From Alphaproteobacteria bacterium (lineage in GTDB: Bacteria; Pseudomonadota; Alphaproteobacteria; Micropepsales; Micropepsaceae): a stretch of DNA of 64,000 bases. The stretch spans positions 15,933 to 79,932 of the forward strand of contig JAGWLZ010000017.1 in the NCBI GenBank assembly GCA_028871895.1. Reading direction: 5' to 3'. Numbering within the stretch: position 1 is the first letter of the stretch; each line of letters starts with the position of its first letter. A program made the position numbers and the translations under genes. Below the pieces are notes generated by a model that was not told the origin of the DNA, searched no databases, and saw nothing but the letters and a program-made list of their open reading frames with translations. Of this stretch, positions 1 through 64,000 are shown piece after piece.

Positions 1-287
1 CGCAGATGCGCCTTGGCGGCGGCCAGGCCCTTGCCGGCGAGCCTGGCAATGCGTGACTTGGTAACGACGCGGCGCTGCCGGTAAGCGGCATAACGGTCGC
101 GCGAAGCGAGCACGCGCGCGATTCCCGATCCGCGGCCGATCCGGCCACCCTGAAACTTGCTTCCCTTCCCTCTGCCGCCGCCCGCCAGATTGGATGCGTG
201 CAAGACACGTTGCAGATAGGTCCGCTCGCGTGGACTGCGTGGGTAACCGACTTTGCCGAGATGCGGTTCGAAGTCGTCGTCGCGCAT
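1..287 (-). CDS. rlxS: Relaxase (VirD2-like/DUF3363, RlxS type), 5' part only; runs off the left edge
   Basis: Not in the ORF track. Manual translation from ATG at 287 gives MRDDDFEPHLGKVG...RQRRVVTKSRIARLAGKGLAAAKAHLR, the typical N-terminus of these relaxases (RRVVxKxR...AHLRY). Lies downstream of slt, as in rdfS-traF-msi107-rlxS. Confidence 0.75.
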   Translation of the reverse strand, partial: MRDDDFEPHLGKVGYPRSPRERTYLQRVLHASNLAGGGRGKGSKFQGGRIGRGSGIARVLASRDRYAAYRQRRVVTKSRIARLAGKGLAAAKAHL

Positions 288-339
288 GGCGTCGTTCTCT
301 GCGTTTCAGCGGCATCAACACGCCAACTGCTCGCAATCG

Positions 340-480
340 CAATCGGTGCCACCCGTCACAACAGATTCAGCCGTTTACGAGTGCATGGCACCACGCAGCT
401 TCTCCACTGGTGCCAAATATTCCGATGTGCAGACCGGCAACCGGCGCCACTTGGTGCCGGAGCTTTTCTCTTGCCTTCGC
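340..480 (+). other. Candidate origin of transfer (oriT)
   Basis: Intergenic, just upstream of the relaxase. Imperfect IR CCGGCGCCA-CT-TGGTGCCGG at 441-460, followed by TTTTCTCTTG^CC (putative nic 473/474, resembling MOBP YATCCTG^Y). Repeated GGTGCCA/TGGCACC motifs at ~345-415. Confidence 0.45.
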
Positions 481-536
481 GCCATGGCTTTCACTTCGCT
501 GATTCTCAGTGCGTCTTCGTGACTTTCGGTGATGGG

Positions 537-1181
537 CTACCACGCAGGCTTTGACAGCGGAACAAACAGACCATTGTTGTTCTGCGGCGCCGATGGAGCC
601 GGATTTACGATCGCATGTGTGCTTTCGAGCATGAAGAACAATGGGGAAGTGGATGGCTTCCTGAGCGGTAAATTCGCGTTGTCCTGCTTGGCAACAGCCA
701 AGTCCCGAGCCGCTACACCACCTGGTATGATGCGATTCACATAGGCCAATGTCGCCTTCGGCAATGACCATCCGTGCCGGAGAAACGCTTCAAACCGGCC
801 CGGTCCTGCATAATAGGCGGCGAACAGATCAGGGTAGCCGTAGCGCTCGAACATGGTGCGCAGATAGGCGGTTCCGGCCATGATATTGGTCCGAGGGTCG
901 TAGGGATCAGGACCAAGTTCGTACTGGCGCCGCATGTCCGCGAAGGTGCCGGGCATGAGCTGCATGAGCCCCATGGCGCCCGCAACAGACGTTATGGGCT
1001 CGCCGTTCAGCGTGGTTCGGCCACCACTTTCGGCGCCCATGACGGCGGCAATCCAGTCTTCGGGAACGCCAAAACGGACCGAGGCACGGGCGATGATCGG
1101 CTGCCATTGCACAACGGTCGGCGCCTTCATCGGCTGTGCGGCGCACAAAATGCAAACGACTGCAGCGCTCATGGACGCCAT
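537..1181 (-). CDS. Lytic transglycosylase (SLT domain; msi107/VirB1-like)
   Basis: AESGG catalytic Glu, GLMQLMP and AAYYAGPG motifs; N-terminal hydrophobic signal. Confidence 0.88.
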   Translation of the reverse strand: MASMSAAVVCILCAAQPMKAPTVVQWQPIIARASVRFGVPEDWIAAVMGAESGGRTTLNGEPITSVAGAMGLMQLMPGTFADMRRQYELGPDPYDPRTNIMAGTAYLRTMFERYGYPDLFAAYYAGPGRFEAFLRHGWSLPKATLAYVNRIIPGGVAARDLAVAKQDNANLPLRKPSTSPLFFMLESTHAIVNPAPSAPQNNNGLFVPLSKPAW

Positions 1182-1663
1182 AGCAGCCTCAACTTGCCAA
1201 GGATGGCGCTTCGCTCGACAGGTCCGAAATAGCGCCCGTCGAAGGAGTCCGGCACGTCGGCCATCAGGAGAAACACCTCACCTCGACCAAGAGCACGACA
1301 GCCGTACCAGGCCGGAAGCGGGCGGTGGTGCGTATCGAATGCGAGGCGGATCGCAACGGCACGGTCGTCGATCAAAATGCGGTTTCCGATGCTGCAAATG
1401 CGGTCTCTCTCGAGCGCCGCGATGCGTTTGACGAGCGGTACATGCTCGGGCAGATAGCCGCGGTTCGCCGCGAGTTGGCGTGCGCTCGCAGGTGGCTCTG
1501 CCAGCACGAGTTCGCCGATGCGGAGCGGTTCGGCGGGGGACACGGCGTAAAGACCGACCGGCGCGCTCGCGGTCACATTCCAGACAAGACATGGCGATTT
1601 TGCCGCAAATATGGAGGCTATCGCCAGGCTCGTTGCGGTGAGAATCGCTCGACGTGAGGCCAT
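1169..1663 (-). CDS. traF: S26-family conjugative peptidase TraF
   Basis: WNVTASAPVGLY (Ser), PLVKRI (Lys) and SFDGRYFGP motifs. Start chosen at ATG 1663, 1 nt after the rdfS stop. Confidence 0.85.
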   Translation of the reverse strand: MASRRAILTATSLAIASIFAAKSPCLVWNVTASAPVGLYAVSPAEPLRIGELVLAEPPASARQLAANRGYLPEHVPLVKRIAALERDRICSIGNRILIDDRAVAIRLAFDTHHRPLPAWYGCRALGRGEVFLLMADVPDSFDGRYFGPVERSAILGKLRLLWRP

Positions 1664-1664
1664 G

Positions 1665-1889
1665 TCAGCGTGCCCGCGAGGCCGACCACGCATCGAGGTC
1701 GTCGATGTGATAGAAGATGTTGCGGCCATGCCGGCGGTATCTGGGGCCGGTTCCGTGCTTGCGCATCCGTCCGAGTGTGTAGGGATTGAGATGTAGGTAG
1801 TGGGCTGCCTCTTTCGTACTCAAGAAAGGACTCCCCTTCTTTGCACGCATGACCCGAAGATTTGTTTCGTCGAGATTCTTGTCGCCCAT
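1665..1889 (-). CDS. rdfS: MerR/AlpA-type HTH recombination directionality factor (excisionase)
   Basis: 74 aa; FLSTKEAAHYL...TLGRMR..GTGPRYRRHGRNIFYHIDDLDAW HTH_17-like pattern; first gene of the rdfS-traF-slt-rlxS unit. Confidence 0.78.
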   Translation of the reverse strand: MGDKNLDETNLRVMRAKKGSPFLSTKEAAHYLHLNPYTLGRMRKHGTGPRYRRHGRNIFYHIDDLDAWSASRAR

Positions 1890-1927
1890 CGCTGTGATTC
1901 ACGCCTGTCGTTCATTGCAGACCGTGA

Positions 1928-1988
1928 TTGTTAGAGGCGCAGAAACCGGCGCGGGACCGGAAGATTGCGGGCGGGCGCAATTTGCCGG
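1928..1988 (-). promoter_or_regulatory. Putative rdfS promoter with FseA-box-like inverted repeat
   Basis: Imperfect 32-bp palindrome at 1957-1988 (11/13 arm match; minus strand GGCAAA-N16-TCTTCC with inner TTGCG/CGCAA). It abuts a weak -35 (TCCCGC) 17 bp from a -10 (TAACAA, 1933-1928). Confidence 0.5.
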
Positions 1989-2006
1989 AGTGCTAATGAG
2001 CGGCAG

Positions 2007-2037
2007 CAAACCCCCGCGCCGGTGGACGACGCGGGGG
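2007..2037 (-). terminator. Intrinsic terminator after DUF736
   Basis: 8-bp GC stem CCCCCGCG/CGCGGGGG (2011-2018/2030-2037) followed by a short TTTG on the minus strand. Confidence 0.5.
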
Positions 2038-2049
2038 CACTGCGGGATA

Positions 2050-2373
2050 TCAGTCGACCGGATTCCAGATGACGGCGAAGACATCCTCGTCATCCTGACC
2101 GGCAGCTTTGCCGAGATTGGCGTAGAGCTTCTTGGGCCCGAAAGCGGGATCGCAAAGGCTCAGGCTCACATACTCCTTGCCCGAGGCTTCGCCGGTGCGG
2201 CACCAGGCCGCCCCTATTTCCGTCCCACGTGAGTACACCCGAAAGTCGGGTTGCTTGTCGCCGTTCTTTGCGGAGTTCGGCAGGATATCGATCGGCGCCT
2301 TCACCGACAACGTCTTGAGAGAACCGTGATAAGCTCCGTCCTTACCGCGCGTCACATGTCCGATGGCTGGCAT
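2050..2373 (-). CDS. DUF736 family protein (msi110-like)
   Basis: MPAIGHV...G.L.TL...DKQPDFRVYS..TEIGAAW......GKEYVSLSLCDPAFGP..LYANL...DEDVFAVIWNP. SD GGAGG precedes ATG 2373. Confidence 0.85.
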   Translation of the reverse strand: MPAIGHVTRGKDGAYHGSLKTLSVKAPIDILPNSAKNGDKQPDFRVYSRGTEIGAAWCRTGEASGKEYVSLSLCDPAFGPKKLYANLGKAAGQDDEDVFAVIWNPVD

Positions 2374-2401
2374 AGTTGCCTCCGTTTGAAGTCGCGGGAG
2401 A

Positions 2402-2627
2402 CCATTCTCCCTTGCGATGGCGTAACCGCTCATGGGCGCTCTGGATGACCGGCGAACCTGAAGGGCCGCAGCACCGCGAAGGACCGGAGCCCGCAAACTA
2501 TTTTGAGCGCAGCGCCGCGCGAGGAATGTTCGAAGCGCAGCGAAGAACAGGGGAAAATAGTTTGCGGCGACGGTTTTGCCGGCGGGCCAGCGCCCATAGG
2601 TTCCGCGCCAAAAGCAAGGGAGAATGG
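2402..2627. repeat. ~225-nt nested foldback (ssDNA promoter/ssi-like) upstream of DUF736
   Basis: Perfect 14-bp IR at 2402-2415/2614-2627, 9-bp IR at 2432-2440/2589-2597, perfect 14-bp IR at 2491-2504/2554-2567. GCGCAGC mini-hairpins in the loop. Confidence 0.7.
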
Positions 2628-3048
2628 CTCGTCCCGCAAATTCGGGAGGTGGACATGGCAGCCGTTGGACAAATGAAGCGCAACGCAGCGTAGGAGATCA
2701 ACGGAATTCTCCAACGACCATTGTAGGTGCAGACCTGCAAAGATCGACCGCCGAACAGACGCAGAATGGCGACCGGCAATTCGCGTTGAGGCGTGTTGCC
2801 GCGGACCGGAAATCTGGCCGGTCGCGCCGGACACGAAAGCTTCTGCGAAGGAATATATGTCCGTGCGAACCGTTGCGGCGCGATATTCGGACCCAGAAAG
2901 CGATACGCTCCATCTCGACCAAAGCCGCCGGTCCCCGACAACGCCACAATGCTCTGGAATCCGGCCGACCGAGCCTTCCACTGTAACCCGCGACGTTTCG
3001 GCGGGCGCGGGGTCGGCGGCTGCGATGGGGGACAATTCGGCAAGCAAG

Positions 3049-3082
3049 ACGAGGGGCGGCAGATCGACCCACCGCCCCTCGT
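3049..3082 (-). terminator. Hairpin/terminator downstream of parB-like gene
   Basis: 11-bp perfect stem ACGAGGGGCGG/CCGCCCCTCGT with a weak T-tract. Confidence 0.45.
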
Positions 3083-3104
3083 TCGCTGCACCTGCTCTGC
3101 ATCG

Positions 3105-4871
3105 CTAGGCGACTACGCGCATGTCCTCCACGCCGTTGTCGGACGCGGTCATCTCGGTTGGCGCATCATCTGCGCCTTTGAGACTACAGGTAGGTTCCGC
3201 CAAATCAGCGCCGATGCTGCGGGACGGAAACGTCATCCAGCCGGGCGTCCAATCGACCTTGGCCCGACCGTTGGCGCCCGTAAGGCAATCTTGGACGATC
3301 TGTTTCTGCGTCTTGGTTTTCTCCGCAATATTGGCGCGGGCAACGTTGTGTCCCGCCACATCGGCCAGCACGGCGTTGACGGTCGCGCGGTCGCGTATGA
3401 GGTCGAAGAATGTTTCGTCCGGCTGCCAATGTGTCCTGGCGTCCACGTTGAGGTGCGTGCCCGCGACCTCCACCGCGCCGCTGCCTGCGGCCAAGGTTTC
3501 GGCCATCCGGCAGGCGGCGATGCGCAAGACTTCCTCATTGGAAAGGGTCAGCAACCGCGCGAACACGGCAACCGCGCGGTCCTCGTTGGCTAGTGCGAAG
3601 TCGTCGTTCCGCGGCAGTTCGAGAGGTGCGTAAGCCTCGCCGCATTCCTTCTCGAATGCCACCTGCGCCGGGCTGTTCGCAATGCTCGCCCGGATAGCAT
3701 CGGTGCGGCTCGACTGGCCGTCGGCTTTGATGGACCAGTTACCCGATGCGGCAATCATGTGCGCCACCGCCAGCCGAAACGTCACGGCAGGGTCGGCAAT
3801 CAACGCCAACCGCACCGCGGCATGACGGTGCAAATCGAGATAGTTCTGCATCGCCTGCGTGATCGTGGGAAGTCCCGCCGACACGCCACTGCCGCTCAGC
3901 TTCTCCTGTTTGCGGGCCTCACGTTCCTCGGCCTTGGCGAGCTTTCTGGCTTCCTTCTGCGTCAGCCAGCCATCATGGATTTCGACATCGCCCTTGTGGG
4001 AAACGGTGATGAATACCTTGCCGCCCTTTTTCTTGGGCATCTTCACATGCTCCCATTGGGAGAAGTGCTGGCCTACCTCCATGATCTCGACAGCGATCCA
4101 TCCGGCCTTGAGAAGCGCATCCCGTTTGGCGGCAATCGCCCCGTTCTGCAAGGTCCAGAACAGGTCGGTATCCGCAAAGTAACTCTCCTTGCCGAAGAGG
4201 TCCTCCACGATCTGCCCGGTGTAGTCCTTGAGGGCAAACAGCGCCACTGTTGTCGAGATATCCTGCCCGCCGAGCAACCACTGCCTGATGTACGTGCCAC
4301 GCGGCGCGCCCTGTTGGGGATCGGCAAACAGTCGTAGCCACTTGCGCTGCTGGCTGGCCCTGGCAAGCGTCAGTTGCCGCGCGGTCTGGTCGTCGATGTC
4401 GCCTGCCGTGTAGAGTTCCCGTACCTTGGGAAGCAAGTTGCCCAGCGCCAGCCGCTGTTTCACCTGCGCCGTGGTCATGGCGAAGGTGGCGGCGATATCC
4501 TCGACCGTCTCGCCCTCCTTGATGAGGCGCACGAAGGCCAGATGCTCTGTCATCGGCTCGGCGCTACGCCGGGCAAGATTTTCGAGAAGCGAGGCCTCGA
4601 CGGCGGCGGCATCGCCGCCGTCCTCCATGACGGCACACGGCGGATCGTCCACGTCGCCCACTTCCTGTTTGAGGGTCTTGAGGGCGAAGAAGCGCCTTCT
4701 ACCCGCCACTACACCGAACTTGCCGTCCTCGGGCCGGGCAATGAGCGGCAGCAAAATGCCGAGCTTCCTGATGCTCGGCAGGATGTCGGAGACATCCGGC
4801 GGCGGCTCGCGGTGACGCATGTTGCAGGCGGAGATTTTGAGCTTACTCAAGGGGATGTGTTCAATGTTCAT
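3105..4871 (-). CDS. Long ParB/RepB/Spo0J-family protein (leading-region type)
   Basis: N-terminal ParB domain (SIRKLGILLPLIARP, VVAGRRRF, ASLLENLAR) plus HTH. ATG 4871 has SD AGGAGG. Confidence 0.85.
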   Translation of the reverse strand: MNIEHIPLSKLKISACNMRHREPPPDVSDILPSIRKLGILLPLIARPEDGKFGVVAGRRRFFALKTLKQEVGDVDDPPCAVMEDGGDAAAVEASLLENLARRSAEPMTEHLAFVRLIKEGETVEDIAATFAMTTAQVKQRLALGNLLPKVRELYTAGDIDDQTARQLTLARASQQRKWLRLFADPQQGAPRGTYIRQWLLGGQDISTTVALFALKDYTGQIVEDLFGKESYFADTDLFWTLQNGAIAAKRDALLKAGWIAVEIMEVGQHFSQWEHVKMPKKKGGKVFITVSHKGDVEIHDGWLTQKEARKLAKAEEREARKQEKLSGSGVSAGLPTITQAMQNYLDLHRHAAVRLALIADPAVTFRLAVAHMIAASGNWSIKADGQSSRTDAIRASIANSPAQVAFEKECGEAYAPLELPRNDDFALANEDRAVAVFARLLTLSNEEVLRIAACRMAETLAAGSGAVEVAGTHLNVDARTHWQPDETFFDLIRDRATVNAVLADVAGHNVARANIAEKTKTQKQIVQDCLTGANGRAKVDWTPGWMTFPSRSIGADLAEPTCSLKGADDAPTEMTASDNGVEDMRVVA

Positions 4872-4962
4872 GTCGGTCCTCCTGACCAAGGTTTGAGAGA
4901 ACCGGCCTCGTCCGTGACGTCCTTCCATGACTCTGCGGGCGAGGCCGGGCGGTGCCTCGCAC

Positions 4963-5415
4963 CTATCCGGCGCCCTCATGCGCCGGAATGACGTTGGACC
5001 AATCGGAGAGGGTATAGCGCCGTCCCTCCGCATCGATCCGGATGTTGGGATCGTTGAGGTCCGCCCCATCCGTATCGTAATCTCGGACCTCCACACGGGC
5101 ATAACCGCAATCGCTGGCGACGTTCTGGACGACACCGCCGGAGACGATTACGATCACGCGTGGGCCTTCGCCGCGCTCGGTCAAGGCCGCTGGAATCGGA
5201 AGTTGGGTAACCGCATCGCTCCACAAATCCACGTCGTCGCCCACGGCCACGGCGTCCACGAAGGTGGAGCCGCAATCGTCCAAGGACTCCCATTCACTGC
5301 TCGCGTTTGCCTGCTCGACGGCCTTCGTCAAAGCCTCGTCAAGCGTGTCCGCGTCCACGACTTCGGTATGGGCGTAGTAGGCAGCATAGCCGAGCTGGAC
5401 CGTGTAGCGGGTCAT
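4963..5415 (-). CDS. Highly acidic 150-aa hypothetical protein
   Basis: ATGA overlap with the ardC stop (5412-5415) indicates translational coupling. Protein MTRYTVQLGYAAYYAH... has no recognised family. Confidence 0.65.
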   Translation of the reverse strand: MTRYTVQLGYAAYYAHTEVVDADTLDEALTKAVEQANASSEWESLDDCGSTFVDAVAVGDDVDLWSDAVTQLPIPAALTERGEGPRVIVIVSGGVVQNVASDCGYARVEVRDYDTDGADLNDPNIRIDAEGRRYTLSDWSNVIPAHEGAG

Positions 5416-6353
5416 GACACGGCCTCCCCCTCGACGGCGGCAAGCTCGCGGAAACCGAGGATGTAATCGGCCACTTTGCTTGCTTGGCTTGCGGCATAGA
5501 AGATGGCGCGGCTGTCGGACTTGAGGATTTGAAGCCACGATCCGAGGTAAACGGCATGGCGCACTTGCGGTTCGATGCCGAACTGGGCGCATAAGAACGC
5601 GCTTGCCAATTCCGCGATCAATTCTTCGCGCCCATACGCCGTTGAGCCGAAGCGATGTTGCAGGTTGCGGTTCAATCGCGATGGGTGCGCTGTGGCGTGT
5701 GCTGCCTCGTGAAGCAGAGTGCAAAGCCGGTCGGCTTCGTTCACAAAGGCTGAGCGCGGCGGCATGCGGATGAAGTCTTCGCGCTGGTGGTAATAGGCCT
5801 CGTTGCCGCCTTCTCGGATGACAATTCCGGTCGCTGCGATCAGCGCCTCAACTTCGGGCCATGTCTCGCTCGTAGCGGCATTGGTAGACGATTGCGGCAG
5901 GGAAGCGATATGGGAAGGCAGACCTTCCGTCTGCTCCACGTTGAACACGATGAAGCGCTTGAGAAACGGCACGGCGTGCGGCTCGTCGCTCTCTTGGTAC
6001 GCCCGTTCCCGCTCCTTCTTGGGGATGAACCGGTCAGCATAAAAGATGGCGGTGCCGCGCTCGCCCTTGCGCACATGGCCGCCCAACCCTGCACATTGCC
6101 GGAAGGTGAGCCATTCCTGCGTGGCGAAGCCGCGCGCCAGCACGGCCTCCCATAAGATCAAAATGTTGATGCCGGAATACGCGCGACGTGAGGCGGCACT
6201 GCGGGGAAGTCCAAGGGCAACGCCCGAGTCTTTCCATGGCTTGACCCACGGGACGGTGCCTTGCTCAAGCTCGCAGACAATACGGTTGGTGACGTCTTCA
6301 TAGAGCGCAACACGGCTTGCGCCGGTGGCCGGTTGTTCAAGCATCTGGCGCAT
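5412..6353 (-). CDS. ardC: Antirestriction ssDNA-binding protein ArdC (DUF1738 plus zincin-like domain)
   Basis: PWVKPW, RAYSGINILILW, WLTFRQ..GG.VRKGE, FNVEQTEGL, LLHEAAHAT.H, Y..EELIAELASAFLC, H..YL.SWL..LK.D.RAIF.AAS.ASK. Confidence 0.92.
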   Translation of the reverse strand: MRQMLEQPATGASRVALYEDVTNRIVCELEQGTVPWVKPWKDSGVALGLPRSAASRRAYSGINILILWEAVLARGFATQEWLTFRQCAGLGGHVRKGERGTAIFYADRFIPKKERERAYQESDEPHAVPFLKRFIVFNVEQTEGLPSHIASLPQSSTNAATSETWPEVEALIAATGIVIREGGNEAYYHQREDFIRMPPRSAFVNEADRLCTLLHEAAHATAHPSRLNRNLQHRFGSTAYGREELIAELASAFLCAQFGIEPQVRHAVYLGSWLQILKSDSRAIFYAASQASKVADYILGFRELAAVEGEAVS

Positions 6354-6388
6354 GCGGTGCCTCCTGTTCAGGTCCCCGCCCCAGGCTT

Positions 6389-6665
6389 TTCCCCGGATGC
6401 AGGGCGGGCGGCGAGAAGCGACCGGAGAGCCCCGCTGAGGGAGGCGCGCCGCACCCCCCGGGGTCCCTGTCGCGCGCAGCGCGACGGGGTGGGGCTTAGG
6501 GCCGGAACGAAGTGGAGGACCGCGCGAAGCGCGGTTGCGGCGCGCCGCAGCGGGGCTAGAAGGGAGCGCCGCCTGCCCTGCAGAGGGGAACGGCCAAAAG
6601 AAAACTTCAGCGCGCGGCAGGTAGGCGCGTAGCGGCAGCGTGCGCGCGCGTACTGCCGCGCGCTG
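6389..6665. repeat. Nested foldback (ssDNA promoter-like) upstream of ardC
   Basis: IRs at 6389-6394/6585-6590, 6398-6413/6567-6582 (15/16), 6428-6437/6548-6557 and 6443-6453/6536-6546. Inner GNA-triloop hairpins at 6469-6485 and 6519-6535. Separate 13-bp IR at 6608-6620/6653-6665. Confidence 0.72.
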
Positions 6666-6735
6666 ACCGTACTGAGTTCGCTGAAAATGTCAGGAAGCGG
6701 TCATCGGCACAGGCGCTGTCGACGTACGCACGACG

Positions 6736-6999
6736 TTACCTGCGCCCTTTGCGTCTGCCGCCAGGGAGCGGCTTTACGGGGCTTCGCACAGCGGCCCTTT
6801 CGAAGAGTTCGGAAATCTCGACCGTCAAAGTGATCGCCAACTTCTCTAGAACGGCCACCGTGGGATTTTCGAGCTCGCGCTCGAGCCGGCTGACATAAGT
6901 CCGGTCAATTCCGGCGTCGACGGCCAACGCTTCCTGGGATAATCCGCGAGCCACGCGAAGCCGTCGGATGTTCCTTGCCACCAGAATCTGCGCCCTCAT
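6736..6999 (-). CDS. qseC: XRE/controller-protein-like HTH regulator QseC
   Basis: VARNIRRLRVARGLSQEALAVDAGIDRTYVSRLERELENPTV pattern; divergent from the qseM-like gene. Confidence 0.8.
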   Translation of the reverse strand: MRAQILVARNIRRLRVARGLSQEALAVDAGIDRTYVSRLERELENPTVAVLEKLAITLTVEISELFERAAVRSPVKPLPGGRRKGRR

Positions 7000-7092
7000 G
7001 TGGGAAGGCGAACAGGGTGCGGCTTTCTAAACCACGGACAATGGTGCTATCATTCTGGTGCTTTGGCTGGGAATGCATTGGAGTGATTCGCG
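7000..7092. promoter_or_regulatory. Overlapping divergent qseC/qseM promoters and operators
   Basis: Plus strand TTCTAA-N17-TATCAT (7025-7053) with extended TG. The same 29 bp read ATGATA-N17-TTAGAA on the minus strand. TGGTGCT direct repeat at 7042-7048 and 7056-7062. Confidence 0.45.
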
Positions 7093-7383
7093 ATGGTGCC
7101 AAGGCCGAGACCGTGCAAGGACCCTGAAATCGCCAATTCCGCGCCCGATGTGTCGTGTCTCACCGATTACGATTATAGGCTGCTCGTCACGTATCTGCGT
7201 CTGCTTGACGCGGAAAGAGAAGGCGCGGACTGGCACGAGGTTGCGCGGATTGTCCTCAAGACTGATCCCGACCGCGACTATCGACGCGCTAAACGCTGCT
7301 ACGACTCGCATCTAGCACGGGCCCATTGGATGACGGAACACGGTTACCGCCATTTGCTGCGGGAAGCAGACGACGAATGGTAG
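7093..7383 (+). CDS. qseM: Antiactivator QseM (DUF2285-type)
   Basis: LTDYDYRLLVTYLRLLDAEREGADWHEVARIVLKTDPDRDYRRAKRCYDSHLARAHWMTEHGYRHLL resembles the remembered QseM pattern (LTxYD...YMRLLDA...G.DP..EP.RA...SHL.RA.WM...GY). Convergent with fseA. Confidence 0.8.
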   Translation: MVPRPRPCKDPEIANSAPDVSCLTDYDYRLLVTYLRLLDAEREGADWHEVARIVLKTDPDRDYRRAKRCYDSHLARAHWMTEHGYRHLLREADDEW

Positions 7384-7387
7384 CGTC

Positions 7388-8173
7388 TCAGCGGAGGAAC
7401 GCCCGATATCCATGATCCATCAGGGTGCGGCCTCGCGTGATGGCGTGGCGAACCTGATCGCGCAGGTTTTCTTTGGGGTCGCGCCAGTCACGTTCGACGC
7501 GTTCGTGTCCGTAAAGCACTGTCGCAATCTCGCGCTGCGTTGCACCGCCGAGCCAGCCGTCCAGGGCTCGTAGCACAAACGTTAGGCGGGCGGCAGGCGG
7601 ATCAGGTGGGAAATATCGCTCGGGCAATCCGTGGCCGGCCCGACAGGCATGAAAACAGGCAAGCATCTGCACCTGATACACAAAGAGTGGTTCCGGCATT
7701 CCCGTATCAAATGTGAGTGTCACCGGCGCAAGCAAATTCTCTCCGCGAACGCAGAGTTGAAGGGCGCGTACGCCGTCCCGAATGAGAACATGCTGTAGCC
7801 CGTCATCGGCAAGAAGCAGCGTGGTGGGTAATTGGGTGTCCGCTAGCACAAAGGGTTGCGTCTTTGTCTGCGCCGGCAGGGCCAGAAGACGCAGCACCTT
7901 GGGGCAAGCATCGGGATCCCAAAAGACCGTCGCAGCGCCAGCGTCCTCATCGGCAGAAACGGTGAACAGGCAGGCCTCGGTCGGCATTGTCGAACGAGCA
8001 CAAACCACCTGCAGCGGACCGCCGTCTGTGCGCTTTCGCCATTTGGCCGTCTCGCACGCCTCGCGAAACGAGTCTTTGCGGCGCAAATATTCCCAGGCAA
8101 AGGCCTGTCGCGGAAAGCGAAGAAAATCGTAACCTGTGCGCCAGTCGGGCGGCACTTCCGATGCAGCTGACAT
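7388..8173 (-). CDS. fseA: Transcriptional activator FseA (DUF6499 plus DUF2285 fused in one frame)
   Basis: N-terminal DW...YD....PRQAFAWEYLRR (DUF6499). C-terminal LRALDG...GATQREIA.VLYG.ERV..DW......LRDQVR.....GR.LM..GYR.FL (DUF2285). Downstream of traI. Confidence 0.82.
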   Translation of the reverse strand: MSAASEVPPDWRTGYDFLRFPRQAFAWEYLRRKDSFREACETAKWRKRTDGGPLQVVCARSTMPTEACLFTVSADEDAGAATVFWDPDACPKVLRLLALPAQTKTQPFVLADTQLPTTLLLADDGLQHVLIRDGVRALQLCVRGENLLAPVTLTFDTGMPEPLFVYQVQMLACFHACRAGHGLPERYFPPDPPAARLTFVLRALDGWLGGATQREIATVLYGHERVERDWRDPKENLRDQVRHAITRGRTLMDHGYRAFLR

Positions 8174-8232
8174 GGATCATCTCCACGCCCCCGAGCCAAT
8201 GCTACCCTCTCCCCAGGGTGAACGTGTTGAAA

Positions 8233-8862
8233 TCAGGCCGCGCGCACGACGGGCGCCCAAAGCACCGGGCCGTCAAGGCCGCCGAGTTTGCGCAGGCGCT
8301 TGAGCGCGGCAACCGAGACTTCGAGATAGCCAGCGACCGCCATTGTGGTACCGATCGCCCGCGGCGGTCCGAGCCTTGCAAGCGGCCAAGCTGCACGTCG
8401 CAGGATCCGTTCCATGCGCACATCGGTCACCGTCAGGATCCTGCTCAACGATTTTGCCAGCCCGAACTCGACCATGCCGGCGAACAGCTCGTAGGTCGGG
8501 GCGGCAAGCCCGCCTCCCGCGTTGGCCGCATCGCGGTGTATGTCGAGTGCAAACCGGCTGCTCTCCCAAACATCGGCCGCCCCGGGAACCGGACCATTTG
8601 GCAGAAGCGCCGGAAATGCGTCACGCAGCATGGTAGGTCCCAATGACGGGAGCAAGCGGACGCAACCCTGAATCTGGCCGTCGAATCCCCTTAGCAGCAA
8701 GTAAGCCGGCTGCAGCGCATCGAATTCGTCGGCTTCCATGTCGCCGGCAGTCTCAACTTCCCACCCCAGGCGTTCCTTGAAGACGCGGTAGCGCAGACGG
8801 TGCATTTCGGCGAGAAGGTCAACAAACTCGCCATAACAGTTAGGTGTAATCAGTTGAATCAC
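8233..8862 (-). CDS. traI: Acyl-homoserine lactone synthase (LuxI family)
   Basis: MHRLRYRVF..RLGWEV...E.DEFD, GCVRLLP, WESSRFA and LTVTD motifs. GTG start at 8862 with SD GGAGG. Confidence 0.93.
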   Translation of the reverse strand: MIQLITPNCYGEFVDLLAEMHRLRYRVFKERLGWEVETAGDMEADEFDALQPAYLLLRGFDGQIQGCVRLLPSLGPTMLRDAFPALLPNGPVPGAADVWESSRFALDIHRDAANAGGGLAAPTYELFAGMVEFGLAKSLSRILTVTDVRMERILRRAAWPLARLGPPRAIGTTMAVAGYLEVSVAALKRLRKLGGLDGPVLWAPVVRAA

Positions 8863-8917
8863 GATCGCCTCCGTAATGGTCGGCGCGATTGAAGCGGAAT
8901 GCAGAGCGGATCGGATA

Positions 8918-8933
8918 CTGTCCAGTTGGTCAG
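8918..8933. promoter_or_regulatory. Putative tra/lux box for traI-fseA
   Basis: CTGTCCAGTTGGTCAG (6/8 pairs), centred ~63 bp upstream of the traI start. Candidate -10 TTCAAT (minus strand, 8893-8888) at class-II spacing. Confidence 0.55.
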
Positions 8934-9676
8934 GGGGGCGAGGAACCAGACCCTCGCTCGTCCGCTTGGGCCTTGGCGAGAAGGACCGCCGCCTGGCAGA
9001 TGGTGCGTACGCCCAGTTTGTGACGCACATTATCGAGATGGAACTTTACCCCGCGCGAACTCAGTCCCAGTATCGCCGCGATATCAGGCTGCGACTTACC
9101 CTGGGCTGCATGATTGAGACACTCCACCTCCCGAACGGTGAGCTTGACGTCGCCAATCTGGACACAATGAAAGAGTTTCCATCGTGCATGCGCGTGAAGC
9201 GAAATCGCCATCAGCTGTAGGACACGCCGGTTGGTCTTGATCGTGTGCTGGAACGCAACTCTGCGATCGTCACTCGCGAAGGTCACTGCGGCTACCGGTT
9301 CGTTGTCGTATTGTATTGGAACCGTGAAGCCGGAACGAATGCCAAACTGCGCGGCCTCTTCGAAAAATTTTTCCTGGGCAGTCGACATGAGCAACGTGTC
9401 GGCGCCCATTCCCCATTCAAAGGGCTCGCTCTGGCGATGAGCCAGAACGATAACTGGATCGAGTTTCTCGTAATGGGCCTTAAGATAATAATCTGTCCAT
9501 GGCAGCGGGTAGTTCGAGATGAGCTCCGGGCCGGCTTTCCTGCGGCGTGGCATCGTCAAATAGGCGAAGCACGGCAGATCGAACGCGATCGCCGTTTCTG
9601 CCATGGCTTGGTGGAAGCCTTCGCGGTCGTAGCTTTCGTTCAGGCGATCCACGAATCTTTGAAAGACGCGTTGCAT
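8930..9676 (-). CDS. traR: LuxR-family AHL-responsive regulator
   Basis: Autoinducer-binding motifs SNYP..W...Y, DPV, FEW, G...GFTVP; C-terminal LT.RE.ECL...AQGKS..DIA.ILGLS..GVKFHLDNVR.KLG HTH. Confidence 0.92.
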   Translation of the reverse strand: MQRVFQRFVDRLNESYDREGFHQAMAETAIAFDLPCFAYLTMPRRRKAGPELISNYPLPWTDYYLKAHYEKLDPVIVLAHRQSEPFEWGMGADTLLMSTAQEKFFEEAAQFGIRSGFTVPIQYDNEPVAAVTFASDDRRVAFQHTIKTNRRVLQLMAISLHAHARWKLFHCVQIGDVKLTVREVECLNHAAQGKSQPDIAAILGLSSRGVKFHLDNVRHKLGVRTICQAAVLLAKAQADERGSGSSPP

Positions 9677-9794
9677 GCTCGATCCCGTAAGACGGGAAGA
9701 CCCGGTATGAACTAAAAAGACCGACTATATGCTGTGCCCTTCCAAGCCCTGCGAGCTCGTCGATTGACGGTATCGGTCGAATGGCACATTCCCT

Positions 9795-11456
9795 TTACCG
9801 TCCTTTGGTCTCCCGAATTGAGATCGAAGCAGACGCAGGCGCCGCTCCATCAAATTCTGGCATCGCTGCGATCACATCGGAGTCGACATAAGCCTCAAAC
9901 CGCCGGAAATTTTCGCGGAACATTCGAACAAGCTTCCGAGCTTGGGCGTCATAGGCGGCTTTGTCGGCCCATGTGTCACGAGGGTTCAGAATTTGACCTG
10001 CGACATGCGGCACGGCGAGCGGCACGTTGAACCTGAAATGGGGGTCAACGCGCATTTCCGTTTCGGCGAGAGCGCCGGACAGGGCCGCATTCAGCAAAGC
10101 GCGGGTGACGTTGATAGGCACGCGCAAACCCGTACCAAACGGTCCTCCCGTCCAGCCGGTGTTGACGAGCCAGCAATCGGCTTGGTGGCGGGCCATCAGC
10201 GCGCGCAGCAGATTGCCGTATTCGCACGGATGACGCGGCATGAAGGGTGCGCCGAAACAGGTCGAGAAGGTCGGCAGCGGGTCTTTGCCAAGGTTCTTCT
10301 CGGTGCCCGCCACCTTCGCTGTGAAGCCCGATAGAAAGTGATACATTGCCTGTGACGGCGTGAGGTGCGCGATCGGCGGTAACACTCCGAAAGCATCAGC
10401 CGTGAGCATGATCATATTCTTCGGGTGACCAGTACGTCCGGTAGAAGAGGCATGGCGGATAAAATCGATCGGATAAGCGGCGCGGGTATTTTCGGTATAG
10501 CGGGCATCGTCCAGGTCGAGCGCGCGTGTATCCTTGTCGAACACCACGTTCTCCAGAATGGTGCCAAAGCGTTCGGTCGTGGAGAAGATTTCGGGTTCGG
10601 CCTTGCGATTGAGTCTGATAACTTTGGCATAGCAGCCGCCTTCGATGTTGAAGACGCCGTTTGGGCCCCAGCCGTGCTCGTCATCGCCAACCAAGGTTCG
10701 CGAGGCGTCCGCCGACAGAGTCGTCTTGCCCGTACCCGAAAGACCGAAGAAGATTGCAGCGTCGTTCGATGCGCCGACGTTAGCCGAGCAATGCATCGAC
10801 ATCACCCCTTTGGTCGGTAGCAGATAATTCATGATGGTGAAGACCGATTTCTTAATCTCGCCTGCATAGGAAGTGCCACCGATCAGGACCATGCGACGAG
10901 TGAAGTTCACTGCGATTACCGTCGAGGACGCGCAGCCATGCCGTGTGGGGTCGGCCGTAAAACCCGGAAGGTCGATCACGGTGAAAGTCGGCGTGAATTC
11001 CGTTAGCGCGTCGGCATCCGGCCGGATCAGCAGATTGTGGATGAACAGCGACTGCCAGGCGTGTTCGGTGACCACCTGTAACCTAAGGCGGTAGGCGGGA
11101 TCGGCGCCGGCAAAAAGATTTTGCGCGAACAATTCGCGCCGTTCGGCGTAGTCCATCATGTCACGATGTAACAGATCGAATTTCTCGGGCACCATCGCCT
11201 TGTTATTGGCCCACCACACGTTATCGGCGGTGTGTGCATCCTTGACGATGAATTTGTCCGGCGCTGAACGGCCGGTGTGCTTACCTGTGGACACCACCAG
11301 CGGACCTGCCGCGGCCAGATGGCCCTCCTCGCGCCGCAGCGCCATCTCGTACAACGCCGTCGGCCGCAAATTCCAATAAACGCGCTTGAGATTGTGGAAA
11401 CCAGCCGCCTCCAGTCCGCATGCACTCGGACGCACGGAATCCTCGAATCCCATCAT
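9795..11456 (-). CDS. pckA: Phosphoenolpyruvate carboxykinase (ATP)
   Basis: [64 protein letters not shown]. Confidence 0.96.
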
Positions 11457-11552
11457 TACACGACGCCTCCATACCAGTTCATCGCAATCGCCCACCGCGA
11501 ACTCGTCTGCGGCGCTTGCGGTGCGACGCGCTCTCCGCGTGAGGGGAATTTC

Positions 11553-12812
11553 TCATGGGAACAATCCACGAAGTTTCTTACCGGCAGCGACGCGCTCCAC
11601 GCCAATGGCATGTGCCGCCAAGCGGTTGGAGATGCGTTCGGCATTGACCCGACGGATGACGATCTCAAAGGCCCGCTCCAGAAGCTGTGCAAGCTGGTTT
11701 CTCACTTGGTCTTCGGACCACATCAAACGCTGCAGGCCCTGCACCCATTCGAAATAGGAAACGATCACCCCTCCGGAATTGCAGAGGATATCCGGGATCA
11801 GGAATATATCTCCGCGATCTTCGATGACCTGATCGGCCTCCGGTGTGGTCGGCCCGTTCGCGCCCTCTGCCAGGATTCTGCAGTTCAACGCCCCGGCAAG
11901 ATCAACATCGATGGCCCTTTCGGTTGCCGCGGGAATGAGAATGTCGCAGCGCCTCCGGAGCAAGTCGGAGGGATCGCTGATCAGTTCGCGCGACCAGCCT
12001 TTTAGCGAACCGTTTCGCGCGGCATAAGCGACAAGGTCCCGCACAGGCAAGCCTTTCGCGCAATAGTATGCCGCGGAATGATCGCTCACGCCGATGACCC
12101 TGATCCCCATCTCTTCGTGCAATATGGATGCGACGACCGAGCCAACATTGCCGAAGCCTTGGACAATTGCCGTCTGACCCGCATGATCGTGACCGATGTA
12201 CTTCATAGTTAGGCCGATCAGATGGCACGCGCCCCTGCCCGTCGCTTCCTGTCGGCCGATACAGCCGCCGAGGCTTACGGGCTTGCCTGTCACGATTTCC
12301 GAAGTGGCATGTCCGCTGTACATGGAATAGGTGTCCATGAACCATGCCATCACCTGTTCGTTGGTGCCGACATCTGGTGCCATGACATCGGTATGGGGCC
12401 CGACGAATGGTATCAATTCCTGCATGTATCGACGCGATAAAACTTCGCGCTCTCTCGGCGACAGCGCGTAGGGGTCGCAGGCAACGCCGCCTTTTGCGCC
12501 GCCATAAGGCAGCCCCGCGAGCGCGCATTTCCAGCTCATCCAAATGGCCAGTGCTGCGACCTCGCCGATCTCGAGTTCCGGCGCGAATCGCGTCCCACCT
12601 TTGGTGGGGCCTAGCGTGAGATGGTGCTGAACGCGATAACCTTGGAACACCTCCGTTCGGCCGTCGTCCCTGTGAATGGGCACCGATACGGTGATGGCGC
12701 GCTTGGGGTACAACAGGCGCGCTCGATCGTCCGCCGGGATATCGAGGTGGTTTGCGACCAACTCGAACTGATCGCGTGCCATGTTGAATACAGGACCGTC
12801 ATAAATCGACAT
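11553..12812 (-). CDS. gdhA: Glu/Leu/Phe/Val-family dehydrogenase (glutamate dehydrogenase)
   Basis: GYRVQH...GPTKGG.RF, MSWKCAL..LPYGGAKGG, DVMAPDVGT, TGKP, QGFGNVG, EGANGPTT, GGVIVSYFEWVQ. Confidence 0.92.
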   Translation of the reverse strand: MSIYDGPVFNMARDQFELVANHLDIPADDRARLLYPKRAITVSVPIHRDDGRTEVFQGYRVQHHLTLGPTKGGTRFAPELEIGEVAALAIWMSWKCALAGLPYGGAKGGVACDPYALSPREREVLSRRYMQELIPFVGPHTDVMAPDVGTNEQVMAWFMDTYSMYSGHATSEIVTGKPVSLGGCIGRQEATGRGACHLIGLTMKYIGHDHAGQTAIVQGFGNVGSVVASILHEEMGIRVIGVSDHSAAYYCAKGLPVRDLVAYAARNGSLKGWSRELISDPSDLLRRRCDILIPAATERAIDVDLAGALNCRILAEGANGPTTPEADQVIEDRGDIFLIPDILCNSGGVIVSYFEWVQGLQRLMWSEDQVRNQLAQLLERAFEIVIRRVNAERISNRLAAHAIGVERVAAGKKLRGLFP

Positions 12813-12821
12813 GCGATACTC

Positions 12822-15800
12822 TCATTCCATGTTGAGTAACGCGGGATCGCCACCTTGCGCGGCGATATTGACGCTGAGCGCACGCTCGACCGCATAGCGG
12901 AACAGCGCATGCGGTCCGCCGGCCTTGGGACCTGTGCCGGACAGGCCTTCGCCGCCGAATGGCTGAACCCCGACCACCGCACCGATGATGGAGCGGTTGA
13001 CATATGTATTGCCTACCGGCACCAGGGCACGTACGCGGTCAACGAAGCTTTGTAGCCGCGTATGAATTCCGAGCGTCAGTGCATAACCCCTTGCGGCGAG
13101 CGCTCCACCGCATTGTTCCAATTCTTCGGCGCGATAACGGATGACATGAAGAATGGGTCCGAACACTTCGCGGTCCGGCAACCTATCCAAGGCGATCTCC
13201 GCCATCACGGGGCCGAACAGCAGTGGATGGCCGCCAGCCGGCCTCACCTGTTTGTGTATTGTTGCCGTGGCCCGCAGATGCGCCAGATGTTTCTCCAGCG
13301 CCTCCTTGGCCGCGGCATCGATCATCGGACCGATATCGGTGGCGAAGTCGTGGGGATCGCTCACTTGCAGCACATCCATTGCGCCCTTCAGGCCGTCGAT
13401 CAGAGTTTCGGCGGTTTCCTCAGGCAGGAATAGGATGCGAAGCGCCGAACAACGCTGTCCAGCGGAACCAAAAGCGGAGAGGATTACGTCATCCAAAACC
13501 TGCTCGTGCTGGGCGGAAGTGTCGACGAACATCGCGTTCAATCCGCCCGTCTCAGCAATGAAGGGAAGCAACGCGCCGTCTCGCATCGCCAGCGAGCGAT
13601 TGATTGCGCGCGCAGTGTCGGTGCCGCCGGTGAAGGCAATCCCGGCAAGGTATGGATGGTTGACGAGCGCTGGGCCCACGGTCTCGCCGGGGCCCGGCAC
13701 CAGATGCAGCACATCGTCAGGAAGGCCCACCTCCTTGAACAACTTCACCGCGGCGGCAGCGACGCGGGGCGTCTGTTCCGCCGGTTTCGCCAGCACGGTG
13801 TTGCCCGACGCCAACGCCGCCGCCACTTGGCCAGTGAAAATGGCGAGCGGAAAATTCCACGGGCTGATGCAGGCGAACACACCGCGGCCGTGCAGCTCCA
13901 GCACGTTGGTCTCGCCGACGGGACCTTTAAGCGTTTCGGGACGGCCAAAGTGGCGCTCGGCCAATAGCGCGTAATAGCGACAAAAGTCGGCGGCCTCGCG
14001 CACCTCGCCGACCGCGTCGGGCCAGGTCTTACCCGCCTCCTTGACCATTAAGATCATCAATTCGTTGCGACGGTATTCCAGCGCGTCCGCCATGGCAGAT
14101 AGAATTCTAGCGCGTTCGGCGCCGCCTCTGGCGTCCCAGCCCGGCTGGGCCGCGCGCGCGGCAGTAAAGGCAGCATCGATCTTCGCCTGCGTCGCGTCCG
14201 GGGCAGATTCTCCGGTGTCGTACAGCCGCGCCAGCACGGTGCGCTCTGCCGTACTCGAAAGGTCCACACCCAAGCTGTTCAACCGATCGCCATAAATGTC
14301 GCGAGGCAGGGGAATGCGCGGATGCGGGCCCGGGCGCAGGTTCAGCATTTTCACCGGGTCCACGGCTACTTTTTCAACCGGCGTGTCATCGTCGAGCAGT
14401 TGATGAACGAAACCGGTGTTAGCGCCGTTCTCCAACAGTCTCCGCACCAGATAAGGTAGTAGGTCTTCATGCACCCCCACTGGAGCGTAAGTCCGTAGCG
14501 ACAGCCGCCCGAATTCGCGCTGCGCGGCCTCATACAGCGCTTCACCCATTCCATGCAGGCGTTGATGTTCGATCATGACGCCGCGCGCTTTCGCCATGGC
14601 GCGCACAGCAGCCAAAGTGTGCGCGTTGTGTGTGGCGAACTGGCCGTAAAGATGCGGAGAGGCATCGACCAATATCCGGGCGCACACCAGATAGGACATG
14701 TCGGTCGCCGGCTTGGTGGTAAAAACGGGATAACCGGGCCTCCCGGCCATCTGCGCGCGCTTGATCTCGCTGTCCCAATAGGCTCCTTTGACCAGTCGCA
14801 CCATCAACCTGCGTTCGGTTTCGCGCGCCAGGGCGGCGAGCGCCGCAACGACCTTGGGGGCGCGCTTTTGGTAGGCCTGGACCGCCACGCCCAAGCCGCG
14901 CCATTTTCCCAGCGCCGGTTCGCGCGCGAGCTTGTCCAGCAGTTTGAGCGACAACACCAAACGGTCTGCTTCCTCGGCATCCAAAGTGAAATTGATGTCG
15001 GCCTGGGCAGCCAAGTCCGCTAATCGTCTCACGCGCGGATAGAGTTCGCGCCAAATCCGCGTTTCTTGGCTGGGTTCGTAACGCGGTGACAATGCCGACA
15101 GCTTCACCGAAATGCCGTGCGCGGCTTCTGGGCCCCTGGTATCCTTGCTGATGGTCGCAATCGCGTGCGTGTAAGCCGCTTCGTATCGCTGCGCATCGGC
15201 CTCGGTGCGCGCGCCCTCGCCCAGCATATCAAAGCTGCACACGAGCTTCTCTTTCGTGGCGCGATCGAACGCCATTTCGATGGTACGCCCCAGAACGAAT
15301 TGCTCGCCCATGATGCGAACAGCCTGGGTGACGGCGGCACGCACAACGGGTTCGCCGACGCGCGCCGCAAGTATACGGATGGTGCCAACCGCATCGTCCA
15401 TACCACTGACGTCGATCAGCCGCCCCGTCAGCATGAGGCCCCAGGTCGAGGCGTTGACCAACAAACTATCGGATTGTCCTAGATGGACCGCCCAATCGGC
15501 GGTGCAGATCTTCTCGGCGATGAGCCGGTCTTTGCTCGCGGTATCTGGCGTGCGCAGCAGCGCTTCGGCCAAGCCCATCAGCGCCAAACCTTCGTTTGTA
15601 GACAAAGAGAATTGCCGCAAGAAACATTCAACCACGCCTTTTTGCCGACTTCCGTGCCGTGCGCCCGCAATAAGTCTCTTTGCTACGGACAAAACTGCGT
15701 CGCGGCTCTCGATAGGCGGCGTAACCTTCAAAAGCGCGGCAATGGCCTGGGCCTCGTCCTGATATTTGAACCGATCCAACAAGTCCCAGCTTGTGATATT

Positions 15801-15839
15801 GGATTGTTCTTCATATTCACCGCTTTTTGGCTCTTGCAT
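12822..15839 (-). CDS. putA: Bifunctional proline dehydrogenase / L-glutamate gamma-semialdehyde dehydrogenase
   Basis: SFDMLGE, ISVKLSAL.PRY, DAEEADRL, RLVKGAYWDSEIK, QRLHGMG, LVRRLLENGAN; ALDH half has ISPWNFP, AETGG, AGQRCSA, QPFGG.GLSGTGPKAGG. Confidence 0.96.
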   Translation of the reverse strand: MQEPKSGEYEEQSNITSWDLLDRFKYQDEAQAIAALLKVTPPIESRDAVLSVAKRLIAGARHGSRQKGVVECFLRQFSLSTNEGLALMGLAEALLRTPDTASKDRLIAEKICTADWAVHLGQSDSLLVNASTWGLMLTGRLIDVSGMDDAVGTIRILAARVGEPVVRAAVTQAVRIMGEQFVLGRTIEMAFDRATKEKLVCSFDMLGEGARTEADAQRYEAAYTHAIATISKDTRGPEAAHGISVKLSALSPRYEPSQETRIWRELYPRVRRLADLAAQADINFTLDAEEADRLVLSLKLLDKLAREPALGKWRGLGVAVQAYQKRAPKVVAALAALARETERRLMVRLVKGAYWDSEIKRAQMAGRPGYPVFTTKPATDMSYLVCARILVDASPHLYGQFATHNAHTLAAVRAMAKARGVMIEHQRLHGMGEALYEAAQREFGRLSLRTYAPVGVHEDLLPYLVRRLLENGANTGFVHQLLDDDTPVEKVAVDPVKMLNLRPGPHPRIPLPRDIYGDRLNSLGVDLSSTAERTVLARLYDTGESAPDATQAKIDAAFTAARAAQPGWDARGGAERARILSAMADALEYRRNELMILMVKEAGKTWPDAVGEVREAADFCRYYALLAERHFGRPETLKGPVGETNVLELHGRGVFACISPWNFPLAIFTGQVAAALASGNTVLAKPAEQTPRVAAAAVKLFKEVGLPDDVLHLVPGPGETVGPALVNHPYLAGIAFTGGTDTARAINRSLAMRDGALLPFIAETGGLNAMFVDTSAQHEQVLDDVILSAFGSAGQRCSALRILFLPEETAETLIDGLKGAMDVLQVSDPHDFATDIGPMIDAAAKEALEKHLAHLRATATIHKQVRPAGGHPLLFGPVMAEIALDRLPDREVFGPILHVIRYRAEELEQCGGALAARGYALTLGIHTRLQSFVDRVRALVPVGNTYVNRSIIGAVVGVQPFGGEGLSGTGPKAGGPHALFRYAVERALSVNIAAQGGDPALLNME

Positions 15840-15949
15840 ATTCTTTTAGTAACTCTTAGTGGCATTCAGAACTGGAATACTGCACGGTTTCTGGCAGAAT
15901 GTGCTGCCAAATATCGACGATTATTGCGATCGAAACAGGAGATTCCTCG

Positions 15950-16471
15950 GTGACAAGGGCAAGAACCCTTCGCGACCTAGACCATGTGGATCGCAATATC
16001 CTTTCGATCCTTCAAGGCGACGGGCGGATAGCGAACGCGGAGCTCGCCAAGCGCATCAATCTCAGCCCGACACCGACGCTCGAACGCGTGCGCCGGCTGG
16101 AGAGGGATGGCTTCATAGAAAGTTATGTTGCAGTGCTCAATTCGTACAAAATGGAGGCCGCCATGACGGCCTTCGTCGAGGTCAATCTCGACCGAACGAC
16201 CGAGGACGTTCTAAAGAGATTCGCACAAGCGGCGCTGGCGACGCCAGAAATAATCGAGTGCAACATGATCGCGGGCGGCTTCGACTATCTCTTGAAAATC
16301 CGCGTGGAAGACATGGTGGCCTATCGAAAATTTATGGGCGCCAGACTGGCGGAACTGCCGGGGATCCGCGCGACGCATACCTTCATGGTGATGGAAAAGA
16401 TCAAGGACGAGACGGCGTTTCCGGTTGGGCTTCCCGTCCAAAAGGAAGCCCGTCCGCATACACACAAATAG
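15950..16471 (+). CDS. putR: Lrp/AsnC regulator, divergent from putA
   Basis: LDHVDRNILSILQGDGRIANAELAKRINLSPTPTLERVRRLE..GFI..Y and I.EC.MIAGGFDYLLKIRV.DM..YR motifs. GTG 15950 has SD AGGAG. Confidence 0.88.
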   Translation: MTRARTLRDLDHVDRNILSILQGDGRIANAELAKRINLSPTPTLERVRRLERDGFIESYVAVLNSYKMEAAMTAFVEVNLDRTTEDVLKRFAQAALATPEIIECNMIAGGFDYLLKIRVEDMVAYRKFMGARLAELPGIRATHTFMVMEKIKDETAFPVGLPVQKEARPHTHK

Positions 16472-16533
16472 GCTCCTGAGCATCGTGATACGATTCAATC
16501 GGGCGGAAAACGGCTCGCGGGCTTCCTCCAGTA

Positions 16534-17883
16534 TCATTTACGGTCCAGCCCTATGGCGTGCAGGTGCCGCTTGACTCGTCTCAAAGCAAACCAGACGAGC
16601 GCGACGACAGGTATGGTGATGGACCCCGTCGCGACTTCCGGGGAAATTTGTGGCAGCACAACGCTGAGACCTTCCGAAATGCCCTTTAGCAAGCCAATGG
16701 CATAATAGCTGATCGCGACCACCGACAGTCCTTCGACCGTGTGCTGAAGGCGCAATTGGAGCGCCACGCGATGATTCATTGAGCGGAGCTGATCCCTGTT
16801 TTGTTTTTCGACGGCGGTGTCTACGCGGGTCCGAAGTAGGGCGCTCGTCCAGGACACGCGTTGCGATAGTTCATCCAGGCGGTTCGAAAAGGAATCGCAG
16901 GTACGTGCGGCCGGCATGAGTCGGCGTTCGGTGAAGTCGGTCAAGCATTGATAACCGGGAACGACACGCACATCGAGGCTTCGCAGCCGGTCGTTGCTGA
17001 GTTGGGCGTAGGCTCTGGTTGCACTCATGCGATACCGTGTGGAAGCTATAAGCTGCGCCAGTTCCGCGCTTAGGAACGAGACCTCTCGGAGCAACTCGTC
17101 GTCTTGTTGCTGTTGTTCGGCGATTGACGCCGTCAATTGAGAAAGCCTTTGATCGAGTTGCGCGACCTGGGGCATCAGACGCTGGGCCTCCGGCAGGCCC
17201 AAAAGCGCCATGTTGCGGTAGTGGCCCTGTTCGAGCAACCTCTGGATCAGGTTAGAAGGTTCGAATCCTCGCATCCCGCGATCAGCGACGATGAGCCGGC
17301 CGAAACCGTCTCCATGGACGTCGAAGTCGGACCAGAGCCTGGCCTTTCCTCCCGCAAGATCGCACACGACGATATCTGGCCGCGAGAAAATGCGTGCAAG
17401 CTCGCCTGTCGTCGGATCCGGTTCGCCCACGGGCAGATAGAGTATTTGCGTTGCCTGGATAGTTCGTCCCGGCAGTGACGCAAACCAGTCAACGGGGAAA
17501 GCCTCTTCCAATTCGTTCAGATTCAACGGCTGCTTGCGACCGCTGGCGACGACGATGAAAGTGCAGAACTCGCTATGGGCTTCGAAGATCAAGTCGAAAG
17601 CCCCGACGCGTTGCACGAAATATTTACCGATCTTCGTAGTGGGCGGTGATGCGACATCGCCGAGTCGTTGGATATGCTCCATACCCAGCTGCGCGATGTG
17701 CGCCTCACCTTGCATGACAAATTGGACGAGACGGGTCGGGCTCTCGAAGTGCGGGATTCTGCGGACATGCATCTCCTCAGAGATGAAGCTGCGCAATGGA
17801 TGATTGGTTGGCGGCACGACGGAACCGGGAATGAACAGGGTTCTTTCCACGGGTGAGCCAGTATTGATTGGACGACGCTTCAC
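16534..17883 (-). CDS. DUF3422 family membrane-anchored protein
   Basis: HPLR..I.EEMHVR, E.HSEF.TF, RLWSDF..H.DGFGRL, QRLLE...YRNMALLGLP.A, LQLRLQ.TVEGLSVVAISYY motifs. Confidence 0.75.
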   Translation of the reverse strand: MKRRPINTGSPVERTLFIPGSVVPPTNHPLRSFISEEMHVRRIPHFESPTRLVQFVMQGEAHIAQLGMEHIQRLGDVASPPTTKIGKYFVQRVGAFDLIFEAHSEFCTFIVVASGRKQPLNLNELEEAFPVDWFASLPGRTIQATQILYLPVGEPDPTTGELARIFSRPDIVVCDLAGGKARLWSDFDVHGDGFGRLIVADRGMRGFEPSNLIQRLLEQGHYRNMALLGLPEAQRLMPQVAQLDQRLSQLTASIAEQQQQDDELLREVSFLSAELAQLIASTRYRMSATRAYAQLSNDRLRSLDVRVVPGYQCLTDFTERRLMPAARTCDSFSNRLDELSQRVSWTSALLRTRVDTAVEKQNRDQLRSMNHRVALQLRLQHTVEGLSVVAISYYAIGLLKGISEGLSVVLPQISPEVATGSITIPVVALVWFALRRVKRHLHAIGLDRK

Positions 17884-17983
17884 TGCAAGTTCTCAACCCA
17901 AGATGCCCAGCGGCCCAATGTTACCGATGTATAATCCGATGAGGTGATTGGTCCCACGGTATGGCAAGGTGGACTTGGCATGA

Positions 17984-19162
17984 CTAGACGTGAGCTTCTG
18001 GCTTTAGCAGTTTGAGCGACCAAAACCCGAGAAACTCTCCAGACGGTGCGAGTTCAAGCGTTCCATTCAATTTTTGGGAGATATTGCATTGCTCAAGATA
18101 CGCAATAATTTGATGCCAGTCATCGGACCCCGGTTCGATCACGTAAACGGAACCATCAGGACGGAGCCGGCAGGGAACTATGCCCACTTCATGTACTCCA
18201 TCCTTTGTCGCACTAACCAAAGCCATCGTCGTCATTCGTGTATCGGGATGCATTGGGAGATATGGCCAACCTTCTCGGGGAGCTACAGCGTACGGAGCTT
18301 TCCAAATATCACCCGAAGACATCTCCGTGAGGAACCTTTCGAGCTCTTCCGCTGACATTCCAAGTTTGAAGTCAAATACAAAATGGCCAAGCCCGTAGAG
18401 AATTGGACACCCTTTATACCACTCCATGCCGCGCAAAGTATGATGGTGATGACCAACGACCATGTCGGCGCCGACATCAATGCAATATCGCGCGGTTCGC
18501 AACTCATGGTCAGATAGATGGTGGGGGCGGCTTTGGTCACCAGCATGAACACTGACGACTACCAAATCCGCCAGCTCCTTTGCACCACGAATATCCCTAG
18601 CCAAGTTCATCATGTCAGATTCGTCAGGAACGGTCGCCGAAATAGGCTGAGCGCCAGGCATGTGTAGGCGTGATATTGGCGTGCGCCACACGTCGTATGC
18701 GCGAATTGGCACCAATCCGGGGATGTTGGCGTAAGCTTCGTACCCCCAGGGGAAAATGCTAGAATAGCCAAGATAAGCTACTGTAAGCCCCTCTGCGCGC
18801 ACCAACGCTGGGGTTCGAGCATCGGAAATATTCTCACCGGCGCCACAAGTTTGTATCCCCTGCTTCCGAAGCCTAGATCTATTTTCAAGCATGGCATCGG
18901 AGCCCACATCAAGTATATGGTTGTTAGCGAGTGAAAGGACGTCAAATCCAACTTTCGAGAACACGTCGAGGTTTGCACCCGCGCCACTAATCATCGCCGA
19001 CATTCCGGAAGCAGGATAAGGAGTGTCCGTATAGGCACCTTCCATGTTACCAAAAAGAATGTCAGGCGCTTTCAAAAGCGCCTGTACGTCGCGAAACGGT
19101 GCTAGAGCGTCTTCACGATTCACAAGCAAGTCGCCTACGAATCCGAGGTTGATGGTCTTCAT
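17984..19162 (-). CDS. CapA/PGA_cap-family metallophosphoesterase-fold protein
   Basis: GDLL, FGNMEG, FDVLSLANNHILD.G, VVSVHAG, VVGHHHH, ILYGLGHFVF. Confidence 0.85.
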   Translation of the reverse strand: MKTINLGFVGDLLVNREDALAPFRDVQALLKAPDILFGNMEGAYTDTPYPASGMSAMISGAGANLDVFSKVGFDVLSLANNHILDVGSDAMLENRSRLRKQGIQTCGAGENISDARTPALVRAEGLTVAYLGYSSIFPWGYEAYANIPGLVPIRAYDVWRTPISRLHMPGAQPISATVPDESDMMNLARDIRGAKELADLVVVSVHAGDQSRPHHLSDHELRTARYCIDVGADMVVGHHHHTLRGMEWYKGCPILYGLGHFVFDFKLGMSAEELERFLTEMSSGDIWKAPYAVAPREGWPYLPMHPDTRMTTMALVSATKDGVHEVGIVPCRLRPDGSVYVIEPGSDDWHQIIAYLEQCNISQKLNGTLELAPSGEFLGFWSLKLLKPEAHV

Positions 19163-19251
19163 GAGTGACTCACTCTTTTTCTGCCAGAACCTGCGCTGGT
19201 CCGTGTTGGTGCCCATTTATGGGAACTCAGAAGCACCTTTATCTACTCACG

Positions 19252-20244
19252 TTAGGAGCTTTGAGCGTCATCATATCTGTTGTGGCCGAGAGACGAGCCA
19301 TGCGCCGCACCGCCGCCATCGAGTATGAGCGCCGCTGCAGCCCAATCCTCAATTGCGGTCCCGACCGACTTGAAGACGATTATCTCATCGTCCGATTTCC
19401 GGCCCTGCACTCGACCACGAATTAACTCAGCCAACTCGCCTTCAATCTGAGATCTACAGATGATGCCCCTATTGAGGGGGCCAATTATGTCACCAGCTTC
19501 TTCTAGCGCTCCAGCGTATGTGTCCACAAAAATGCGCGCTCTGGAAATCAGAACATCGTCGGCTTCACGCTTGGCTGGCGAGAAGCTTCCTATGAGGTCG
19601 ACAAATGTTCCAGGCCTTACCCAGTCGCCATCCAGTACCGGAACCGCGCTATTTGTAGCACAGGACACAATGTCAGCTTGACCTACGGCGGCCGCAATAT
19701 CCATTCGCTGTTCTATTTCAACGTGAGGCACCAGGGCGTGAATGCCGGCGGCGGCGATTTGGACCAGATCGGAACTGCGTCCACATATGCACACGTTGCG
19801 AATTTGACGTACCAAGCAGTGGGCAGCTACGTGTGTTGGGACGATAGGGCCGTCCCCGATAATGACGAGACGTGCACTGTCCATTCGTGACAAATATCTC
19901 GACGCTAATGCGGACGCGGCGGCGGTCCTGAGATGAGTCAAACTAGTTCCATCCATGATGGCAACTGGGGTTCCATATTCGGAAAGCACAAGGACAACCG
20001 CTTGAATATTAGGTAACTTCCTTTCTCTATTGTTTGGTAGAACGGTGAAGAGTTTCACCACACTCAATCCGTTACGCTTGAACGCTGGCATTGCGACTAG
20101 GAGACCATCGTCGCCCTCTGTCGAAAAGTTGAAAGCGTGTCGGTTGGGAACATCGAGCTCCTCGACAAATGCCCGCTCAAGCGCCGTAATCAACGCGCCA
20201 AGAGGAGCACGGGTTTGAATCTGTGCTGCGCTATAATACTCCAT
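19252..20244 (-). CDS. Ornithine cyclodeaminase / mu-crystallin family (imine reductase, DauB/LhpI-like)
   Basis: MPAF, VKLFTV.PNN, DGT.LT.LRTAAASALA..YL, ADIVSCAT, G.F.P..RE.D, FKSVG.AIED. Confidence 0.88.
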   Translation of the reverse strand: MEYYSAAQIQTRAPLGALITALERAFVEELDVPNRHAFNFSTEGDDGLLVAMPAFKRNGLSVVKLFTVLPNNRERKLPNIQAVVLVLSEYGTPVAIMDGTSLTHLRTAAASALASRYLSRMDSARLVIIGDGPIVPTHVAAHCLVRQIRNVCICGRSSDLVQIAAAGIHALVPHVEIEQRMDIAAAVGQADIVSCATNSAVPVLDGDWVRPGTFVDLIGSFSPAKREADDVLISRARIFVDTYAGALEEAGDIIGPLNRGIICRSQIEGELAELIRGRVQGRKSDDEIIVFKSVGTAIEDWAAAALILDGGGAAHGSSLGHNRYDDAQSS

Positions 20245-21538
20245 CCCCGTTTCTCCTAGGATATTTGGCGCGAGTCGTCTTTTGACCAAATCGAGCAAGT
20301 GAATAGGCGGATGCGTCAACGGTAGGTGCCTTTTCATCAAGTAAGTCAGCTAAGAGTTCCGCAGAGCCGGCTGCTGTTGTCCAACCTAAGTGACCGTGAC
20401 CGCAGTTGACATAAAGATTCGCTATTGGTGTCGCGCTCACAATTGGTACGCCGTCGGTCGACATGGGCCTTAAACCACACCATGGTCGAATTCGTGCTGT
20501 GCTCATCGGTAGAATGGGGAGAATTTGGCTTAATTGAGTAGCGAGGTTGCTTAAGCGAGCTTTGCGCAAAGATAGATCAAAACCAGCGAATTCCGCCGTG
20601 CCAGCAACGCGCAAGTCACTACCAAGTGGTACGACCACCACATGAAGCGAGTCGTCAACTAGTGGCGCTCGCAAGGCACAGTGTGATAAGCCGTCAAATA
20701 CGGTCAGCGAGTAACCTTTGACAGGTGTCACCGGGAGATTTAGTCCTGAGAGCTGCAACAAGGGGCTAATGTAGCTTCCTGCTGCAATTACGTACCGGTC
20801 TGCCCGCAGCCTCTGGTCAACCAGATCGAGACACACTAACTGACCGTGTTCTACTCTTAGCGGACCAACTGTCTGGTTGAACAGAAACGCTGCGCCCTCG
20901 GCCTTCGCACGTTCTGCCAAGGCAACGCAAAACTGATAGGCGTCCCCAGTCTCATCTTCGGGATACAGAATTGCGCCCGCGATACCTTTAGATATTGGGG
21001 CCAGCGCAGGTTCGAAAGCCAATAACTCAGGCAGAGTTAGACGCCGTGACTGAATGCCTTCATCTGCTAGGGCTGCAGCGACCTCCAGAGCTTCTTCATG
21101 TGCCTTGTGATTGCGGAACAACTTCAAGGTCCCACGCTCACTTCGGCAATACGAAATACCTGTGACAGCTCGCCATTGCCCCAGGATGTTCAAAGAATAT
21201 TGGGCAAGTCGGAGGTTCTTAACCCGGTTGCGTTTAAAAGCGACTGGGTTAGCGCTTTTTAGAAATGACGGACCCCAGCGAGTCAAAGAGGGCAATGCTT
21301 TCAAGCGGAGCTGAAGAGGAGAATCTTCACGACAGAGCGAACCCAGCAACACCTTCCAGCAACCTGGGGCGTTCCAGGGATCTGCCATGCTCGGTGTCAG
21401 TAAGGCACCATTGGCGTAAGTAGTTTCCAAACCCGGCGCACTGCGGCGCTCTATCACAATGACGTCATGTCCCCGTTTTGCTAAGGCATAAGCAGACGAT
21501 ACACCTATGATACCAGCTCCAATGATTACGACTTTCAT
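20231..21538 (-). CDS. FAD-dependent D-amino acid dehydrogenase (DadA/DauA family)
   Basis: VVIIGAGIIGVSSAY.LA..G.DV.VIER, ET.YANG, PVKGYSLT, RVAGTAEFAG, WCGLRPMS.DG.P, GHGHLGWT.AAGS. Confidence 0.9.
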   Translation of the reverse strand: MKVVIIGAGIIGVSSAYALAKRGHDVIVIERRSAPGLETTYANGALLTPSMADPWNAPGCWKVLLGSLCREDSPLQLRLKALPSLTRWGPSFLKSANPVAFKRNRVKNLRLAQYSLNILGQWRAVTGISYCRSERGTLKLFRNHKAHEEALEVAAALADEGIQSRRLTLPELLAFEPALAPISKGIAGAILYPEDETGDAYQFCVALAERAKAEGAAFLFNQTVGPLRVEHGQLVCLDLVDQRLRADRYVIAAGSYISPLLQLSGLNLPVTPVKGYSLTVFDGLSHCALRAPLVDDSLHVVVVPLGSDLRVAGTAEFAGFDLSLRKARLSNLATQLSQILPILPMSTARIRPWCGLRPMSTDGVPIVSATPIANLYVNCGHGHLGWTTAAGSAELLADLLDEKAPTVDASAYSLARFGQKTTRAKYPRRNGDGVL

Positions 21539-22560
21539 GAGTGCCAAACCGTTTGAGCGACACGAAGCCAGTTTTTGCCCAAGACGCCGCGTACAGATTC
21601 GTCATCTAATCCGGATTGCGATAGCTGATCGGCGATTTCAGTCAACGCTTCAGGCGGTATCATCTTAAGCTCAGTCAGCCCTAGATCGGTCGGAAAGTGT
21701 TGAGGGTTTTCACGTATGGCAGCTTCTAGCTCAGCGGTGTCGAAGACATAGTCCAAGCCCATTCCTACATGTTTCGGCCCAACCACATCGATGGCATATC
21801 GAACATGGTCGACAAAGCGTCTAACGAGATTGACGGATGTACCCAGAAATAGATTTATGCCGGTGATTCCGACCACGCCGCCCGTCGCCGCACATTGCTT
21901 CATCAGTGCGTCGGATACATTTCTTGGATGCGTATGCATCGCCGCAGGATTGGAATGCGACAGTATTACTGGATTGCGGGAATAATCGATCGCCTCTGAA
22001 GCAGTTCGGCTCCCAGTGTGACTAACACAAAGCACCATGCCGGCGCGCTCCATGGCATCTATGAGTCGCCGTCCACAAGGTGTCAGCCCTCCATCGTCAT
22101 CCAGGCATCCGCCGCCAGCGGCGTTACTATAATTGTAAGCAACCAGCATCCATCGTACACCTAGCGAATATAGAACTTCGACGAGGGCGGGGTCTTGCTG
22201 AACAGGGTACATACCCTCAACATCAAATGTGATCCCAAGCTTTCCATCATTGAAACAGGATATTATGTCAGGAACTCGTTCTATCAGACGATAGGTCTGC
22301 GGATTTTTGCTGATCCAATCGCGCATGTGGTTGATAGTGGCAAGATCATCTTGCAGAGTCTTTTCCGCATAGCCAACGTTGATCGAAACGACCCGAAATC
22401 CCGCCCTCCTGTAGCGCTCCAACTGCGGAAGATAGTTATCTTTGGGTAGTAGCGGCAGACATCCATGATTATCCCAGACCAATGATGTACGCACGAGTTC
22501 CGCCCCGCGACAGTGTAGAGGATGTTGCCGGGTTATGATGTTTACGTCCCTAACCATCAC
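21535..22560 (-). CDS. Membrane/renal dipeptidase family (M19)
   Basis: WDNHG, DVEG, GVRWM...YN, GLT..GR.LI..M...GM...SH, SHSN, HPRN, GGVVG, G.GLDY. Confidence 0.85.
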   Translation of the reverse strand: MMVRDVNIITRQHPLHCRGAELVRTSLVWDNHGCLPLLPKDNYLPQLERYRRAGFRVVSINVGYAEKTLQDDLATINHMRDWISKNPQTYRLIERVPDIISCFNDGKLGITFDVEGMYPVQQDPALVEVLYSLGVRWMLVAYNYSNAAGGGCLDDDGGLTPCGRRLIDAMERAGMVLCVSHTGSRTASEAIDYSRNPVILSHSNPAAMHTHPRNVSDALMKQCAATGGVVGITGINLFLGTSVNLVRRFVDHVRYAIDVVGPKHVGMGLDYVFDTAELEAAIRENPQHFPTDLGLTELKMIPPEALTEIADQLSQSGLDDESVRGVLGKNWLRVAQTVWHS

Positions 22561-24445
22561 TGCGGGACCTCGCTTGATTGGGGGCGCCCATTAGAATAGA
22601 GAGAATTAGCCGAGATGGCGTATTCTTTCCGTATAGAACCGTCTGCTTGGCGGGAATCGGTAACCCGACTTTTCCGCCGCGGTTTGTATTGCGATCAAAT
22701 CTGGGGAAATCCGACGAGCAGATACTCAACCGAAGACGGTGACCAGACATAAAGCGATGCGCTGTGGCCCACATATCGATTTCTAAGCGGTGTACATTTC
22801 CTGGCGTGAGTTGTGTTGGTATCGCGGAACGAAAGCGGGAACGTAATATTCCACTTTGAATTAGGATTGCGCGCCCATCTGGGCCGACGTCGGAAAGGTG
22901 CGAAACAAAGTCAGTATCGCGCACCGTCGACCGGACATACAGTTCCAAACGAAGATCCCCCACCACATCAAGTGGCGTGTCCAGAACTGGCGTCGTGTAA
23001 GTCAGGACATCGGGTCGGCTGTCGAGTATAGAAATGTCGGTGCTACCGCCTACATATACATTCGATAAGATGCTTCCACCGAGTGTAGGCGTTGGATTTC
23101 GCGGGTCGTAAACAAAGCTCTCTTCTGCTGAGCCCGAATGCTGGTCACGGCTGAGACCAGCGTCGGGCGCCAAATACAAAGACAATTTATTGGTTTCTGC
23201 TGGGGGCCAAGACCGAGCGGCCCGCCATTCGTTTGCTCCCATCAAATAATAAATAACCTTCGGCCACCAAGATAATTTTCCTGATTGTACCGCGTCGAAC
23301 CAGCGTAGCAGTAATCCAACAATCTGATCAGTTCGGTACGTGCGCTGTAGTTCCGGGTGGCAGAACAATCCTTCATGGTAGCCGGGCCCGTTGTGAGCTC
23401 CAGGAGTTATGATCAGACGACACGTACTTGCAACGGCAGAGCGGCCCTCGCGGTTGAGCAATCGCCACGTCGCCAAAGCATCGTTCAAGCACCAGTCATA
23501 CCATCCAGTGACAATAAGAGGGGGAGCCAGAATCGATTGACACCTTGCTGTCTGCGATACAGCCGGCAAGGTGTGAGCATCGTGTGGTACAGCGTGGCCA
23601 AAGAGTTCCGCCAACCGCTCAACTTCAACAATGGTCACATTTTTGACGTTAAATGCCTTTTTGACGAGTCCTGCGCGCTGGGCGCTCGTGAGTGAGCAGT
23701 ATTTCGCCCACAGCCAACTTTGCGCCTCCGCATGCTTTAGGGATCCAAGTTCGGGGTAAACGTCGATAAGGGCCGGAGGAAACGGCTTCTCGAACGGTTC
23801 GTTATAGAAACCGCCCTTCAGCGTCTGCTCGAGCATTTCGCGCTCGGTCACCGCAAGTGGCTTGAGGTTTTTTCCTACGCCCTTACCTACGGATTTTGCG
23901 TAGGAGTCTAGAAATAGATAAAGATGCGCTGTATTCGAGGCGACCCCGAGCCCACTTACTTCTGGCGCGATGGTCGACATTTTGGGATGCGTTGCCATGC
24001 ACCACTGTGTCTGCCCGGCGTAAGATCCCCCACAAGATCCCAAAAAGCCATTATACCACCGTTGCTGTGCCGCCCATTCAACGCAGTCATAGCTGTCTTC
24101 CGCCTCATACATGTAGTAGTCCCAGGCGTCTGGTTGACTGTCTCCGGTACCTCGGCAATCTTGAGCAACGACGACATAACCCCGGCGTGCCAATACCAAG
24201 AACACCCCAATATTCTTGTCATTCGCACGACCATAAGGCGTCCGAAAAATAATAGCCGGCGCCGGGCATGTACCAGACAGATAAACGTCAGTTGCCAGTT
24301 CCACACCGTCGCGCATGGTAACCATCTCTGTTGTGCAACGAACTTGATCAGGCCCCAGGCAGGGCTTCGGTAAGACTCCAAATGTGAGCGTTTCCTCCAA
24401 AGCAGGTGATATGATAGGTAGTTTTACCTGGGTCACAGAGTCCAT
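22550..24445 (-). CDS. CocE/NonD-family serine hydrolase (S15-like)
   Basis: MRDGVELATDVY, RTPYG, GYVVVAQDCRGTGDS, GGSYAG nucleophile, GWYD, YDP.NPTPTLGG, GHRLRL.I.SSDFPRFDRN.N. Confidence 0.9.
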   Translation of the reverse strand: MDSVTQVKLPIISPALEETLTFGVLPKPCLGPDQVRCTTEMVTMRDGVELATDVYLSGTCPAPAIIFRTPYGRANDKNIGVFLVLARRGYVVVAQDCRGTGDSQPDAWDYYMYEAEDSYDCVEWAAQQRWYNGFLGSCGGSYAGQTQWCMATHPKMSTIAPEVSGLGVASNTAHLYLFLDSYAKSVGKGVGKNLKPLAVTEREMLEQTLKGGFYNEPFEKPFPPALIDVYPELGSLKHAEAQSWLWAKYCSLTSAQRAGLVKKAFNVKNVTIVEVERLAELFGHAVPHDAHTLPAVSQTARCQSILAPPLIVTGWYDWCLNDALATWRLLNREGRSAVASTCRLIITPGAHNGPGYHEGLFCHPELQRTYRTDQIVGLLLRWFDAVQSGKLSWWPKVIYYLMGANEWRAARSWPPAETNKLSLYLAPDAGLSRDQHSGSAEESFVYDPRNPTPTLGGSILSNVYVGGSTDISILDSRPDVLTYTTPVLDTPLDVVGDLRLELYVRSTVRDTDFVSHLSDVGPDGRAILIQSGILRSRFRSAIPTQLTPGNVHRLEIDMWATAHRFMSGHRLRLSICSSDFPRFDRNTNRGGKVGLPIPAKQTVLYGKNTPSRLILSILMGAPNQARSRSDG

Positions 24446-24452
24446 AGCAGAT

Positions 24453-25868
24453 CTACCCAGCAGCCATTGGCCGACGAATAACTTCCTCGATCACTGCATT
24501 GAGCACCGTCAACCCACTACCTAATTGTACTCGCACTAGCGTGTCGTGGTCGGTTACCTGCGCTTCCGAGAATTTTACATAACGTTGAATATCTGCGATG
24601 GCCTCGTCAAAGGCTTTGTCCAAGCGCGCGATGGCACTTTGCATCACTGTCGTCTGGCGCGACACCTTCATCAACCGCACATATTGGTACATTTGGCAGA
24701 GACCCCAGAAGCCCCCATCTACAATGATGGCCTGAAACAAATCTTGTTCAGTCGCGATTTTGTTGTGCTGTGGATTAAACAGCACGTCCCGCGTGGGATG
24801 CAGAGACATGGGCCGCCCTCCTTCTGGCAAGAAATCTCGATTAGGGAATGCGCCGCCAGCTATGGCAGCACGATAGAGCGGACTCTCCTTATCGAGATCA
24901 GTTTCGACCTTTTTCCACTCCTCTAATAAAATTGTCGCAAGATATTTTCCGTCCGCATCAACGCGGAGTTTGAATTTGCGTAGCGGAATTTCTGTTTTGC
25001 GCTTGGATTCGTCCATTGGATGTCGGACATAGCCAAGTTCCGCCACCATCGTCAGAGCCAGTGGTTTGATTTCTTCCAAATAGTCCCAGCTGGACGCGCC
25101 GTAAGGCAGCAACTCTTCGGGACGAGGATTTGAACCAGCCAAATGATCGTAGTGACGCTTGACACTCCAGATTTGACTTATGCCAGCGCCGTAACTTGGG
25201 CAAACCTCTTTCCATATTGGGTTAGTTTGCAAGGGGAAGTGTTGCGACTTGAGAAATTCGTGCAGCTTTTTGTGATAACGATGATCTATATCGCGGTTGA
25301 ATTGGAAGAATGCTCCACCAGTCCAAGCATTATGGAGAGAAAAGAAAAAATCGGGTTTTTCTGCGTCTAAGATTCCTTTGAGCACCTTCGCTTCCAAAGA
25401 GGGGCGCGACCATCTCAAACGTTTGTGATTCACGGGGAAAGAGACGTCGACTTGGTCACCGGGCGCCTGGACATAAAAGTTTCTCATATAGTTTTCGAGG
25501 GAAAATGGCTTAAGGCTCCAAGCTTCGTTTAGTTGTGCTCCATCGGGATCGATGCATGGGACGATATGCCATTCCACATCAGCCTTAGACAGTTCAGCGT
25601 TTCCTTGCTCCAACAGCGATAATATCCCAACGACCGTCAGTCCACAGATTGGCTCCTTGCAGTGGGGATATCCCAGGAGAAGTACCTTTGTTCTACCATT
25701 TCCAAACCGGATTTGGTGAATGGGCTGCTCCTGCGCGCTGTAACCCGCAACACGAACGTCAAATCGGTCGTCATGCGCCAATCGTTCTGCGATTTCGTGC
25801 AGTTGTCGTACCGAACAAAAAGTGTCGAAGTGAGGAAGGTGATCGATAACCTTCTGAACATCGATCAT
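24453..25868 (-). CDS. M14-type zinc carboxypeptidase/amidase
   Basis: G.S....PI..I.FG.G, PHCKEP (HxxE), VPCIDPDG, FFFSLHN. ATGA overlap with MFS stop. Confidence 0.78.
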   Translation of the reverse strand: MIDVQKVIDHLPHFDTFCSVRQLHEIAERLAHDDRFDVRVAGYSAQEQPIHQIRFGNGRTKVLLLGYPHCKEPICGLTVVGILSLLEQGNAELSKADVEWHIVPCIDPDGAQLNEAWSLKPFSLENYMRNFYVQAPGDQVDVSFPVNHKRLRWSRPSLEAKVLKGILDAEKPDFFFSLHNAWTGGAFFQFNRDIDHRYHKKLHEFLKSQHFPLQTNPIWKEVCPSYGAGISQIWSVKRHYDHLAGSNPRPEELLPYGASSWDYLEEIKPLALTMVAELGYVRHPMDESKRKTEIPLRKFKLRVDADGKYLATILLEEWKKVETDLDKESPLYRAAIAGGAFPNRDFLPEGGRPMSLHPTRDVLFNPQHNKIATEQDLFQAIIVDGGFWGLCQMYQYVRLMKVSRQTTVMQSAIARLDKAFDEAIADIQRYVKFSEAQVTDHDTLVRVQLGSGLTVLNAVIEEVIRRPMAAG

Positions 25869-27229
25869 GTCGAACGATCCCCTCCTAATTGCACCAGAGA
25901 TGCGACTTGCTGGTTTTGAGAGTTTTGATTTTGCTCCGTGTAGTTCGAGCCAACTTCGTTTTTCGCGGCAGTCGCCATGTCCGCGGCGATCGTTCGGCTT
26001 GCCAAAAGATAGTGCCAGGCGGCCCAAAGATAGCCCGGGCACAAGGCCAACAGAGCGTAGCGAAGAGAATTATGCCCAAATGCTGTGCTAAGGCTGTCGC
26101 TGAGCGCGCCTGTGACCAGAGGCCCAATCCCCATGCCGATAAGATTCGTGAAGAAATACGTGACTGCTATGGCCGTCGCACGTGTCCGCGCAGGCACCAG
26201 TGACTGTATCATGGCAAAGAGCGGCCCATAGGTTGCATAGCTACTAATCGCGGTCAGGCCAAGGAATCCGAATGCTATGCCGGCGTTCGGTGCCAAATAA
26301 GTCCCCGTCGAAATGAACGCAAACGCAACGTAGATCCCGGCAAAAGCAAGAAGCTGGGCCCGTTCGTTCCGTGAAGCAAAGCGAGAAACGAGTTCACCGC
26401 CAAGCAATGTGCCTATGAGGCCGCCTACTCCCCACACAATGGCGAACCAAGTGCCAAGCTGTTCAACACTGAGCCCGTAGCTGCGGAAAAAGTAGGTAGG
26501 CGCCCACAGAAAATTTCCAATTCCGAAGAACGCCATGAGGGAGTAACCGATCACTACATGACGGAACGTACGGTTTTTCCAGAGTAGACTATAAGTCTGT
26601 CGATTGGTGAACTCTCGCTCTGCGACGAAGTCCCTCGACCTTTCCTCGGTTTTCGCCGCTCGCCGTGGTTCCCTCAGCGTGACCAAGCAGAGCACTGCCA
26701 GCGCCAAACCTGGCAACCCTAAAAGCATAAACATAAGTCGCCAGCCATACAGTCCACTTAACCAGCCAGCCGCGAAATAGCCAACGATCGAGCTAACAGG
26801 GTAGCCAAGCATGTAGAGCGCTGTGGCTCTGGGGCGCGCGTCCCGCGTGAAGTAATCTGCGATCAGAGAATTAGAGGCCGGAAAGCAACCGGCTTCTCCT
26901 ACGGCAACGGCGACGCGAATTATCATTAGCTGTAAGAAGCTTCCTGCGGCGCCACAAAGCGCTACTGCCGCACATTGTAACGCCGTCGTAAGAGAAAGGA
27001 TGCTTACTCGGCTTCCACGGTCAGCCCATCGCGCCAACGGCACGCCCATCACGGCATAAAATAGAGTGAACGCGATTCCCGTAAGCAGCCCCAGCTGAGT
27101 ATCTGATAGCTTCAGATCAACCTTTATACTTTGCAGGACAACACCTAACGCCGCATGCTCCACTTTATTGAACACCAAGACCACGAACAGAACAAAAAGT
27201 AAGTATTTTTGATGAGTACCTTTTTGCAT
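25865..27229 (-). CDS. MFS transporter (spinster-like)
   Basis: IK.DL.LSDTQLGLLTGIAF.LFYA.MG.PLARWADRGSR, VGEAG..PAS.SLIADYF; about 12 hydrophobic segments. Start uncertain. Confidence 0.88.
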   Translation of the reverse strand: MQKGTHQKYLLFVLFVVLVFNKVEHAALGVVLQSIKVDLKLSDTQLGLLTGIAFTLFYAVMGVPLARWADRGSRVSILSLTTALQCAAVALCGAAGSFLQLMIIRVAVAVGEAGCFPASNSLIADYFTRDARPRATALYMLGYPVSSIVGYFAAGWLSGLYGWRLMFMLLGLPGLALAVLCLVTLREPRRAAKTEERSRDFVAEREFTNRQTYSLLWKNRTFRHVVIGYSLMAFFGIGNFLWAPTYFFRSYGLSVEQLGTWFAIVWGVGGLIGTLLGGELVSRFASRNERAQLLAFAGIYVAFAFISTGTYLAPNAGIAFGFLGLTAISSYATYGPLFAMIQSLVPARTRATAIAVTYFFTNLIGMGIGPLVTGALSDSLSTAFGHNSLRYALLALCPGYLWAAWHYLLASRTIAADMATAAKNEVGSNYTEQNQNSQNQQVASLVQLGGDRST

Positions 27230-27288
27230 CGCAAATCTGGTGACGCCCAAGAGGGCGCCACCACCTTTGTGCAGAACGGCGCACACGC

Positions 27289-29511
27289 CTACAACTTTGC
27301 GGTAAGCGCCAACATGAAGGTCCGTGGTTGATATACCGATGCAGACTGGGGACCATTACCGCCGGCAGAAGTTTCATCGAGGACATAATTGATAGCCAAT
27401 TTATTCGCCACATTCTTCACAGAGAACGTCAACGAATAATCCTGGTTTTCGACACCTGCTCGCAGATCGATGATGTTAAACTGTGGCATCTTTTGTCGCG
27501 TGCTCGTCGGTTCGAATTCTGCCATGCGCGAACCAGTGTAGTGCCAATCGACGCCCTCAAAGCTAGAATAATCTGCAAACAGAGGCTGCTCGTATGACGC
27601 AGAAAATGACGTTTCCCACATCGGCGAACTCGGCAACCGGTCCCCAGTCTTACCACCCACGTTAGCTGGCGTATCTTCCGTTAATCTCGCATCTGTATAG
27701 GAACCATTGAAACCAAGCGTGAGGCCACTCAGAGGAGTATAGTTCACACTCCATTCCGCGCCGTCACTTCGAGCTGTGCCACCATTGGCATACGTGCCAT
27801 ACCCATTAATGTACGCAAACAATTGGATGTTGGACCAATGTACAGTAAACGCGTCAAACTCCGTAATCAACGCGCCGTCTAGCATGCTGCTCTTGACGCC
27901 CAGTTCGTAATTTGTGGTTGTCGAAGCCTTGTAAAATGGCGGTACAGGCGCGGAAGGAACGGCATTTGCCGGGCCGCCGGGCGAGAAACCTGTAGCGACG
28001 CGTGCGTAGAGCATGTGCTCGTCGGTAACGTGCCAACGCGCGTCAGCCGAGTATGTGAGCGTGTCCTCCGATGAGGTACGTGTAAAGTCAGACGTTCCGA
28101 GAAACTTGCCGCTCGTTGTCTGATGCAAAAGTTGGCTATTCCTACTGTAACGTCCGCCAACCGCTACATCAAAGGCAGGCGAGAAGTGGTAGTCAACATT
28201 CGCGTATCCCGCATATTCGCGATAGTTTGAAGGATACATCGCCTCGCCGACCGTAGGTGCCGTAGCAGTCTCTATTGTATGAGTACTCAAGCTGGCTGCC
28301 GCGTAGTACAACCAATAATGGGATACCTCGTCGGTAAAGAAGCCACCGAGCATCCACTGTAGTGGACTATCGCCTTCGGACGACAAGCGGAGCTCTTGAG
28401 TAATAGCGTGCAACGGGCGATTTTGAACGTTGCCCACGCCGGAGGGGCTACCGACGATACTGCTGACAAAGGCACCGTATCGTTTGCTGCGATCCCACGT
28501 AAAATAGGGGTCAAATTCCGATTCGCTGGTGGCGGAAACCAGATTTCCAATTCCGAGGTCCCAGTTAATCGTTGCATTGTAAATCTGAGTGATAACGTGC
28601 CCGGGCTGTGCAATCACATTTTCCTGACACAACGAGCAATAGATTGGCGCAAATGTGTTTGGGTTGACGTCTTCATTACCCGCATCCGACCAGCCACGCA
28701 CTTGATAAAGAGCATTGAGTCGAAGCGAAAAAGTGTCTGCCGGCTGATAGAGGAATGACGCCCGCATACCTGTATAGTGGGACCCGTTGATGTGGCTGAG
28801 ATTACGACCAGGGTCGTCGATGAAGCCGGGATAATAATTGTCATACGCCACTACGCGCAGTGCAGTGTCGTTTGTGAGCGGAACATTGACCATCCCATGT
28901 ACGTCAAACCCCACGCCGCCATGCTCAACGGAGCTGACGCCAGCCTCAAGCTTATCGGAGAATGCCGTCGGGTCTGGAGCGTTGGTGACGAACTTTAGGA
29001 GGCCTCCCAGCGCATTTGATCCGTAAAGCGTACCTTGCGGGCCACGCAGAACCTCGATGCGCTGCATGTCAAAGGTGTCGAGATTAGGTGCTGAAGCAAA
29101 CGAACCGGCGAGCCCTCCGTTTACGTTGTACGGCGTTTCATCGATGTAGCTAGCCACGGGCGAAGTAGTAGGAACGGCACCAGTGGTGATACCTCGAATA
29201 ACAAGGGAGCTACCTGCCCCATTCCAGGAATTCATCCACGTCAGGCCAGGAACATTACCTACATAGTCCTCGAAGCGATACGCCTGTGTTCGTTCCAACT
29301 TTTCGCCGCTGAGCGCTGTTAGCGACATTGGCACATCAAGCGACGATTCCTTTTGCTTCTCGGCCGTGACAGTAACGGTCTCGATCACGTTACGCGTATT
29401 CTCGCTCGTACTAGCATTGGAAACAGCGCCCGCGCTCTGCGCAACCGCAGGAGCCGCGAATCCGCACAAAATCACCGTCGACAGTAGCCATTTCGCCTTA
29501 TGCAAAGACAT
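27289..29511 (-). CDS. TonB-dependent receptor 1
   Basis: Signal peptide, IETVTVTAEK TonB box, RIEVLRGPQGTLYG.NALGG plug motif, C-terminal PRTF...TAKL. Confidence 0.92.
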   Translation of the reverse strand: MSLHKAKWLLSTVILCGFAAPAVAQSAGAVSNASTSENTRNVIETVTVTAEKQKESSLDVPMSLTALSGEKLERTQAYRFEDYVGNVPGLTWMNSWNGAGSSLVIRGITTGAVPTTSPVASYIDETPYNVNGGLAGSFASAPNLDTFDMQRIEVLRGPQGTLYGSNALGGLLKFVTNAPDPTAFSDKLEAGVSSVEHGGVGFDVHGMVNVPLTNDTALRVVAYDNYYPGFIDDPGRNLSHINGSHYTGMRASFLYQPADTFSLRLNALYQVRGWSDAGNEDVNPNTFAPIYCSLCQENVIAQPGHVITQIYNATINWDLGIGNLVSATSESEFDPYFTWDRSKRYGAFVSSIVGSPSGVGNVQNRPLHAITQELRLSSEGDSPLQWMLGGFFTDEVSHYWLYYAAASLSTHTIETATAPTVGEAMYPSNYREYAGYANVDYHFSPAFDVAVGGRYSRNSQLLHQTTSGKFLGTSDFTRTSSEDTLTYSADARWHVTDEHMLYARVATGFSPGGPANAVPSAPVPPFYKASTTTNYELGVKSSMLDGALITEFDAFTVHWSNIQLFAYINGYGTYANGGTARSDGAEWSVNYTPLSGLTLGFNGSYTDARLTEDTPANVGGKTGDRLPSSPMWETSFSASYEQPLFADYSSFEGVDWHYTGSRMAEFEPTSTRQKMPQFNIIDLRAGVENQDYSLTFSVKNVANKLAINYVLDETSAGGNGPQSASVYQPRTFMLALTAKL

Positions 29512-29548
29512 ACGCCCCCTCCTTGTATCTGGTCACCGTGACACTTTA

Positions 29549-29565
29549 TTGGAGATTATATCCAA
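29549..29565. promoter_or_regulatory. Candidate GntR operator upstream of TonB receptor 1
   Basis: TTGGAGATTATATCCAA; 7/8 palindromic pairs. Confidence 0.6.
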
Positions 29566-29775
29566 AATCAAATGTTCTTTTGGGCTGTCCGTGCTTAATC
29601 CCGCATGAGCGGAAAATCGTCGAAATTCGTTCGCTACCAAATCGACCGCAGGGCAACAGCCCACAGGCTCTTGAGGCACGAATTCGTCGCTAACCAGCAA
29701 TGTACTAAGAGGCACGCAGGAATGTGGGAACAGGAATGCAGGGCTAGGGATACTCCCTCCTGCTCAATCGCCAGA

Positions 29776-30519
29776 TCAGGCTGCCTGATTACCGCGTTGT
29801 TGAACCGGTTCGCGCTCTAAAATCTCCAACAAGTCTACACGAGCACGATCAATGTGATCGTGGGTCAACGCAACTGCCTGCCTAACAGCGCGCTTGCGGC
29901 ATAGATCCAAGAGCCCGCCATGATCCTCCTTTGCGCGTTCTACGCCAGTCCCCAAAGTGAGCACCAACCTAGTGTACCGATCAGTGTTGACTAGCAAACC
30001 GCGCACGATCTCAAGCGTTTTGCTTCGTTCCGACGCAGCATAAAGTGCTATGTGGAACCGCGTATTGTGCTCACCCCAGCTTAGAACATCTGAATTATCT
30101 AAGCCGACATTATAAGAGGTGAGGATTTTTTCAGCCGAGGTCAGATGCTCAGGAGTCATTTTGGGAATAGCTATTTCCAATAATTGCGGCTCCAACAAAG
30201 AGCGGAGTTCAAATAGCTCCAAGATCTCACTCCTCGAAAGAGCCGTGACTACATAGCCGCGATGAGGATAACTCGCTGCCAAACCTTCACTTTCGAGGCG
30301 AAATAGCGCTTCACGAATGGGAATGCGGCTAACACCAAATTGCTCAGCTAGCGCGTCCTGCCGAAGTGCCGTTCCGTCAGCCAGCTCGCCCGAAATAATC
30401 ATTCTTCGCAGCTGCTCGGTGGTCGCGTCAGCCACTGTTGTCCGCGGCAGTTTGCGCGAAGGCCGCGAGCCGACACGCAACCGTTCAGTCCCTGCTCGGA
30501 TTTGGGAAGAGTCTCGCAT
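29776..30519 (-). CDS. GntR-family regulator (FCD domain)
   Basis: LRRMIISGEL..G..LRQDALAEQFGVSRIPIREAL.RLESEGL....P.RG..V; FCD motifs FH.ALY and EDH..LL. Confidence 0.92.
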   Translation of the reverse strand: MRDSSQIRAGTERLRVGSRPSRKLPRTTVADATTEQLRRMIISGELADGTALRQDALAEQFGVSRIPIREALFRLESEGLAASYPHRGYVVTALSRSEILELFELRSLLEPQLLEIAIPKMTPEHLTSAEKILTSYNVGLDNSDVLSWGEHNTRFHIALYAASERSKTLEIVRGLLVNTDRYTRLVLTLGTGVERAKEDHGGLLDLCRKRAVRQAVALTHDHIDRARVDLLEILEREPVQQRGNQAA

Positions 30520-30595
30520 ATCTTCTTATATGACAGCGCTGCGAGCCTGGCAATTGGATAAATTGTACATATGTAAATGGATCAATCGACCATTA

Positions 30596-30612
30596 TCGGA
30601 TATAATATTAAA
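30596..30612. promoter_or_regulatory. Second copy of candidate GntR operator (autoregulatory)
   Basis: TCGGATATAATATTAAA, 14/17 to the idealised palindrome TTGGATATNATATCCAA. A weaker copy lies at 30554-30570. Confidence 0.5.
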
Positions 30613-30684
30613 TATTCTGCAACTCATTCTGAACAATCCGAAATGGGACCGGTGTTGTCGCGTCGAGCTTGGCGCCACCGAATG

Positions 30685-31970
30685 GCCACCTCGAAGAACC
30701 GGCGATTTGACGTGTGCGGCGAGCGGTTGAGGGTGATTTCGGCGCCGACGACGTCGGAACCCGGTGCCGATCTGGCCGATCAGCGCGGGTTTCGGCGCAC
30801 TCATGCCGCCTGAAGATCATGCCGGCGCAGATTTCTGCTCCAACCAGGCGAGCCGAGAGAAGTTGTAGACCAGATTGACCATGCCGATCTTGATCGTGGC
30901 GCGGGCCACGCCGACAGTCCGCACGAACAGCCCAAAGCAGTGCTTCTCGGCGGCAAAGATGTGCTCGATGGCCGAACGGACCTTGGAGCGGGCGGCATTG
31001 GCTTTGCAATGATGTTCCGGCAGCGGCTTGCCCTTGGGTTCTCTGAAGTGGACCTTCGAGACGAAGCCGTGCCGCTCCATGAAGCGCTCGTTGCGCGCCG
31101 AGCGGTAGGCCGTGTCGGCCCACACCGCGGCCGCCATGTTGTTCTTGTCGAGCAGGTCCGGGAACGGCCGGCTGTCATGGGCCGCCGCGCTGGTCACGAT
31201 GTAGCGCCGTATGAAGCCGAACCGCCGGTCGCTTTCGACATGGTTCTTGTAGCCGAACGACGGGATCACCAATTCCTCGACCTTGGCACCATCCGGGCGA
31301 ACCATCGCCTTGCGACCTCGTTTCAGGGTCCAGCGGGCGTCGCGGTCTTTCTGGGCCAGCTTGGTAGGCTTGTCCTTCCACTCTGCCGGTATCTTGCCCG
31401 CCTTCAAGTCCGCCTTCTCACCGTCGCTGTTGTGCTGACGCGGCGCCTCCACGATTGTGGCATCGACGATCTGGCCGCCCATGGCAAAGTAGCCCTTGTC
31501 CCGCAAGGCGTCCTCGAACCGGCCGAACAGCTTCTCCATCGCTCCGGGACGGACCAGCAGTTCCCGGAACAGCCAGATCGTCTTGGCGTCCGGCGCCGGG
31601 TCGGAAAGCCCCAACCCGAGGAAGCGCATGAACGACAGCCGGTCGCGGATTTGATACTCCGCCTGATCGTCGGACAGATTGTATAGCGCCTGCAACACCA
31701 AGACCTTGAACATCTGCACGGGATCGTAGGGCGGGCGGCCACCCTTGCTGCGGTCCGACCGGTTCAGTGCCGCCTTCAATTGGTGCCGGAAAATCTCGAA
31801 ATCCACGACCTGGGCCAGCCGCTCCAGTGGATCACCCGCTTCCGAAAGCTTCGCGTACCGCTCGTCGATATCGAAAAATCTCGGCTGCCCGCTCATCGCC
31901 GCGGCTCCCCCAAATCACCGCCGCGAGTGAATCACGATCCCGCTAAATCAGCGAGGTTTTTAGAGGTCTC
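30685..31970 (-). mobile_element. IS5-family insertion sequence (~1.29 kb)
   Basis: Imperfect 16-bp terminal IRs: GCCACCTCGAAGAACC (30685-30700) versus the reverse complement of GGTTTTTAGAGGTCTC (31955-31970), 12/16 match. Single transposase; no clear target duplication. Confidence 0.8.
30817..31896 (-). CDS. IS5-family DDE transposase
   Basis: GRPPYDPVQMFK.LVLQ.LYNLSD, DRLSFMRFLG, VDATIV, GYKNHV, ADTAY, RSAIEHIF. Confidence 0.95.
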   Translation of the reverse strand: MSGQPRFFDIDERYAKLSEAGDPLERLAQVVDFEIFRHQLKAALNRSDRSKGGRPPYDPVQMFKVLVLQALYNLSDDQAEYQIRDRLSFMRFLGLGLSDPAPDAKTIWLFRELLVRPGAMEKLFGRFEDALRDKGYFAMGGQIVDATIVEAPRQHNSDGEKADLKAGKIPAEWKDKPTKLAQKDRDARWTLKRGRKAMVRPDGAKVEELVIPSFGYKNHVESDRRFGFIRRYIVTSAAAHDSRPFPDLLDKNNMAAAVWADTAYRSARNERFMERHGFVSKVHFREPKGKPLPEHHCKANAARSKVRSAIEHIFAAEKHCFGLFVRTVGVARATIKIGMVNLVYNFSRLAWLEQKSAPA

Positions 31971-33056
31971 TGAATGTCTGCAGTTCGTAACCTTTCGGAG
32001 AGAGGGCAATTCGAGAACGTCGGTCCGTCGGTCTCAAGAGCGGATCAGGGGAGATTATATTCGCATTATTGGGCTCGCTCATGAGATTTCCCTTCTTTAT
32101 AGGCCGCTCCGGACTTACCGCATTAAAATGATCTTCTTAGGCTTTACCGGGGAGAGTGGCGAGAAGCAGGGAAAGTCGTGCTCAGCGGCGAGTTCTTCAA
32201 AAAAATCGGCGCAAGTTCGCCCTTCCCGGATGAATTTGAACGGCATGGTTGGGGCGCACTTCGGTCATTCCTGCGTCCCCCTTTCCCCAAAGCCCTGCCA
32301 TTCGTCGAGATACTGGAGCTGTTAGGTCGTTGGCGGCAAGCTGTGCTTATGTACCACGACAAGTCGCGTGTAGCTGTTGGGTAGCTTCATGGGTGTCGAG
32401 CATTGGCGAGCATTCAGAGCCTCGATCACAGATCCGCCGGCGGTGAGTCCGCATAGCTAAGCCACTGTCTTGAAAGGATCAGAGTTCGATACGTATCTAG
32501 GAAGGCCACCCGAAGCTCTTATCCTCAGCACCTATCTTCAGCGCGCAAGGCGGCCGCCCCCGGATGCGTACCCCGCTCTTCGAGCGCGTCGAGGAGCTCC
32601 GTCGCGGTCTGCTGCGCGGGCGCTGCGCCTGTGGGCATTCCTTTCAGTTCGAGCATTTCTGCCACCCAAAAGGAGAAATTCACGCGGTCAGTCTGCTACC
32701 ATAAGTATAATAAATTGTGAATGTTCGCGTAATATGAACAAATATCTGAAAATATTAAAGAATTTCTGAGGGGTCAGCACGACATGAATGGAAATACATG
32801 TGAAATTGCGCGGAACATTGCCCCTGGCCCTAAATCGCTCAGGGCATTGAAATTGCGACAAAATATCCGAATGGGAGGGGGTTATCTTTCGCGCGAAACT
32901 TGACCCCTCCGTCGAAACGCATTTACGTGCCTGATCAATGAAATGCGATCTATTCCGATGGGGTCAGGCTTGGAAGTAATTCGACACCACCTATCCCTCC
33001 TCGCGAATGGAGCCCTGACTTGGCAGTGCCTGAAACGGCAATGACGCTCGTCTGCC

Positions 33057-34463
33057 TCAACGCCAGTCGTGTATTGGCCGGCCGTCCATCCAAAATCGCT
33101 CGATGGCTTCAAGACTGTGCCCCCTTGTCTCGGGAACAAGGCGGTGCACGAAAAGCCAGCCAATGAGACTGAGGAAGGCGTAAAGAGTAAAAGTTGCTGC
33201 GGGCCCGAACGATCGGAGCATTTGCAGAAATGTAAGTGCTACGAGAAGATTAAAGCCCCAATTGGCGATGGTCGCCACGCCCATGGCGCGCCCGCGCATG
33301 ATGAGAGGAAAAATTTCCGCGATGAGAAGCCAGAATACGGGCCCCAGGCCGATCGCAAAGAAGGCGACATAAGCCATCAGGCTGCCGATGGCGAGCCACT
33401 GGAAGCCCGGCACGGCGCTGCCGAAAGCAAACCCTGCGGCGAGCACGAGGAGCGAGACAGCCATTCCGATCATACCAATCAGGAGTAGGGTTCGTCGGCC
33501 GGCGACATCGATGATCCTCAAGGCTAGAATTGTGAAAACCACATTGATCACACCGACGCCAGTCGTGGCGAGGATTGCCGCAATGGCGGACTTGAAGCCG
33601 GCCGACTGAAAGATTGTTGGCGCATAGTAGATGACGGTGTTGATGCCGGTGATCTGCTGAAAAATCGCAAGTCCCACCCCCAGCATCATGGGGCGCCTGA
33701 AGATCGGGCCCAGAAGCTGGCGCCAGCCGATGGTTTCGCGCTCTAGCTCGAGATCGGCCTTGATGTCCGCAATTTCCACGCTCACATCATCCCACCCGCG
33801 CACACGCTTGAGGACGTCGACAGCGTCTCTTTCGTGCCCGCCCTTCAGCAGCCAGCGCGGCGATTCCGGTAGATACACCATGCCAATGGCCAGCAAGATG
33901 CCCGGGACGGCCCCAAGCCCTAGCATCCAGCGCCAACCGCCCTCGGCCGCATAAGCCGTATCGACGATATAGGAGACGAGGATACCGATCGTGATCGCGA
34001 GCTGATTCAGCGACACCAGCTTGCCGCGGTGCTGGGGAGGGGCGATTTCAGCGATGTAGAGAGGTGCAACAAAAGAGACGATGCCTATGCAGATGCCGAT
34101 TATGAATCGGCCGACCAGCAGTGCGTCGACAGATCCAGCGAAAGCTGATAACAACGCGCCAATAATAAAGAAGAACGCCAGATCGATCATCACAAAGCGA
34201 CGGCCGACGCGATCAGCTAACCAACCTCCGAAACCCGCAGCAAGGCAAGCTCCCGCGAGCACCGCGCTCGTCACAATCCCTTGCATTTCGGTGGAGAGGT
34301 CAAAATCCGACCGCAGAAACAGCAGAGCACCCGAGATAACCCCTGTGTCGTAACCGAAGAGAAGTCCACCCATGGCTGCGGTCACGGCGGCCATAATCGT
34401 GAAGGCGTTAGCCCTAAGCGGTCTCAGAGTTGCAGACTCACTGTCTCCTAGGTCGCTACTCAT
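33057..34463 (-). CDS. Sugar porter family MFS transporter (GalP/XylE-like)
   Basis: GGLLFGYDTGVISGA, ADR.GRR, PLYIAEIAP...RG.LVS.NQL, PESPRWL, QQITGIN.V.YY, GPVFWLLIAEIFP, VPET.G.SLE.I. Confidence 0.93.
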   Translation of the reverse strand: MSSDLGDSESATLRPLRANAFTIMAAVTAAMGGLLFGYDTGVISGALLFLRSDFDLSTEMQGIVTSAVLAGACLAAGFGGWLADRVGRRFVMIDLAFFFIIGALLSAFAGSVDALLVGRFIIGICIGIVSFVAPLYIAEIAPPQHRGKLVSLNQLAITIGILVSYIVDTAYAAEGGWRWMLGLGAVPGILLAIGMVYLPESPRWLLKGGHERDAVDVLKRVRGWDDVSVEIADIKADLELERETIGWRQLLGPIFRRPMMLGVGLAIFQQITGINTVIYYAPTIFQSAGFKSAIAAILATTGVGVINVVFTILALRIIDVAGRRTLLLIGMIGMAVSLLVLAAGFAFGSAVPGFQWLAIGSLMAYVAFFAIGLGPVFWLLIAEIFPLIMRGRAMGVATIANWGFNLLVALTFLQMLRSFGPAATFTLYAFLSLIGWLFVHRLVPETRGHSLEAIERFWMDGRPIHDWR

Positions 34464-36213
34464 GTGTTCCCCCCGTCTTTGGGCATTGATCGACAGATCT
34501 GTAACTGGCGGCAAACGGGTAGAGCGCCAGGAGTTGCCGGGTGACGCCGTTGGTCCAGCCGAACCCATCCTGGAGGGGGTATTCCCCTCCTCCTCCCGGC
34601 CGGTCGAGCGTCACGACGTCATATTTCTCGACGAGCTTGCCGGTCCGGCGATAGACGTCGTGCACATTGACAATCCAGCGACAGGCAATTTCTTGTGCCG
34701 GCAGAGTCTTGTCGTAGCGTCTCAAACCTGCGACAGCGACCCATTGCAGCGGTGCCCAGCCGTTTGGTGCATCCCATTGCTGGCCCGTCACCGCGGTGGT
34801 GGTCACAAGTCCGCCAGGTTTGAGGAGTTCCAATTGGGTGATCGATGCAACGGCGGTTGCCTGGACCTTGTCCGCCAAGCCGACGAAAAGAGGATAGAGC
34901 GTGGCGGCGGAGAGTACATTTGATGACGTTTTCTGGGTCCAACGATAGTCCAGGTATGCCCCGCGTGTTGGCGCCCAGAGATACCGATTCATGGCGGCCC
35001 GTCGCTTGGCGGAACGGCGCGCAAATTCGCGGACGCAGCCATCATCTTTGCGCTGACCGCAGCCTAGGCGAATCGCATTCTCGAGCCCGAAGAGCAGGCT
35101 GTTTAGGTCAACGGGGATGACCTCTGTCGTGTCGATCGACGGGAGCGATTGCGCGTCAGAAAACCAGCGCGAACTGAAATCCCAGCCGCTTTCGGCCGCA
35201 GCACGAACATCGCGGTAGGTCTGCGCAGCGGGCCTCGGCGATTGTTCTGCCAGCGCCCGATCCTCGCGAAATGACTCATCGCGTGGCATATCGGCGTTGT
35301 CCCAATACCGGTTGAGCACGGCACCATCGGGCAATGCGACAACACGGTCGCGAGCCTGTCCGGCGCGCAGCCCGTCGGCGCCACGCATCCAAAAGCGGTA
35401 TTCAGCTTTCAGCTCAGGTAGATAGCGGGCATATGCCTTTGCTGGATTGTGTAGATTGAGCAAGCCCACCATCTCGAAGAAAAAGGGGGGCTGTGACCGA
35501 CTGAGATAATAGGTCCGGTTTCCGTTGGGAATATGTCCGTACGCATCGATCAAGTGTGCGAAGTCCGCCACCATATCGCGAACAAGATCCTGCCTACCGC
35601 TCTCTGCCAAACCCAGCATGGTGAAATAGGAGTCCCAGTAATACATCTCCCGGAACCGTCCACCAGGTACGACATAGGGATAGGGGAGCGCTATGAGGGA
35701 GGAATAGCGTGGCGCGCTGGGTGATCGGCGCACGAGATGCAGCCAGAGCCGGTCTATGTGCTGGGCGATAGGAGGCAGGTTTGACACTGCCACCGAAGCG
35801 ATGGGCGGGCCCGGCTCGGTCGGCATGATGAAATGCGCCCTGACAAAGCGCCGCAACGCTTCCCGTCCCGCTGGATGCTCTTCACGAAAGAGCCTGAGAA
35901 TCGCGGCCGGCGATGCGGTGGGGATTGCATCAGCAAATGTCTTGCTGTCGGGGAATATCCCGGCATCCTCCACGGTCGCATACAAATCCCCGAGGGCAAC
36001 TTGTGGCGGCGTCAATGGTCCAGGCCGCGCAGCAGCCATTGTTGCCGCGACGCAGCTTGTGACAAATAGAATTGCAAGGCAGTGCACGCGCGCCCGACGC
36101 AATCTGTGCACCCGCCGCCCTCGACCGCGCCGGCGAGCGCTGACCGAAGAATGCTGGTCGCGTGACAGCCGTGCGAGTCGGCGGTGGCTATTGCCCTCTG
36201 CCGACTCGCCCAT
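34456..36213 (-). CDS. treA: Alpha,alpha-trehalase (GH37), probably exported; start uncertain
   Basis: F.DSKTFAD, YVVPGGRFREMYYWDSYF, PNGNR.YYL.RSQPPFF, AESGWDFSSRW, PVDLNSLL, QWDAPNGWAPLQW, EKYDV, GGGGEY.LQDGFGWTNGV. Confidence 0.92.
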   Translation of the reverse strand: MGESAEGNSHRRLARLSRDQHSSVSARRRGRGRRVHRLRRARVHCLAILFVTSCVAATMAAARPGPLTPPQVALGDLYATVEDAGIFPDSKTFADAIPTASPAAILRLFREEHPAGREALRRFVRAHFIMPTEPGPPIASVAVSNLPPIAQHIDRLWLHLVRRSPSAPRYSSLIALPYPYVVPGGRFREMYYWDSYFTMLGLAESGRQDLVRDMVADFAHLIDAYGHIPNGNRTYYLSRSQPPFFFEMVGLLNLHNPAKAYARYLPELKAEYRFWMRGADGLRAGQARDRVVALPDGAVLNRYWDNADMPRDESFREDRALAEQSPRPAAQTYRDVRAAAESGWDFSSRWFSDAQSLPSIDTTEVIPVDLNSLLFGLENAIRLGCGQRKDDGCVREFARRSAKRRAAMNRYLWAPTRGAYLDYRWTQKTSSNVLSAATLYPLFVGLADKVQATAVASITQLELLKPGGLVTTTAVTGQQWDAPNGWAPLQWVAVAGLRRYDKTLPAQEIACRWIVNVHDVYRRTGKLVEKYDVVTLDRPGGGGEYPLQDGFGWTNGVTRQLLALYPFAASYRSVDQCPKTGGTHE

Positions 36214-36242
36214 GTTCGGGTCCTGAGCGTTTTGGGTGCCGT

Positions 36243-38597
36243 TCACGCTCGGACCTCGAAGTGAGCCTGAATCAGATCGGTCGAGTCTCCCCCGACCGAA
36301 ATGGTGAACATCCCAGGCTCGAGTGTCGGTTGCAGATCGTGGCCATAGAAACTCATGTCCTGCGGACCGATTTCGAAGGTCACGCGCCGACGCTCTCCCG
36401 CTTTGAGGTGGATTCGCTGAAATCCGCAAAGCTGAAGGACCGGACGCGTCACGCTTGCGACCTCGTCGCGCAGGTAGAGCTGCACGACTTCGTCACCATC
36501 CCGGTCGCCCGTATTTGCAACCGTCACCTCGGCGCGCAGGCGATCACCGACACGAATTTTGGAGCTGCTGAGTCTGAGTTTGCCGTAAGCGAAAGTCGTA
36601 TAGCTGAGGCCGTGACCGAATGAAAAAAGCGGTGTCCACGGCACGTCGATGTATTTGGACGTGTTCGTAACATCGAGCTGCGGTGGACGTCCGGTTGGCT
36701 TGTGGTCGTAATAGAGGGGCACCTGCCCGACGGCACGCGGAAAGGTGACTGGAAGTCGTCCGGCCGGGCTGAAATCCCCGAAAATCACATCCGCTATCGC
36801 GGGACCGGCTTCAACACCAGGAAACCAGGCAAGGAGAATCGCCGGTACGTTTTCCGCAAGCCAGTCGATGGCCAACGGGCGACCAGCAAACAGAAGCACG
36901 GCGAGGGGTTTGTCGATAGCGATGGCCTGGATGGTCCTCGCCAACGCGTCCTGTTTGCCGGGTAAGCCCAACGAGCTGCGGCTTCTGGCTTCACCAGTCA
37001 TATCGCCGTCCTCCCCTAGAAACAGAAGGACTGCATCCGCTTCACGGGCGATTCGCTCTGCCTCGGCGAAACCGTCGTCGTCTGCCCCGTCGATGGTGAC
37101 ACCGTTGGCATAGGTCAGCCGTATACCGGAGCCAATGCGTGAACGGATGGCCTCAAGCGGCGTGATCACATCGCTGGCCTGTCCCGCCCCAATCCAGCTT
37201 CCCAGCATCGCCCGATGGTCGTCGGCAAGCGGACCGATCACGGCAAGAGTTCCGATGTCCTTGGCAAACGGAAGGACCTGCTTGTCATTCTTGAGAAGCA
37301 CGAATGATTTCCGCGCCGCATCCCTGGCCAGAGCGCGGTGTTGGGGCATCAGCGTATAACTGCGTTCGCGTGCAGCGTTGCAATACCGATAGGGGTCGGC
37401 AAAAAGGCCGAGGCGTACCTTCGTGCGCAGCACGCGCCGAACGGCATCGTCGAGCGCGACCTCATCGAACTTGTTGCCGCGGAACGCCGCCGGCAGGTCA
37501 TTGACGTAGACGCCGCCGTCCATGTCGACATCGATGCCCGCCTGGAAAGCTAGGATCCCTGCCGTCTCACGATCACCCGCCACGCCATGCGCCATCAACT
37601 CGGGAATGCCCGCGTAATCACTTACGACGATGCCGTCAAAACCCCATCCCCGGCGCAGAAGCCCTTCGATCAGCGCCTGGTTGGCGTGCATCGGGACTCC
37701 GGCGATCTCGTTGAACGCCGCCATCACCGATTGCGCGCCAGCTTCAAGGGCAGCGCGGAACGGCGGGAGATAGATCTCATGAAGCGTTCGCTGCGATATA
37801 TCAACGGTGTTGTAGTCGCGACCGCCTTCCGCGGCTCCATAGGCCGCAAAATGCTTGACGGTGGCGAGCAGCGTATCGATCGCCGCCAAACTCTCTCCCT
37901 GGAAGCCGCCCACCCTCGCGCCAGCGAAGCACGAGCCAAGATAGGGGTCCTCACCGGCACCCTCGACGATGCGGCCCCAGCGCGGATCGCGAGCGATATC
38001 GACCATTGGGGCGAAGGTCCAGTGAATGCCGTGGGCGGTAGCTTCGATTGCGCCTGCGCGAGCGGTCTGTCGAGCCACCGCCGGGTCAAAGCTGGCCGCC
38101 TCGCCAAGGGGCACCGGAAAAATCGTGCGCAGGCCGTGGATGACGTCGAAGGCAAACAAGAGCGGAATACCGAGGCGGGACTGCTCGGCGGCGATTTTCT
38201 GCAGACCACGCGTGTAGTCGGCCCCGCAAATGCTCAGAAATGATCCGATCAACCCGGCCCGGATTCTCTCTTCGCTGCCCGGCGGCACTGAGGGGCCCGC
38301 CTCACTCATGCTGCCCAGCACCTGGGTCAGCTGACCAAGCTTTTCCTCAAGGGTCATGCGGGGTAGGAGCGCATCGATGATCGCTTCTTCACCCTTGACC
38401 GCAAAGGAATCTTTGCGAGCGATTTGCGCTAGGGCTTGCGTCCACCGGTTCTTCTTGGTCGGTGCCGGAACGCCGGCTCGCCCCTCCGCGGCGAACAGTG
38501 GCGTAGACGCCACGGCGGCTACACCGGCGGAGCAGCGAAAAAGATGGCGCCTTGTGACCTGAACACCAGCGCTATCCATCTTGCTGCGGTCGACCAT
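36243..38597 (-). CDS. bglX: GH3 beta-glucosidase with Tat-like signal
   Basis: TRRHLF; MTLEEKLGQL, SRLGIPL.F..DVIHG, DPRWGR..EG.GEDP, KHFAAYG, VVSDY nucleophile, GE..SR..L.LP, fibronectin-like C-terminus. Confidence 0.93.
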   Translation of the reverse strand: MVDRSKMDSAGVQVTRRHLFRCSAGVAAVASTPLFAAEGRAGVPAPTKKNRWTQALAQIARKDSFAVKGEEAIIDALLPRMTLEEKLGQLTQVLGSMSEAGPSVPPGSEERIRAGLIGSFLSICGADYTRGLQKIAAEQSRLGIPLLFAFDVIHGLRTIFPVPLGEAASFDPAVARQTARAGAIEATAHGIHWTFAPMVDIARDPRWGRIVEGAGEDPYLGSCFAGARVGGFQGESLAAIDTLLATVKHFAAYGAAEGGRDYNTVDISQRTLHEIYLPPFRAALEAGAQSVMAAFNEIAGVPMHANQALIEGLLRRGWGFDGIVVSDYAGIPELMAHGVAGDRETAGILAFQAGIDVDMDGGVYVNDLPAAFRGNKFDEVALDDAVRRVLRTKVRLGLFADPYRYCNAARERSYTLMPQHRALARDAARKSFVLLKNDKQVLPFAKDIGTLAVIGPLADDHRAMLGSWIGAGQASDVITPLEAIRSRIGSGIRLTYANGVTIDGADDDGFAEAERIAREADAVLLFLGEDGDMTGEARSRSSLGLPGKQDALARTIQAIAIDKPLAVLLFAGRPLAIDWLAENVPAILLAWFPGVEAGPAIADVIFGDFSPAGRLPVTFPRAVGQVPLYYDHKPTGRPPQLDVTNTSKYIDVPWTPLFSFGHGLSYTTFAYGKLRLSSSKIRVGDRLRAEVTVANTGDRDGDEVVQLYLRDEVASVTRPVLQLCGFQRIHLKAGERRRVTFEIGPQDMSFYGHDLQPTLEPGMFTISVGGDSTDLIQAHFEVRA

Positions 38598-38642
38598 GGC
38601 GTTTGTCCGTGGTTGTGGACTGCCGAGAATCTCCAGGGCAGC

Positions 38643-40268
38643 CTATTTGCAGATGAAGCTTGCAGCGTCGTCCGGATTGCCGGTTCCGTCGTAGTGGGCC
38701 GTTTTCGGGAAAGGACATAGCGGCCTCGACAGGATGGGCTTGTCGTCCTTCACCTGTGTCGCCATGATCCGAGCCGGTGCCTTGTCGTTCTCGACCCAAT
38801 TGACCATGGCTTTGAGGGGATCAAACTGCGTAAGGCCGGCCCCACCCCCGCAGTGCTGTACGCCTGGTACCATGAAGAGCCTGACCGATTGATCGATGGA
38901 CGGTTGTCCCGGGTATGTTCGGATCGACGTTCTTATCCTTTCGTAGAGATCAATCGACATGGCCGGCGGAATTGCCGGATCGGCCCAGCCGTGCCAGATG
39001 ATCAGTTTGCCGCCCATGCGTATGAAAGGTCCTAAGTCCGTATCGTCGGCATCCAGCAGCCCGCCAAGCCTCGTTTCAAGCGACTTGGCGCTGATCTTCA
39101 TCGCGAACATCCGCGCGTCGTAGTTCGGATCACCAAAGGCTATGTAGCGCAGGAATTGCTCGCCCAGCAGGAACTGGTTTGGGCCGATGCCGACATCGCC
39201 ACCTTGCGGCAGGATATCACCACGAAAAGCGAGCCGACCCGTCTTGTCGGCCAAAGGAGGCTTTGTGCCGAAAAACCATTTCGGCCACCCCCAGGAGAGG
39301 TCGACATCGCGATCGCTGCCAGACATCACATTGTATCCGAAATAGCCCTGCCCACTTACTGCAAAGCGCGGCGTAACCATATTGTCGATGGTGGAACGCT
39401 GCGCCGGTGTCAGGCAGGATGGGTCCTTCTTCCCAGGCCTGCACAAAAGCACCTTCAGACTTGTCTTGCACTGTCGTGGATCGGTGATGATGCCATCCTG
39501 GACACCGTCCTGGCTACCACAGGTCTTGGCAGCCAAGGTATCGATGGCGGTGAACGCCTTTGAAGGAATCCAGTTCGCCTTCGACTTTAGGATGGTCTCA
39601 CCGTTCTCGATGAAGGTTATCAGGAGCTTCGAATAATCCCAGGCCGGAGAACCGGCGATGATTCCGTCAAATGTGCTCGGAAACCGTTCCGCTTCAACAA
39701 CAGCCTGCCGACCGCCAGCCGAGCACCCCTGAAAATAGGAGTGCATCGGAACCTGACCATAATAGGCAGCTGTGATGGCCTTCAGATCGCGGGCCGCAAG
39801 TGCGGTGCCGGACTCAAAATGATTGAGCACGCTTACCGGGTTGTTAAGCGCCCAGCTCGCATCCTGGACGGATGTACCTTTGTGACCAGTGTCACTTGTC
39901 CCGGTCGCATACCCTTCGGTGAGGCCCGACTCTATCGGATCGAGCTTTCCAGCAAAGCCGCCAATGCCGAAGAAAAGATAACGCTTGTTCCATTGGTCCG
40001 GCAATCCGAGCACAAACCCGATTTGTGAGCCGTGGTCGATATGGCCAAAAATAGAGCAGTAGGTCGGCACTCCGGTTACCGCGGCCACATGAATCACGCG
40101 ATCGATATGGATCGGCGCACTAACAAGGCCGGCAACATGCTCAACGGAGCAGGCCGAAGGACCCTCAGCCCCAGTCCCTGCATAGAGCGGAGCCGTCGTT
40201 GTGACTAATGCTGCCATAACGGCACAGACCGCGGTTGCATTTGTAATCTTCAAACCGTTCTCCTCCAA
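38643..40268 (-). CDS. Tannase/feruloyl esterase family, exported
   Basis: Signal peptide; YF.GCSAGGRQ (Ser), R.P..FDGIIAG.PA, HGWADP (Asp), RLFMVPGVQHCGGG (His), RPLCPFP..A.Y.G.G. Confidence 0.92.
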   Translation of the reverse strand: MEENGLKITNATAVCAVMAALVTTTAPLYAGTGAEGPSACSVEHVAGLVSAPIHIDRVIHVAAVTGVPTYCSIFGHIDHGSQIGFVLGLPDQWNKRYLFFGIGGFAGKLDPIESGLTEGYATGTSDTGHKGTSVQDASWALNNPVSVLNHFESGTALAARDLKAITAAYYGQVPMHSYFQGCSAGGRQAVVEAERFPSTFDGIIAGSPAWDYSKLLITFIENGETILKSKANWIPSKAFTAIDTLAAKTCGSQDGVQDGIITDPRQCKTSLKVLLCRPGKKDPSCLTPAQRSTIDNMVTPRFAVSGQGYFGYNVMSGSDRDVDLSWGWPKWFFGTKPPLADKTGRLAFRGDILPQGGDVGIGPNQFLLGEQFLRYIAFGDPNYDARMFAMKISAKSLETRLGGLLDADDTDLGPFIRMGGKLIIWHGWADPAIPPAMSIDLYERIRTSIRTYPGQPSIDQSVRLFMVPGVQHCGGGAGLTQFDPLKAMVNWVENDKAPARIMATQVKDDKPILSRPLCPFPKTAHYDGTGNPDDAASFICK

Positions 40269-40347
40269 TCCGCTCTTAGGCGCTGGTCAGATCGCCGCGA
40301 GACCTTGTTCCGCCGGCGTGCGCCAACCACTTGGCTGCGTCGCGCAC

Positions 40348-41535
40348 CTAGACTTTCGATCTCGCCCGCCTCGTCTTGCGTCCAAGGTGGCGATCGAAAA
40401 AGCGCCCAACGATGTCGTAGACCTCGCGGGATTCAGGCAGTGTCGGGTCCATCATGAACGCGTGCCAGAGTCCATCGAAGACGAACAGCTGCGAGTCGAC
40501 GCCGGCCTCCCACAATTTGCGTTGCATCATCGTCTCAGAACTCACTGAGAAATCCCGGCTGCCGGCGAGAAGCAGTGTCGGTGGAAACGCGGCCAGCAGT
40601 TTTGGTGACTGGATGGGAAATGCCAGAAGATCGTGGGCATCGACGCCCTTGAAGTACGGTAGCGCCGAAAGGAGCAATGGCTTCCCCCCCGGCGGAACTG
40701 GAGGTTGACCGGCCAATACAGGCGCAAGATAGCCGGAATCGCCATCAAACTCCGCGCCGGTGCCACACATGCTGACAATCGCGCCGGGTTTTGGCAGGTT
40801 ATGCGTGGCAAACCAAGCAACCGCCTCCGCTGCCAGGATTCCGCCCGCCGAGCAACCAAAGATACCAATGTTCTCCGGCCTATAGCTTTTCAAGAGAGCC
40901 TTGTAGACCGCGGCGACGTCCTCCGAGGCGGCCGGAAACGCATATTCGGGCGCCATGCGATAGTCGACCGTTATGACCTTGATTCGATTCGTTGCCGCGT
41001 ACGGAATTGACTCGACGAGCGCTTCGCTCTCGGCGCCCCACATAAATCCTCCGCCGTGCAGATTTATCAGCACCCGCTGGCGGTTGCGGGCAGCAATGCC
41101 TTCTTTCGGCATTATGACCCGCGTCTCAACTCCGCCAATCGTCTCTGGCGTGATGGTCACGGCATAAACCTTGTCCATCTTGGCAAGCTGCTCGTCCGGA
41201 TACTTGCGTTGGTACGCCCGAAACGCCTTGATGTCGCCATGAAAATCGGGGGTCGGCGGAGTCTTGAGCGCAGCCAACGCAGCCTGCAGCGCTTCAGGGC
41301 TCGCATAATCTGAGAAGGGAATGTCCGCGTTCGTGATGTGAATGGTTCCCGGAACGGCCGTGCCTGCTGACATGCCGGGTGTGGCGGGCTCTTCCGCGAC
41401 GGCGCTGACCGATGTGAGCAAAGCGCACATCAGGATAGTAAGGACACAGCGCACAACCGTGCCAGCACTCTTTCGAGGCAACAAGCGCCTAAATAGGGGT
41501 GTGTTTGATCTGAAAGGTTCGTCAGTTCCGGTCAT
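40348..41535 (-). CDS. HSL-family alpha/beta esterase with N-terminal signal/TM segment
   Basis: LHGGGF, VDYRMAPE..FPAA.ED, GCSAGG (Ser), AGSRDF (Asp), GLWHAF (His). Confidence 0.88.
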   Translation of the reverse strand: MTGTDEPFRSNTPLFRRLLPRKSAGTVVRCVLTILMCALLTSVSAVAEEPATPGMSAGTAVPGTIHITNADIPFSDYASPEALQAALAALKTPPTPDFHGDIKAFRAYQRKYPDEQLAKMDKVYAVTITPETIGGVETRVIMPKEGIAARNRQRVLINLHGGGFMWGAESEALVESIPYAATNRIKVITVDYRMAPEYAFPAASEDVAAVYKALLKSYRPENIGIFGCSAGGILAAEAVAWFATHNLPKPGAIVSMCGTGAEFDGDSGYLAPVLAGQPPVPPGGKPLLLSALPYFKGVDAHDLLAFPIQSPKLLAAFPPTLLLAGSRDFSVSSETMMQRKLWEAGVDSQLFVFDGLWHAFMMDPTLPESREVYDIVGRFFDRHLGRKTRRARSKV

Positions 41536-41734
41536 CGTTTTCTCCCAATTCGTGCGCCGCGTGCCTCGCCCATCTTCTGCGATCATCTCGCCGCGGACTG
41601 CCTCGCAACGCCGGCCTCTGCGGCCTTCCGATCGCAGCGATTTCTGTCCGAATACCGAGCCGTGCATGCACCGCCTTAAGGCGACGCATGCACGCCGCGT
41701 TGGATTTCGTGAAGTTTGGCTGTTTTTACCCTGA

Positions 41735-44011
41735 TCAGAAGTTTCTGTGCAGTTCAATGCCGACCATCCTCGGTTCTCCGTACACCGTCGAAACAAGTCC
41801 GGACGAGATGTAGGTCGGATTGCTGAGGATGCGATACGTTTTGTTTCCGACGTTTGTGACGAAGACCGATGCCCCCCAATCGCCCCTTGTCCAATCCAAA
41901 CGAAGATTGGCGAGCATGTAGCCGCTGATCGTGTCGAACGGCTCGACATCGTCTGCGACCACCATCTTGCTTTGATAGGATACAGTCCCACCAAGCGTCA
42001 GCTCGCCCCATGAACTGTCGAACGGCAGTTTGTAGCGAGCGTCCACACTGACTTTGTGCTTCGGCGTGTATTCGAAGGGATGGTCCGTGAAGTCCTGTCC
42101 GATCGGAGTGATGTAGCGGTTATAGTGCGCGTCATTGCTGGAGTATGTCACCGACAAGGTCACCGGATCGATCGGGATGACGGTTGCTGCGAGCTCGATG
42201 CCCTGAATGGTGGCGGATGCGGCATTACTCGTGATCTGCAGCGGCAAACCTAAAACGGTCGCATAGACGCTTCTTTGGACGTCGTTGTAGTCGGTGTGGA
42301 ATGCATCCAGATCAACCCGCGCCGGCATACCGGCGACTTCAAACTCGGACTTGACGCCCAATTCGACATCAAGAGCCTTTTCAGGTTTGTAAGCGTAATA
42401 GACGTTGTTTGTCGGGACGGACGCGTTAAATCCGCCGCTCTTGTAGCCCTGGCTCGCACGCATGTAGAGCATCGTACGATCTGAGGTGTGGTAGTCGACG
42501 CCAAGCGTCCAGGAGGCCCCACTGCTGTTCGAGCTGTTTGCTTGGAAGCAGTTAGGCAAGAACGACGCCAGCGGCGCCGGCCCGGTGACGCAGAGACCCG
42601 TAATGACACCTGGGATCGTGCCGGACGAGCTGACGCCCTCGTACACATAATCCCACGTATAGCGGTACCCGGCAGTTAAGTTGATCCCTTCAAAAGCCGG
42701 CGAAAGCGCGCCGAGATCCAATGTCGCCTGCCCATAGTAGGCTCTGCTACGTGCCTTATCGTCCTTGCGGTCTTGATGAACCAGATAGCCAAGCGAGGCA
42801 AGGAAGTCGATATTGTAAGTCTGTGGACCGGGATTGTGCGTGTACTCGAAGTACGCACCGGCCTGCCAGGTAAGGCCGTCGTGCAAGCCATGACCTTGGA
42901 GATGAAAATCTTCGGTGAAGGTCGCTCGGTCATCGGACCACCCACCGGGGTCCGCTCCTGTCAAATCTGCGACGGCAAGCGGACTCGCGTCGGCATCAAT
43001 GCCGCCGTTATTCTGATAGTGCGAATAGCTGAAAACGTTCTTGATCGTGAGAAGATCGGGAACAACTTCCCAACTCGCGTTGTCGACGACGTCCAGAGCT
43101 CGTGACTTTTGGACTTCTGGATAGTCGTAGGACACTCTACTGGGGCCGCGCACCTGCTGCAATGCCAGATAAGGCATCAATGCCGGTTCGACATTAGGGT
43201 CAGCCGCTACCAGAACATAACCCGCGCCGTGCTGATTGTAGTAGACATACTGCGCCACCAAGTAGTTCTCGAAACCTTCGAACGGCTTGGCGAGAACGCC
43301 GAGGCGAAACGACCGGCTGTGTCGGTCGTTATAGTCGATGTTGGTCACGATATCGCGCGTGTATCCGGTTTGGTCGTCCGTCATCCCCGCCACGCGGAAT
43401 GAGAGCCAGTCCAACACCGGTACGTTCACAGCCGCTTCGTACTGCATGCGCCCAAAATCACCGAGGATCGCATCGGCATAGCCGCCGAATTCGTTCGACG
43501 GCCTTACCGGCTCCATCAGGACGGCGCCACCTGTGGTGTTGCGGCCAAACAGAGTACCCTGGGGGCCTTTGAGAACCTGGAGGCTCTCGAGGTCGAAAAA
43601 TACGCCGGGGCCACCTGCGTTCGTGGGCGCCTCGGCAAGATAAGCCACAACTCCGGGGCCGCCGCCTGGCCCGCCGCCGGTCAAATTGCCCGTGGGACCA
43701 ATGCCACGGATAGTAAACGAATCGGGGGCCGTTGCGATCGTCAGCACGTCGAGCGACGGCACGAAATTCTGCAAGTCGTTTGCCGTCTGGATGTTCTTCT
43801 GATCGAGATCGTTCTGACTGAATGCGGTGATGGCGACGGGAACGTTCAGTTCGTTCTCGCGCGTGCGCGTGGCCGTGACAATGACTGTCTCGATCTGACC
43901 TACGTTCGCTGCCTCCGTCGAAGATCCGCTCCCCTGATCCTGCGCCAATGCTGGATGCGAGCACAGCGCAAGCACCGACACGGTTGCCGCAAGACGGTAT
44001 TGTGCTTTCAT
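41735..44011 (-). CDS. TonB-dependent receptor 2
   Basis: Signal peptide, IETVIVTATR, LQVLKGPQGTLFGRNTTGGAV, GYKSGGFN, terminal GEPRMVG...NF. Confidence 0.93.
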   Translation of the reverse strand: MKAQYRLAATVSVLALCSHPALAQDQGSGSSTEAANVGQIETVIVTATRTRENELNVPVAITAFSQNDLDQKNIQTANDLQNFVPSLDVLTIATAPDSFTIRGIGPTGNLTGGGPGGGPGVVAYLAEAPTNAGGPGVFFDLESLQVLKGPQGTLFGRNTTGGAVLMEPVRPSNEFGGYADAILGDFGRMQYEAAVNVPVLDWLSFRVAGMTDDQTGYTRDIVTNIDYNDRHSRSFRLGVLAKPFEGFENYLVAQYVYYNQHGAGYVLVAADPNVEPALMPYLALQQVRGPSRVSYDYPEVQKSRALDVVDNASWEVVPDLLTIKNVFSYSHYQNNGGIDADASPLAVADLTGADPGGWSDDRATFTEDFHLQGHGLHDGLTWQAGAYFEYTHNPGPQTYNIDFLASLGYLVHQDRKDDKARSRAYYGQATLDLGALSPAFEGINLTAGYRYTWDYVYEGVSSSGTIPGVITGLCVTGPAPLASFLPNCFQANSSNSSGASWTLGVDYHTSDRTMLYMRASQGYKSGGFNASVPTNNVYYAYKPEKALDVELGVKSEFEVAGMPARVDLDAFHTDYNDVQRSVYATVLGLPLQITSNAASATIQGIELAATVIPIDPVTLSVTYSSNDAHYNRYITPIGQDFTDHPFEYTPKHKVSVDARYKLPFDSSWGELTLGGTVSYQSKMVVADDVEPFDTISGYMLANLRLDWTRGDWGASVFVTNVGNKTYRILSNPTYISSGLVSTVYGEPRMVGIELHRNF

Positions 44012-44230
44012 TGTCGAACCTCCCCTCAGATTTATTACCTTCGCGAACACTTTTTGGGTTCGCGCGCGAGAGGGTCAGCGTTCAACAGTCGGTGGGAATA
44101 CTGCGTTCCAGCAGCAGTTATAGATCAATAACTTCGATATAAGAATGTACCGCTGCGTTGCTTGATTCCTTCGGAACTGGGCTCAACCCTTCACGCGAAG
44201 TTCATAATCCGGGCCATCAACTTGATGGTA

Positions 44231-44246
44231 AGTAACATACGGTAAG
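44231..44246. promoter_or_regulatory. Motif shared with the TonB receptor 3 upstream region
   Basis: AGTAACATACGGTAAG; 14/16 identical to 52246-52261. Confidence 0.45.
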
Positions 44247-44507
44247 TTAATTACCTTCTAAGGATATTTGAGAATTAAGTGTTGCGCTTCCGACACAGCG
44301 TATCGCGTTCCAGATCTCCGCTGGCAGAACCAAGCGCAGCCGCACCACGCAATCCCCAAAGACATCGTCGCATCCCACACAAAGCGATCGTCACCGGGCG
44401 CCGTCTGTAGCGTTGAGGTTACCCTTGAGATCGTTGCCGTTTTGGATCAACTCACGCCGACGCCTGAGCCAAGTCTGTTGGCGGCCACGCATCACCATCT
44501 TGTATCT

Positions 44508-45062
44508 TCAGACAGACAGAAAAAGACCGATCAGAAACCACGTAGCAGACCGATCTGGCGAGAGCGCTGGAAATATTCCGATTTCGCCGTCAAGTGCTTG
44601 CTGGACGCCATACTTTACAATTTGTCTACGACGATAGATTGGAGTGCGCGTCCGCAGAACATACCCGAAGTCTGCAAGGAGAATCGCTTGGTCCGTCGAG
44701 GTATATATTTCAGAAGTGCGCTTGCCGGTGATATCGCAATTATATCGACGGTGTAGAGCACTGCCGGCTAAACGGACATATAAATCGTGTCCGTCGTCGA
44801 TAGGTTCCCACACCATCAAATGACACATTATATCGGATAAAGCGCGCGATGGAATATCTTTGCCGACAACGAACCCGCCGTTTGAATTGCGATCGCGCCA
44901 AACCTCGATAAGTTTCAGAAGACCAGGTTGTGAGGGCTTGTCCAGGAAAGACCAAAATCGCGACGCATCGGTCTGCAAATCGACTTCCCCAGGTAACGTA
45001 CCAGTCGAGATCATCCTATTTGTCGCCCAAGATAGATAATCCTGGTTCGAGTTCTGACACAT
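44508..45062 (-). CDS. Standalone PAS-fold (PAS_5/DUF1457-like) protein
   Basis: L...W...R.......D.P...L.....H.M..E......D..VRLAG..L......DITG pattern typical of this family. Start uncertain (45062 or 45014). Confidence 0.6.
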   Translation of the reverse strand: MCQNSNQDYLSWATNRMISTGTLPGEVDLQTDASRFWSFLDKPSQPGLLKLIEVWRDRNSNGGFVVGKDIPSRALSDIMCHLMVWEPIDDGHDLYVRLAGSALHRRYNCDITGKRTSEIYTSTDQAILLADFGYVLRTRTPIYRRRQIVKYGVQQALDGEIGIFPALSPDRSATWFLIGLFLSV

Positions 45063-45158
45063 ATAGGTTAGCTAACTCTTAAGATTTGCATGGCCACCGT
45101 AGTGGCGCGCCTTCGAAGCGCCGCCCGGCGGGCCCACCTCGTGACGAAAACGCAACTC

Positions 45159-48100
45159 CTAACCCCCGGGCGAATTACTCAATAGATCAAGCGATTCCCG
45201 TGCTCGTTGTTCAAATACTGGCGCCTCCTGGGTTTGAGCAACATTGATTGCCCGCAATAAGAGTCGCTGCGCGCCAGCAACGTCCGGCTTGGGACATTGT
45301 AAAAGAAGTTTTGCAGTCAAGCGGTTGTACTCGGCTTCCCACACGCGCTCATCGTGCTCCTCGATGAACTGAAGTGCGGAGGCGGCAAGCTCCAGACCTT
45401 GCTCGGTTTTTTTGAGCTGGCAGCAAATCTCGGCACCCAGGAGCAGAAGACATGAGATGAGGTAGCGTTCGCGGAATTGCCGGATAAAATCGACCAACCT
45501 ATCAAGATGGATGATATGTCCGTCGCGCCGAAAACTTACCCATTCGACACTGGCTGTCCCAAACGGCTGCCAATAACGGCACTCACGCTCGGTACAGACC
45601 GTCTGCAATTGGTCGTTATAGGTCAGGATGGCCTCAAGATCGTCGCAGCAGGTCGAATAGAATATCAGCCAGGAAAGAACCATCGCCAAGGTGGATGGAT
45701 CGTTCTTAGCTTCCGCTATGGTCAACGCCTGTACCGCAAAGGCCTTAGCCTCGTCAAAATGACCGAGATGCCAAACGGTCCACGACAAGTAGGCGGCAGA
45801 CGCAGCTCCTGGATCAAAGCCAAACCGCGGGCCGTGGCGATTGATGTCATAGAGTGCAAGGGCTCTTTTAAAATGCGTACGAGCCTCGCTGAACTTTCCG
45901 CGAAAGGCTGCACTCGCGCCAAGCAGGCGACACGCTTCCACTTCCAGCAAGTCGTCGTCTGCAATTCGAGCTGATAAGTTTGCGAATTCGTTTGCCAGGG
46001 TAACAGCAGACGGCCAGTCGCCACGCCCGGCGGCGTGCGTCCAAAGTCCGTAGACAGCGTTGGCTAAAAAGTGTTCCTTGCCGGGCTCAGCCGCCAGTGA
46101 CTTTGCTCTTTGGTAGATTGCCAAAAGTTCTTGATCCCCGTACCCGCGGGCGTTTCGCGTGACAGAGCCAAGGTCGATCAACACTTCAAGTTCGCGTTCG
46201 CGGTTGCTTTGGCTTGGTGGGAGCGCTTTAAGGGCATCCAGCGCCAGATCAAAATCCGTGATCGCCTCCGCAAGCGCGTAACGGCTTGCAGCTTTCCGTC
46301 CTGCGTCGACCCAAAACGGAATTGCCTCGTCAGGCCGCCCTGCGTCTAGCATATGTTTCGCAACAAGCTCGGGATGCTCTGAAGCTGTTTCTGGAAAGGA
46401 ATCGATGAGCAGGTTACCGACCTTGTAATGCAAATCGCGGCGGGAGTAATCGAGCATCGAGCCGTAGGCGGCATCCCGCAGTAAGGCGTGACGAAAAGAG
46501 AAGGAGTTTGACGTTTCACCTCCCTGCAGGACGATCACACCCGCGGCCAGCAGCTGATCAAGCGCCGTATCAACGTCAGCTTCGGGGTGTTCGGAAGCCA
46601 ATATGAGCAAGCTCCGGGTGAATTGGCGGCCGATGACCGCCGCCAACTGCGCAACCTTCCGCGTCGATCCAAGCCGATCAAGTTGTGATACCAAGAGATC
46701 ACTGAGGCTCTCGGGCACACGTGCCTCGCTCAATTGGCTCTCGTCCGATGCCAGGAATAGCTTGGTCAGTTCTTCCAGGAAGAGTGGAATGCCCTCCGCT
46801 TTTTGGAGAATCTGGAACCGGGTGTTCGCCGAAATGGCGGTCGAGCCAAGAACCTGGTTAATCAACTCATTGCAATCGGCCGCTGGCAGACGTGCTAGAC
46901 GCATGGAGGTCACATTGGTTTGCCGAGCAAGACAGACCGGCAAATCATCGCGGCTTGTGAGCAGCACCATGAGCGGAATGCTCGCCGCAAGCCTCAGGAG
47001 ATCTTCGAGAACCTCGATCGTTGTTGGATCGGCCCAATGAATGTCCTCAATGAGGAGAATCGTGGGCCGGGCCTGTGCCTGGGCACACAGGATGTGCTTA
47101 AAGAGGTTAAGTGTCAGGTCCTTCTGCTGGCTCGCCGACAGCGTGCTTAGAGCTTCGTCGCCCGATCTCGACAGCATGGCACAGAGCAATGCCTTGTTGA
47201 GAGAATTACTCAAATCGAAACGGGCGAGATAGGCGTCGAGAAGAGAGTCCGCTGCAGTTTCTTCCTCTGACTCGATACTGATCTGATCTTTCACCAACTC
47301 GACGAATGGATAAAGCGTGCTGTTGGGATGGTGTGATGAACATTGGACGCGGACTTGCGCACCCTCGTCCTTCATGCGGTCCAGCACAGACTCTGCGAGT
47401 TTTGACTTACCGATTCCGGCGTCCCCAATCAGGGCCACCCCTTGGCCTTCGCTTTGAAGCGCTAGGCGCCACCGGCTCAGCACCAATGCGACCTCTTCCT
47501 GACGTCCGATGATTGACGACTGGCTACCCGCGTGCGCGGCTTGGAAGCGCGTCATGACGGGTCTGGCTTTCAGAAGGCGCCACAGGAGTAATGGCTCACG
47601 TCCGTCGTCATGCAAGGTGCCCGCTGGGACAAGATCGAAGAACGTGCCCGAAAGCCGCCGCGTTGATTCGGCGATTAGAATTCCGTTCAATGGCGTCTTC
47701 ACCAGAATCTTTGTGGCGATTGCCGGCGCCTCACCGACAACGTTCGGCCGCAGAGAGCCCGTGTCTGGCCCCTGGCCCGCGCGGGTCACTACCTCACTGG
47801 TAGCCACACCAATGCGAAGGCCAAGTGCCGTACCATCGCAGGATCCCGGCAATTCACTTATCATCTCAAGTGCTGCCGTCAGCGCACGACCAGCGGCATC
47901 CTCCAGAGCGTTTGGCCAGCCAAAGTAAACGATCAAGCGATCGCTGGCCCCGCCGTCCACCGCGCCGCCATGATGCTTTGCGATTGCGCTACAACGCGCG
48001 TGTAACTCATCGAACGAACTGAGAAAATCGCTTTCGATCGAATAGACCGCGACGTTCTGCTCATCACCGAATGCGCAGGATATGACCGTAACAAGCCGGC

Positions 48101-48593
48101 GCTCATCGGTAGGCAACCAAGTGAGGTGATCTGCGGCAGGAGTGTTAATCGGTCGAAGTTCAGGTTGCTCCGGCACAGCCGTTGTCTCAAAAGCATTGGC
48201 CATTGCCGACGCGTCCACAATCTGGAAAATTGGGACGTAAGATCCCTTTGGAACTTCCAGAACGATCCTGTCGTCCTTTCCGTATTCTGTCCGATATTGT
48301 GTCAGGAGGCGCCGAAGCCTGCCCGCCTCTACGCGCACCACGGCACTTGTGCCGGGCTCAAAATCGGTAGCCTTCTCGAAAACGTTGACAGCGATCGTGT
48401 ACTCTTTGAGTTGAGAGTCGCGCCCGGCAAGCATTTCCTCTACGAGGAACGCGAGAAAACGCTGCATCCTGGGGGCACGTATGAATGGCGGGCTCGACAA
48501 TACCCGTGCCAGATGGTCTTTGATCTGCGCGGTGTCGCTGAGGGCAACTACCCGACTATCCATATCGGGACCGGATAAGTACTCCCCGGCCAT
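45159..48593 (-). CDS. Multidomain regulator: wHTH-like N-terminus, class III cyclase-like domain, STAND AAA ATPase, TPR
   Basis: N-terminus RMQRFL.FLVEE.L.G....LKEYTIA..VF.....F......VRVEAGRLRR.L; cyclase-like ERRLVTV...YFGWP..LEDAA.RA..RIGVAT; Walker A GDAGIGKS; Walker B LLIEDIHWAD; AEG.PLFLEEL; helical C-terminus. Confidence 0.85.
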   Translation of the reverse strand: MAGEYLSGPDMDSRVVALSDTAQIKDHLARVLSSPPFIRAPRMQRFLAFLVEEMLAGRDSQLKEYTIAVNVFEKATDFEPGTSAVVRVEAGRLRRLLTQYRTEYGKDDRIVLEVPKGSYVPIFQIVDASAMANAFETTAVPEQPELRPINTPAADHLTWLPTDERRLVTVISCAFGDEQNVAVYSIESDFLSSFDELHARCSAIAKHHGGAVDGGASDRLIVYFGWPNALEDAAGRALTAALEMISELPGSCDGTALGLRIGVATSEVVTRAGQGPDTGSLRPNVVGEAPAIATKILVKTPLNGILIAESTRRLSGTFFDLVPAGTLHDDGREPLLLWRLLKARPVMTRFQAAHAGSQSSIIGRQEEVALVLSRWRLALQSEGQGVALIGDAGIGKSKLAESVLDRMKDEGAQVRVQCSSHHPNSTLYPFVELVKDQISIESEEETAADSLLDAYLARFDLSNSLNKALLCAMLSRSGDEALSTLSASQQKDLTLNLFKHILCAQAQARPTILLIEDIHWADPTTIEVLEDLLRLAASIPLMVLLTSRDDLPVCLARQTNVTSMRLARLPAADCNELINQVLGSTAISANTRFQILQKAEGIPLFLEELTKLFLASDESQLSEARVPESLSDLLVSQLDRLGSTRKVAQLAAVIGRQFTRSLLILASEHPEADVDTALDQLLAAGVIVLQGGETSNSFSFRHALLRDAAYGSMLDYSRRDLHYKVGNLLIDSFPETASEHPELVAKHMLDAGRPDEAIPFWVDAGRKAASRYALAEAITDFDLALDALKALPPSQSNRERELEVLIDLGSVTRNARGYGDQELLAIYQRAKSLAAEPGKEHFLANAVYGLWTHAAGRGDWPSAVTLANEFANLSARIADDDLLEVEACRLLGASAAFRGKFSEARTHFKRALALYDINRHGPRFGFDPGAASAAYLSWTVWHLGHFDEAKAFAVQALTIAEAKNDPSTLAMVLSWLIFYSTCCDDLEAILTYNDQLQTVCTERECRYWQPFGTASVEWVSFRRDGHIIHLDRLVDFIRQFRERYLISCLLLLGAEICCQLKKTEQGLELAASALQFIEEHDERVWEAEYNRLTAKLLLQCPKPDVAGAQRLLLRAINVAQTQEAPVFEQRARESLDLLSNSPGG

Positions 48594-49145
48594 CTTGTGT
48601 TTCCACCCCTGATGTCGCGCCGATACTCATTTCGGCATATTTGCTTGCGCATTTGTTCTTGTGGGTTCGCGGAGCGTCAACTAAACGAACCTTTGATCTA
48701 GATACTGCAGGCAGCCGCACTCGCCACTTGGCCAACAATGCTCCCCTAGACTCTCCTGGTCGAGAGTAAATTACAAATTTTTCCCTAGCCATGTGAAATT
48801 GCTACAGATTTCCCGTGTCACTTGACGGCGTCAAATCTGTGTTCGAGAAGTAAATCTAAACCCGGGAGGTATTGAAACGACGGCGACCGGCTACAACGCC
48901 GAGGGTGCGCAAGCGACCTGTGCAGACGGGCGTGCAAGCAACCCGCGTGAGCTTTCTTTATACCTATAGCTAAGGCAGGCTTGACGTAACGCGGCATCGG
49001 CGACCGAATCCAACTCAAAGCACAACCCAACGACGAGGCGCTGGCACGGAGTGAACGTATAATCAGCAACCAGCGTTTTCCCGAGCCTAACCGCTCCACT
49101 GATACCCCCTTGAACAGCTAATAATCAAATAATATGCATGCGATG

Positions 49146-49595
49146 TTACTTATAGAAACCAACACCGCAGACTTGATCGCCAACGCGCGTGTAATAACTC
49201 TCCTTGAGGGTTGGTTCGGAGGAGCCTGGCCGCGGAAATAAGTAACTCAACTCCGAAATCGCACCTTCTTTAGCTTGTATATACATTTCCTGGCCAAAAT
49301 GCGCCCCACCCTTGTCGATTAGAGTACGTACATCCTGACCAAGCAGCGTTGGGTGTGCTGTTAGTTTGCCGTCCCCGCCGTTGAAGCAAAAAACATAAAG
49401 ATCTCGATCCCTGAAACCATTTTGTCCAGCGTTGAATTCATTTAGGGCCTTTGTTCTGTCAATTTTGAGTTCTGCCACTGCACGTTGGAGCATCGCTTTG
49501 GCCTCCGCGGCAGTGCCATGACTTTCCGCCGCTATGGCGGAACTAAAGGCGAGCATTGCTGATAGAGCTAGAGGTAGTAAGTGCCATGCTTTCAT
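49146..49595 (-). CDS. Secreted single-Cache-domain protein
   Basis: Signal peptide; GT..EA.AML.RAV........AL..FN.....F.DRDLYVFC, AHP.L.G, ..Y.FPRPG..EP..K.SY...VG..VCGVG.YK. Confidence 0.8.
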   Translation of the reverse strand: MKAWHLLPLALSAMLAFSSAIAAESHGTAAEAKAMLQRAVAELKIDRTKALNEFNAGQNGFRDRDLYVFCFNGGDGKLTAHPTLLGQDVRTLIDKGGAHFGQEMYIQAKEGAISELSYLFPRPGSSEPTLKESYYTRVGDQVCGVGFYK

Positions 49596-49735
49596 CTTTG
49601 CGTTCCTCTTCGTTATTTTCTGGGTTACTGAGGTAACTACATCCGCTTCGAACGTGGTCGCTACCATGGAATGTACCCACCACCAGGAAAACGATGGACC
49701 AACCTCAACATGGAGGTTGGTCCCGAGTACGCCCC

Positions 49736-52066
49736 TCAGAAATGCAGATCCAAAGAGACACCAATAGTCCGGAAGGAGGAGGCACCGAATTGCTGCAAAT
49801 AGGTCCGCTCTGGCGTGCCCGAAAAACTGTAGAGCCCGTCAAGAGGATTTGCGACGATCCAAGTCGGAATGCGTTTGTCAAATAGATTGCGTACAAAAAC
49901 CGACCCACGAATGTGCCCGTCTTCCGTCTCCACGCCGAGGCTACCGCCCAAAAGACCATAATCTCCGACCTTGGTATTCGGATCATGCGTGGCAATGAAC
50001 CATGTCGTGCTGCGATAGTAGTAGTCGGCGTGAACGAAGGCATTCAATCCCGAACTGATCGACCTTTCATAATCTGCCGAAATCGTCGCTACCCACCGCG
50101 GTGCGTTCGCCAACTGGTTGCCGCTGGCTACGCTGGCACCACCGCCCAGAGACGGATCGCACATGTTGCGGCCGACACCGCTCGGTTCACCAGGATAGCA
50201 GCCGGTGATGTACCCTTGATAGATCGCATCGTTATACGTCCCTCCCCCGGTGAGGGTGAAACCCTCTATCGGCAACGCGGTGAATTCTAACTCGACGCCC
50301 TTCTGCAGCAGGGAGCCGGCATTTGTCGTCACGAAAACCAAGCGGCTCGGATCGAAAGCCTGCGTTTGGTAATTCTCGAACTTTGTCCAGAAGAGAGCGA
50401 GATTCGCAACGAGCCGGTGATCGAACCACGCTGACTTCAAGCCGAGTTCGACGTCGGAAGGAATTTCCGGTTTGAGTCGTTCAACGCCGGTAATGCCACC
50501 GAACGTCGGAGACTTGTAGCCACGCGTATATGTCCCGTATGCCATGGCATCGGGCGTGACATCCCATTCAGCGCCGAGTTTGTAAGAGAAATTGGTATAA
50601 GAATATCCGTTCGATGCCGTTGTCGGTCCCAATGGGCTCACTAAGCCGATGGTACAGCAAGATCCATCGAGATGAGCAATTCCGCCGAGATCGTCGTGCG
50701 TCAACCGTGCGCCCAAAATGAGTCGAGCATTGTCCACGATGGACAGCTTCCCCTGACCGAAGATGGCGTAGTTCTTGTTCTCGATCGTGGAATTGTTCTT
50801 GTTGTAACCGATGTTGGAGTAGTGCGGCGGAGCGGGGGGTGGAAACAACGGGGCGAGATCGCCCAAAATGGTGTTCCAACCATAGTCCCGAACGTAGAGA
50901 TAGAAGAGTCCCACTTGATATTCAAATCGACCGCCGGTCGGCGATGCCAACCTCAATTCGTTGGAAGCCTGCTTCTGCTCCTTACCATCGAGATTCGTGT
51001 CAATAAAGCTGATCGGCAGCAGATCGTAATCGAGATTGCTGCGATCGTGATACACACGGAACGCCGCGATATCCGTCAGTGAATATCCACCGCCGAAGGA
51101 ATACACAGTTTTGAGCGATGCACCGCCAAGCTGGAAGGTGTTGACCGTCGGCCCATCACTGCCCATCTTAAGGTTGTTCGGGCCGGCCGTGATGCCGAGC
51201 GCGGCGTTCTGCGTCGCCACAAATCCACCGGGCGCTTCGGTCCTGTAGGTGAAAGCACTTGGTCCAACACCATTTTCGTGCGCGTAATCGGCGGAGAAAT
51301 AGATTTCCCAGTTGTCCGTCGGCTCCCACAGGTATTTCACCCGAGCGCCGTATTCCGTCATTCCGAGGTCCTGGCTGGGCTTGAACACATCCTTGATAAG
51401 CCCATCCTGTCTTGTAAAGAACGCGTCGACGCGGGCGGCGGAATCATCCGAGATCGGCACATTGACCACACCTTGGGCGACAAATTCATTGCCCGCGGTG
51501 GCATCATTCATGTTTCCGTAGGACAGATGCGCGGTCTCTTCCCATTGGTCGATCTTTGGCTTTGTTGTGACGATATTGACGACGCCTGCGGACGCGTTCT
51601 TTCCGAACAGCATTCCCTGTGGGCCGCGCAGCACTTCGACATGATCGATGTCGAAGAATTCCGACACGCCCATCGTGGATCTCGCAAGCGGAACATCGTC
51701 TATCACCGTCAAAACAGATGCTTCTGCCGCCGGGCCGTAAATCGTCGTGCCAACGCCGCGAATGTAGAAATTGATGGCGCCGACGCGATTGTTGATCGAC
51801 TCTTCCTGAAGGCTTGGCACCGAGTATTGAAGTTGCTCCGGCGCGATGATCTGCTGATTCAAGATCGTGTCCTTCGACACGACACTCACCGCGACAGGAA
51901 CCTTCTGGACGTCCTCGGATCGCTTCTCGGCCGTCACGACGACGGTCTCGATCTGCGCTTCCTTGTTCTGGTCTTGCGTGCCCTGCGCCGTCTGAGCATA
52001 GGCGCATTGCGCACCTTGGATTACCGCGATCACCGATACGGTCGTCAGCAAATATTTTGTTTTCAC
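49736..52066 (-). CDS. TonB-dependent receptor 3
   Basis: GTG start with SD GAAGGGG, signal peptide, IETVVVTAEKR, VEVLRGPQG.LFGKNASAGVVNI, terminal ..DLHF. Confidence 0.92.
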   Translation of the reverse strand: MKTKYLLTTVSVIAVIQGAQCAYAQTAQGTQDQNKEAQIETVVVTAEKRSEDVQKVPVAVSVVSKDTILNQQIIAPEQLQYSVPSLQEESINNRVGAINFYIRGVGTTIYGPAAEASVLTVIDDVPLARSTMGVSEFFDIDHVEVLRGPQGMLFGKNASAGVVNIVTTKPKIDQWEETAHLSYGNMNDATAGNEFVAQGVVNVPISDDSAARVDAFFTRQDGLIKDVFKPSQDLGMTEYGARVKYLWEPTDNWEIYFSADYAHENGVGPSAFTYRTEAPGGFVATQNAALGITAGPNNLKMGSDGPTVNTFQLGGASLKTVYSFGGGYSLTDIAAFRVYHDRSNLDYDLLPISFIDTNLDGKEQKQASNELRLASPTGGRFEYQVGLFYLYVRDYGWNTILGDLAPLFPPPAPPHYSNIGYNKNNSTIENKNYAIFGQGKLSIVDNARLILGARLTHDDLGGIAHLDGSCCTIGLVSPLGPTTASNGYSYTNFSYKLGAEWDVTPDAMAYGTYTRGYKSPTFGGITGVERLKPEIPSDVELGLKSAWFDHRLVANLALFWTKFENYQTQAFDPSRLVFVTTNAGSLLQKGVELEFTALPIEGFTLTGGGTYNDAIYQGYITGCYPGEPSGVGRNMCDPSLGGGASVASGNQLANAPRWVATISADYERSISSGLNAFVHADYYYRSTTWFIATHDPNTKVGDYGLLGGSLGVETEDGHIRGSVFVRNLFDKRIPTWIVANPLDGLYSFSGTPERTYLQQFGASSFRTIGVSLDLHF

Positions 52067-52245
52067 GACTTTCCCCTTCTTCTGGCTGCATGGCGAGAAC
52101 GTGCGGGTTCCCCGCCGCGCCGAACCATCCGTTTCCTCTCCCTGATCCGTCTTGCGTTCTTTCATGCGCAAGTAGCGAACTGTGGCGAATGAGCAACATT
52201 CATTGCGCCATGTTGCAACACTAGAAAAGGGCAGAACGAGGTACC

Positions 52246-52261
52246 AGTAACATACTGTTAG
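52246..52261. promoter_or_regulatory. Motif shared with the TonB receptor 2 upstream region
   Basis: AGTAACATACTGTTAG, containing the TAACA-N3-TGTTA palindrome. Confidence 0.45.
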
Positions 52262-52372
52262 ATGACTCAAAATTGCTCCGATCTGCGGTATAGCGATCAC
52301 AAAGGGCTGCGCCGCTCTCTCCTTCTTGGGGCGCGAAGGTGAATCTTCCATCTTCGAAACAAAGGGGACGCC

Positions 52373-54070
52373 ATGATTGCCACCGTTAACCGCCGAGTAG
52401 CATTACGAGTGGGCGCAGCTGTCGCGGGAATACCGTATCTACTGTTTTCTGCGAAGTCGTCGAGCGCCACCTCCACCGCTTACACCTTGACGACGGGACC
52501 CTTCGTTGAAGTCGAAACGACGAACGGAAAGCTTCGAGGTGGCCACAGTCGTGGCGCCCTTGCATTCAAGGGTATTCCCTACGCGGGTCCTGTGTCAGGC
52601 AAAGGCCGCTTCAAAGAAGCACCACCAGCGGCCTCATGGTCGGGCGTGCGCGACGCGCTTCGGCTCGGCCCCCCTTCCATGCAAGGTGTCGGAACAACAG
52701 GAGGCGAGGATGAACCTCCGTGCAGCGAGAATTGTCTTGTCCTCAACGTTTGGACGCCAGCAATGGGCGACGGTCGCAAACGCCCCGTGATGTTCTATTG
52801 CCATGGCGGGGCTTATTCGATCGGCTCCGCCGGCGCTCCGGGACAAGACGGCTCGCGTCTCGCAGCCACGTATGACGTGGTCGTCGTAGCGAGCAATCAT
52901 CGCCTGGGCTTATTGGGCTTTCTCTATCTCGGCGAATTTGGTGACGAAGAATATGCAACGTCTGGCAACCAGGGCATCCTTGATCTCATCGCAGCCCTGC
53001 GTTGGGTAAGAATCAATATCGAGGCCTTCGGCGGCGATCCGAACAATATAATGGTCTTCGGCGAATCTGGTGGCGGTTTCAAGACCGGTACGCTGCTGGC
53101 GATGCCCAAGGCCCACGGCCTTTTCCATAAAGCCAGCATCGAGAGCGGCGCAGCATTACGAAGGATGACGCGGGACAACGCCATCAAGACGACGCGGAGA
53201 GTGCTTCAGGCTTTGGACATCGCACCCTCCATGTGGCGCAAGTTGATCGACGTGCCCGCAGAAACTCTCGTTGCCGTTCAGTTGAATCTGGAACGCAGCA
53301 ATGGGTTGCTTGCAGAGATGTCCAGCGAAGCGCTCCCGGTGGGTGCGGCGTTGTTGCATTCAGCAGGGTACTATTTTGAACAACCTGGTAGCCTGGCTCC
53401 CGTTGTCGACGGAACATACTTGCCAGTCCAACCCTTCGATCCCGTCGCACCAGAGATCTCCTCGGCGATACCACTCATCGTTGGGTATAATCGTAATGAG
53501 GCAACGTTCTTCAACATGAAGCGACCTGACACATTCAAAATGGACAATGAAGCGTTGGTCGCAAGACTGCAGAGAGAATTTAGTACGGAAGCGCAGCGGA
53601 TTCTCAGCGTTTATCGACACTTTCGCCCTGATGCGACTCCGTCGGAACTCTATATCGCCATTGCAACCGCGAGGCTCCTCGGCAACGATTCCATCATTAC
53701 GGCTGAACGAAAGTCGCGACAGTCAGCGCCCGTATACAGCTATCGTTACGATTATCAATCGAACCTAGCAATTCCAGGTACCAGCTACAAATTTGGCGCC
53801 GGTCACGCGAGCGAAATCGCAATGAAGTTCTTCAACTTCGATATACCCGGGCTTCAAGGTGACGGTCCTGGCATCGCGACAGCGTCGCACAACATGAGCG
53901 AGATGTGGACAAATTTCGCCCGCACGAACAGGCCGTACGCGTTCGGTCAACCAGAATGGCCGCCATACGACATCGAGCGCAGGGCCACAATGCTGATCGA
54001 TGTGAATTGCAGCGTTGCGCATGACCCGAACCGTCAGGAGCGCGAACTTTGGCAGTCCCGGAGTATCTGA
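52373..54070 (+). CDS. Type B carboxylesterase (para-nitrobenzyl esterase-like), Tat-like leader
   Basis: FKGIPYA, SENCL.LNVWTP, HGGAY..GS, NHRLG.LGFL, FGGDP.NI.VFGESGG (Ser), N..E, GA.HA.EI (His). Confidence 0.92.
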   Translation: MIATVNRRVALRVGAAVAGIPYLLFSAKSSSATSTAYTLTTGPFVEVETTNGKLRGGHSRGALAFKGIPYAGPVSGKGRFKEAPPAASWSGVRDALRLGPPSMQGVGTTGGEDEPPCSENCLVLNVWTPAMGDGRKRPVMFYCHGGAYSIGSAGAPGQDGSRLAATYDVVVVASNHRLGLLGFLYLGEFGDEEYATSGNQGILDLIAALRWVRINIEAFGGDPNNIMVFGESGGGFKTGTLLAMPKAHGLFHKASIESGAALRRMTRDNAIKTTRRVLQALDIAPSMWRKLIDVPAETLVAVQLNLERSNGLLAEMSSEALPVGAALLHSAGYYFEQPGSLAPVVDGTYLPVQPFDPVAPEISSAIPLIVGYNRNEATFFNMKRPDTFKMDNEALVARLQREFSTEAQRILSVYRHFRPDATPSELYIAIATARLLGNDSIITAERKSRQSAPVYSYRYDYQSNLAIPGTSYKFGAGHASEIAMKFFNFDIPGLQGDGPGIATASHNMSEMWTNFARTNRPYAFGQPEWPPYDIERRATMLIDVNCSVAHDPNRQERELWQSRSI

Positions 54071-54388
54071 GGTCATTTGGTCATTGGAGGAAAGCAGTCG
54101 ACGGCACTACGGCTCACAACTGGCGCTGGCCCATTCCAATTCTCCGTGGTTAGTGTTTCCGCAGGACTCACGTCTTGCAAGCCGCGGCAAATCGTTGGTG
54201 CCCGGCGCATGTACTGCGGCGCATGTACGAGCGGTGGCGCCAACTGTCGGTTGTTCTCTAACGGTATGATACTGGCAACTAATCCTCATTCCCCCTGAAA
54301 TTCACGTGTATTCGCCTCTCCTGCCGGCGAGAGGCTAATCGGGTGCATCGCGCGATGCGAGGCGTTCACTGGTTGGGGGTAGGAACCT

Positions 54389-55567
54389 ATGAAAACCGCG
54401 GAATCGGTTGTCATAACCACATATGCGAGAACGCCAATCGGTAGTTTCCGCGGCGAGCTGAGCGACCTACCTTCGCCACAATTGGGTGCGACGGCGATAG
54501 AAGCTCTTCTGTCGCGCTCACGTGTTCCGGCTGGCGAGATTTCCGAAGTGTTAATGGGCTGCGTCTTGTCGGCTGGCTTACGTCAGGGCCCGGCGCGACA
54601 GGCTGCGCTGGCAGCGGGTCTTCCCGACACTATTCCATGCACGACCGTGAACAAGCTCTGCGGCTCCGGCATGAAGGCGGTCATGTTGGCCCATGACCTA
54701 ATTGTCGCGGAAAGTGCAAACGTCGTGATAGCCGGCGGCATGGAGAGCATGTCGAATGCGCCCTACATGCTCGATCGCGCGCGCAGCAGTTATCGCCTGG
54801 GTCACGGGCAGCTCATAGACCACATGTTCTTCGATGGTCTTGAAGATGCGTACGAGAAGGGCCGGTTGATGGGCAGCATCGCGGAGGCCGCTGCGCAGGA
54901 CCACCAGATCACGCGGGAGGCGCAGGATGAATTTGCCCTATGTTCACTAGAGCGCGCCAAGGCCGCCATCGAGGATGGATGCTTCGACAAGGAGATTACC
55001 CCTGTCAACTGCGGCAAAGGTGAAACAATCAACCGCGATGAACAGCCCTTTAAAGCCAAGCCGGAAAAGATTCGCTCTCTGAAACCTGTCTTTCGTCCCG
55101 ATGGGACGATCACTGCGGCCAATGCGTCTTCGATATCCGACGGTGCCGCGGCATTGATGCTGATGCCTGAAGCAAAAGCTGCTGCGATGGGCGCTCGACC
55201 GTTAGCCCGGATTTGCGGCCACGCAACCCATGCGCAAGCGCCCGCGGAATTCCCCATCGCGCCCGTTGGTGCGATCCGGAAAGTTCTAGACAAGGTCGGT
55301 TGGCGCGCTGACGACGTGGATCTTTATGAAATCAACGAGGCCTTTGCGGTCGTCGTGATGATCGTACGACAAGCTCTCGGGTTGTCCGACGAGAAAGTCA
55401 ATGTGCATGGCGGGGCGTGCGCCCTGGGCCATCCCATCGGAGCATCCGGTGCTCGCATTCTTGTTACGCTGCTGGCGGCTCTTGAGACATATAGCCTTCG
55501 CCGCGGCGTGGCTTCGCTCTGCATTGGCGGTGGAGAAGCTACAGCTATCGCCGTCGAACGCCTTTAA
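54389..55567 (+). CDS. Acetyl-CoA C-acyltransferase (thiolase)
   Basis: TVNKLCGSGMKAV (Cys), TAANASSISDGAAA, YEINEAFA, VHGGA.ALGHPIGASGARI, LCIGGG.A.A. Confidence 0.95.
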   Translation: MKTAESVVITTYARTPIGSFRGELSDLPSPQLGATAIEALLSRSRVPAGEISEVLMGCVLSAGLRQGPARQAALAAGLPDTIPCTTVNKLCGSGMKAVMLAHDLIVAESANVVIAGGMESMSNAPYMLDRARSSYRLGHGQLIDHMFFDGLEDAYEKGRLMGSIAEAAAQDHQITREAQDEFALCSLERAKAAIEDGCFDKEITPVNCGKGETINRDEQPFKAKPEKIRSLKPVFRPDGTITAANASSISDGAAALMLMPEAKAAAMGARPLARICGHATHAQAPAEFPIAPVGAIRKVLDKVGWRADDVDLYEINEAFAVVVMIVRQALGLSDEKVNVHGGACALGHPIGASGARILVTLLAALETYSLRRGVASLCIGGGEATAIAVERL

Positions 55568-55579
55568 CGAGCTGCAACA

Positions 55580-56341
55580 ATGAACCTTCGAGACATTTCC
55601 GCGATTGTCAGTGGTGGCGCCTCCGGCCTAGGAGAGGTCACCGCTCGTGCCCTCAGGCGCGCTGGTGCCCATGTGGCCGTGTTGGACATCGACGGGCACA
55701 AGGTAGCCCGCGTGGCTGCGGACATCGACGGCGTTGGCATAACCTGTGATGTGACGGACAGTGCCGACACCGAAACAGCCGTCGCGAAGGCTTACGACCA
55801 AAACGGGTCAGCCCGAATCGTGGTGATGTGTGCTGGAATTGCGCCCGCAGGCAGAATCCTGGGTCGCGACGGCCCGATGGATCTCGCCTCATTCCGAAAA
55901 GTGATCGAGGTCAATCTCGTCGGAACCCTTAATCTCATGCGCCTCGCAGCCGCGCAAGCTTCTCTTTTGCCCCCAATGGAAGATGGCGAGCGGGCTGTGA
56001 TGGTAACAACGGCTTCGATTGCGGCGTTCGATGGCCAGATCGGCCAAGCCGCTTATGCGGCCTCCAAAGCCAGTGTTGCGGGCCTGACCCTGCCCGCCGC
56101 ACGGGAGTTTTCGTCTGCAGGCATCCGGGTCTGCTGTATTGCGCCCGGGATATTCGCAGCGCCCATGTTGCTTGGAATGCCCGACGACGTGCGACGGCAG
56201 CTGACCGACAGTGTACCATTTCCCAAGCGTCTGGGTCGCCCAGAAGAATTTGCAAAACTGGCTCTCGCCATCATCACCAATCCAATGCTGAACGGAGAAG
56301 TCATTCGCCTGGATGGTGCTCTGCGGATGGCGCCGCGGTGA
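55580..56341 (+). CDS. SDR 3-hydroxyacyl-CoA dehydrogenase type 2 (HSD17B10-like)
   Basis: SGGASGLG, VMCAGIA, TASIAAFDGQIGQAAYAASK, IAPGIF.PML, PFPKRLG.PEEFA, LNGEVIRLDGALRM. Confidence 0.92.
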   Translation: MNLRDISAIVSGGASGLGEVTARALRRAGAHVAVLDIDGHKVARVAADIDGVGITCDVTDSADTETAVAKAYDQNGSARIVVMCAGIAPAGRILGRDGPMDLASFRKVIEVNLVGTLNLMRLAAAQASLLPPMEDGERAVMVTTASIAAFDGQIGQAAYAASKASVAGLTLPAAREFSSAGIRVCCIAPGIFAAPMLLGMPDDVRRQLTDSVPFPKRLGRPEEFAKLALAIITNPMLNGEVIRLDGALRMAPR

Positions 56342-56394
56342 TCGGGGAGCAGGTCAAAAACAACAAAAAAGTTCAGGTGAGGTAGCGAACAGTC

Positions 56395-58065
56395 ATGGCC
56401 CAACACACTAGTGTTGACCCAACAAAGCGCATTCAAGAATTGACCCATCTTTATGGCGCAAGGGATGTGAGCGTCGCCGCCCTTCTGTGCGACGGACATA
56501 ATCCCCATGCGATAGCCTATCGTGTGATCGACGAGGACCTCTCATCGGTCGATGTCACATATGGGGAGTTACGCGAAAAGTCTGAGCGCTTGGCAGCCGG
56601 TTTTCGCTCCCTAGGCGTGAAACCTGGCGATCGCGTTGCGACCTTGATGGGCAAGAGTGTCGAGTATCTTGTCACCTTGCTGGCGATTTGGCGGCTCGGC
56701 GCGGTCCACGTCCCCTTGTTCACGGCCTTCGCCGCGCCGGCTGTGGCCGTGCGCTTAAAGGGAAGCGCTGCGAAGCTGGTGGTCAGCGATGGGCGCCAAC
56801 TTTCAAAACTTGCGCAGACCGAAAAAATGCCAGAGTTCCCGGTCCGTATCGTCTCCACGGCAAACCAGACCGGATCTGGAATCGTAAGTTTTGACGAACT
56901 GTTGTCCTCGCACAGCTCAGGAATGGTTCCCGCAGCGCTGGGCGGCGAGGCGCCCATCATCCACATCTACACCTCTGGCACGACCGGGATACCCAAAGCT
57001 GTTGTGGTGCCGGCGCGGGCTATCGCCAGCTTTCGGGCCTATGCCGAGTTCGGGCTAGGCCTCAGGCCGGACGATACTTACTGGTGCGCAGCCGATCCGG
57101 GATGGGCCTATGGTCTTTATCTCGGCGTGATTGGATCCCTGGCGACCGGCATACGGAGCATCTTCTATCGAGGTGGTTTCAGCGCTGAGGCAACGATCGC
57201 CATTCTGAGGCGTGATGGAGTTACAAACTTCGCTGCGGCCCCCACCGTGTACCGCGCAATGATGTCCGCGGCCATCCCGGCAGGGGGTGGTCTCAAATTG
57301 CGTTGTGCGTCGAGCGCGGGCGAGCCGCTGACGCCGGAGATCAACGAGTGGGCGGTGTCCACTCTGGGTGCCCCCGTCCACGATCATTATGGGCAAACCG
57401 AAGCGGGCATGCTGATCAACAATCATCACCATCCTGCGCTGCGCCGGCCGCTCAAGGTCGGGTCGATGGGGCAAGCCATGCCGGGCTGGCGCGCGGTGAT
57501 ATTAGAGGAGTATCGTGACGAACTGGCTAGTGTCGGCACCTACGGCCGTGTTGCCTTCGAAGTGAACGAGAGTCCGCTGGTTTGGTTCTCCGGCTACTAC
57601 GATGACCCTGCCAAGAGTGCCGAACGATTTGCCGGCAATGGGCGCTGGTACCTGACAGGTGACACCGGTCGCGTCGACGAAGACGGCTATTACTATTTCT
57701 CCGCGCGCGATGATGACGTGATCATCATGGCCGGCTACAGGATCGGACCGCTCGAAGTCGAATCTGTCATTCTTTCCCATCCCGATGTTCTTCAGTGCGC
57801 CGTAATCGGCGCACCGGATGTTACGCGGGGGGAGGTCCTGGAAGCCTTCGTTGTCCTGAAAACACCCGACAGCGCCATCGCCGCGAAAGCGGTCGATATC
57901 CAACAATGGGTCAAGAAGCGTTATGCCGCACACGCCTATCCGCGCGTTGTCCATTTTGTAGACGACCTACCCAAGACCCCCAGTGGAAAAATCCAGCGCG
58001 CAATCTTACGCCAGAAGCGCTGCAGCGAGCTTTTGATCACCAGCCATCTGTCCAGTCGCAAATGA
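56395..58065 (+). CDS. Short/medium-chain acyl-CoA synthetase (AMP-forming)
   Basis: YTSGTTG.PKAV, W..ADPGWAYG, SSAGEPL, DHYGQTE, YLTGD, R.DDVI..AGYRIGP.EVES, PKT.SGKIQR. Confidence 0.92.
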   Translation: MAQHTSVDPTKRIQELTHLYGARDVSVAALLCDGHNPHAIAYRVIDEDLSSVDVTYGELREKSERLAAGFRSLGVKPGDRVATLMGKSVEYLVTLLAIWRLGAVHVPLFTAFAAPAVAVRLKGSAAKLVVSDGRQLSKLAQTEKMPEFPVRIVSTANQTGSGIVSFDELLSSHSSGMVPAALGGEAPIIHIYTSGTTGIPKAVVVPARAIASFRAYAEFGLGLRPDDTYWCAADPGWAYGLYLGVIGSLATGIRSIFYRGGFSAEATIAILRRDGVTNFAAAPTVYRAMMSAAIPAGGGLKLRCASSAGEPLTPEINEWAVSTLGAPVHDHYGQTEAGMLINNHHHPALRRPLKVGSMGQAMPGWRAVILEEYRDELASVGTYGRVAFEVNESPLVWFSGYYDDPAKSAERFAGNGRWYLTGDTGRVDEDGYYYFSARDDDVIIMAGYRIGPLEVESVILSHPDVLQCAVIGAPDVTRGEVLEAFVVLKTPDSAIAAKAVDIQQWVKKRYAAHAYPRVVHFVDDLPKTPSGKIQRAILRQKRCSELLITSHLSSRK

Positions 58066-58127
58066 AACCTCGCGCTCGCGGTGCATCCGCGGCTGGCATG
58101 TGTCGCGTTGTTAAGGGAGTTTGGTTC

Positions 58128-59144
58128 ATGCGTTCAAGTGGGGGATATGAACTCGTTCTGGTTGGAGATCTCGGGGGAACTAACGCCCGATTAGGTATCG
58201 CCAGCTTCGATCGCGGACGCCCTGTTCTGCGGTCGTGCACCACGCTCAGTGCGTCGGACTTCCGAGCGCCGGAAGACCTTATTGCTGCCTATCTTGCTTG
58301 TTTGTCGTTGCCGAGCCCTCCCTGGGCGGCCGTACTTGCAGCTGCGGGCCCCGTTGCGCGCGGCTGCGTTTTTTTCACCAATCTTAATTGGCACATCTCG
58401 GAAGACGTTCTGGCAAGAAAGTTCGGCTTGGAACGGGCTCTATTGGTCAATGACTTCGTTGCCCTCGCAAAATCCATACCCGCGCTCGCCAGTAACGACG
58501 TTACAATCATTGGACCGGAACTCGACGGTACGCCTGGTGAGGCCGTCGCCGTTCTAGGCCCTGGCACCGGGTTTGGGGTCAGTGCGATTGTTACCAGGGA
58601 CGGGCACGAGACGGTCCTTCCGACAGAAGGTGGTCACCTGCCATTTGCCCCTCGCTATGAAGTCGAGATTGTTGTCTGGCGCGCGCTTTGTGAGCGGTTT
58701 AACCGCGTTTCGATTGAGCGAATTCTCTCAGGTCCCGGCCTCCTCAATCTCTATTCGACGCTTTGCCGGATCGACGGGAAAATTCCAGTCTTCTCCGATC
58801 CTGGCCAGATCACAAGCGCGGCAGAGGAAGGTGATGAGCTTGCGGCGCGAACGGTTGATGAGTTCTGCGCAATTCTCGGTTCAGTCGCCGGTGATATTGC
58901 GCTCAGCCTCGGCGCGCGCGGCGGCGTCCTTATTGGTGGCGGTATGGCCCCACGGTTGCTGGGCCGGCTGCAATCCGGTGCATTCCGCAAATCCTTTGAG
59001 GCAAAAGGTCGGCTCGAAGCCTACGTCAAGGGCATACCGACACGCGTCATCGTTCAACCCTACGCGACGCTCTTGGGCGCCGCGCGGATATTGATGCACG
59101 ACAGAACATCTGTGGAGGCGAATAGAGTGCCTGCTTCGCGTTGA
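58128..59144 (+). CDS. glk: Glucokinase (Glk family)
   Basis: GDLGGTNARL, AGPV, TNLNW, L.NDF.ALA, GPGTG.GV, EGGH..FAP, ER.LSGPGL..LY, GG...FR..FE.KGR. Confidence 0.92.
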   Translation: MRSSGGYELVLVGDLGGTNARLGIASFDRGRPVLRSCTTLSASDFRAPEDLIAAYLACLSLPSPPWAAVLAAAGPVARGCVFFTNLNWHISEDVLARKFGLERALLVNDFVALAKSIPALASNDVTIIGPELDGTPGEAVAVLGPGTGFGVSAIVTRDGHETVLPTEGGHLPFAPRYEVEIVVWRALCERFNRVSIERILSGPGLLNLYSTLCRIDGKIPVFSDPGQITSAAEEGDELAARTVDEFCAILGSVAGDIALSLGARGGVLIGGGMAPRLLGRLQSGAFRKSFEAKGRLEAYVKGIPTRVIVQPYATLLGAARILMHDRTSVEANRVPASR

Positions 59145-59249
59145 CCACGGCGGCCGAAGTCGCGGACCACCTGCCTTTCATTGTCGCAGCTAACGCCTGG
59201 CAAAAGTTGTGACGAAGATTTTGTTAATGCTCCAATGATGGGTGGGGTG

Positions 59250-60404
59250 ATGAATATCAAGAGTGGACCAGAGCCTGGACGGAAGAAATCTGTTGCGCTC
59301 TCCGGCGTTACGGCGGGGAACACGGCGCTATGTACGGTGGGTCGCAGCGGCAATGACCTGCATTATCGCGGGTATGATATTCTCGATGTGGCAGAGACCT
59401 GTACGTTCGAAGAGATTGCGCATCTTCTGATTCACGAACGCCTTCCGTCGGCCAAAGAGCTCGCTGCATATAAGACAAAGCTCAAGCGGCTGCGCGGTCT
59501 GCCCGTGCCTGTGCGCACCGTGCTCGAAACACTACCTGCCTCGACACACCCGATGGATGTCATGCGCACGGCAGTCTCCACGCTCGGCTGTCTGAACCCC
59601 GAAAGCACCCAGCACACGACGAGCGAAGCGCGCGATATCGCCGATCATCTGCTGGCGTTTCTCGGCCCGGCGCTGCTCTACTGGTTCCAGTTCAGCCGTC
59701 ACGGCCGTCGCATGGAGGTCGAGACAGACGACGACAGCATTGCCGGTCAGTTCCTGCACCTGTTGCATGGTGAGCCGCCACCGGAATCATGGGTCAGGGC
59801 GATGCAAACCTCGCTCAACCTCTATGCCGAGCACGAGTTCAACGCCTCGACCTTCACCGCGCGGGTCATCGCGGGCACGGGATCGGACTTCTACTCCTCC
59901 ATTTCCGGCGCCATAGGCGCCTTGCGCGGCCCCAAGCACGGCGGAGCCAACGAGGTCGCCTTCGAGATCCAGAGCCGCTATGCGAACCCCGATGATGCGG
60001 AAGCCGATATCCGCAAGCGCGTGGCCAACAAGGAGGTCGTCATCGGCTTCGGCCACCCGGTCTACACCATCTCCGATCCGCGCAACCGTGTGATCAAAAA
60101 CATGGCCCGCAGGCTCACGGATGAGGCCTGCTCGGTCACGCTCTTCGCCGTGGCCGAACGCATCGAATCCGTCATGGCCGAGACTAAGAAGATGTTCCCC
60201 AACCTCGATTGGTTCAGCGCCGTGAGCTACCACCTGATGGACATCCCGACCGCGCTCTTCACGCCGATCTTCGTCATCGCGCGCACCGCAGGCTGGAGCG
60301 GGCACATCATCGAGCAACGCCTCGACGGCAAGATCATTCGCCCTTCGGCCAATTACGTCGGTCCGGAGTCACGGCCCTTCGTTCCCCTCGGCCAGCGCGG
60401 CTGA
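59250..60404 (+). CDS. prpC: 2-methylcitrate synthase
   Basis: [79 protein letters not shown]. Confidence 0.95.
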
Positions 60405-60441
60405 GCCGTCGTCTCAATTCCAAGTCCAGAAAAGGTTGATC

Positions 60442-61893
60442 ATGTCGTCTGCCATCAGCACCGTCCGTCCCGCGCCCGATCAGGTCCTAGTCGATATCGC
60501 CCAATATGCCGACCGGTACGAAATCAAAAGCCAGCTCGCCTATGAGACCGCGCGCAATTGCCTGATCGACACGCTGGGGTGCGGGCTGGAAGCCCTGGAG
60601 TATCCGGCCTGCACCAAGCTCCTCGGACCGATCGTGCCCGGCATGACGGTGCCAAATGGCGCCAAGGTGCCGGGGACGAGTTACCAACTCGACCCCGTCC
60701 AGGCCGCCTTCAACATCGGTGCCATGATTCGCTGGCTCGACTTCAACGATACGTGGCTCGCAGCCGAATGGGGACATCCCTCCGATAATCTGGGAGCGAT
60801 CCTCGCCACCGCCGACTGGCTGTCCCGCCAAGCGATGGCCGAAGGCAGGGCGCCGCTCGCGATGCGCGACGTGCTCACCGCTATGATCAAGGCCCATGAG
60901 ATCCAGGGTTGCCTGGCGCTGGAGAACGCCTTCAACAAGGTCGGCCTTGATCATGTGGTGCTGGTCAAGGTGGCCTCCACTGCCGTCGTCGCCAAGATGC
61001 TGGGGCTTTCGCGCGACCAGATCATTGACGCGGTATCCCAAGCCTGGGTCGACGGCCAATCGCTGCGCACGTATCGCCATGCCCCCAACACCGGCTCGCG
61101 CAAGAGCTGGGCGGCGGGCGATGCCACGAGCCGCGCCGTACGCCTCGCGCTTATCGCCAAGACGGGCGAGATGGGCTACCCCACCGTGCTGACGGCGAAG
61201 ACCTGGGGTTTCTACGATTCCCTCTTCCGCGGTCGTTCCTTCGAATTTCAACGACCCTACGGCTCCTATGTGATGGAGAACGTGCTCTTCAAGGTCTCCT
61301 ATCCGGCGGAGTTCCATTCCCAAACCGCAGTCGAGGCGGCCATGACACTGCACGGCAAGTTCAAGGCAATGGGAAAATCGAGCGAGGACATCGCGAAGAT
61401 CACCATCCGCACGCACGAAGCCTGCATCCGCATCATCGACAAGAAAGGGCCGCTCGCCAATCCGGCCGACCGCGACCACTGCATCCAGTACATGGTGGCA
61501 GTGCCCCTGATCTTCGGCCGTCTCACCGCCGCCGACTATGAGGATACCGTCGCCGCCGATCCGCGCATCGACGCCTTGCGGACCAAGATCGCCTGCGTGG
61601 AAGACCCGCAGTTCACGCGCGACTATCACGACCCTGACAAGCGTTCTATCGCCAATGCGCTGACGGTCGTGCTGAAGGACGGCACGAAGCTAGACGAGGC
61701 CGTTGTCGAATATCCCATCGGCCACAAGCGCCGGCGCGGGGACGGCATCCCGCTTCTGGAAGCCAAGTTCCGCACAAACCTGGAGCGACGCCTGTCACGC
61801 CGCCAGCAGGAGACAATCCTTCAGGTGTCGCTCGACCAGACACGCCTGGAGGCCGTGCCCGTGCCGGCCTATGTTGATCTCTACGCTGTCTGA
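60442..61893 (+). CDS. prpD: 2-methylcitrate dehydratase
   Basis: AAFNIG.MIRWLDFNDTWLAAEWGHPSDNLG, LRTYRHAPNTGSRKSWAAGDA, LFK.S.PAEFHSQTAVE, PADRDHCIQYM, EYPIGH.RRR. Confidence 0.96.
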   Translation: MSSAISTVRPAPDQVLVDIAQYADRYEIKSQLAYETARNCLIDTLGCGLEALEYPACTKLLGPIVPGMTVPNGAKVPGTSYQLDPVQAAFNIGAMIRWLDFNDTWLAAEWGHPSDNLGAILATADWLSRQAMAEGRAPLAMRDVLTAMIKAHEIQGCLALENAFNKVGLDHVVLVKVASTAVVAKMLGLSRDQIIDAVSQAWVDGQSLRTYRHAPNTGSRKSWAAGDATSRAVRLALIAKTGEMGYPTVLTAKTWGFYDSLFRGRSFEFQRPYGSYVMENVLFKVSYPAEFHSQTAVEAAMTLHGKFKAMGKSSEDIAKITIRTHEACIRIIDKKGPLANPADRDHCIQYMVAVPLIFGRLTAADYEDTVAADPRIDALRTKIACVEDPQFTRDYHDPDKRSIANALTVVLKDGTKLDEAVVEYPIGHKRRRGDGIPLLEAKFRTNLERRLSRRQQETILQVSLDQTRLEAVPVPAYVDLYAV

Positions 61894-61908
61894 ACGTCGG
61901 AGCGAATT

Positions 61909-62826
61909 ATGACCTACCTCGTCGGATCGAGCCTGCCGGATTTGTCCGCAGGCGAACACTTGCGCCGGCTTCTCGCCCGGCCGGGAATTCTTAAGATGCC
62001 GGGCGCACAGAACGGATTGGCCGCCCTGCAGGCCAAGGCAGCCGGCTTTGAGGCACTTTATTTGTCCGGTGCGGCCATGACGGCGTCGATGGGATTGCCA
62101 GACCTTGGCATTATCACCGTCGATGAGGTGTGTTTCTTCGTCCGTCAGGTGGCACGCGCCAGCGGCTTGCCCGTCCTCGTCGACGGCGATACGGGATACG
62201 GTGAGGCCCTCAATGTCATGCACATGGTGCGCGCCTTCGAGGATGCCGGCGCCGCCGCAGTCCACATTGAGGACCAGCTCCTCCCCAAGAAGTGCGGCCA
62301 CCTCAACGACAAGAAGCTTGCCGCGCCCGCCGACACGGCGGCTAAGATCGCGGGTGCCTGCAAGGCCCGCCGTCACCTTTTCATCATCGCCCGTACTGAC
62401 GCCGCCGCCAGCGAAGGCCTGGACGGCGCGGTGGCCCGCGCCGAGCTCTATCTCGAAGCGGGCGCCGACGCGATCTTTCCCGAAGCGTTGACCAGCGCCG
62501 AGATGTTCAAGGCGTTCGCCGCGCGCATGAAGGCTCCTCTTCTCGCCAATATGACCGAGTTCGGCCGTACGCCCTTCTTCACAGCGAGCGAGTTCGAAGC
62601 CATGGGATATAAGATGGTGATCTGGCCGGTGAGCTCCTTGCGCATTGCGGCCAAAGCCCAGCAGGATTTTTACCGTGACCTCATGAAGGACGGCGGCGCA
62701 CACAACACCACCGACCATATGCAGACCAGGCAGGAACTCTACGACACCATCGGGTACGGCGATTACGAAGCCCTCGATAAATCGATCGTGAAAACTGTCG
62801 TACCCAAAAGCACACTGTCTCAATAG
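61909..62826 (+). CDS. prpB: 2-methylisocitrate lyase
   Basis: YLSGAA..AS.GLPDLG, DGDTGYG, IEDQ..PKKCGH, ARTDA, GAD.IFPEAL, LANMTEFG.TP. Confidence 0.95.
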   Translation: MTYLVGSSLPDLSAGEHLRRLLARPGILKMPGAQNGLAALQAKAAGFEALYLSGAAMTASMGLPDLGIITVDEVCFFVRQVARASGLPVLVDGDTGYGEALNVMHMVRAFEDAGAAAVHIEDQLLPKKCGHLNDKKLAAPADTAAKIAGACKARRHLFIIARTDAAASEGLDGAVARAELYLEAGADAIFPEALTSAEMFKAFAARMKAPLLANMTEFGRTPFFTASEFEAMGYKMVIWPVSSLRIAAKAQQDFYRDLMKDGGAHNTTDHMQTRQELYDTIGYGDYEALDKSIVKTVVPKSTLSQ

Positions 62827-62902
62827 ACACCGTTTCAGTCAGGGGTATTTCAGGGCGCCCAGCCGCGTACCAATAGCTCAACGAGAGAGTCTCAAGTAGC
62901 GG

Positions 62903-63856
62903 GTGCATCAGAGAGGTCTCGCATTGATTTCGCGAGAAGTTCTGTACCAGCTTGTCTGGTCCAAGCCGGTGACAAAAGTCGCCGCCGAATTCGGTGTCTC
63001 CGGCAGCTACCTAGCCAGAATGTGTACTCTGCTGAACGTTCCTCGACCCGAACGAGGCTACTGGGCCAAGCTTGCCGTTGGGAAGGCCCCTTCACCCCAG
63101 CCGCTCCCAGAACCGCGTCTGGGCGATCAGCTACATTGGTCAAACGATGGGCTACAACCTCCCCAACCGCCACCACCGCGATCCGTCCCTATCCGGCGCA
63201 AGCGACGAATTCGTTTGCCAGAAAATCAAATTCACAACTTGGTCGCCGGCGCAAAAGTGCACTTCGAAAACAGCAGAACTGAGGGCGATGAGGGTTATCT
63301 TAAACCCTTCAAAAAGCTGCTTGTCGATGTGACCGCCTCTAGGGCTTGCCTGAGTAAGGCGTTGGACTTCGCCAACACTTTATTCAACGAGTTCGAGGCT
63401 TGGGCACCGAGTCGTATTGGCCTCTTCAGAGGCCAATTTGCGGCGCGCCAACGTCGATGAACGCGACGTGCGAATCAAGCAGAGAAATGAATACTACTGG
63501 GGCAATCTCTGGTCTCCTCAACGCCCGACTGTAGTTTATCTCGGGAGTGTGGCCATTGGACTCGCTATCGTCGAGATGTCGGAAGAGGTGTTGCTCCGTT
63601 ATGTCAGCGGAAAATACATCCGAGAAACGGATTACCATCCCGCCAAAACATCTCGCTACGGTGCTGACCACACATGGACGACGCCCCGTGAACTCCCATC
63701 GGGTCGGCTTCGGCTCATCGCCTATTCACCCTATCGGCGGGTCAACTGGTCTAAAGAGTGGCACGAAACGACCAAGTCCTCTCTGCTAACCGCGATCAAA
63801 ACCCTAGCCAAATCGGTCGAGAACGAGGCCGCGGCCATGATGGTGAAGCTCGAAGA
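62903..63856 (+). pseudogene. Conserved hypothetical mobile-element protein, frameshifted (~63400) and truncated by IS21
   Basis: N-terminus SRE.LY.LVWSKP.TKVAA.FGVSGSYLAR.C..LNVPRP.RGYWAKLA.GK (HTH-like). The protein-like reading continues in the second frame (LGHRVVLASSEANLRR...). ORF ends 10 codons into IS DNA. Confidence 0.65.
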
Positions 63857-64000
63857 TGTAAATTCGCTCGCAATAATGACCCCCTGAGGGGTGTTTTTCG
63901 CGTCCAAAACCGACCCCTCTGACGAGATGTGTCAGCGTCCTTCCTTTGGCCTGAGTTGGCCGGGAAGGACTGGAGGGGATGATCGGCGTGGACATGATCG
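63857..64000 (+). mobile_element. Left end of an IS21-family element
   Basis: Starts TGT. Internal repeats CAATAATGACCCC (63871-63883) and CAAAACCGACCCC (63905-63917). SD GGAGGGG precedes an ATG at 63979. Confidence 0.65.
63979..64000 (+). CDS. istA: IS21 transposase IstA, first 7 codons only
   Basis: MIGVDMI... after a strong SD, downstream of an IS21-like terminus. Confidence 0.5.

Follow-up and report, generated by a model that had tools for sequence, protein, structure and literature searches.

A candidate locus for peptide import and D-to-L amino-acid salvage on a mobile element of Rhizomicrobium sp.

TonB-dependent loci such as the CUT loci of Xanthomonas and Caulobacter, the PULs of Bacteroidota and RagAB bring together the genes of an outer-membrane TonB-dependent receptor (TBDR), a transporter of the inner membrane, enzymes for degradation and a regulator of their own. 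The locus described here is organised in the same way, and its relatives share ECF/anti-sigma signalling with many PULs. It differs from CUT and PUL loci in its cargo, which would be a peptide and not a glycan, in the absence of a SusD-like lipoprotein, in the presence of a D-amino-acid salvage pair and an epimerase-like protein, and in that all hydrolases are cytoplasmic, so that the compound would be imported whole.

The recycling of murein tripeptide in E. coli (MppA/Opp, MpaA, the L-Ala-D/L-Glu epimerase YcjG and PepD) follows the same logic, in which a D-residue peptide is imported, cut by an M14-type amidase, epimerised at its D-centre and finally hydrolysed as a dipeptide, but with different components. 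The putative epimerase of our locus is a calcineurin-fold PGA_cap protein and not a member of the enolase superfamily, the dipeptidase belongs to M19 instead of M20, a TBDR and an MFS permease replace the ABC transporter, the M14-like protein has an additional helical domain and belongs to a small family of its own, and the oxidase/reductase pair and the link to proline have no counterpart.

MslH, the epimerase of the C-terminal Trp of a lasso peptide (structure 8gq9), is a soluble, homologous member of the PGA_cap family; the protein of our locus lies in a catabolic context instead of a RiPP cluster, with no MslB1-like partner. In the DauA/DauB system (D-Arg) and in D-Lys and D-Pro catabolism via a Pip2C/Pyr2C reductase, an FAD D-amino-acid dehydrogenase acts before an NAD(P)H imine reductase, which yields the L-form, as proposed here, but the two genes of our pair lie within an operon for the import and hydrolysis of a peptide, not in a free amino-acid regulon. 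Relatives of the core module resemble ferric-siderophore uptake systems (Fec-type ECF/FecR/TBDR; Fes/PfeE esterases) in their ECF/FecR/STN-TBDR arrangement, some of them beside NRPS or esterase modules, whereas the locus studied here has a GntR/FCD regulator, peptidases instead of trilactone esterases and a catabolic funnel. No pathway with such a gene set was found in the literature searched, in agreement with an earlier note on this DNA, which had not recognised the combination as a described one.

Layout, relatives and regulation of the locus

The window, i.e. the whole stretch of 64,000 nucleotides that was analysed, comes from Rhizomicrobium sp., a soil bacterium that carries the nine-gene set, which is also met with in unrelated bacteria, on a mobile element. 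The block proposed in the earlier note was recovered in full: nine co-oriented genes on the minus strand (30519-17984), without internal stops, in the order GntR/FCD regulator, TBDR, MFS permease, M14-like peptidase, S15 CocE/NonD hydrolase, M19 dipeptidase, DadA-type dehydrogenase, OCD-family reductase and PGA_cap protein. With refined starts, the GntR and TBDR genes are separated by 264 nt and the TBDR and MFS genes by 59 nt; the MFS and M14-like genes overlap by 4 nt (ATGA), the S15 gene follows the M14-like gene after 7 nt and overlaps the M19 gene by 8 nt, the M19 and DadA genes overlap by 4 nt (ATGA), the DadA and OCD genes by 14 nt, and the PGA_cap gene follows after 89 nt. The tight junctions claimed before are thus real from the permease through the reductase (-14 to +7 nt). 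As had also been claimed, the hydrolases have no leader, and a signal peptide and TonB box were present in the TBDR only. The PutA/GDH module, which had been called adjacent, is separated from the block: PGA_cap is directly followed by DUF3422, then by an AsnC-type regulator on the plus strand (about 15977-16426), PutA and, after PutA, GDH.

The block is a low-GC island inside an ICE, with GC3 values of 0.48-0.57 against 0.66-0.83 for its neighbours and a genome GC of 0.614, and an IS transposase gene (Pfam DUF772 and DDE_Tnp_1; 30817-31896, minus strand; GC3 0.83) marks its boundary. Horizontal acquisition of the block, about 17984-30700, as ICE cargo is the best explanation. The locus is rare, occurring in one of 401 Sphingomonadales and in none of 40 relatives, and the M14-like gene was not found in 24 congeners.

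The conserved-cluster search suggested in the earlier note identified all nine families together in Rhizorhabdus dicambivorans, where the cluster adjoins MobA/TraD, and in the metagenome locus L073. Locus L068 has eight families, without GntR and PGA_cap, in whose place ECF/FecR regulators are found. An actinomycete MAG encodes the same enzymes in a GntR-SBP_bac_5-M19-PGA_cap operon, a peptide-type ABC binding protein replacing the TBDR and the MFS permease. Among 28 related metagenome loci flanked by 5 kb or more, a TBDR was present in 22, an MFS permease in 21 and an S15 hydrolase in nine; ECF sigma/FecR genes adjoin the receptor in 20 of the 28, and the annotated receptors of the ECF-type loci carry STN. 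The wider rule suggested by these neighbourhoods is TBDR-MFS-M14-like, usually under ECF/FecR control. Judged by synteny and composition, the grouping of the genes is far beyond chance, since other taxa share the synteny of these families and the block stands apart from its surroundings in composition.

The regulator (247 aa; 29776-30519) consists of a GntR domain (Pfam, 60.7 bits) and an FCD effector domain (72.4 bits). A perfect palindrome, TTGGA-N7-TCCAA, is located at 29549-29565, 37 nt upstream of the TBDR start codon, and occurs as a perfect copy once in the window and twice in the genome. The syntenic loci L066 and L073 keep its arms and spacing (ATTGGACATTTTATCCAAT), and an imperfect copy precedes the TBDR of L073; the element is kept across the three loci, placed before the operon or before the regulator gene. 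A degenerate copy, CAATTTATCCAATTG, lies upstream of the GntR gene (30551-30565, minus strand) and shares the 13 nt TTTATCCAATTGC with the DAO-GntR intergenic regions of L066 and L073. The regulators of these three operator-bearing loci are 70-72% identical, above their enzymes, which are merely 50-60% identical. TTGGA-N7-TCCAA is a candidate operator of the GntR protein.

Receptor, permease, hydrolases and PGA_cap protein

The TBDR (740 aa; 27289-29511; Pfam Plug and beta-barrel) lacks an STN signalling domain and has a signal peptide ending in AVA, followed by QS, and a TonB-box-like ETVTVTA. Its nearest solved relative is FyuA, at E=1e-25 only, and its identity to the TBDRs of related loci is merely 24-34%, so that the ligands may differ between loci. 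The MFS permease (454 aa from the likely ATG; 25865-27229; MFS_1, 169 bits) is 49-58% identical to permeases adjoining M14-like genes elsewhere; its best subfamily is TIGR00893, of the anion:cation symporter type, with 125 bits, under the cut-off of that model.

The next gene (471 aa; 24453-25868), whose start overlaps the MFS stop (ATGA), gave no Pfam or NCBIfam match at E<=1e-3. Its assignment to M14 in the earlier note was nevertheless correct at the level of fold and profile: the AlphaFold (AF2) model (pLDDT 94) had M14 carboxypeptidases as top Foldseek matches in the PDB (probability 1.0), and a 30-sequence profile matched carboxypeptidase B (E=1e-4) across the HxxE..(N/D)PDG region. H69, E72, H179 and E277 are conserved in this distant M14-like zinc peptidase, which has an extra C-terminal helical domain. 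The position of CPA N144-R145 is occupied, in a mapping by hand, by S143-F144, and the classical carboxylate clamp is absent. The family is small, with 692 representatives at E<=1e-3 among 1.84 billion.

The S15 CocE/NonD-family serine hydrolase (631 aa; 22550-24445; Peptidase_S15 and PepX_C) is cytoplasmic and scored 303.8 bits with TIGR00976 (CocE_NonD; cut-off 66.3); cocaine esterase is the nearest solved structure (E=1e-62), and the motifs GGSYAG, GWYD and PGAH are present. The M19 renal-dipeptidase-type enzyme (340 aa; 21535-22557; Peptidase_M19, 235.8 bits), also cytoplasmic, has 2i5g, GliJ and Sco3058 as nearest PDB entries. Its N-terminal metal motif is H-x-C, not H-x-D, and the sequence VWDNHGC is kept in the orthologues of L066, L068 and L073.

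The last gene codes for a calcineurin-fold protein (392 aa from MKTINLGFVGD; 17984-19162; PGA_cap, 185 bits). The earlier label, CapA, was right as to family and wrong in so far as it implies a membrane-bound capsule-synthesis protein, the product being soluble and MslH-like. Against the MslH structure 8gq9 (E=7e-25), residues D11, N87, H88, D91, H259 and H295 of MslH aligned to identical residues and E44 apparently aligned; the Ca ligand H261 is replaced by Gly, leaving apparently three of four Ca ligands. Both His/Asp catalytic dyads are kept, and the motifs are conserved in five orthologues. The score with the MslH equivalog, 108 bits, is far under the cut-off of 700. The residue epimerised by MslH is C-terminal and has its carboxylate free; an epimerase function has also been proposed for CapA (PMC10406935, PMC8179263). 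The PGA_cap protein is thus a candidate peptide C-alpha epimerase.

The D-to-L pair, its link to proline and the NRPS neighbours

The FAD-dependent D-amino-acid dehydrogenase (435 aa; 20231-21538) belongs to the DadA subfamily (NF001933, 400.3 bits; cut-off 383), and the DAO genes of L066, L068 and L073 likewise scored above this cut-off. The neighbouring NAD(P)H imine reductase of the OCD/mu-crystallin family (330 aa; 19252-20244; OCD_Mu_crystall) had NF004793, a Pyr2C/Pip2C reductase, as best NCBIfam model, with 321.7 bits, 0.3 below the equivalog cut-off of 322. The same model was the best for the OCD proteins of L066, L068 (336.7 bits, above cut-off) and L073, and the PDB search identified the Pyr2C reductase 6t3e (E=2e-45). 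Of the earlier label, OCD, the family therefore stands and the cyclodeaminase reading does not; a Pyr2C/Pip2C-type imine reductase is the best reading. Acyclic imines (Ala, Arg, Asp) are also reduced by OCD-family enzymes, so L-Pro is a candidate product only. Reduction of ketimines arising from alpha-amino-acid oxidation has been described for the OCD superfamily (PMC4113996). The recurrence of the two genes points to selection for the pair, since both are present in four loci, which fall into two lineages with two arrangements of the genes (38% versus 51% identity).

Outside the island, an AsnC/Lrp-type (PutR-like) regulator (15899-16471, plus strand; GC3 0.71) is divergent from PutA, a proline dehydrogenase/P5C dehydrogenase (12822-15839, minus strand; Pfam Pro_dh-DNA_bdg, Pro_dh and Aldedh). 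The regulator is 53% identical (tblastn) to the AsnC protein encoded between PGA_cap and PutA in L073, and PutA is 63% identical to the PutA after the cluster in that locus; a second PutA, 50% identical, is encoded elsewhere in the genome, the ICE copy being an extra one. AsnC and PutA thus follow the cluster in two compositionally unrelated settings, the window and the independent L073. This upholds the link to proline catabolism in the earlier claim that the locus feeds a PutA/GDH module. PutA and GDH are outside the transferred block, because their GC3 differs, they have their own regulator and DUF3422 lies between; any feeding is metabolic and not by way of a single operon. Given this separate composition and regulator, the adjacency of PutA in the window could be secondary. 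The ICE PutA is the likely sink for L-proline produced.

NRPS genes follow the locus in L068, L081 and L072, with the first A-domain code DVQFIAHVVK; DVQFIAHV.K is listed as Pro in a published table (PMC2866473). The second A domain was readable in L072 alone, as DAKDLGVVD, which we take to be a Glu code. The next C domain has the N-terminal sequence HHLLSERGGD or HNLLDERAGD, near the dual E/C hallmark HH[I/L]xxxxGD and one residue longer than the published pattern. The candidate substrates of the earlier note, which ranged from cyclic or D-amino acid peptides to siderophores and peptidoglycan or poly-gamma-D-Glu fragments, may be narrowed by these codes toward a proline- and glutamate-containing nonribosomal peptide.

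Alternative readings and proposed function

Metallophore (siderophore) piracy, in which a foreign peptide-metal complex would be imported, its ligand destroyed for the metal and the pieces recycled by the D-amino-acid pair, has several points in its favour and seems unlikely. Most core-module relatives are under ECF/FecR and have an STN receptor, a layout chiefly familiar from the uptake of ferric siderophores; in these genomes, neighbouring modules combine a TBDR and an esterase of PF00756, the enterobactin-esterase family; three loci adjoin an NRPS, like siderophore systems; and the best NCBIfam model of the window TBDR is a siderophore-receptor subfamily, with FyuA as nearest structure. The TBDR score is 125 bits, however, far under the siderophore cut-off of 223, and the window locus, L066 and L073 are under metabolite-type GntR/FCD regulators, with receptors lacking STN. 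No Fur-box-like site (at least 14/19) was found in any promoter region of ten loci and no FhuF/SIP-type siderophore reductase among the annotated genes of these loci, both of which count against piracy. Metal release needs no full catabolic funnel (DadA, imine reductase, PutA), and Pro and Glu, the first two NRPS residues, are not metal-binding groups.

Salvage of cell-wall D-peptides, either peptidoglycan stem peptides or poly-gamma-D/L-glutamate oligomers, is rather improbable. The M14-like enzyme would act as MpaA or as a gamma-D-Glu-diamino-acid peptidase, PGA_cap on gamma-glutamyl units whose alpha-carboxylate is free, M19 on L-Ala-D-Glu and DadA on D-Ala, which DadA enzymes favour. The scheme parallels the MpaA (M14)/YcjG epimerase/PepD logic of E. 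coli, the CapA family known from poly-gamma-glutamate systems corresponds to PGA_cap, the MFS permease belongs to the anion type and the surroundings of the actinomycete locus include an MR_MLE (enolase-superfamily) gene. Yet it gives no role to the Pyr2C/Pip2C-type reductase or the recurrent PutA link and leaves unexplained why NRPS genes with Pro and Glu codes lie beside related loci; the rarity of the locus is odd for a ubiquitous substrate, amidase, NagZ and AmpG-type genes are absent, and AmpG-type models are not among the MFS matches listed.

Still more doubtful is a substrate without D-residues, namely proline- or hydroxyproline-rich peptides of plants or animals. In this reading S15 would be an X-Pro peptidase, while DAO would oxidise the imino acid and OCD would reduce Pyr2C in a route of the hydroxyproline type. 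X-Pro dipeptidyl peptidases do belong to the S15 family, OCD-family Pyr2C reductases take part in the trans-3-hydroxyproline pathway, in whose neighbourhoods peptidases are found, a Pro_racemase-family gene adjoins a related module in L075, and the PutA link would fit. The window cluster, however, lacks Pro_racemase-family, DHDPS-type deaminase and KGSA dehydrogenase genes, all the dehydrogenases are of the DadA subfamily, and M19 and the MslH-like PGA_cap point to D-stereochemistry. Accidental juxtaposition of genes that do not work together, conceivable since ICE cargo regions are mosaics and an IS borders the block, is highly improbable in view of the uniform, atypical composition and the overlapping or 7-nt junctions, and is already contradicted by the synteny of nine families in two other lineages with a common operator.

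The peptide-utilisation locus proposed in the earlier note is coherent and conserved, with cytoplasmic hydrolases and a D-to-L salvage pair. Its gene content, synteny, composition as an island, common operator and conserved active sites were observed directly; what it imports, in which order the steps run, whether PGA_cap acts as an epimerase and which D-residue is involved we infer as follows. GntR would repress an acquired catabolic locus, and an exogenous peptide too large for porins, probably acidic and nonribosomal and with at least one D-residue, would cross the outer membrane through the TBDR and the inner membrane via the anion-type MFS permease. In the cytoplasm the S15 hydrolase may open an ester, acyl or N-terminal bond and the atypical M14-like peptidase may trim residues with a free alpha-carboxylate; PGA_cap would epimerise the C-alpha of the free-carboxylate residue, so that a D-residue would not block trimming, and M19 would split the leftover L-Xaa-D-Xaa dipeptide. 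The DadA-type dehydrogenase would oxidise the freed D-amino acid, most likely D-Pro, with D-Orn or D-Lys as alternatives, and the resulting cyclic imine would be turned into the L-imino acid by the OCD-family reductase; L-Pro would be consumed by the extra PutA of the ICE (and GDH). On balance, and by a modest degree, the comparisons favour a locus that imports an acidic, D-residue-containing and probably nonribosomal peptide and dismantles it in the cytoplasm, with D-to-L salvage into proline.

Gene content and origin of the cluster

The cluster spans 30519 to 17984 on the minus strand and consists of nine complete genes in tandem orientation. Profile searches (Pfam, NCBIfam) named eight of the nine: a GntR regulator with an FCD domain; a TonB-dependent receptor (TBDR) with Plug and barrel and no STN signalling domain; an MFS_1 permease, whose best subfamily match was the anion:cation symporter model TIGR00893; an S15 hydrolase of the CocE/NonD type (TIGR00976, 303.8 bits, cut-off 66.3); an M19 dipeptidase (PF01244, 235.8 bits against 26, with 312 of the 319 profile positions covered); a D-amino-acid dehydrogenase of the DadA subfamily (NF001933, 400.3 bits against 383); an OCD/mu-crystallin protein; and a PGA_cap protein (185 bits). 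The exception was the M14-like gene, M14L (25868-24453, minus strand, 471 aa), whose ATG overlaps the MFS stop codon. After refinement of the start codons the junctions measure, in order, +264, +59, -4, +7, -8, -4, -14 and +89 nt, and the TBDR is the sole protein to show a signal peptide or a TonB box. Since the profile matches, the junctions and the sole signal peptide all agree with it, the gene-by-gene description given in the earlier note was accurate, including its claim that the hydrolases lack signal peptides. Scanning the cluster for terminator and promoter consensus sequences yielded sites, terminators included, no more frequently than in shuffled sequences.

RpoC of the same assembly groups with Rhizomicrobium sp. 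proteins at 90% identity or more. The nine genes have a GC content of 0.50-0.54 and a GC3 of 0.48-0.57, in a genome of GC 0.614. An IS transposase gene (DUF772 and DDE_Tnp_1; 30817-31896, minus strand; GC3 0.83) lies directly upstream of this low-GC block and marks its boundary; no convincing direct or inverted repeats were found flanking it. M14L is a single-copy gene in the genome, and was not found in 40 relatives (24 congeneric species and 16 other genomes of the class) nor in 400 Sphingomonadales besides the one known carrier. Because its composition is atypical and M14L is missing from relatives, the block is a separately acquired island within the cargo of the integrative and conjugative element (ICE).

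The neighborhoods of M14L orthologues, 46-63% identical to the window gene, were compared. In Rhizorhabdus dicambivorans (two assemblies, L066 and L067) a D-amino-acid dehydrogenase gene (DAO) on the minus strand is followed by GntR-OCD-TBDR-MFS-M14L-S15-M19-PGA_cap, adjoining MobA/TraD; the metagenome locus L073 has the same gene order, then AsnC (minus strand) and PutA. The grouping for which a conserved-cluster search had been proposed is therefore a recurrent one. Two further metagenome loci, L068 and L081, have ECF/FecR regulators followed by TBDR-M14L-MFS-S15-M19-DadA-OCD, and other loci read ECF-FecR-TBDR(STN)-MFS-M14L with varying combinations of S15, amidohydrolase, M19 or PGA_cap. 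Identity to the window proteins was 70-72% for GntR, 50-58% for S15, 50-58% for M19 (27-31% for a second M19 type), 53-60% for PGA_cap (46% in an actinomycete MAG), 38-51% for DadA, 34-51% for OCD and only 24-34% for the TBDR; MFS identity was 49-58% where the order is TBDR-MFS-M14L and 32-41% for other flanking permeases.

Of 28 additional metagenome loci, each with 5 kb or more of flanking sequence, 22 had a TBDR, 21 an MFS and 20 ECF/FecR; the enzymes were less frequent (S15 in nine, amidohydrolase in four, PGA_cap and M19 in three each, DadA with OCD in two), and GntR and PutA each occurred in 1/28. As the compared neighborhoods and these counts agree on receptor, permease and M14L, the three form the invariant core, of which the window locus is the rare, fully elaborated version. 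In the actinomycete MAG the enzymes are tied to peptide-type binding proteins (SBP_bac_5), with an operon GntR-SBP-M19-PGA_cap. A contig search for M14L relatives returned two close ones (L001, from this MAG, and L002), the others being actinomycete paralogues of 23-38% identity without synteny. A second M14-like copy in the MAG (G042:C14:441528-442937, L001 784-2196) has one in-frame TGA and is a pseudogene, unless the TGA stems from faulty assembly.

Some genomes, represented by the metagenome/MAG contigs L069, L070, L074 and L075, carry at least three ECF-FecR-TBDR(STN)-MFS-hydrolase modules in a row. Their hydrolases are of the amidohydrolase, S15, M19, M14-like, PGA_cap or PF00756 esterase kind, and it looks as though every module served a different amide or peptide ligand.

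The hydrolases and the PGA_cap protein

Searches with M14L against Pfam, NCBIfam (E≤1e-3) and PDB sequences gave no match, and the gathering score of PF00246 was not reached; for some orthologues a weak PF00246 match is precomputed. The family is small: 1.84 billion representatives include 692 members at E≤1e-3, of which 114 remain at 1e-30; of 8,000 candidates scored from a set of 5.8 billion proteins, 246 were homologues at E≤1e-3. An AlphaFold (AF2) model built from a 30-sequence alignment had a pLDDT of 94, and its best 50 Foldseek matches in the PDB were almost all M14 carboxypeptidases or putative M14-like metallopeptidases (probability 1.0, target TM-score ≤0.63). The region of the predicted model that matches them is the N-terminal ~300 residues, to which a helical domain of ~170 residues is appended.

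The M14L profile aligned with carboxypeptidases B and A (CPB, CPA) at E=1e-4 through the HxxE and (N/D)PDG motifs. H69 and E72 are conserved in 29/30 sequences of the alignment, H179 and E277 in all 30; E277 was paired with the catalytic E270 of CPA by position only. In a motif alignment made by hand, without superposition, QVD141-x-S143-F144-P sits opposite VD142-A-N144-R145 of CPA, S143-F144 taking the place of the N144-R145 carboxylate clamp. The assignment to M14 made in the earlier note thus holds at the level of fold and profile: carboxypeptidase alpha/beta fold, HxxE...H zinc ligands and catalytic Glu.

The S15 protein is related to the cocaine esterase CocE (E=1e-62) and has the motifs of a Ser-Asp-His triad (GGS141YAG, GWYD316, PGAH350). 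Canonical renal-type dipeptidases carry DGH-N-D at their N-terminal metal motif. In the window M19 protein (residues 28-34, window 22450-22470) and its orthologues of L066, L068 and L073 the motif is VWDNH31-G-C33, with Cys where Asp is expected; Cys33 could still bind zinc. In the second M19 type (L072, L074, L075 and L001) even the His is gone (VFDML, VWDMT).

The PGA_cap protein is homologous to MslH (E=7e-25), the lasso-peptide C-terminal epimerase of this family, and keeps both of its dyads, His88/Asp91 and His295/Asp11. Of the MslH Ca ligands, Asn87 and His259 are identical, Glu44 is apparently kept (by eye) and His261 is replaced by Gly. The motifs GD, NME, ANNHxxD, S[VF]H and GHHHH are kept in five orthologues; the score with the equivalog of MslH-type epimerases, NF038314, was far below its cut-off (108 bits against 700). 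The gene had previously been called CapA. Membership of the PGA_cap family was upheld, but the membrane anchor is absent, the N-terminus MKTINLGFVGD having no hydrophobic segment, and profile searches found no PgsB/C-like partner gene in the cluster; the protein is predicted to be soluble. M14L and PGA_cap are adjacent or close by in seven loci. M14-type enzymes target the free-carboxylate handle, the same as MslH. The reaction of MslH, which acts on the C-terminal residue with a free carboxylate, is an epimerization, and its discoverers propose CapA as an epimerase (PMC10406935, PMC8179263).

Proposed D-to-L conversion, link to proline catabolism and regulation

The DAO genes belong to the DadA subfamily in all four loci that have one, with NF001933 scores of 497 (L066), 392 (L068) and 550 bits (L073) outside the window, against the cut-off of 383. 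For the OCD genes the top-scoring model in 4/4 loci was NF004793, a reductase of the cyclic imines Pyr2C and Pip2C; with a cut-off of 322, the scores were 321.7 bits in the window, 336.7 in L068 (above), and 271.8 in L066 and 254.7 in L073 (both below). The closest solved structures to the OCD protein include Pyr2C reductase, and enzymes of the OCD superfamily are described as reducing ketimines that derive from alpha-amino acids, among them Pyr2C, which yields L-Pro (PMC4113996). The DadA and OCD pair is present in two lineages and in two gene orders, which argues that its function is required.

Two other readings were discarded. For the OCD gene, ornithine cyclodeaminase proper scored 108 bits against a cut-off of 350 (NF005762), and an opine-type (Oox/Ocd) system is ruled out by the DadA subfamily of the dehydrogenase and by the TBDR/MFS transport.

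An AsnC/Lrp (PutR-like) regulator gene (15899-16471, plus strand; homology 15977-16426), 53% identical to the AsnC of L073, is divergent from PutA. A spurious ORF of greater length (15859-16479), which lies in a different frame and gave no Pfam match, hides this gene. The AsnC and PutA unit also lies 3' of the cluster in L073, AsnC there being located between PGA_cap and PutA. A second PutA (contig C74:92141-95182) is 50% identical to the ICE copy (12822-15839), which makes the PutA on the ICE an additional, accessory one. Between the island and AsnC/PutA lies a DUF3422 gene (16534-17883, minus strand; 436 bits) of host-like GC3 (0.66), which was not found beside the cluster in L066 or L073; the GC3 of DUF3422, AsnC, PutA and GDH is 0.66-0.71. 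The PutA/GDH module proposed to receive the products of the cluster is thus close by, with PutA near the cluster in L073 too, but it is not strictly adjacent, DUF3422 and AsnC intervening, and its composition differs. This difference shows that PutA was not acquired together with the island and, since the AsnC and PutA unit occurs again in L073, the adjacency of cluster and PutA has arisen at least twice.

A perfect palindrome, TTGGAGATTATATCCAA, is located at 29549-29565, 37 nt upstream of the TBDR ATG. In L066 and L073 the intergenic region between DAO and GntR contains ATTGGACATTTTATCCAAT, with identical arms and identical spacing. Upstream of the window GntR the right half is kept, and 13 identical bases are common, TTTATCCAATTGC. 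The perfect palindrome is found once in the window and twice in the genome, against 1.8 copies expected; because this count is close to expectation, the case for a candidate operator rests on its conservation across loci and on a regulator that is conserved to an unusual degree.

The nonribosomal peptide link and the proposed function of the locus

Nonribosomal peptide synthetase (NRPS) genes of two types, 57% identical, lie directly downstream of three related loci (L072:12594-17576, L068:18164-21404 and the 3' end of L081). Their A-domain codes were read by alignment to the GrsA Phe-activating domain as reference, for which the known code DAWTIAAICK was returned. The second A domain of L072 gave DAKDLGVVD, which we take to be a Glu code. 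The first A domain gave DVQFIAHVVK in 3/3 loci, and DVQFIAHV.K stands for Pro in a published table (PMC2866473). The C domain between the A domains, next after the first, has close to its N-terminus HHLLSERGGD or HNLLDERAGD, a near-match, one residue longer, to the hallmark of dual epimerization/condensation domains, HH[I/L]xxxxGD (PMC1894796). No NRPS was found in the window genome, and its host would therefore be a consumer of the peptide, not a producer.

We consider it somewhat probable that this is a mobile, GntR-controlled locus for the import and cytoplasmic dismantling of a large acidic D-residue peptide, with D-to-L conversion into PutA. This peptide would probably be a nonribosomal product with Pro and Glu among its residues. 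Once it is in the cytoplasm, the S15, M14-like and M19 enzymes would break it down, PGA_cap would epimerize the residues with a free carboxylate, and the DadA/imine-reductase pair would turn a D-residue, most simply D-Pro, into L-Pro for PutA.

The main rival, metallophore piracy in which metal is freed by hydrolysis of the ligand, appears unlikely. ECF/FecR/STN contexts, present in many relatives of the window locus, and NRPS contexts speak for it. At the window locus itself, however, the Fec-type hallmarks are missing, the receptor having Plug and barrel only and no STN, the regulator being GntR/FCD and a Fur site not being seen; no Fur-like box was found in the promoter regions of ten loci either, which is weak negative evidence. 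A reductase gene is absent, and a catabolic funnel is present. Salvage of cell-wall or gamma-PGA peptides, which is quite improbable, and use of Hyp/Pro-rich peptides, for which the chances are slimmer still, fit less of the evidence. So does juxtaposition of the genes by chance, which is hardly credible.

Peptides with D-amino acids (nonribosomal antibiotics, lipopeptides, metallophores, cell-wall fragments) abound in soil and withstand ordinary peptidases; their consumption by Gram-negative bacteria is, to our knowledge, not well understood. The parts of the locus are of known kinds: TonB-dependent utilization loci, a logic like that of murein-peptide use and redox D-to-L shunts. The earlier remark that the combination is not a described pathway was borne out in the literature searched, where neither the gene combination, the M14-like family, a catabolic CapA/MslH setting nor the Pro/Glu NRPS link was found. 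We suggest only tentatively that the locus may represent a new way of catabolizing nonribosomal peptides with D-residues, in which a soluble CapA/MslH-type "C-terminal de-epimerase" and a new family of M14-like carboxypeptidases would trim mixed D/L peptides residue by residue. The module would spread on mobile elements and serve to consume or pirate a Pro/Glu peptide of other soil bacteria, which would make it with an NRPS encoded beside a homologous, ECF/FecR-controlled system and re-import it through that system.

For dismantling of a D-residue peptide, the locus offers a complete parts list: an import receptor and a permease, three cytoplasmic hydrolases, one of them from a small undescribed M14-like family, and a redox shunt from the D- to the L-form that would feed proline catabolism. 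It would also give the enigmatic CapA/MslH fold a candidate catabolic role. The locus is mobile, being ICE cargo in the window and lying beside conjugation genes in Rhizorhabdus, and the pathway is directly testable because a cultured strain carries the full set. The NRPS link points to a likely natural substrate and to producer/consumer relations around a secreted peptide.
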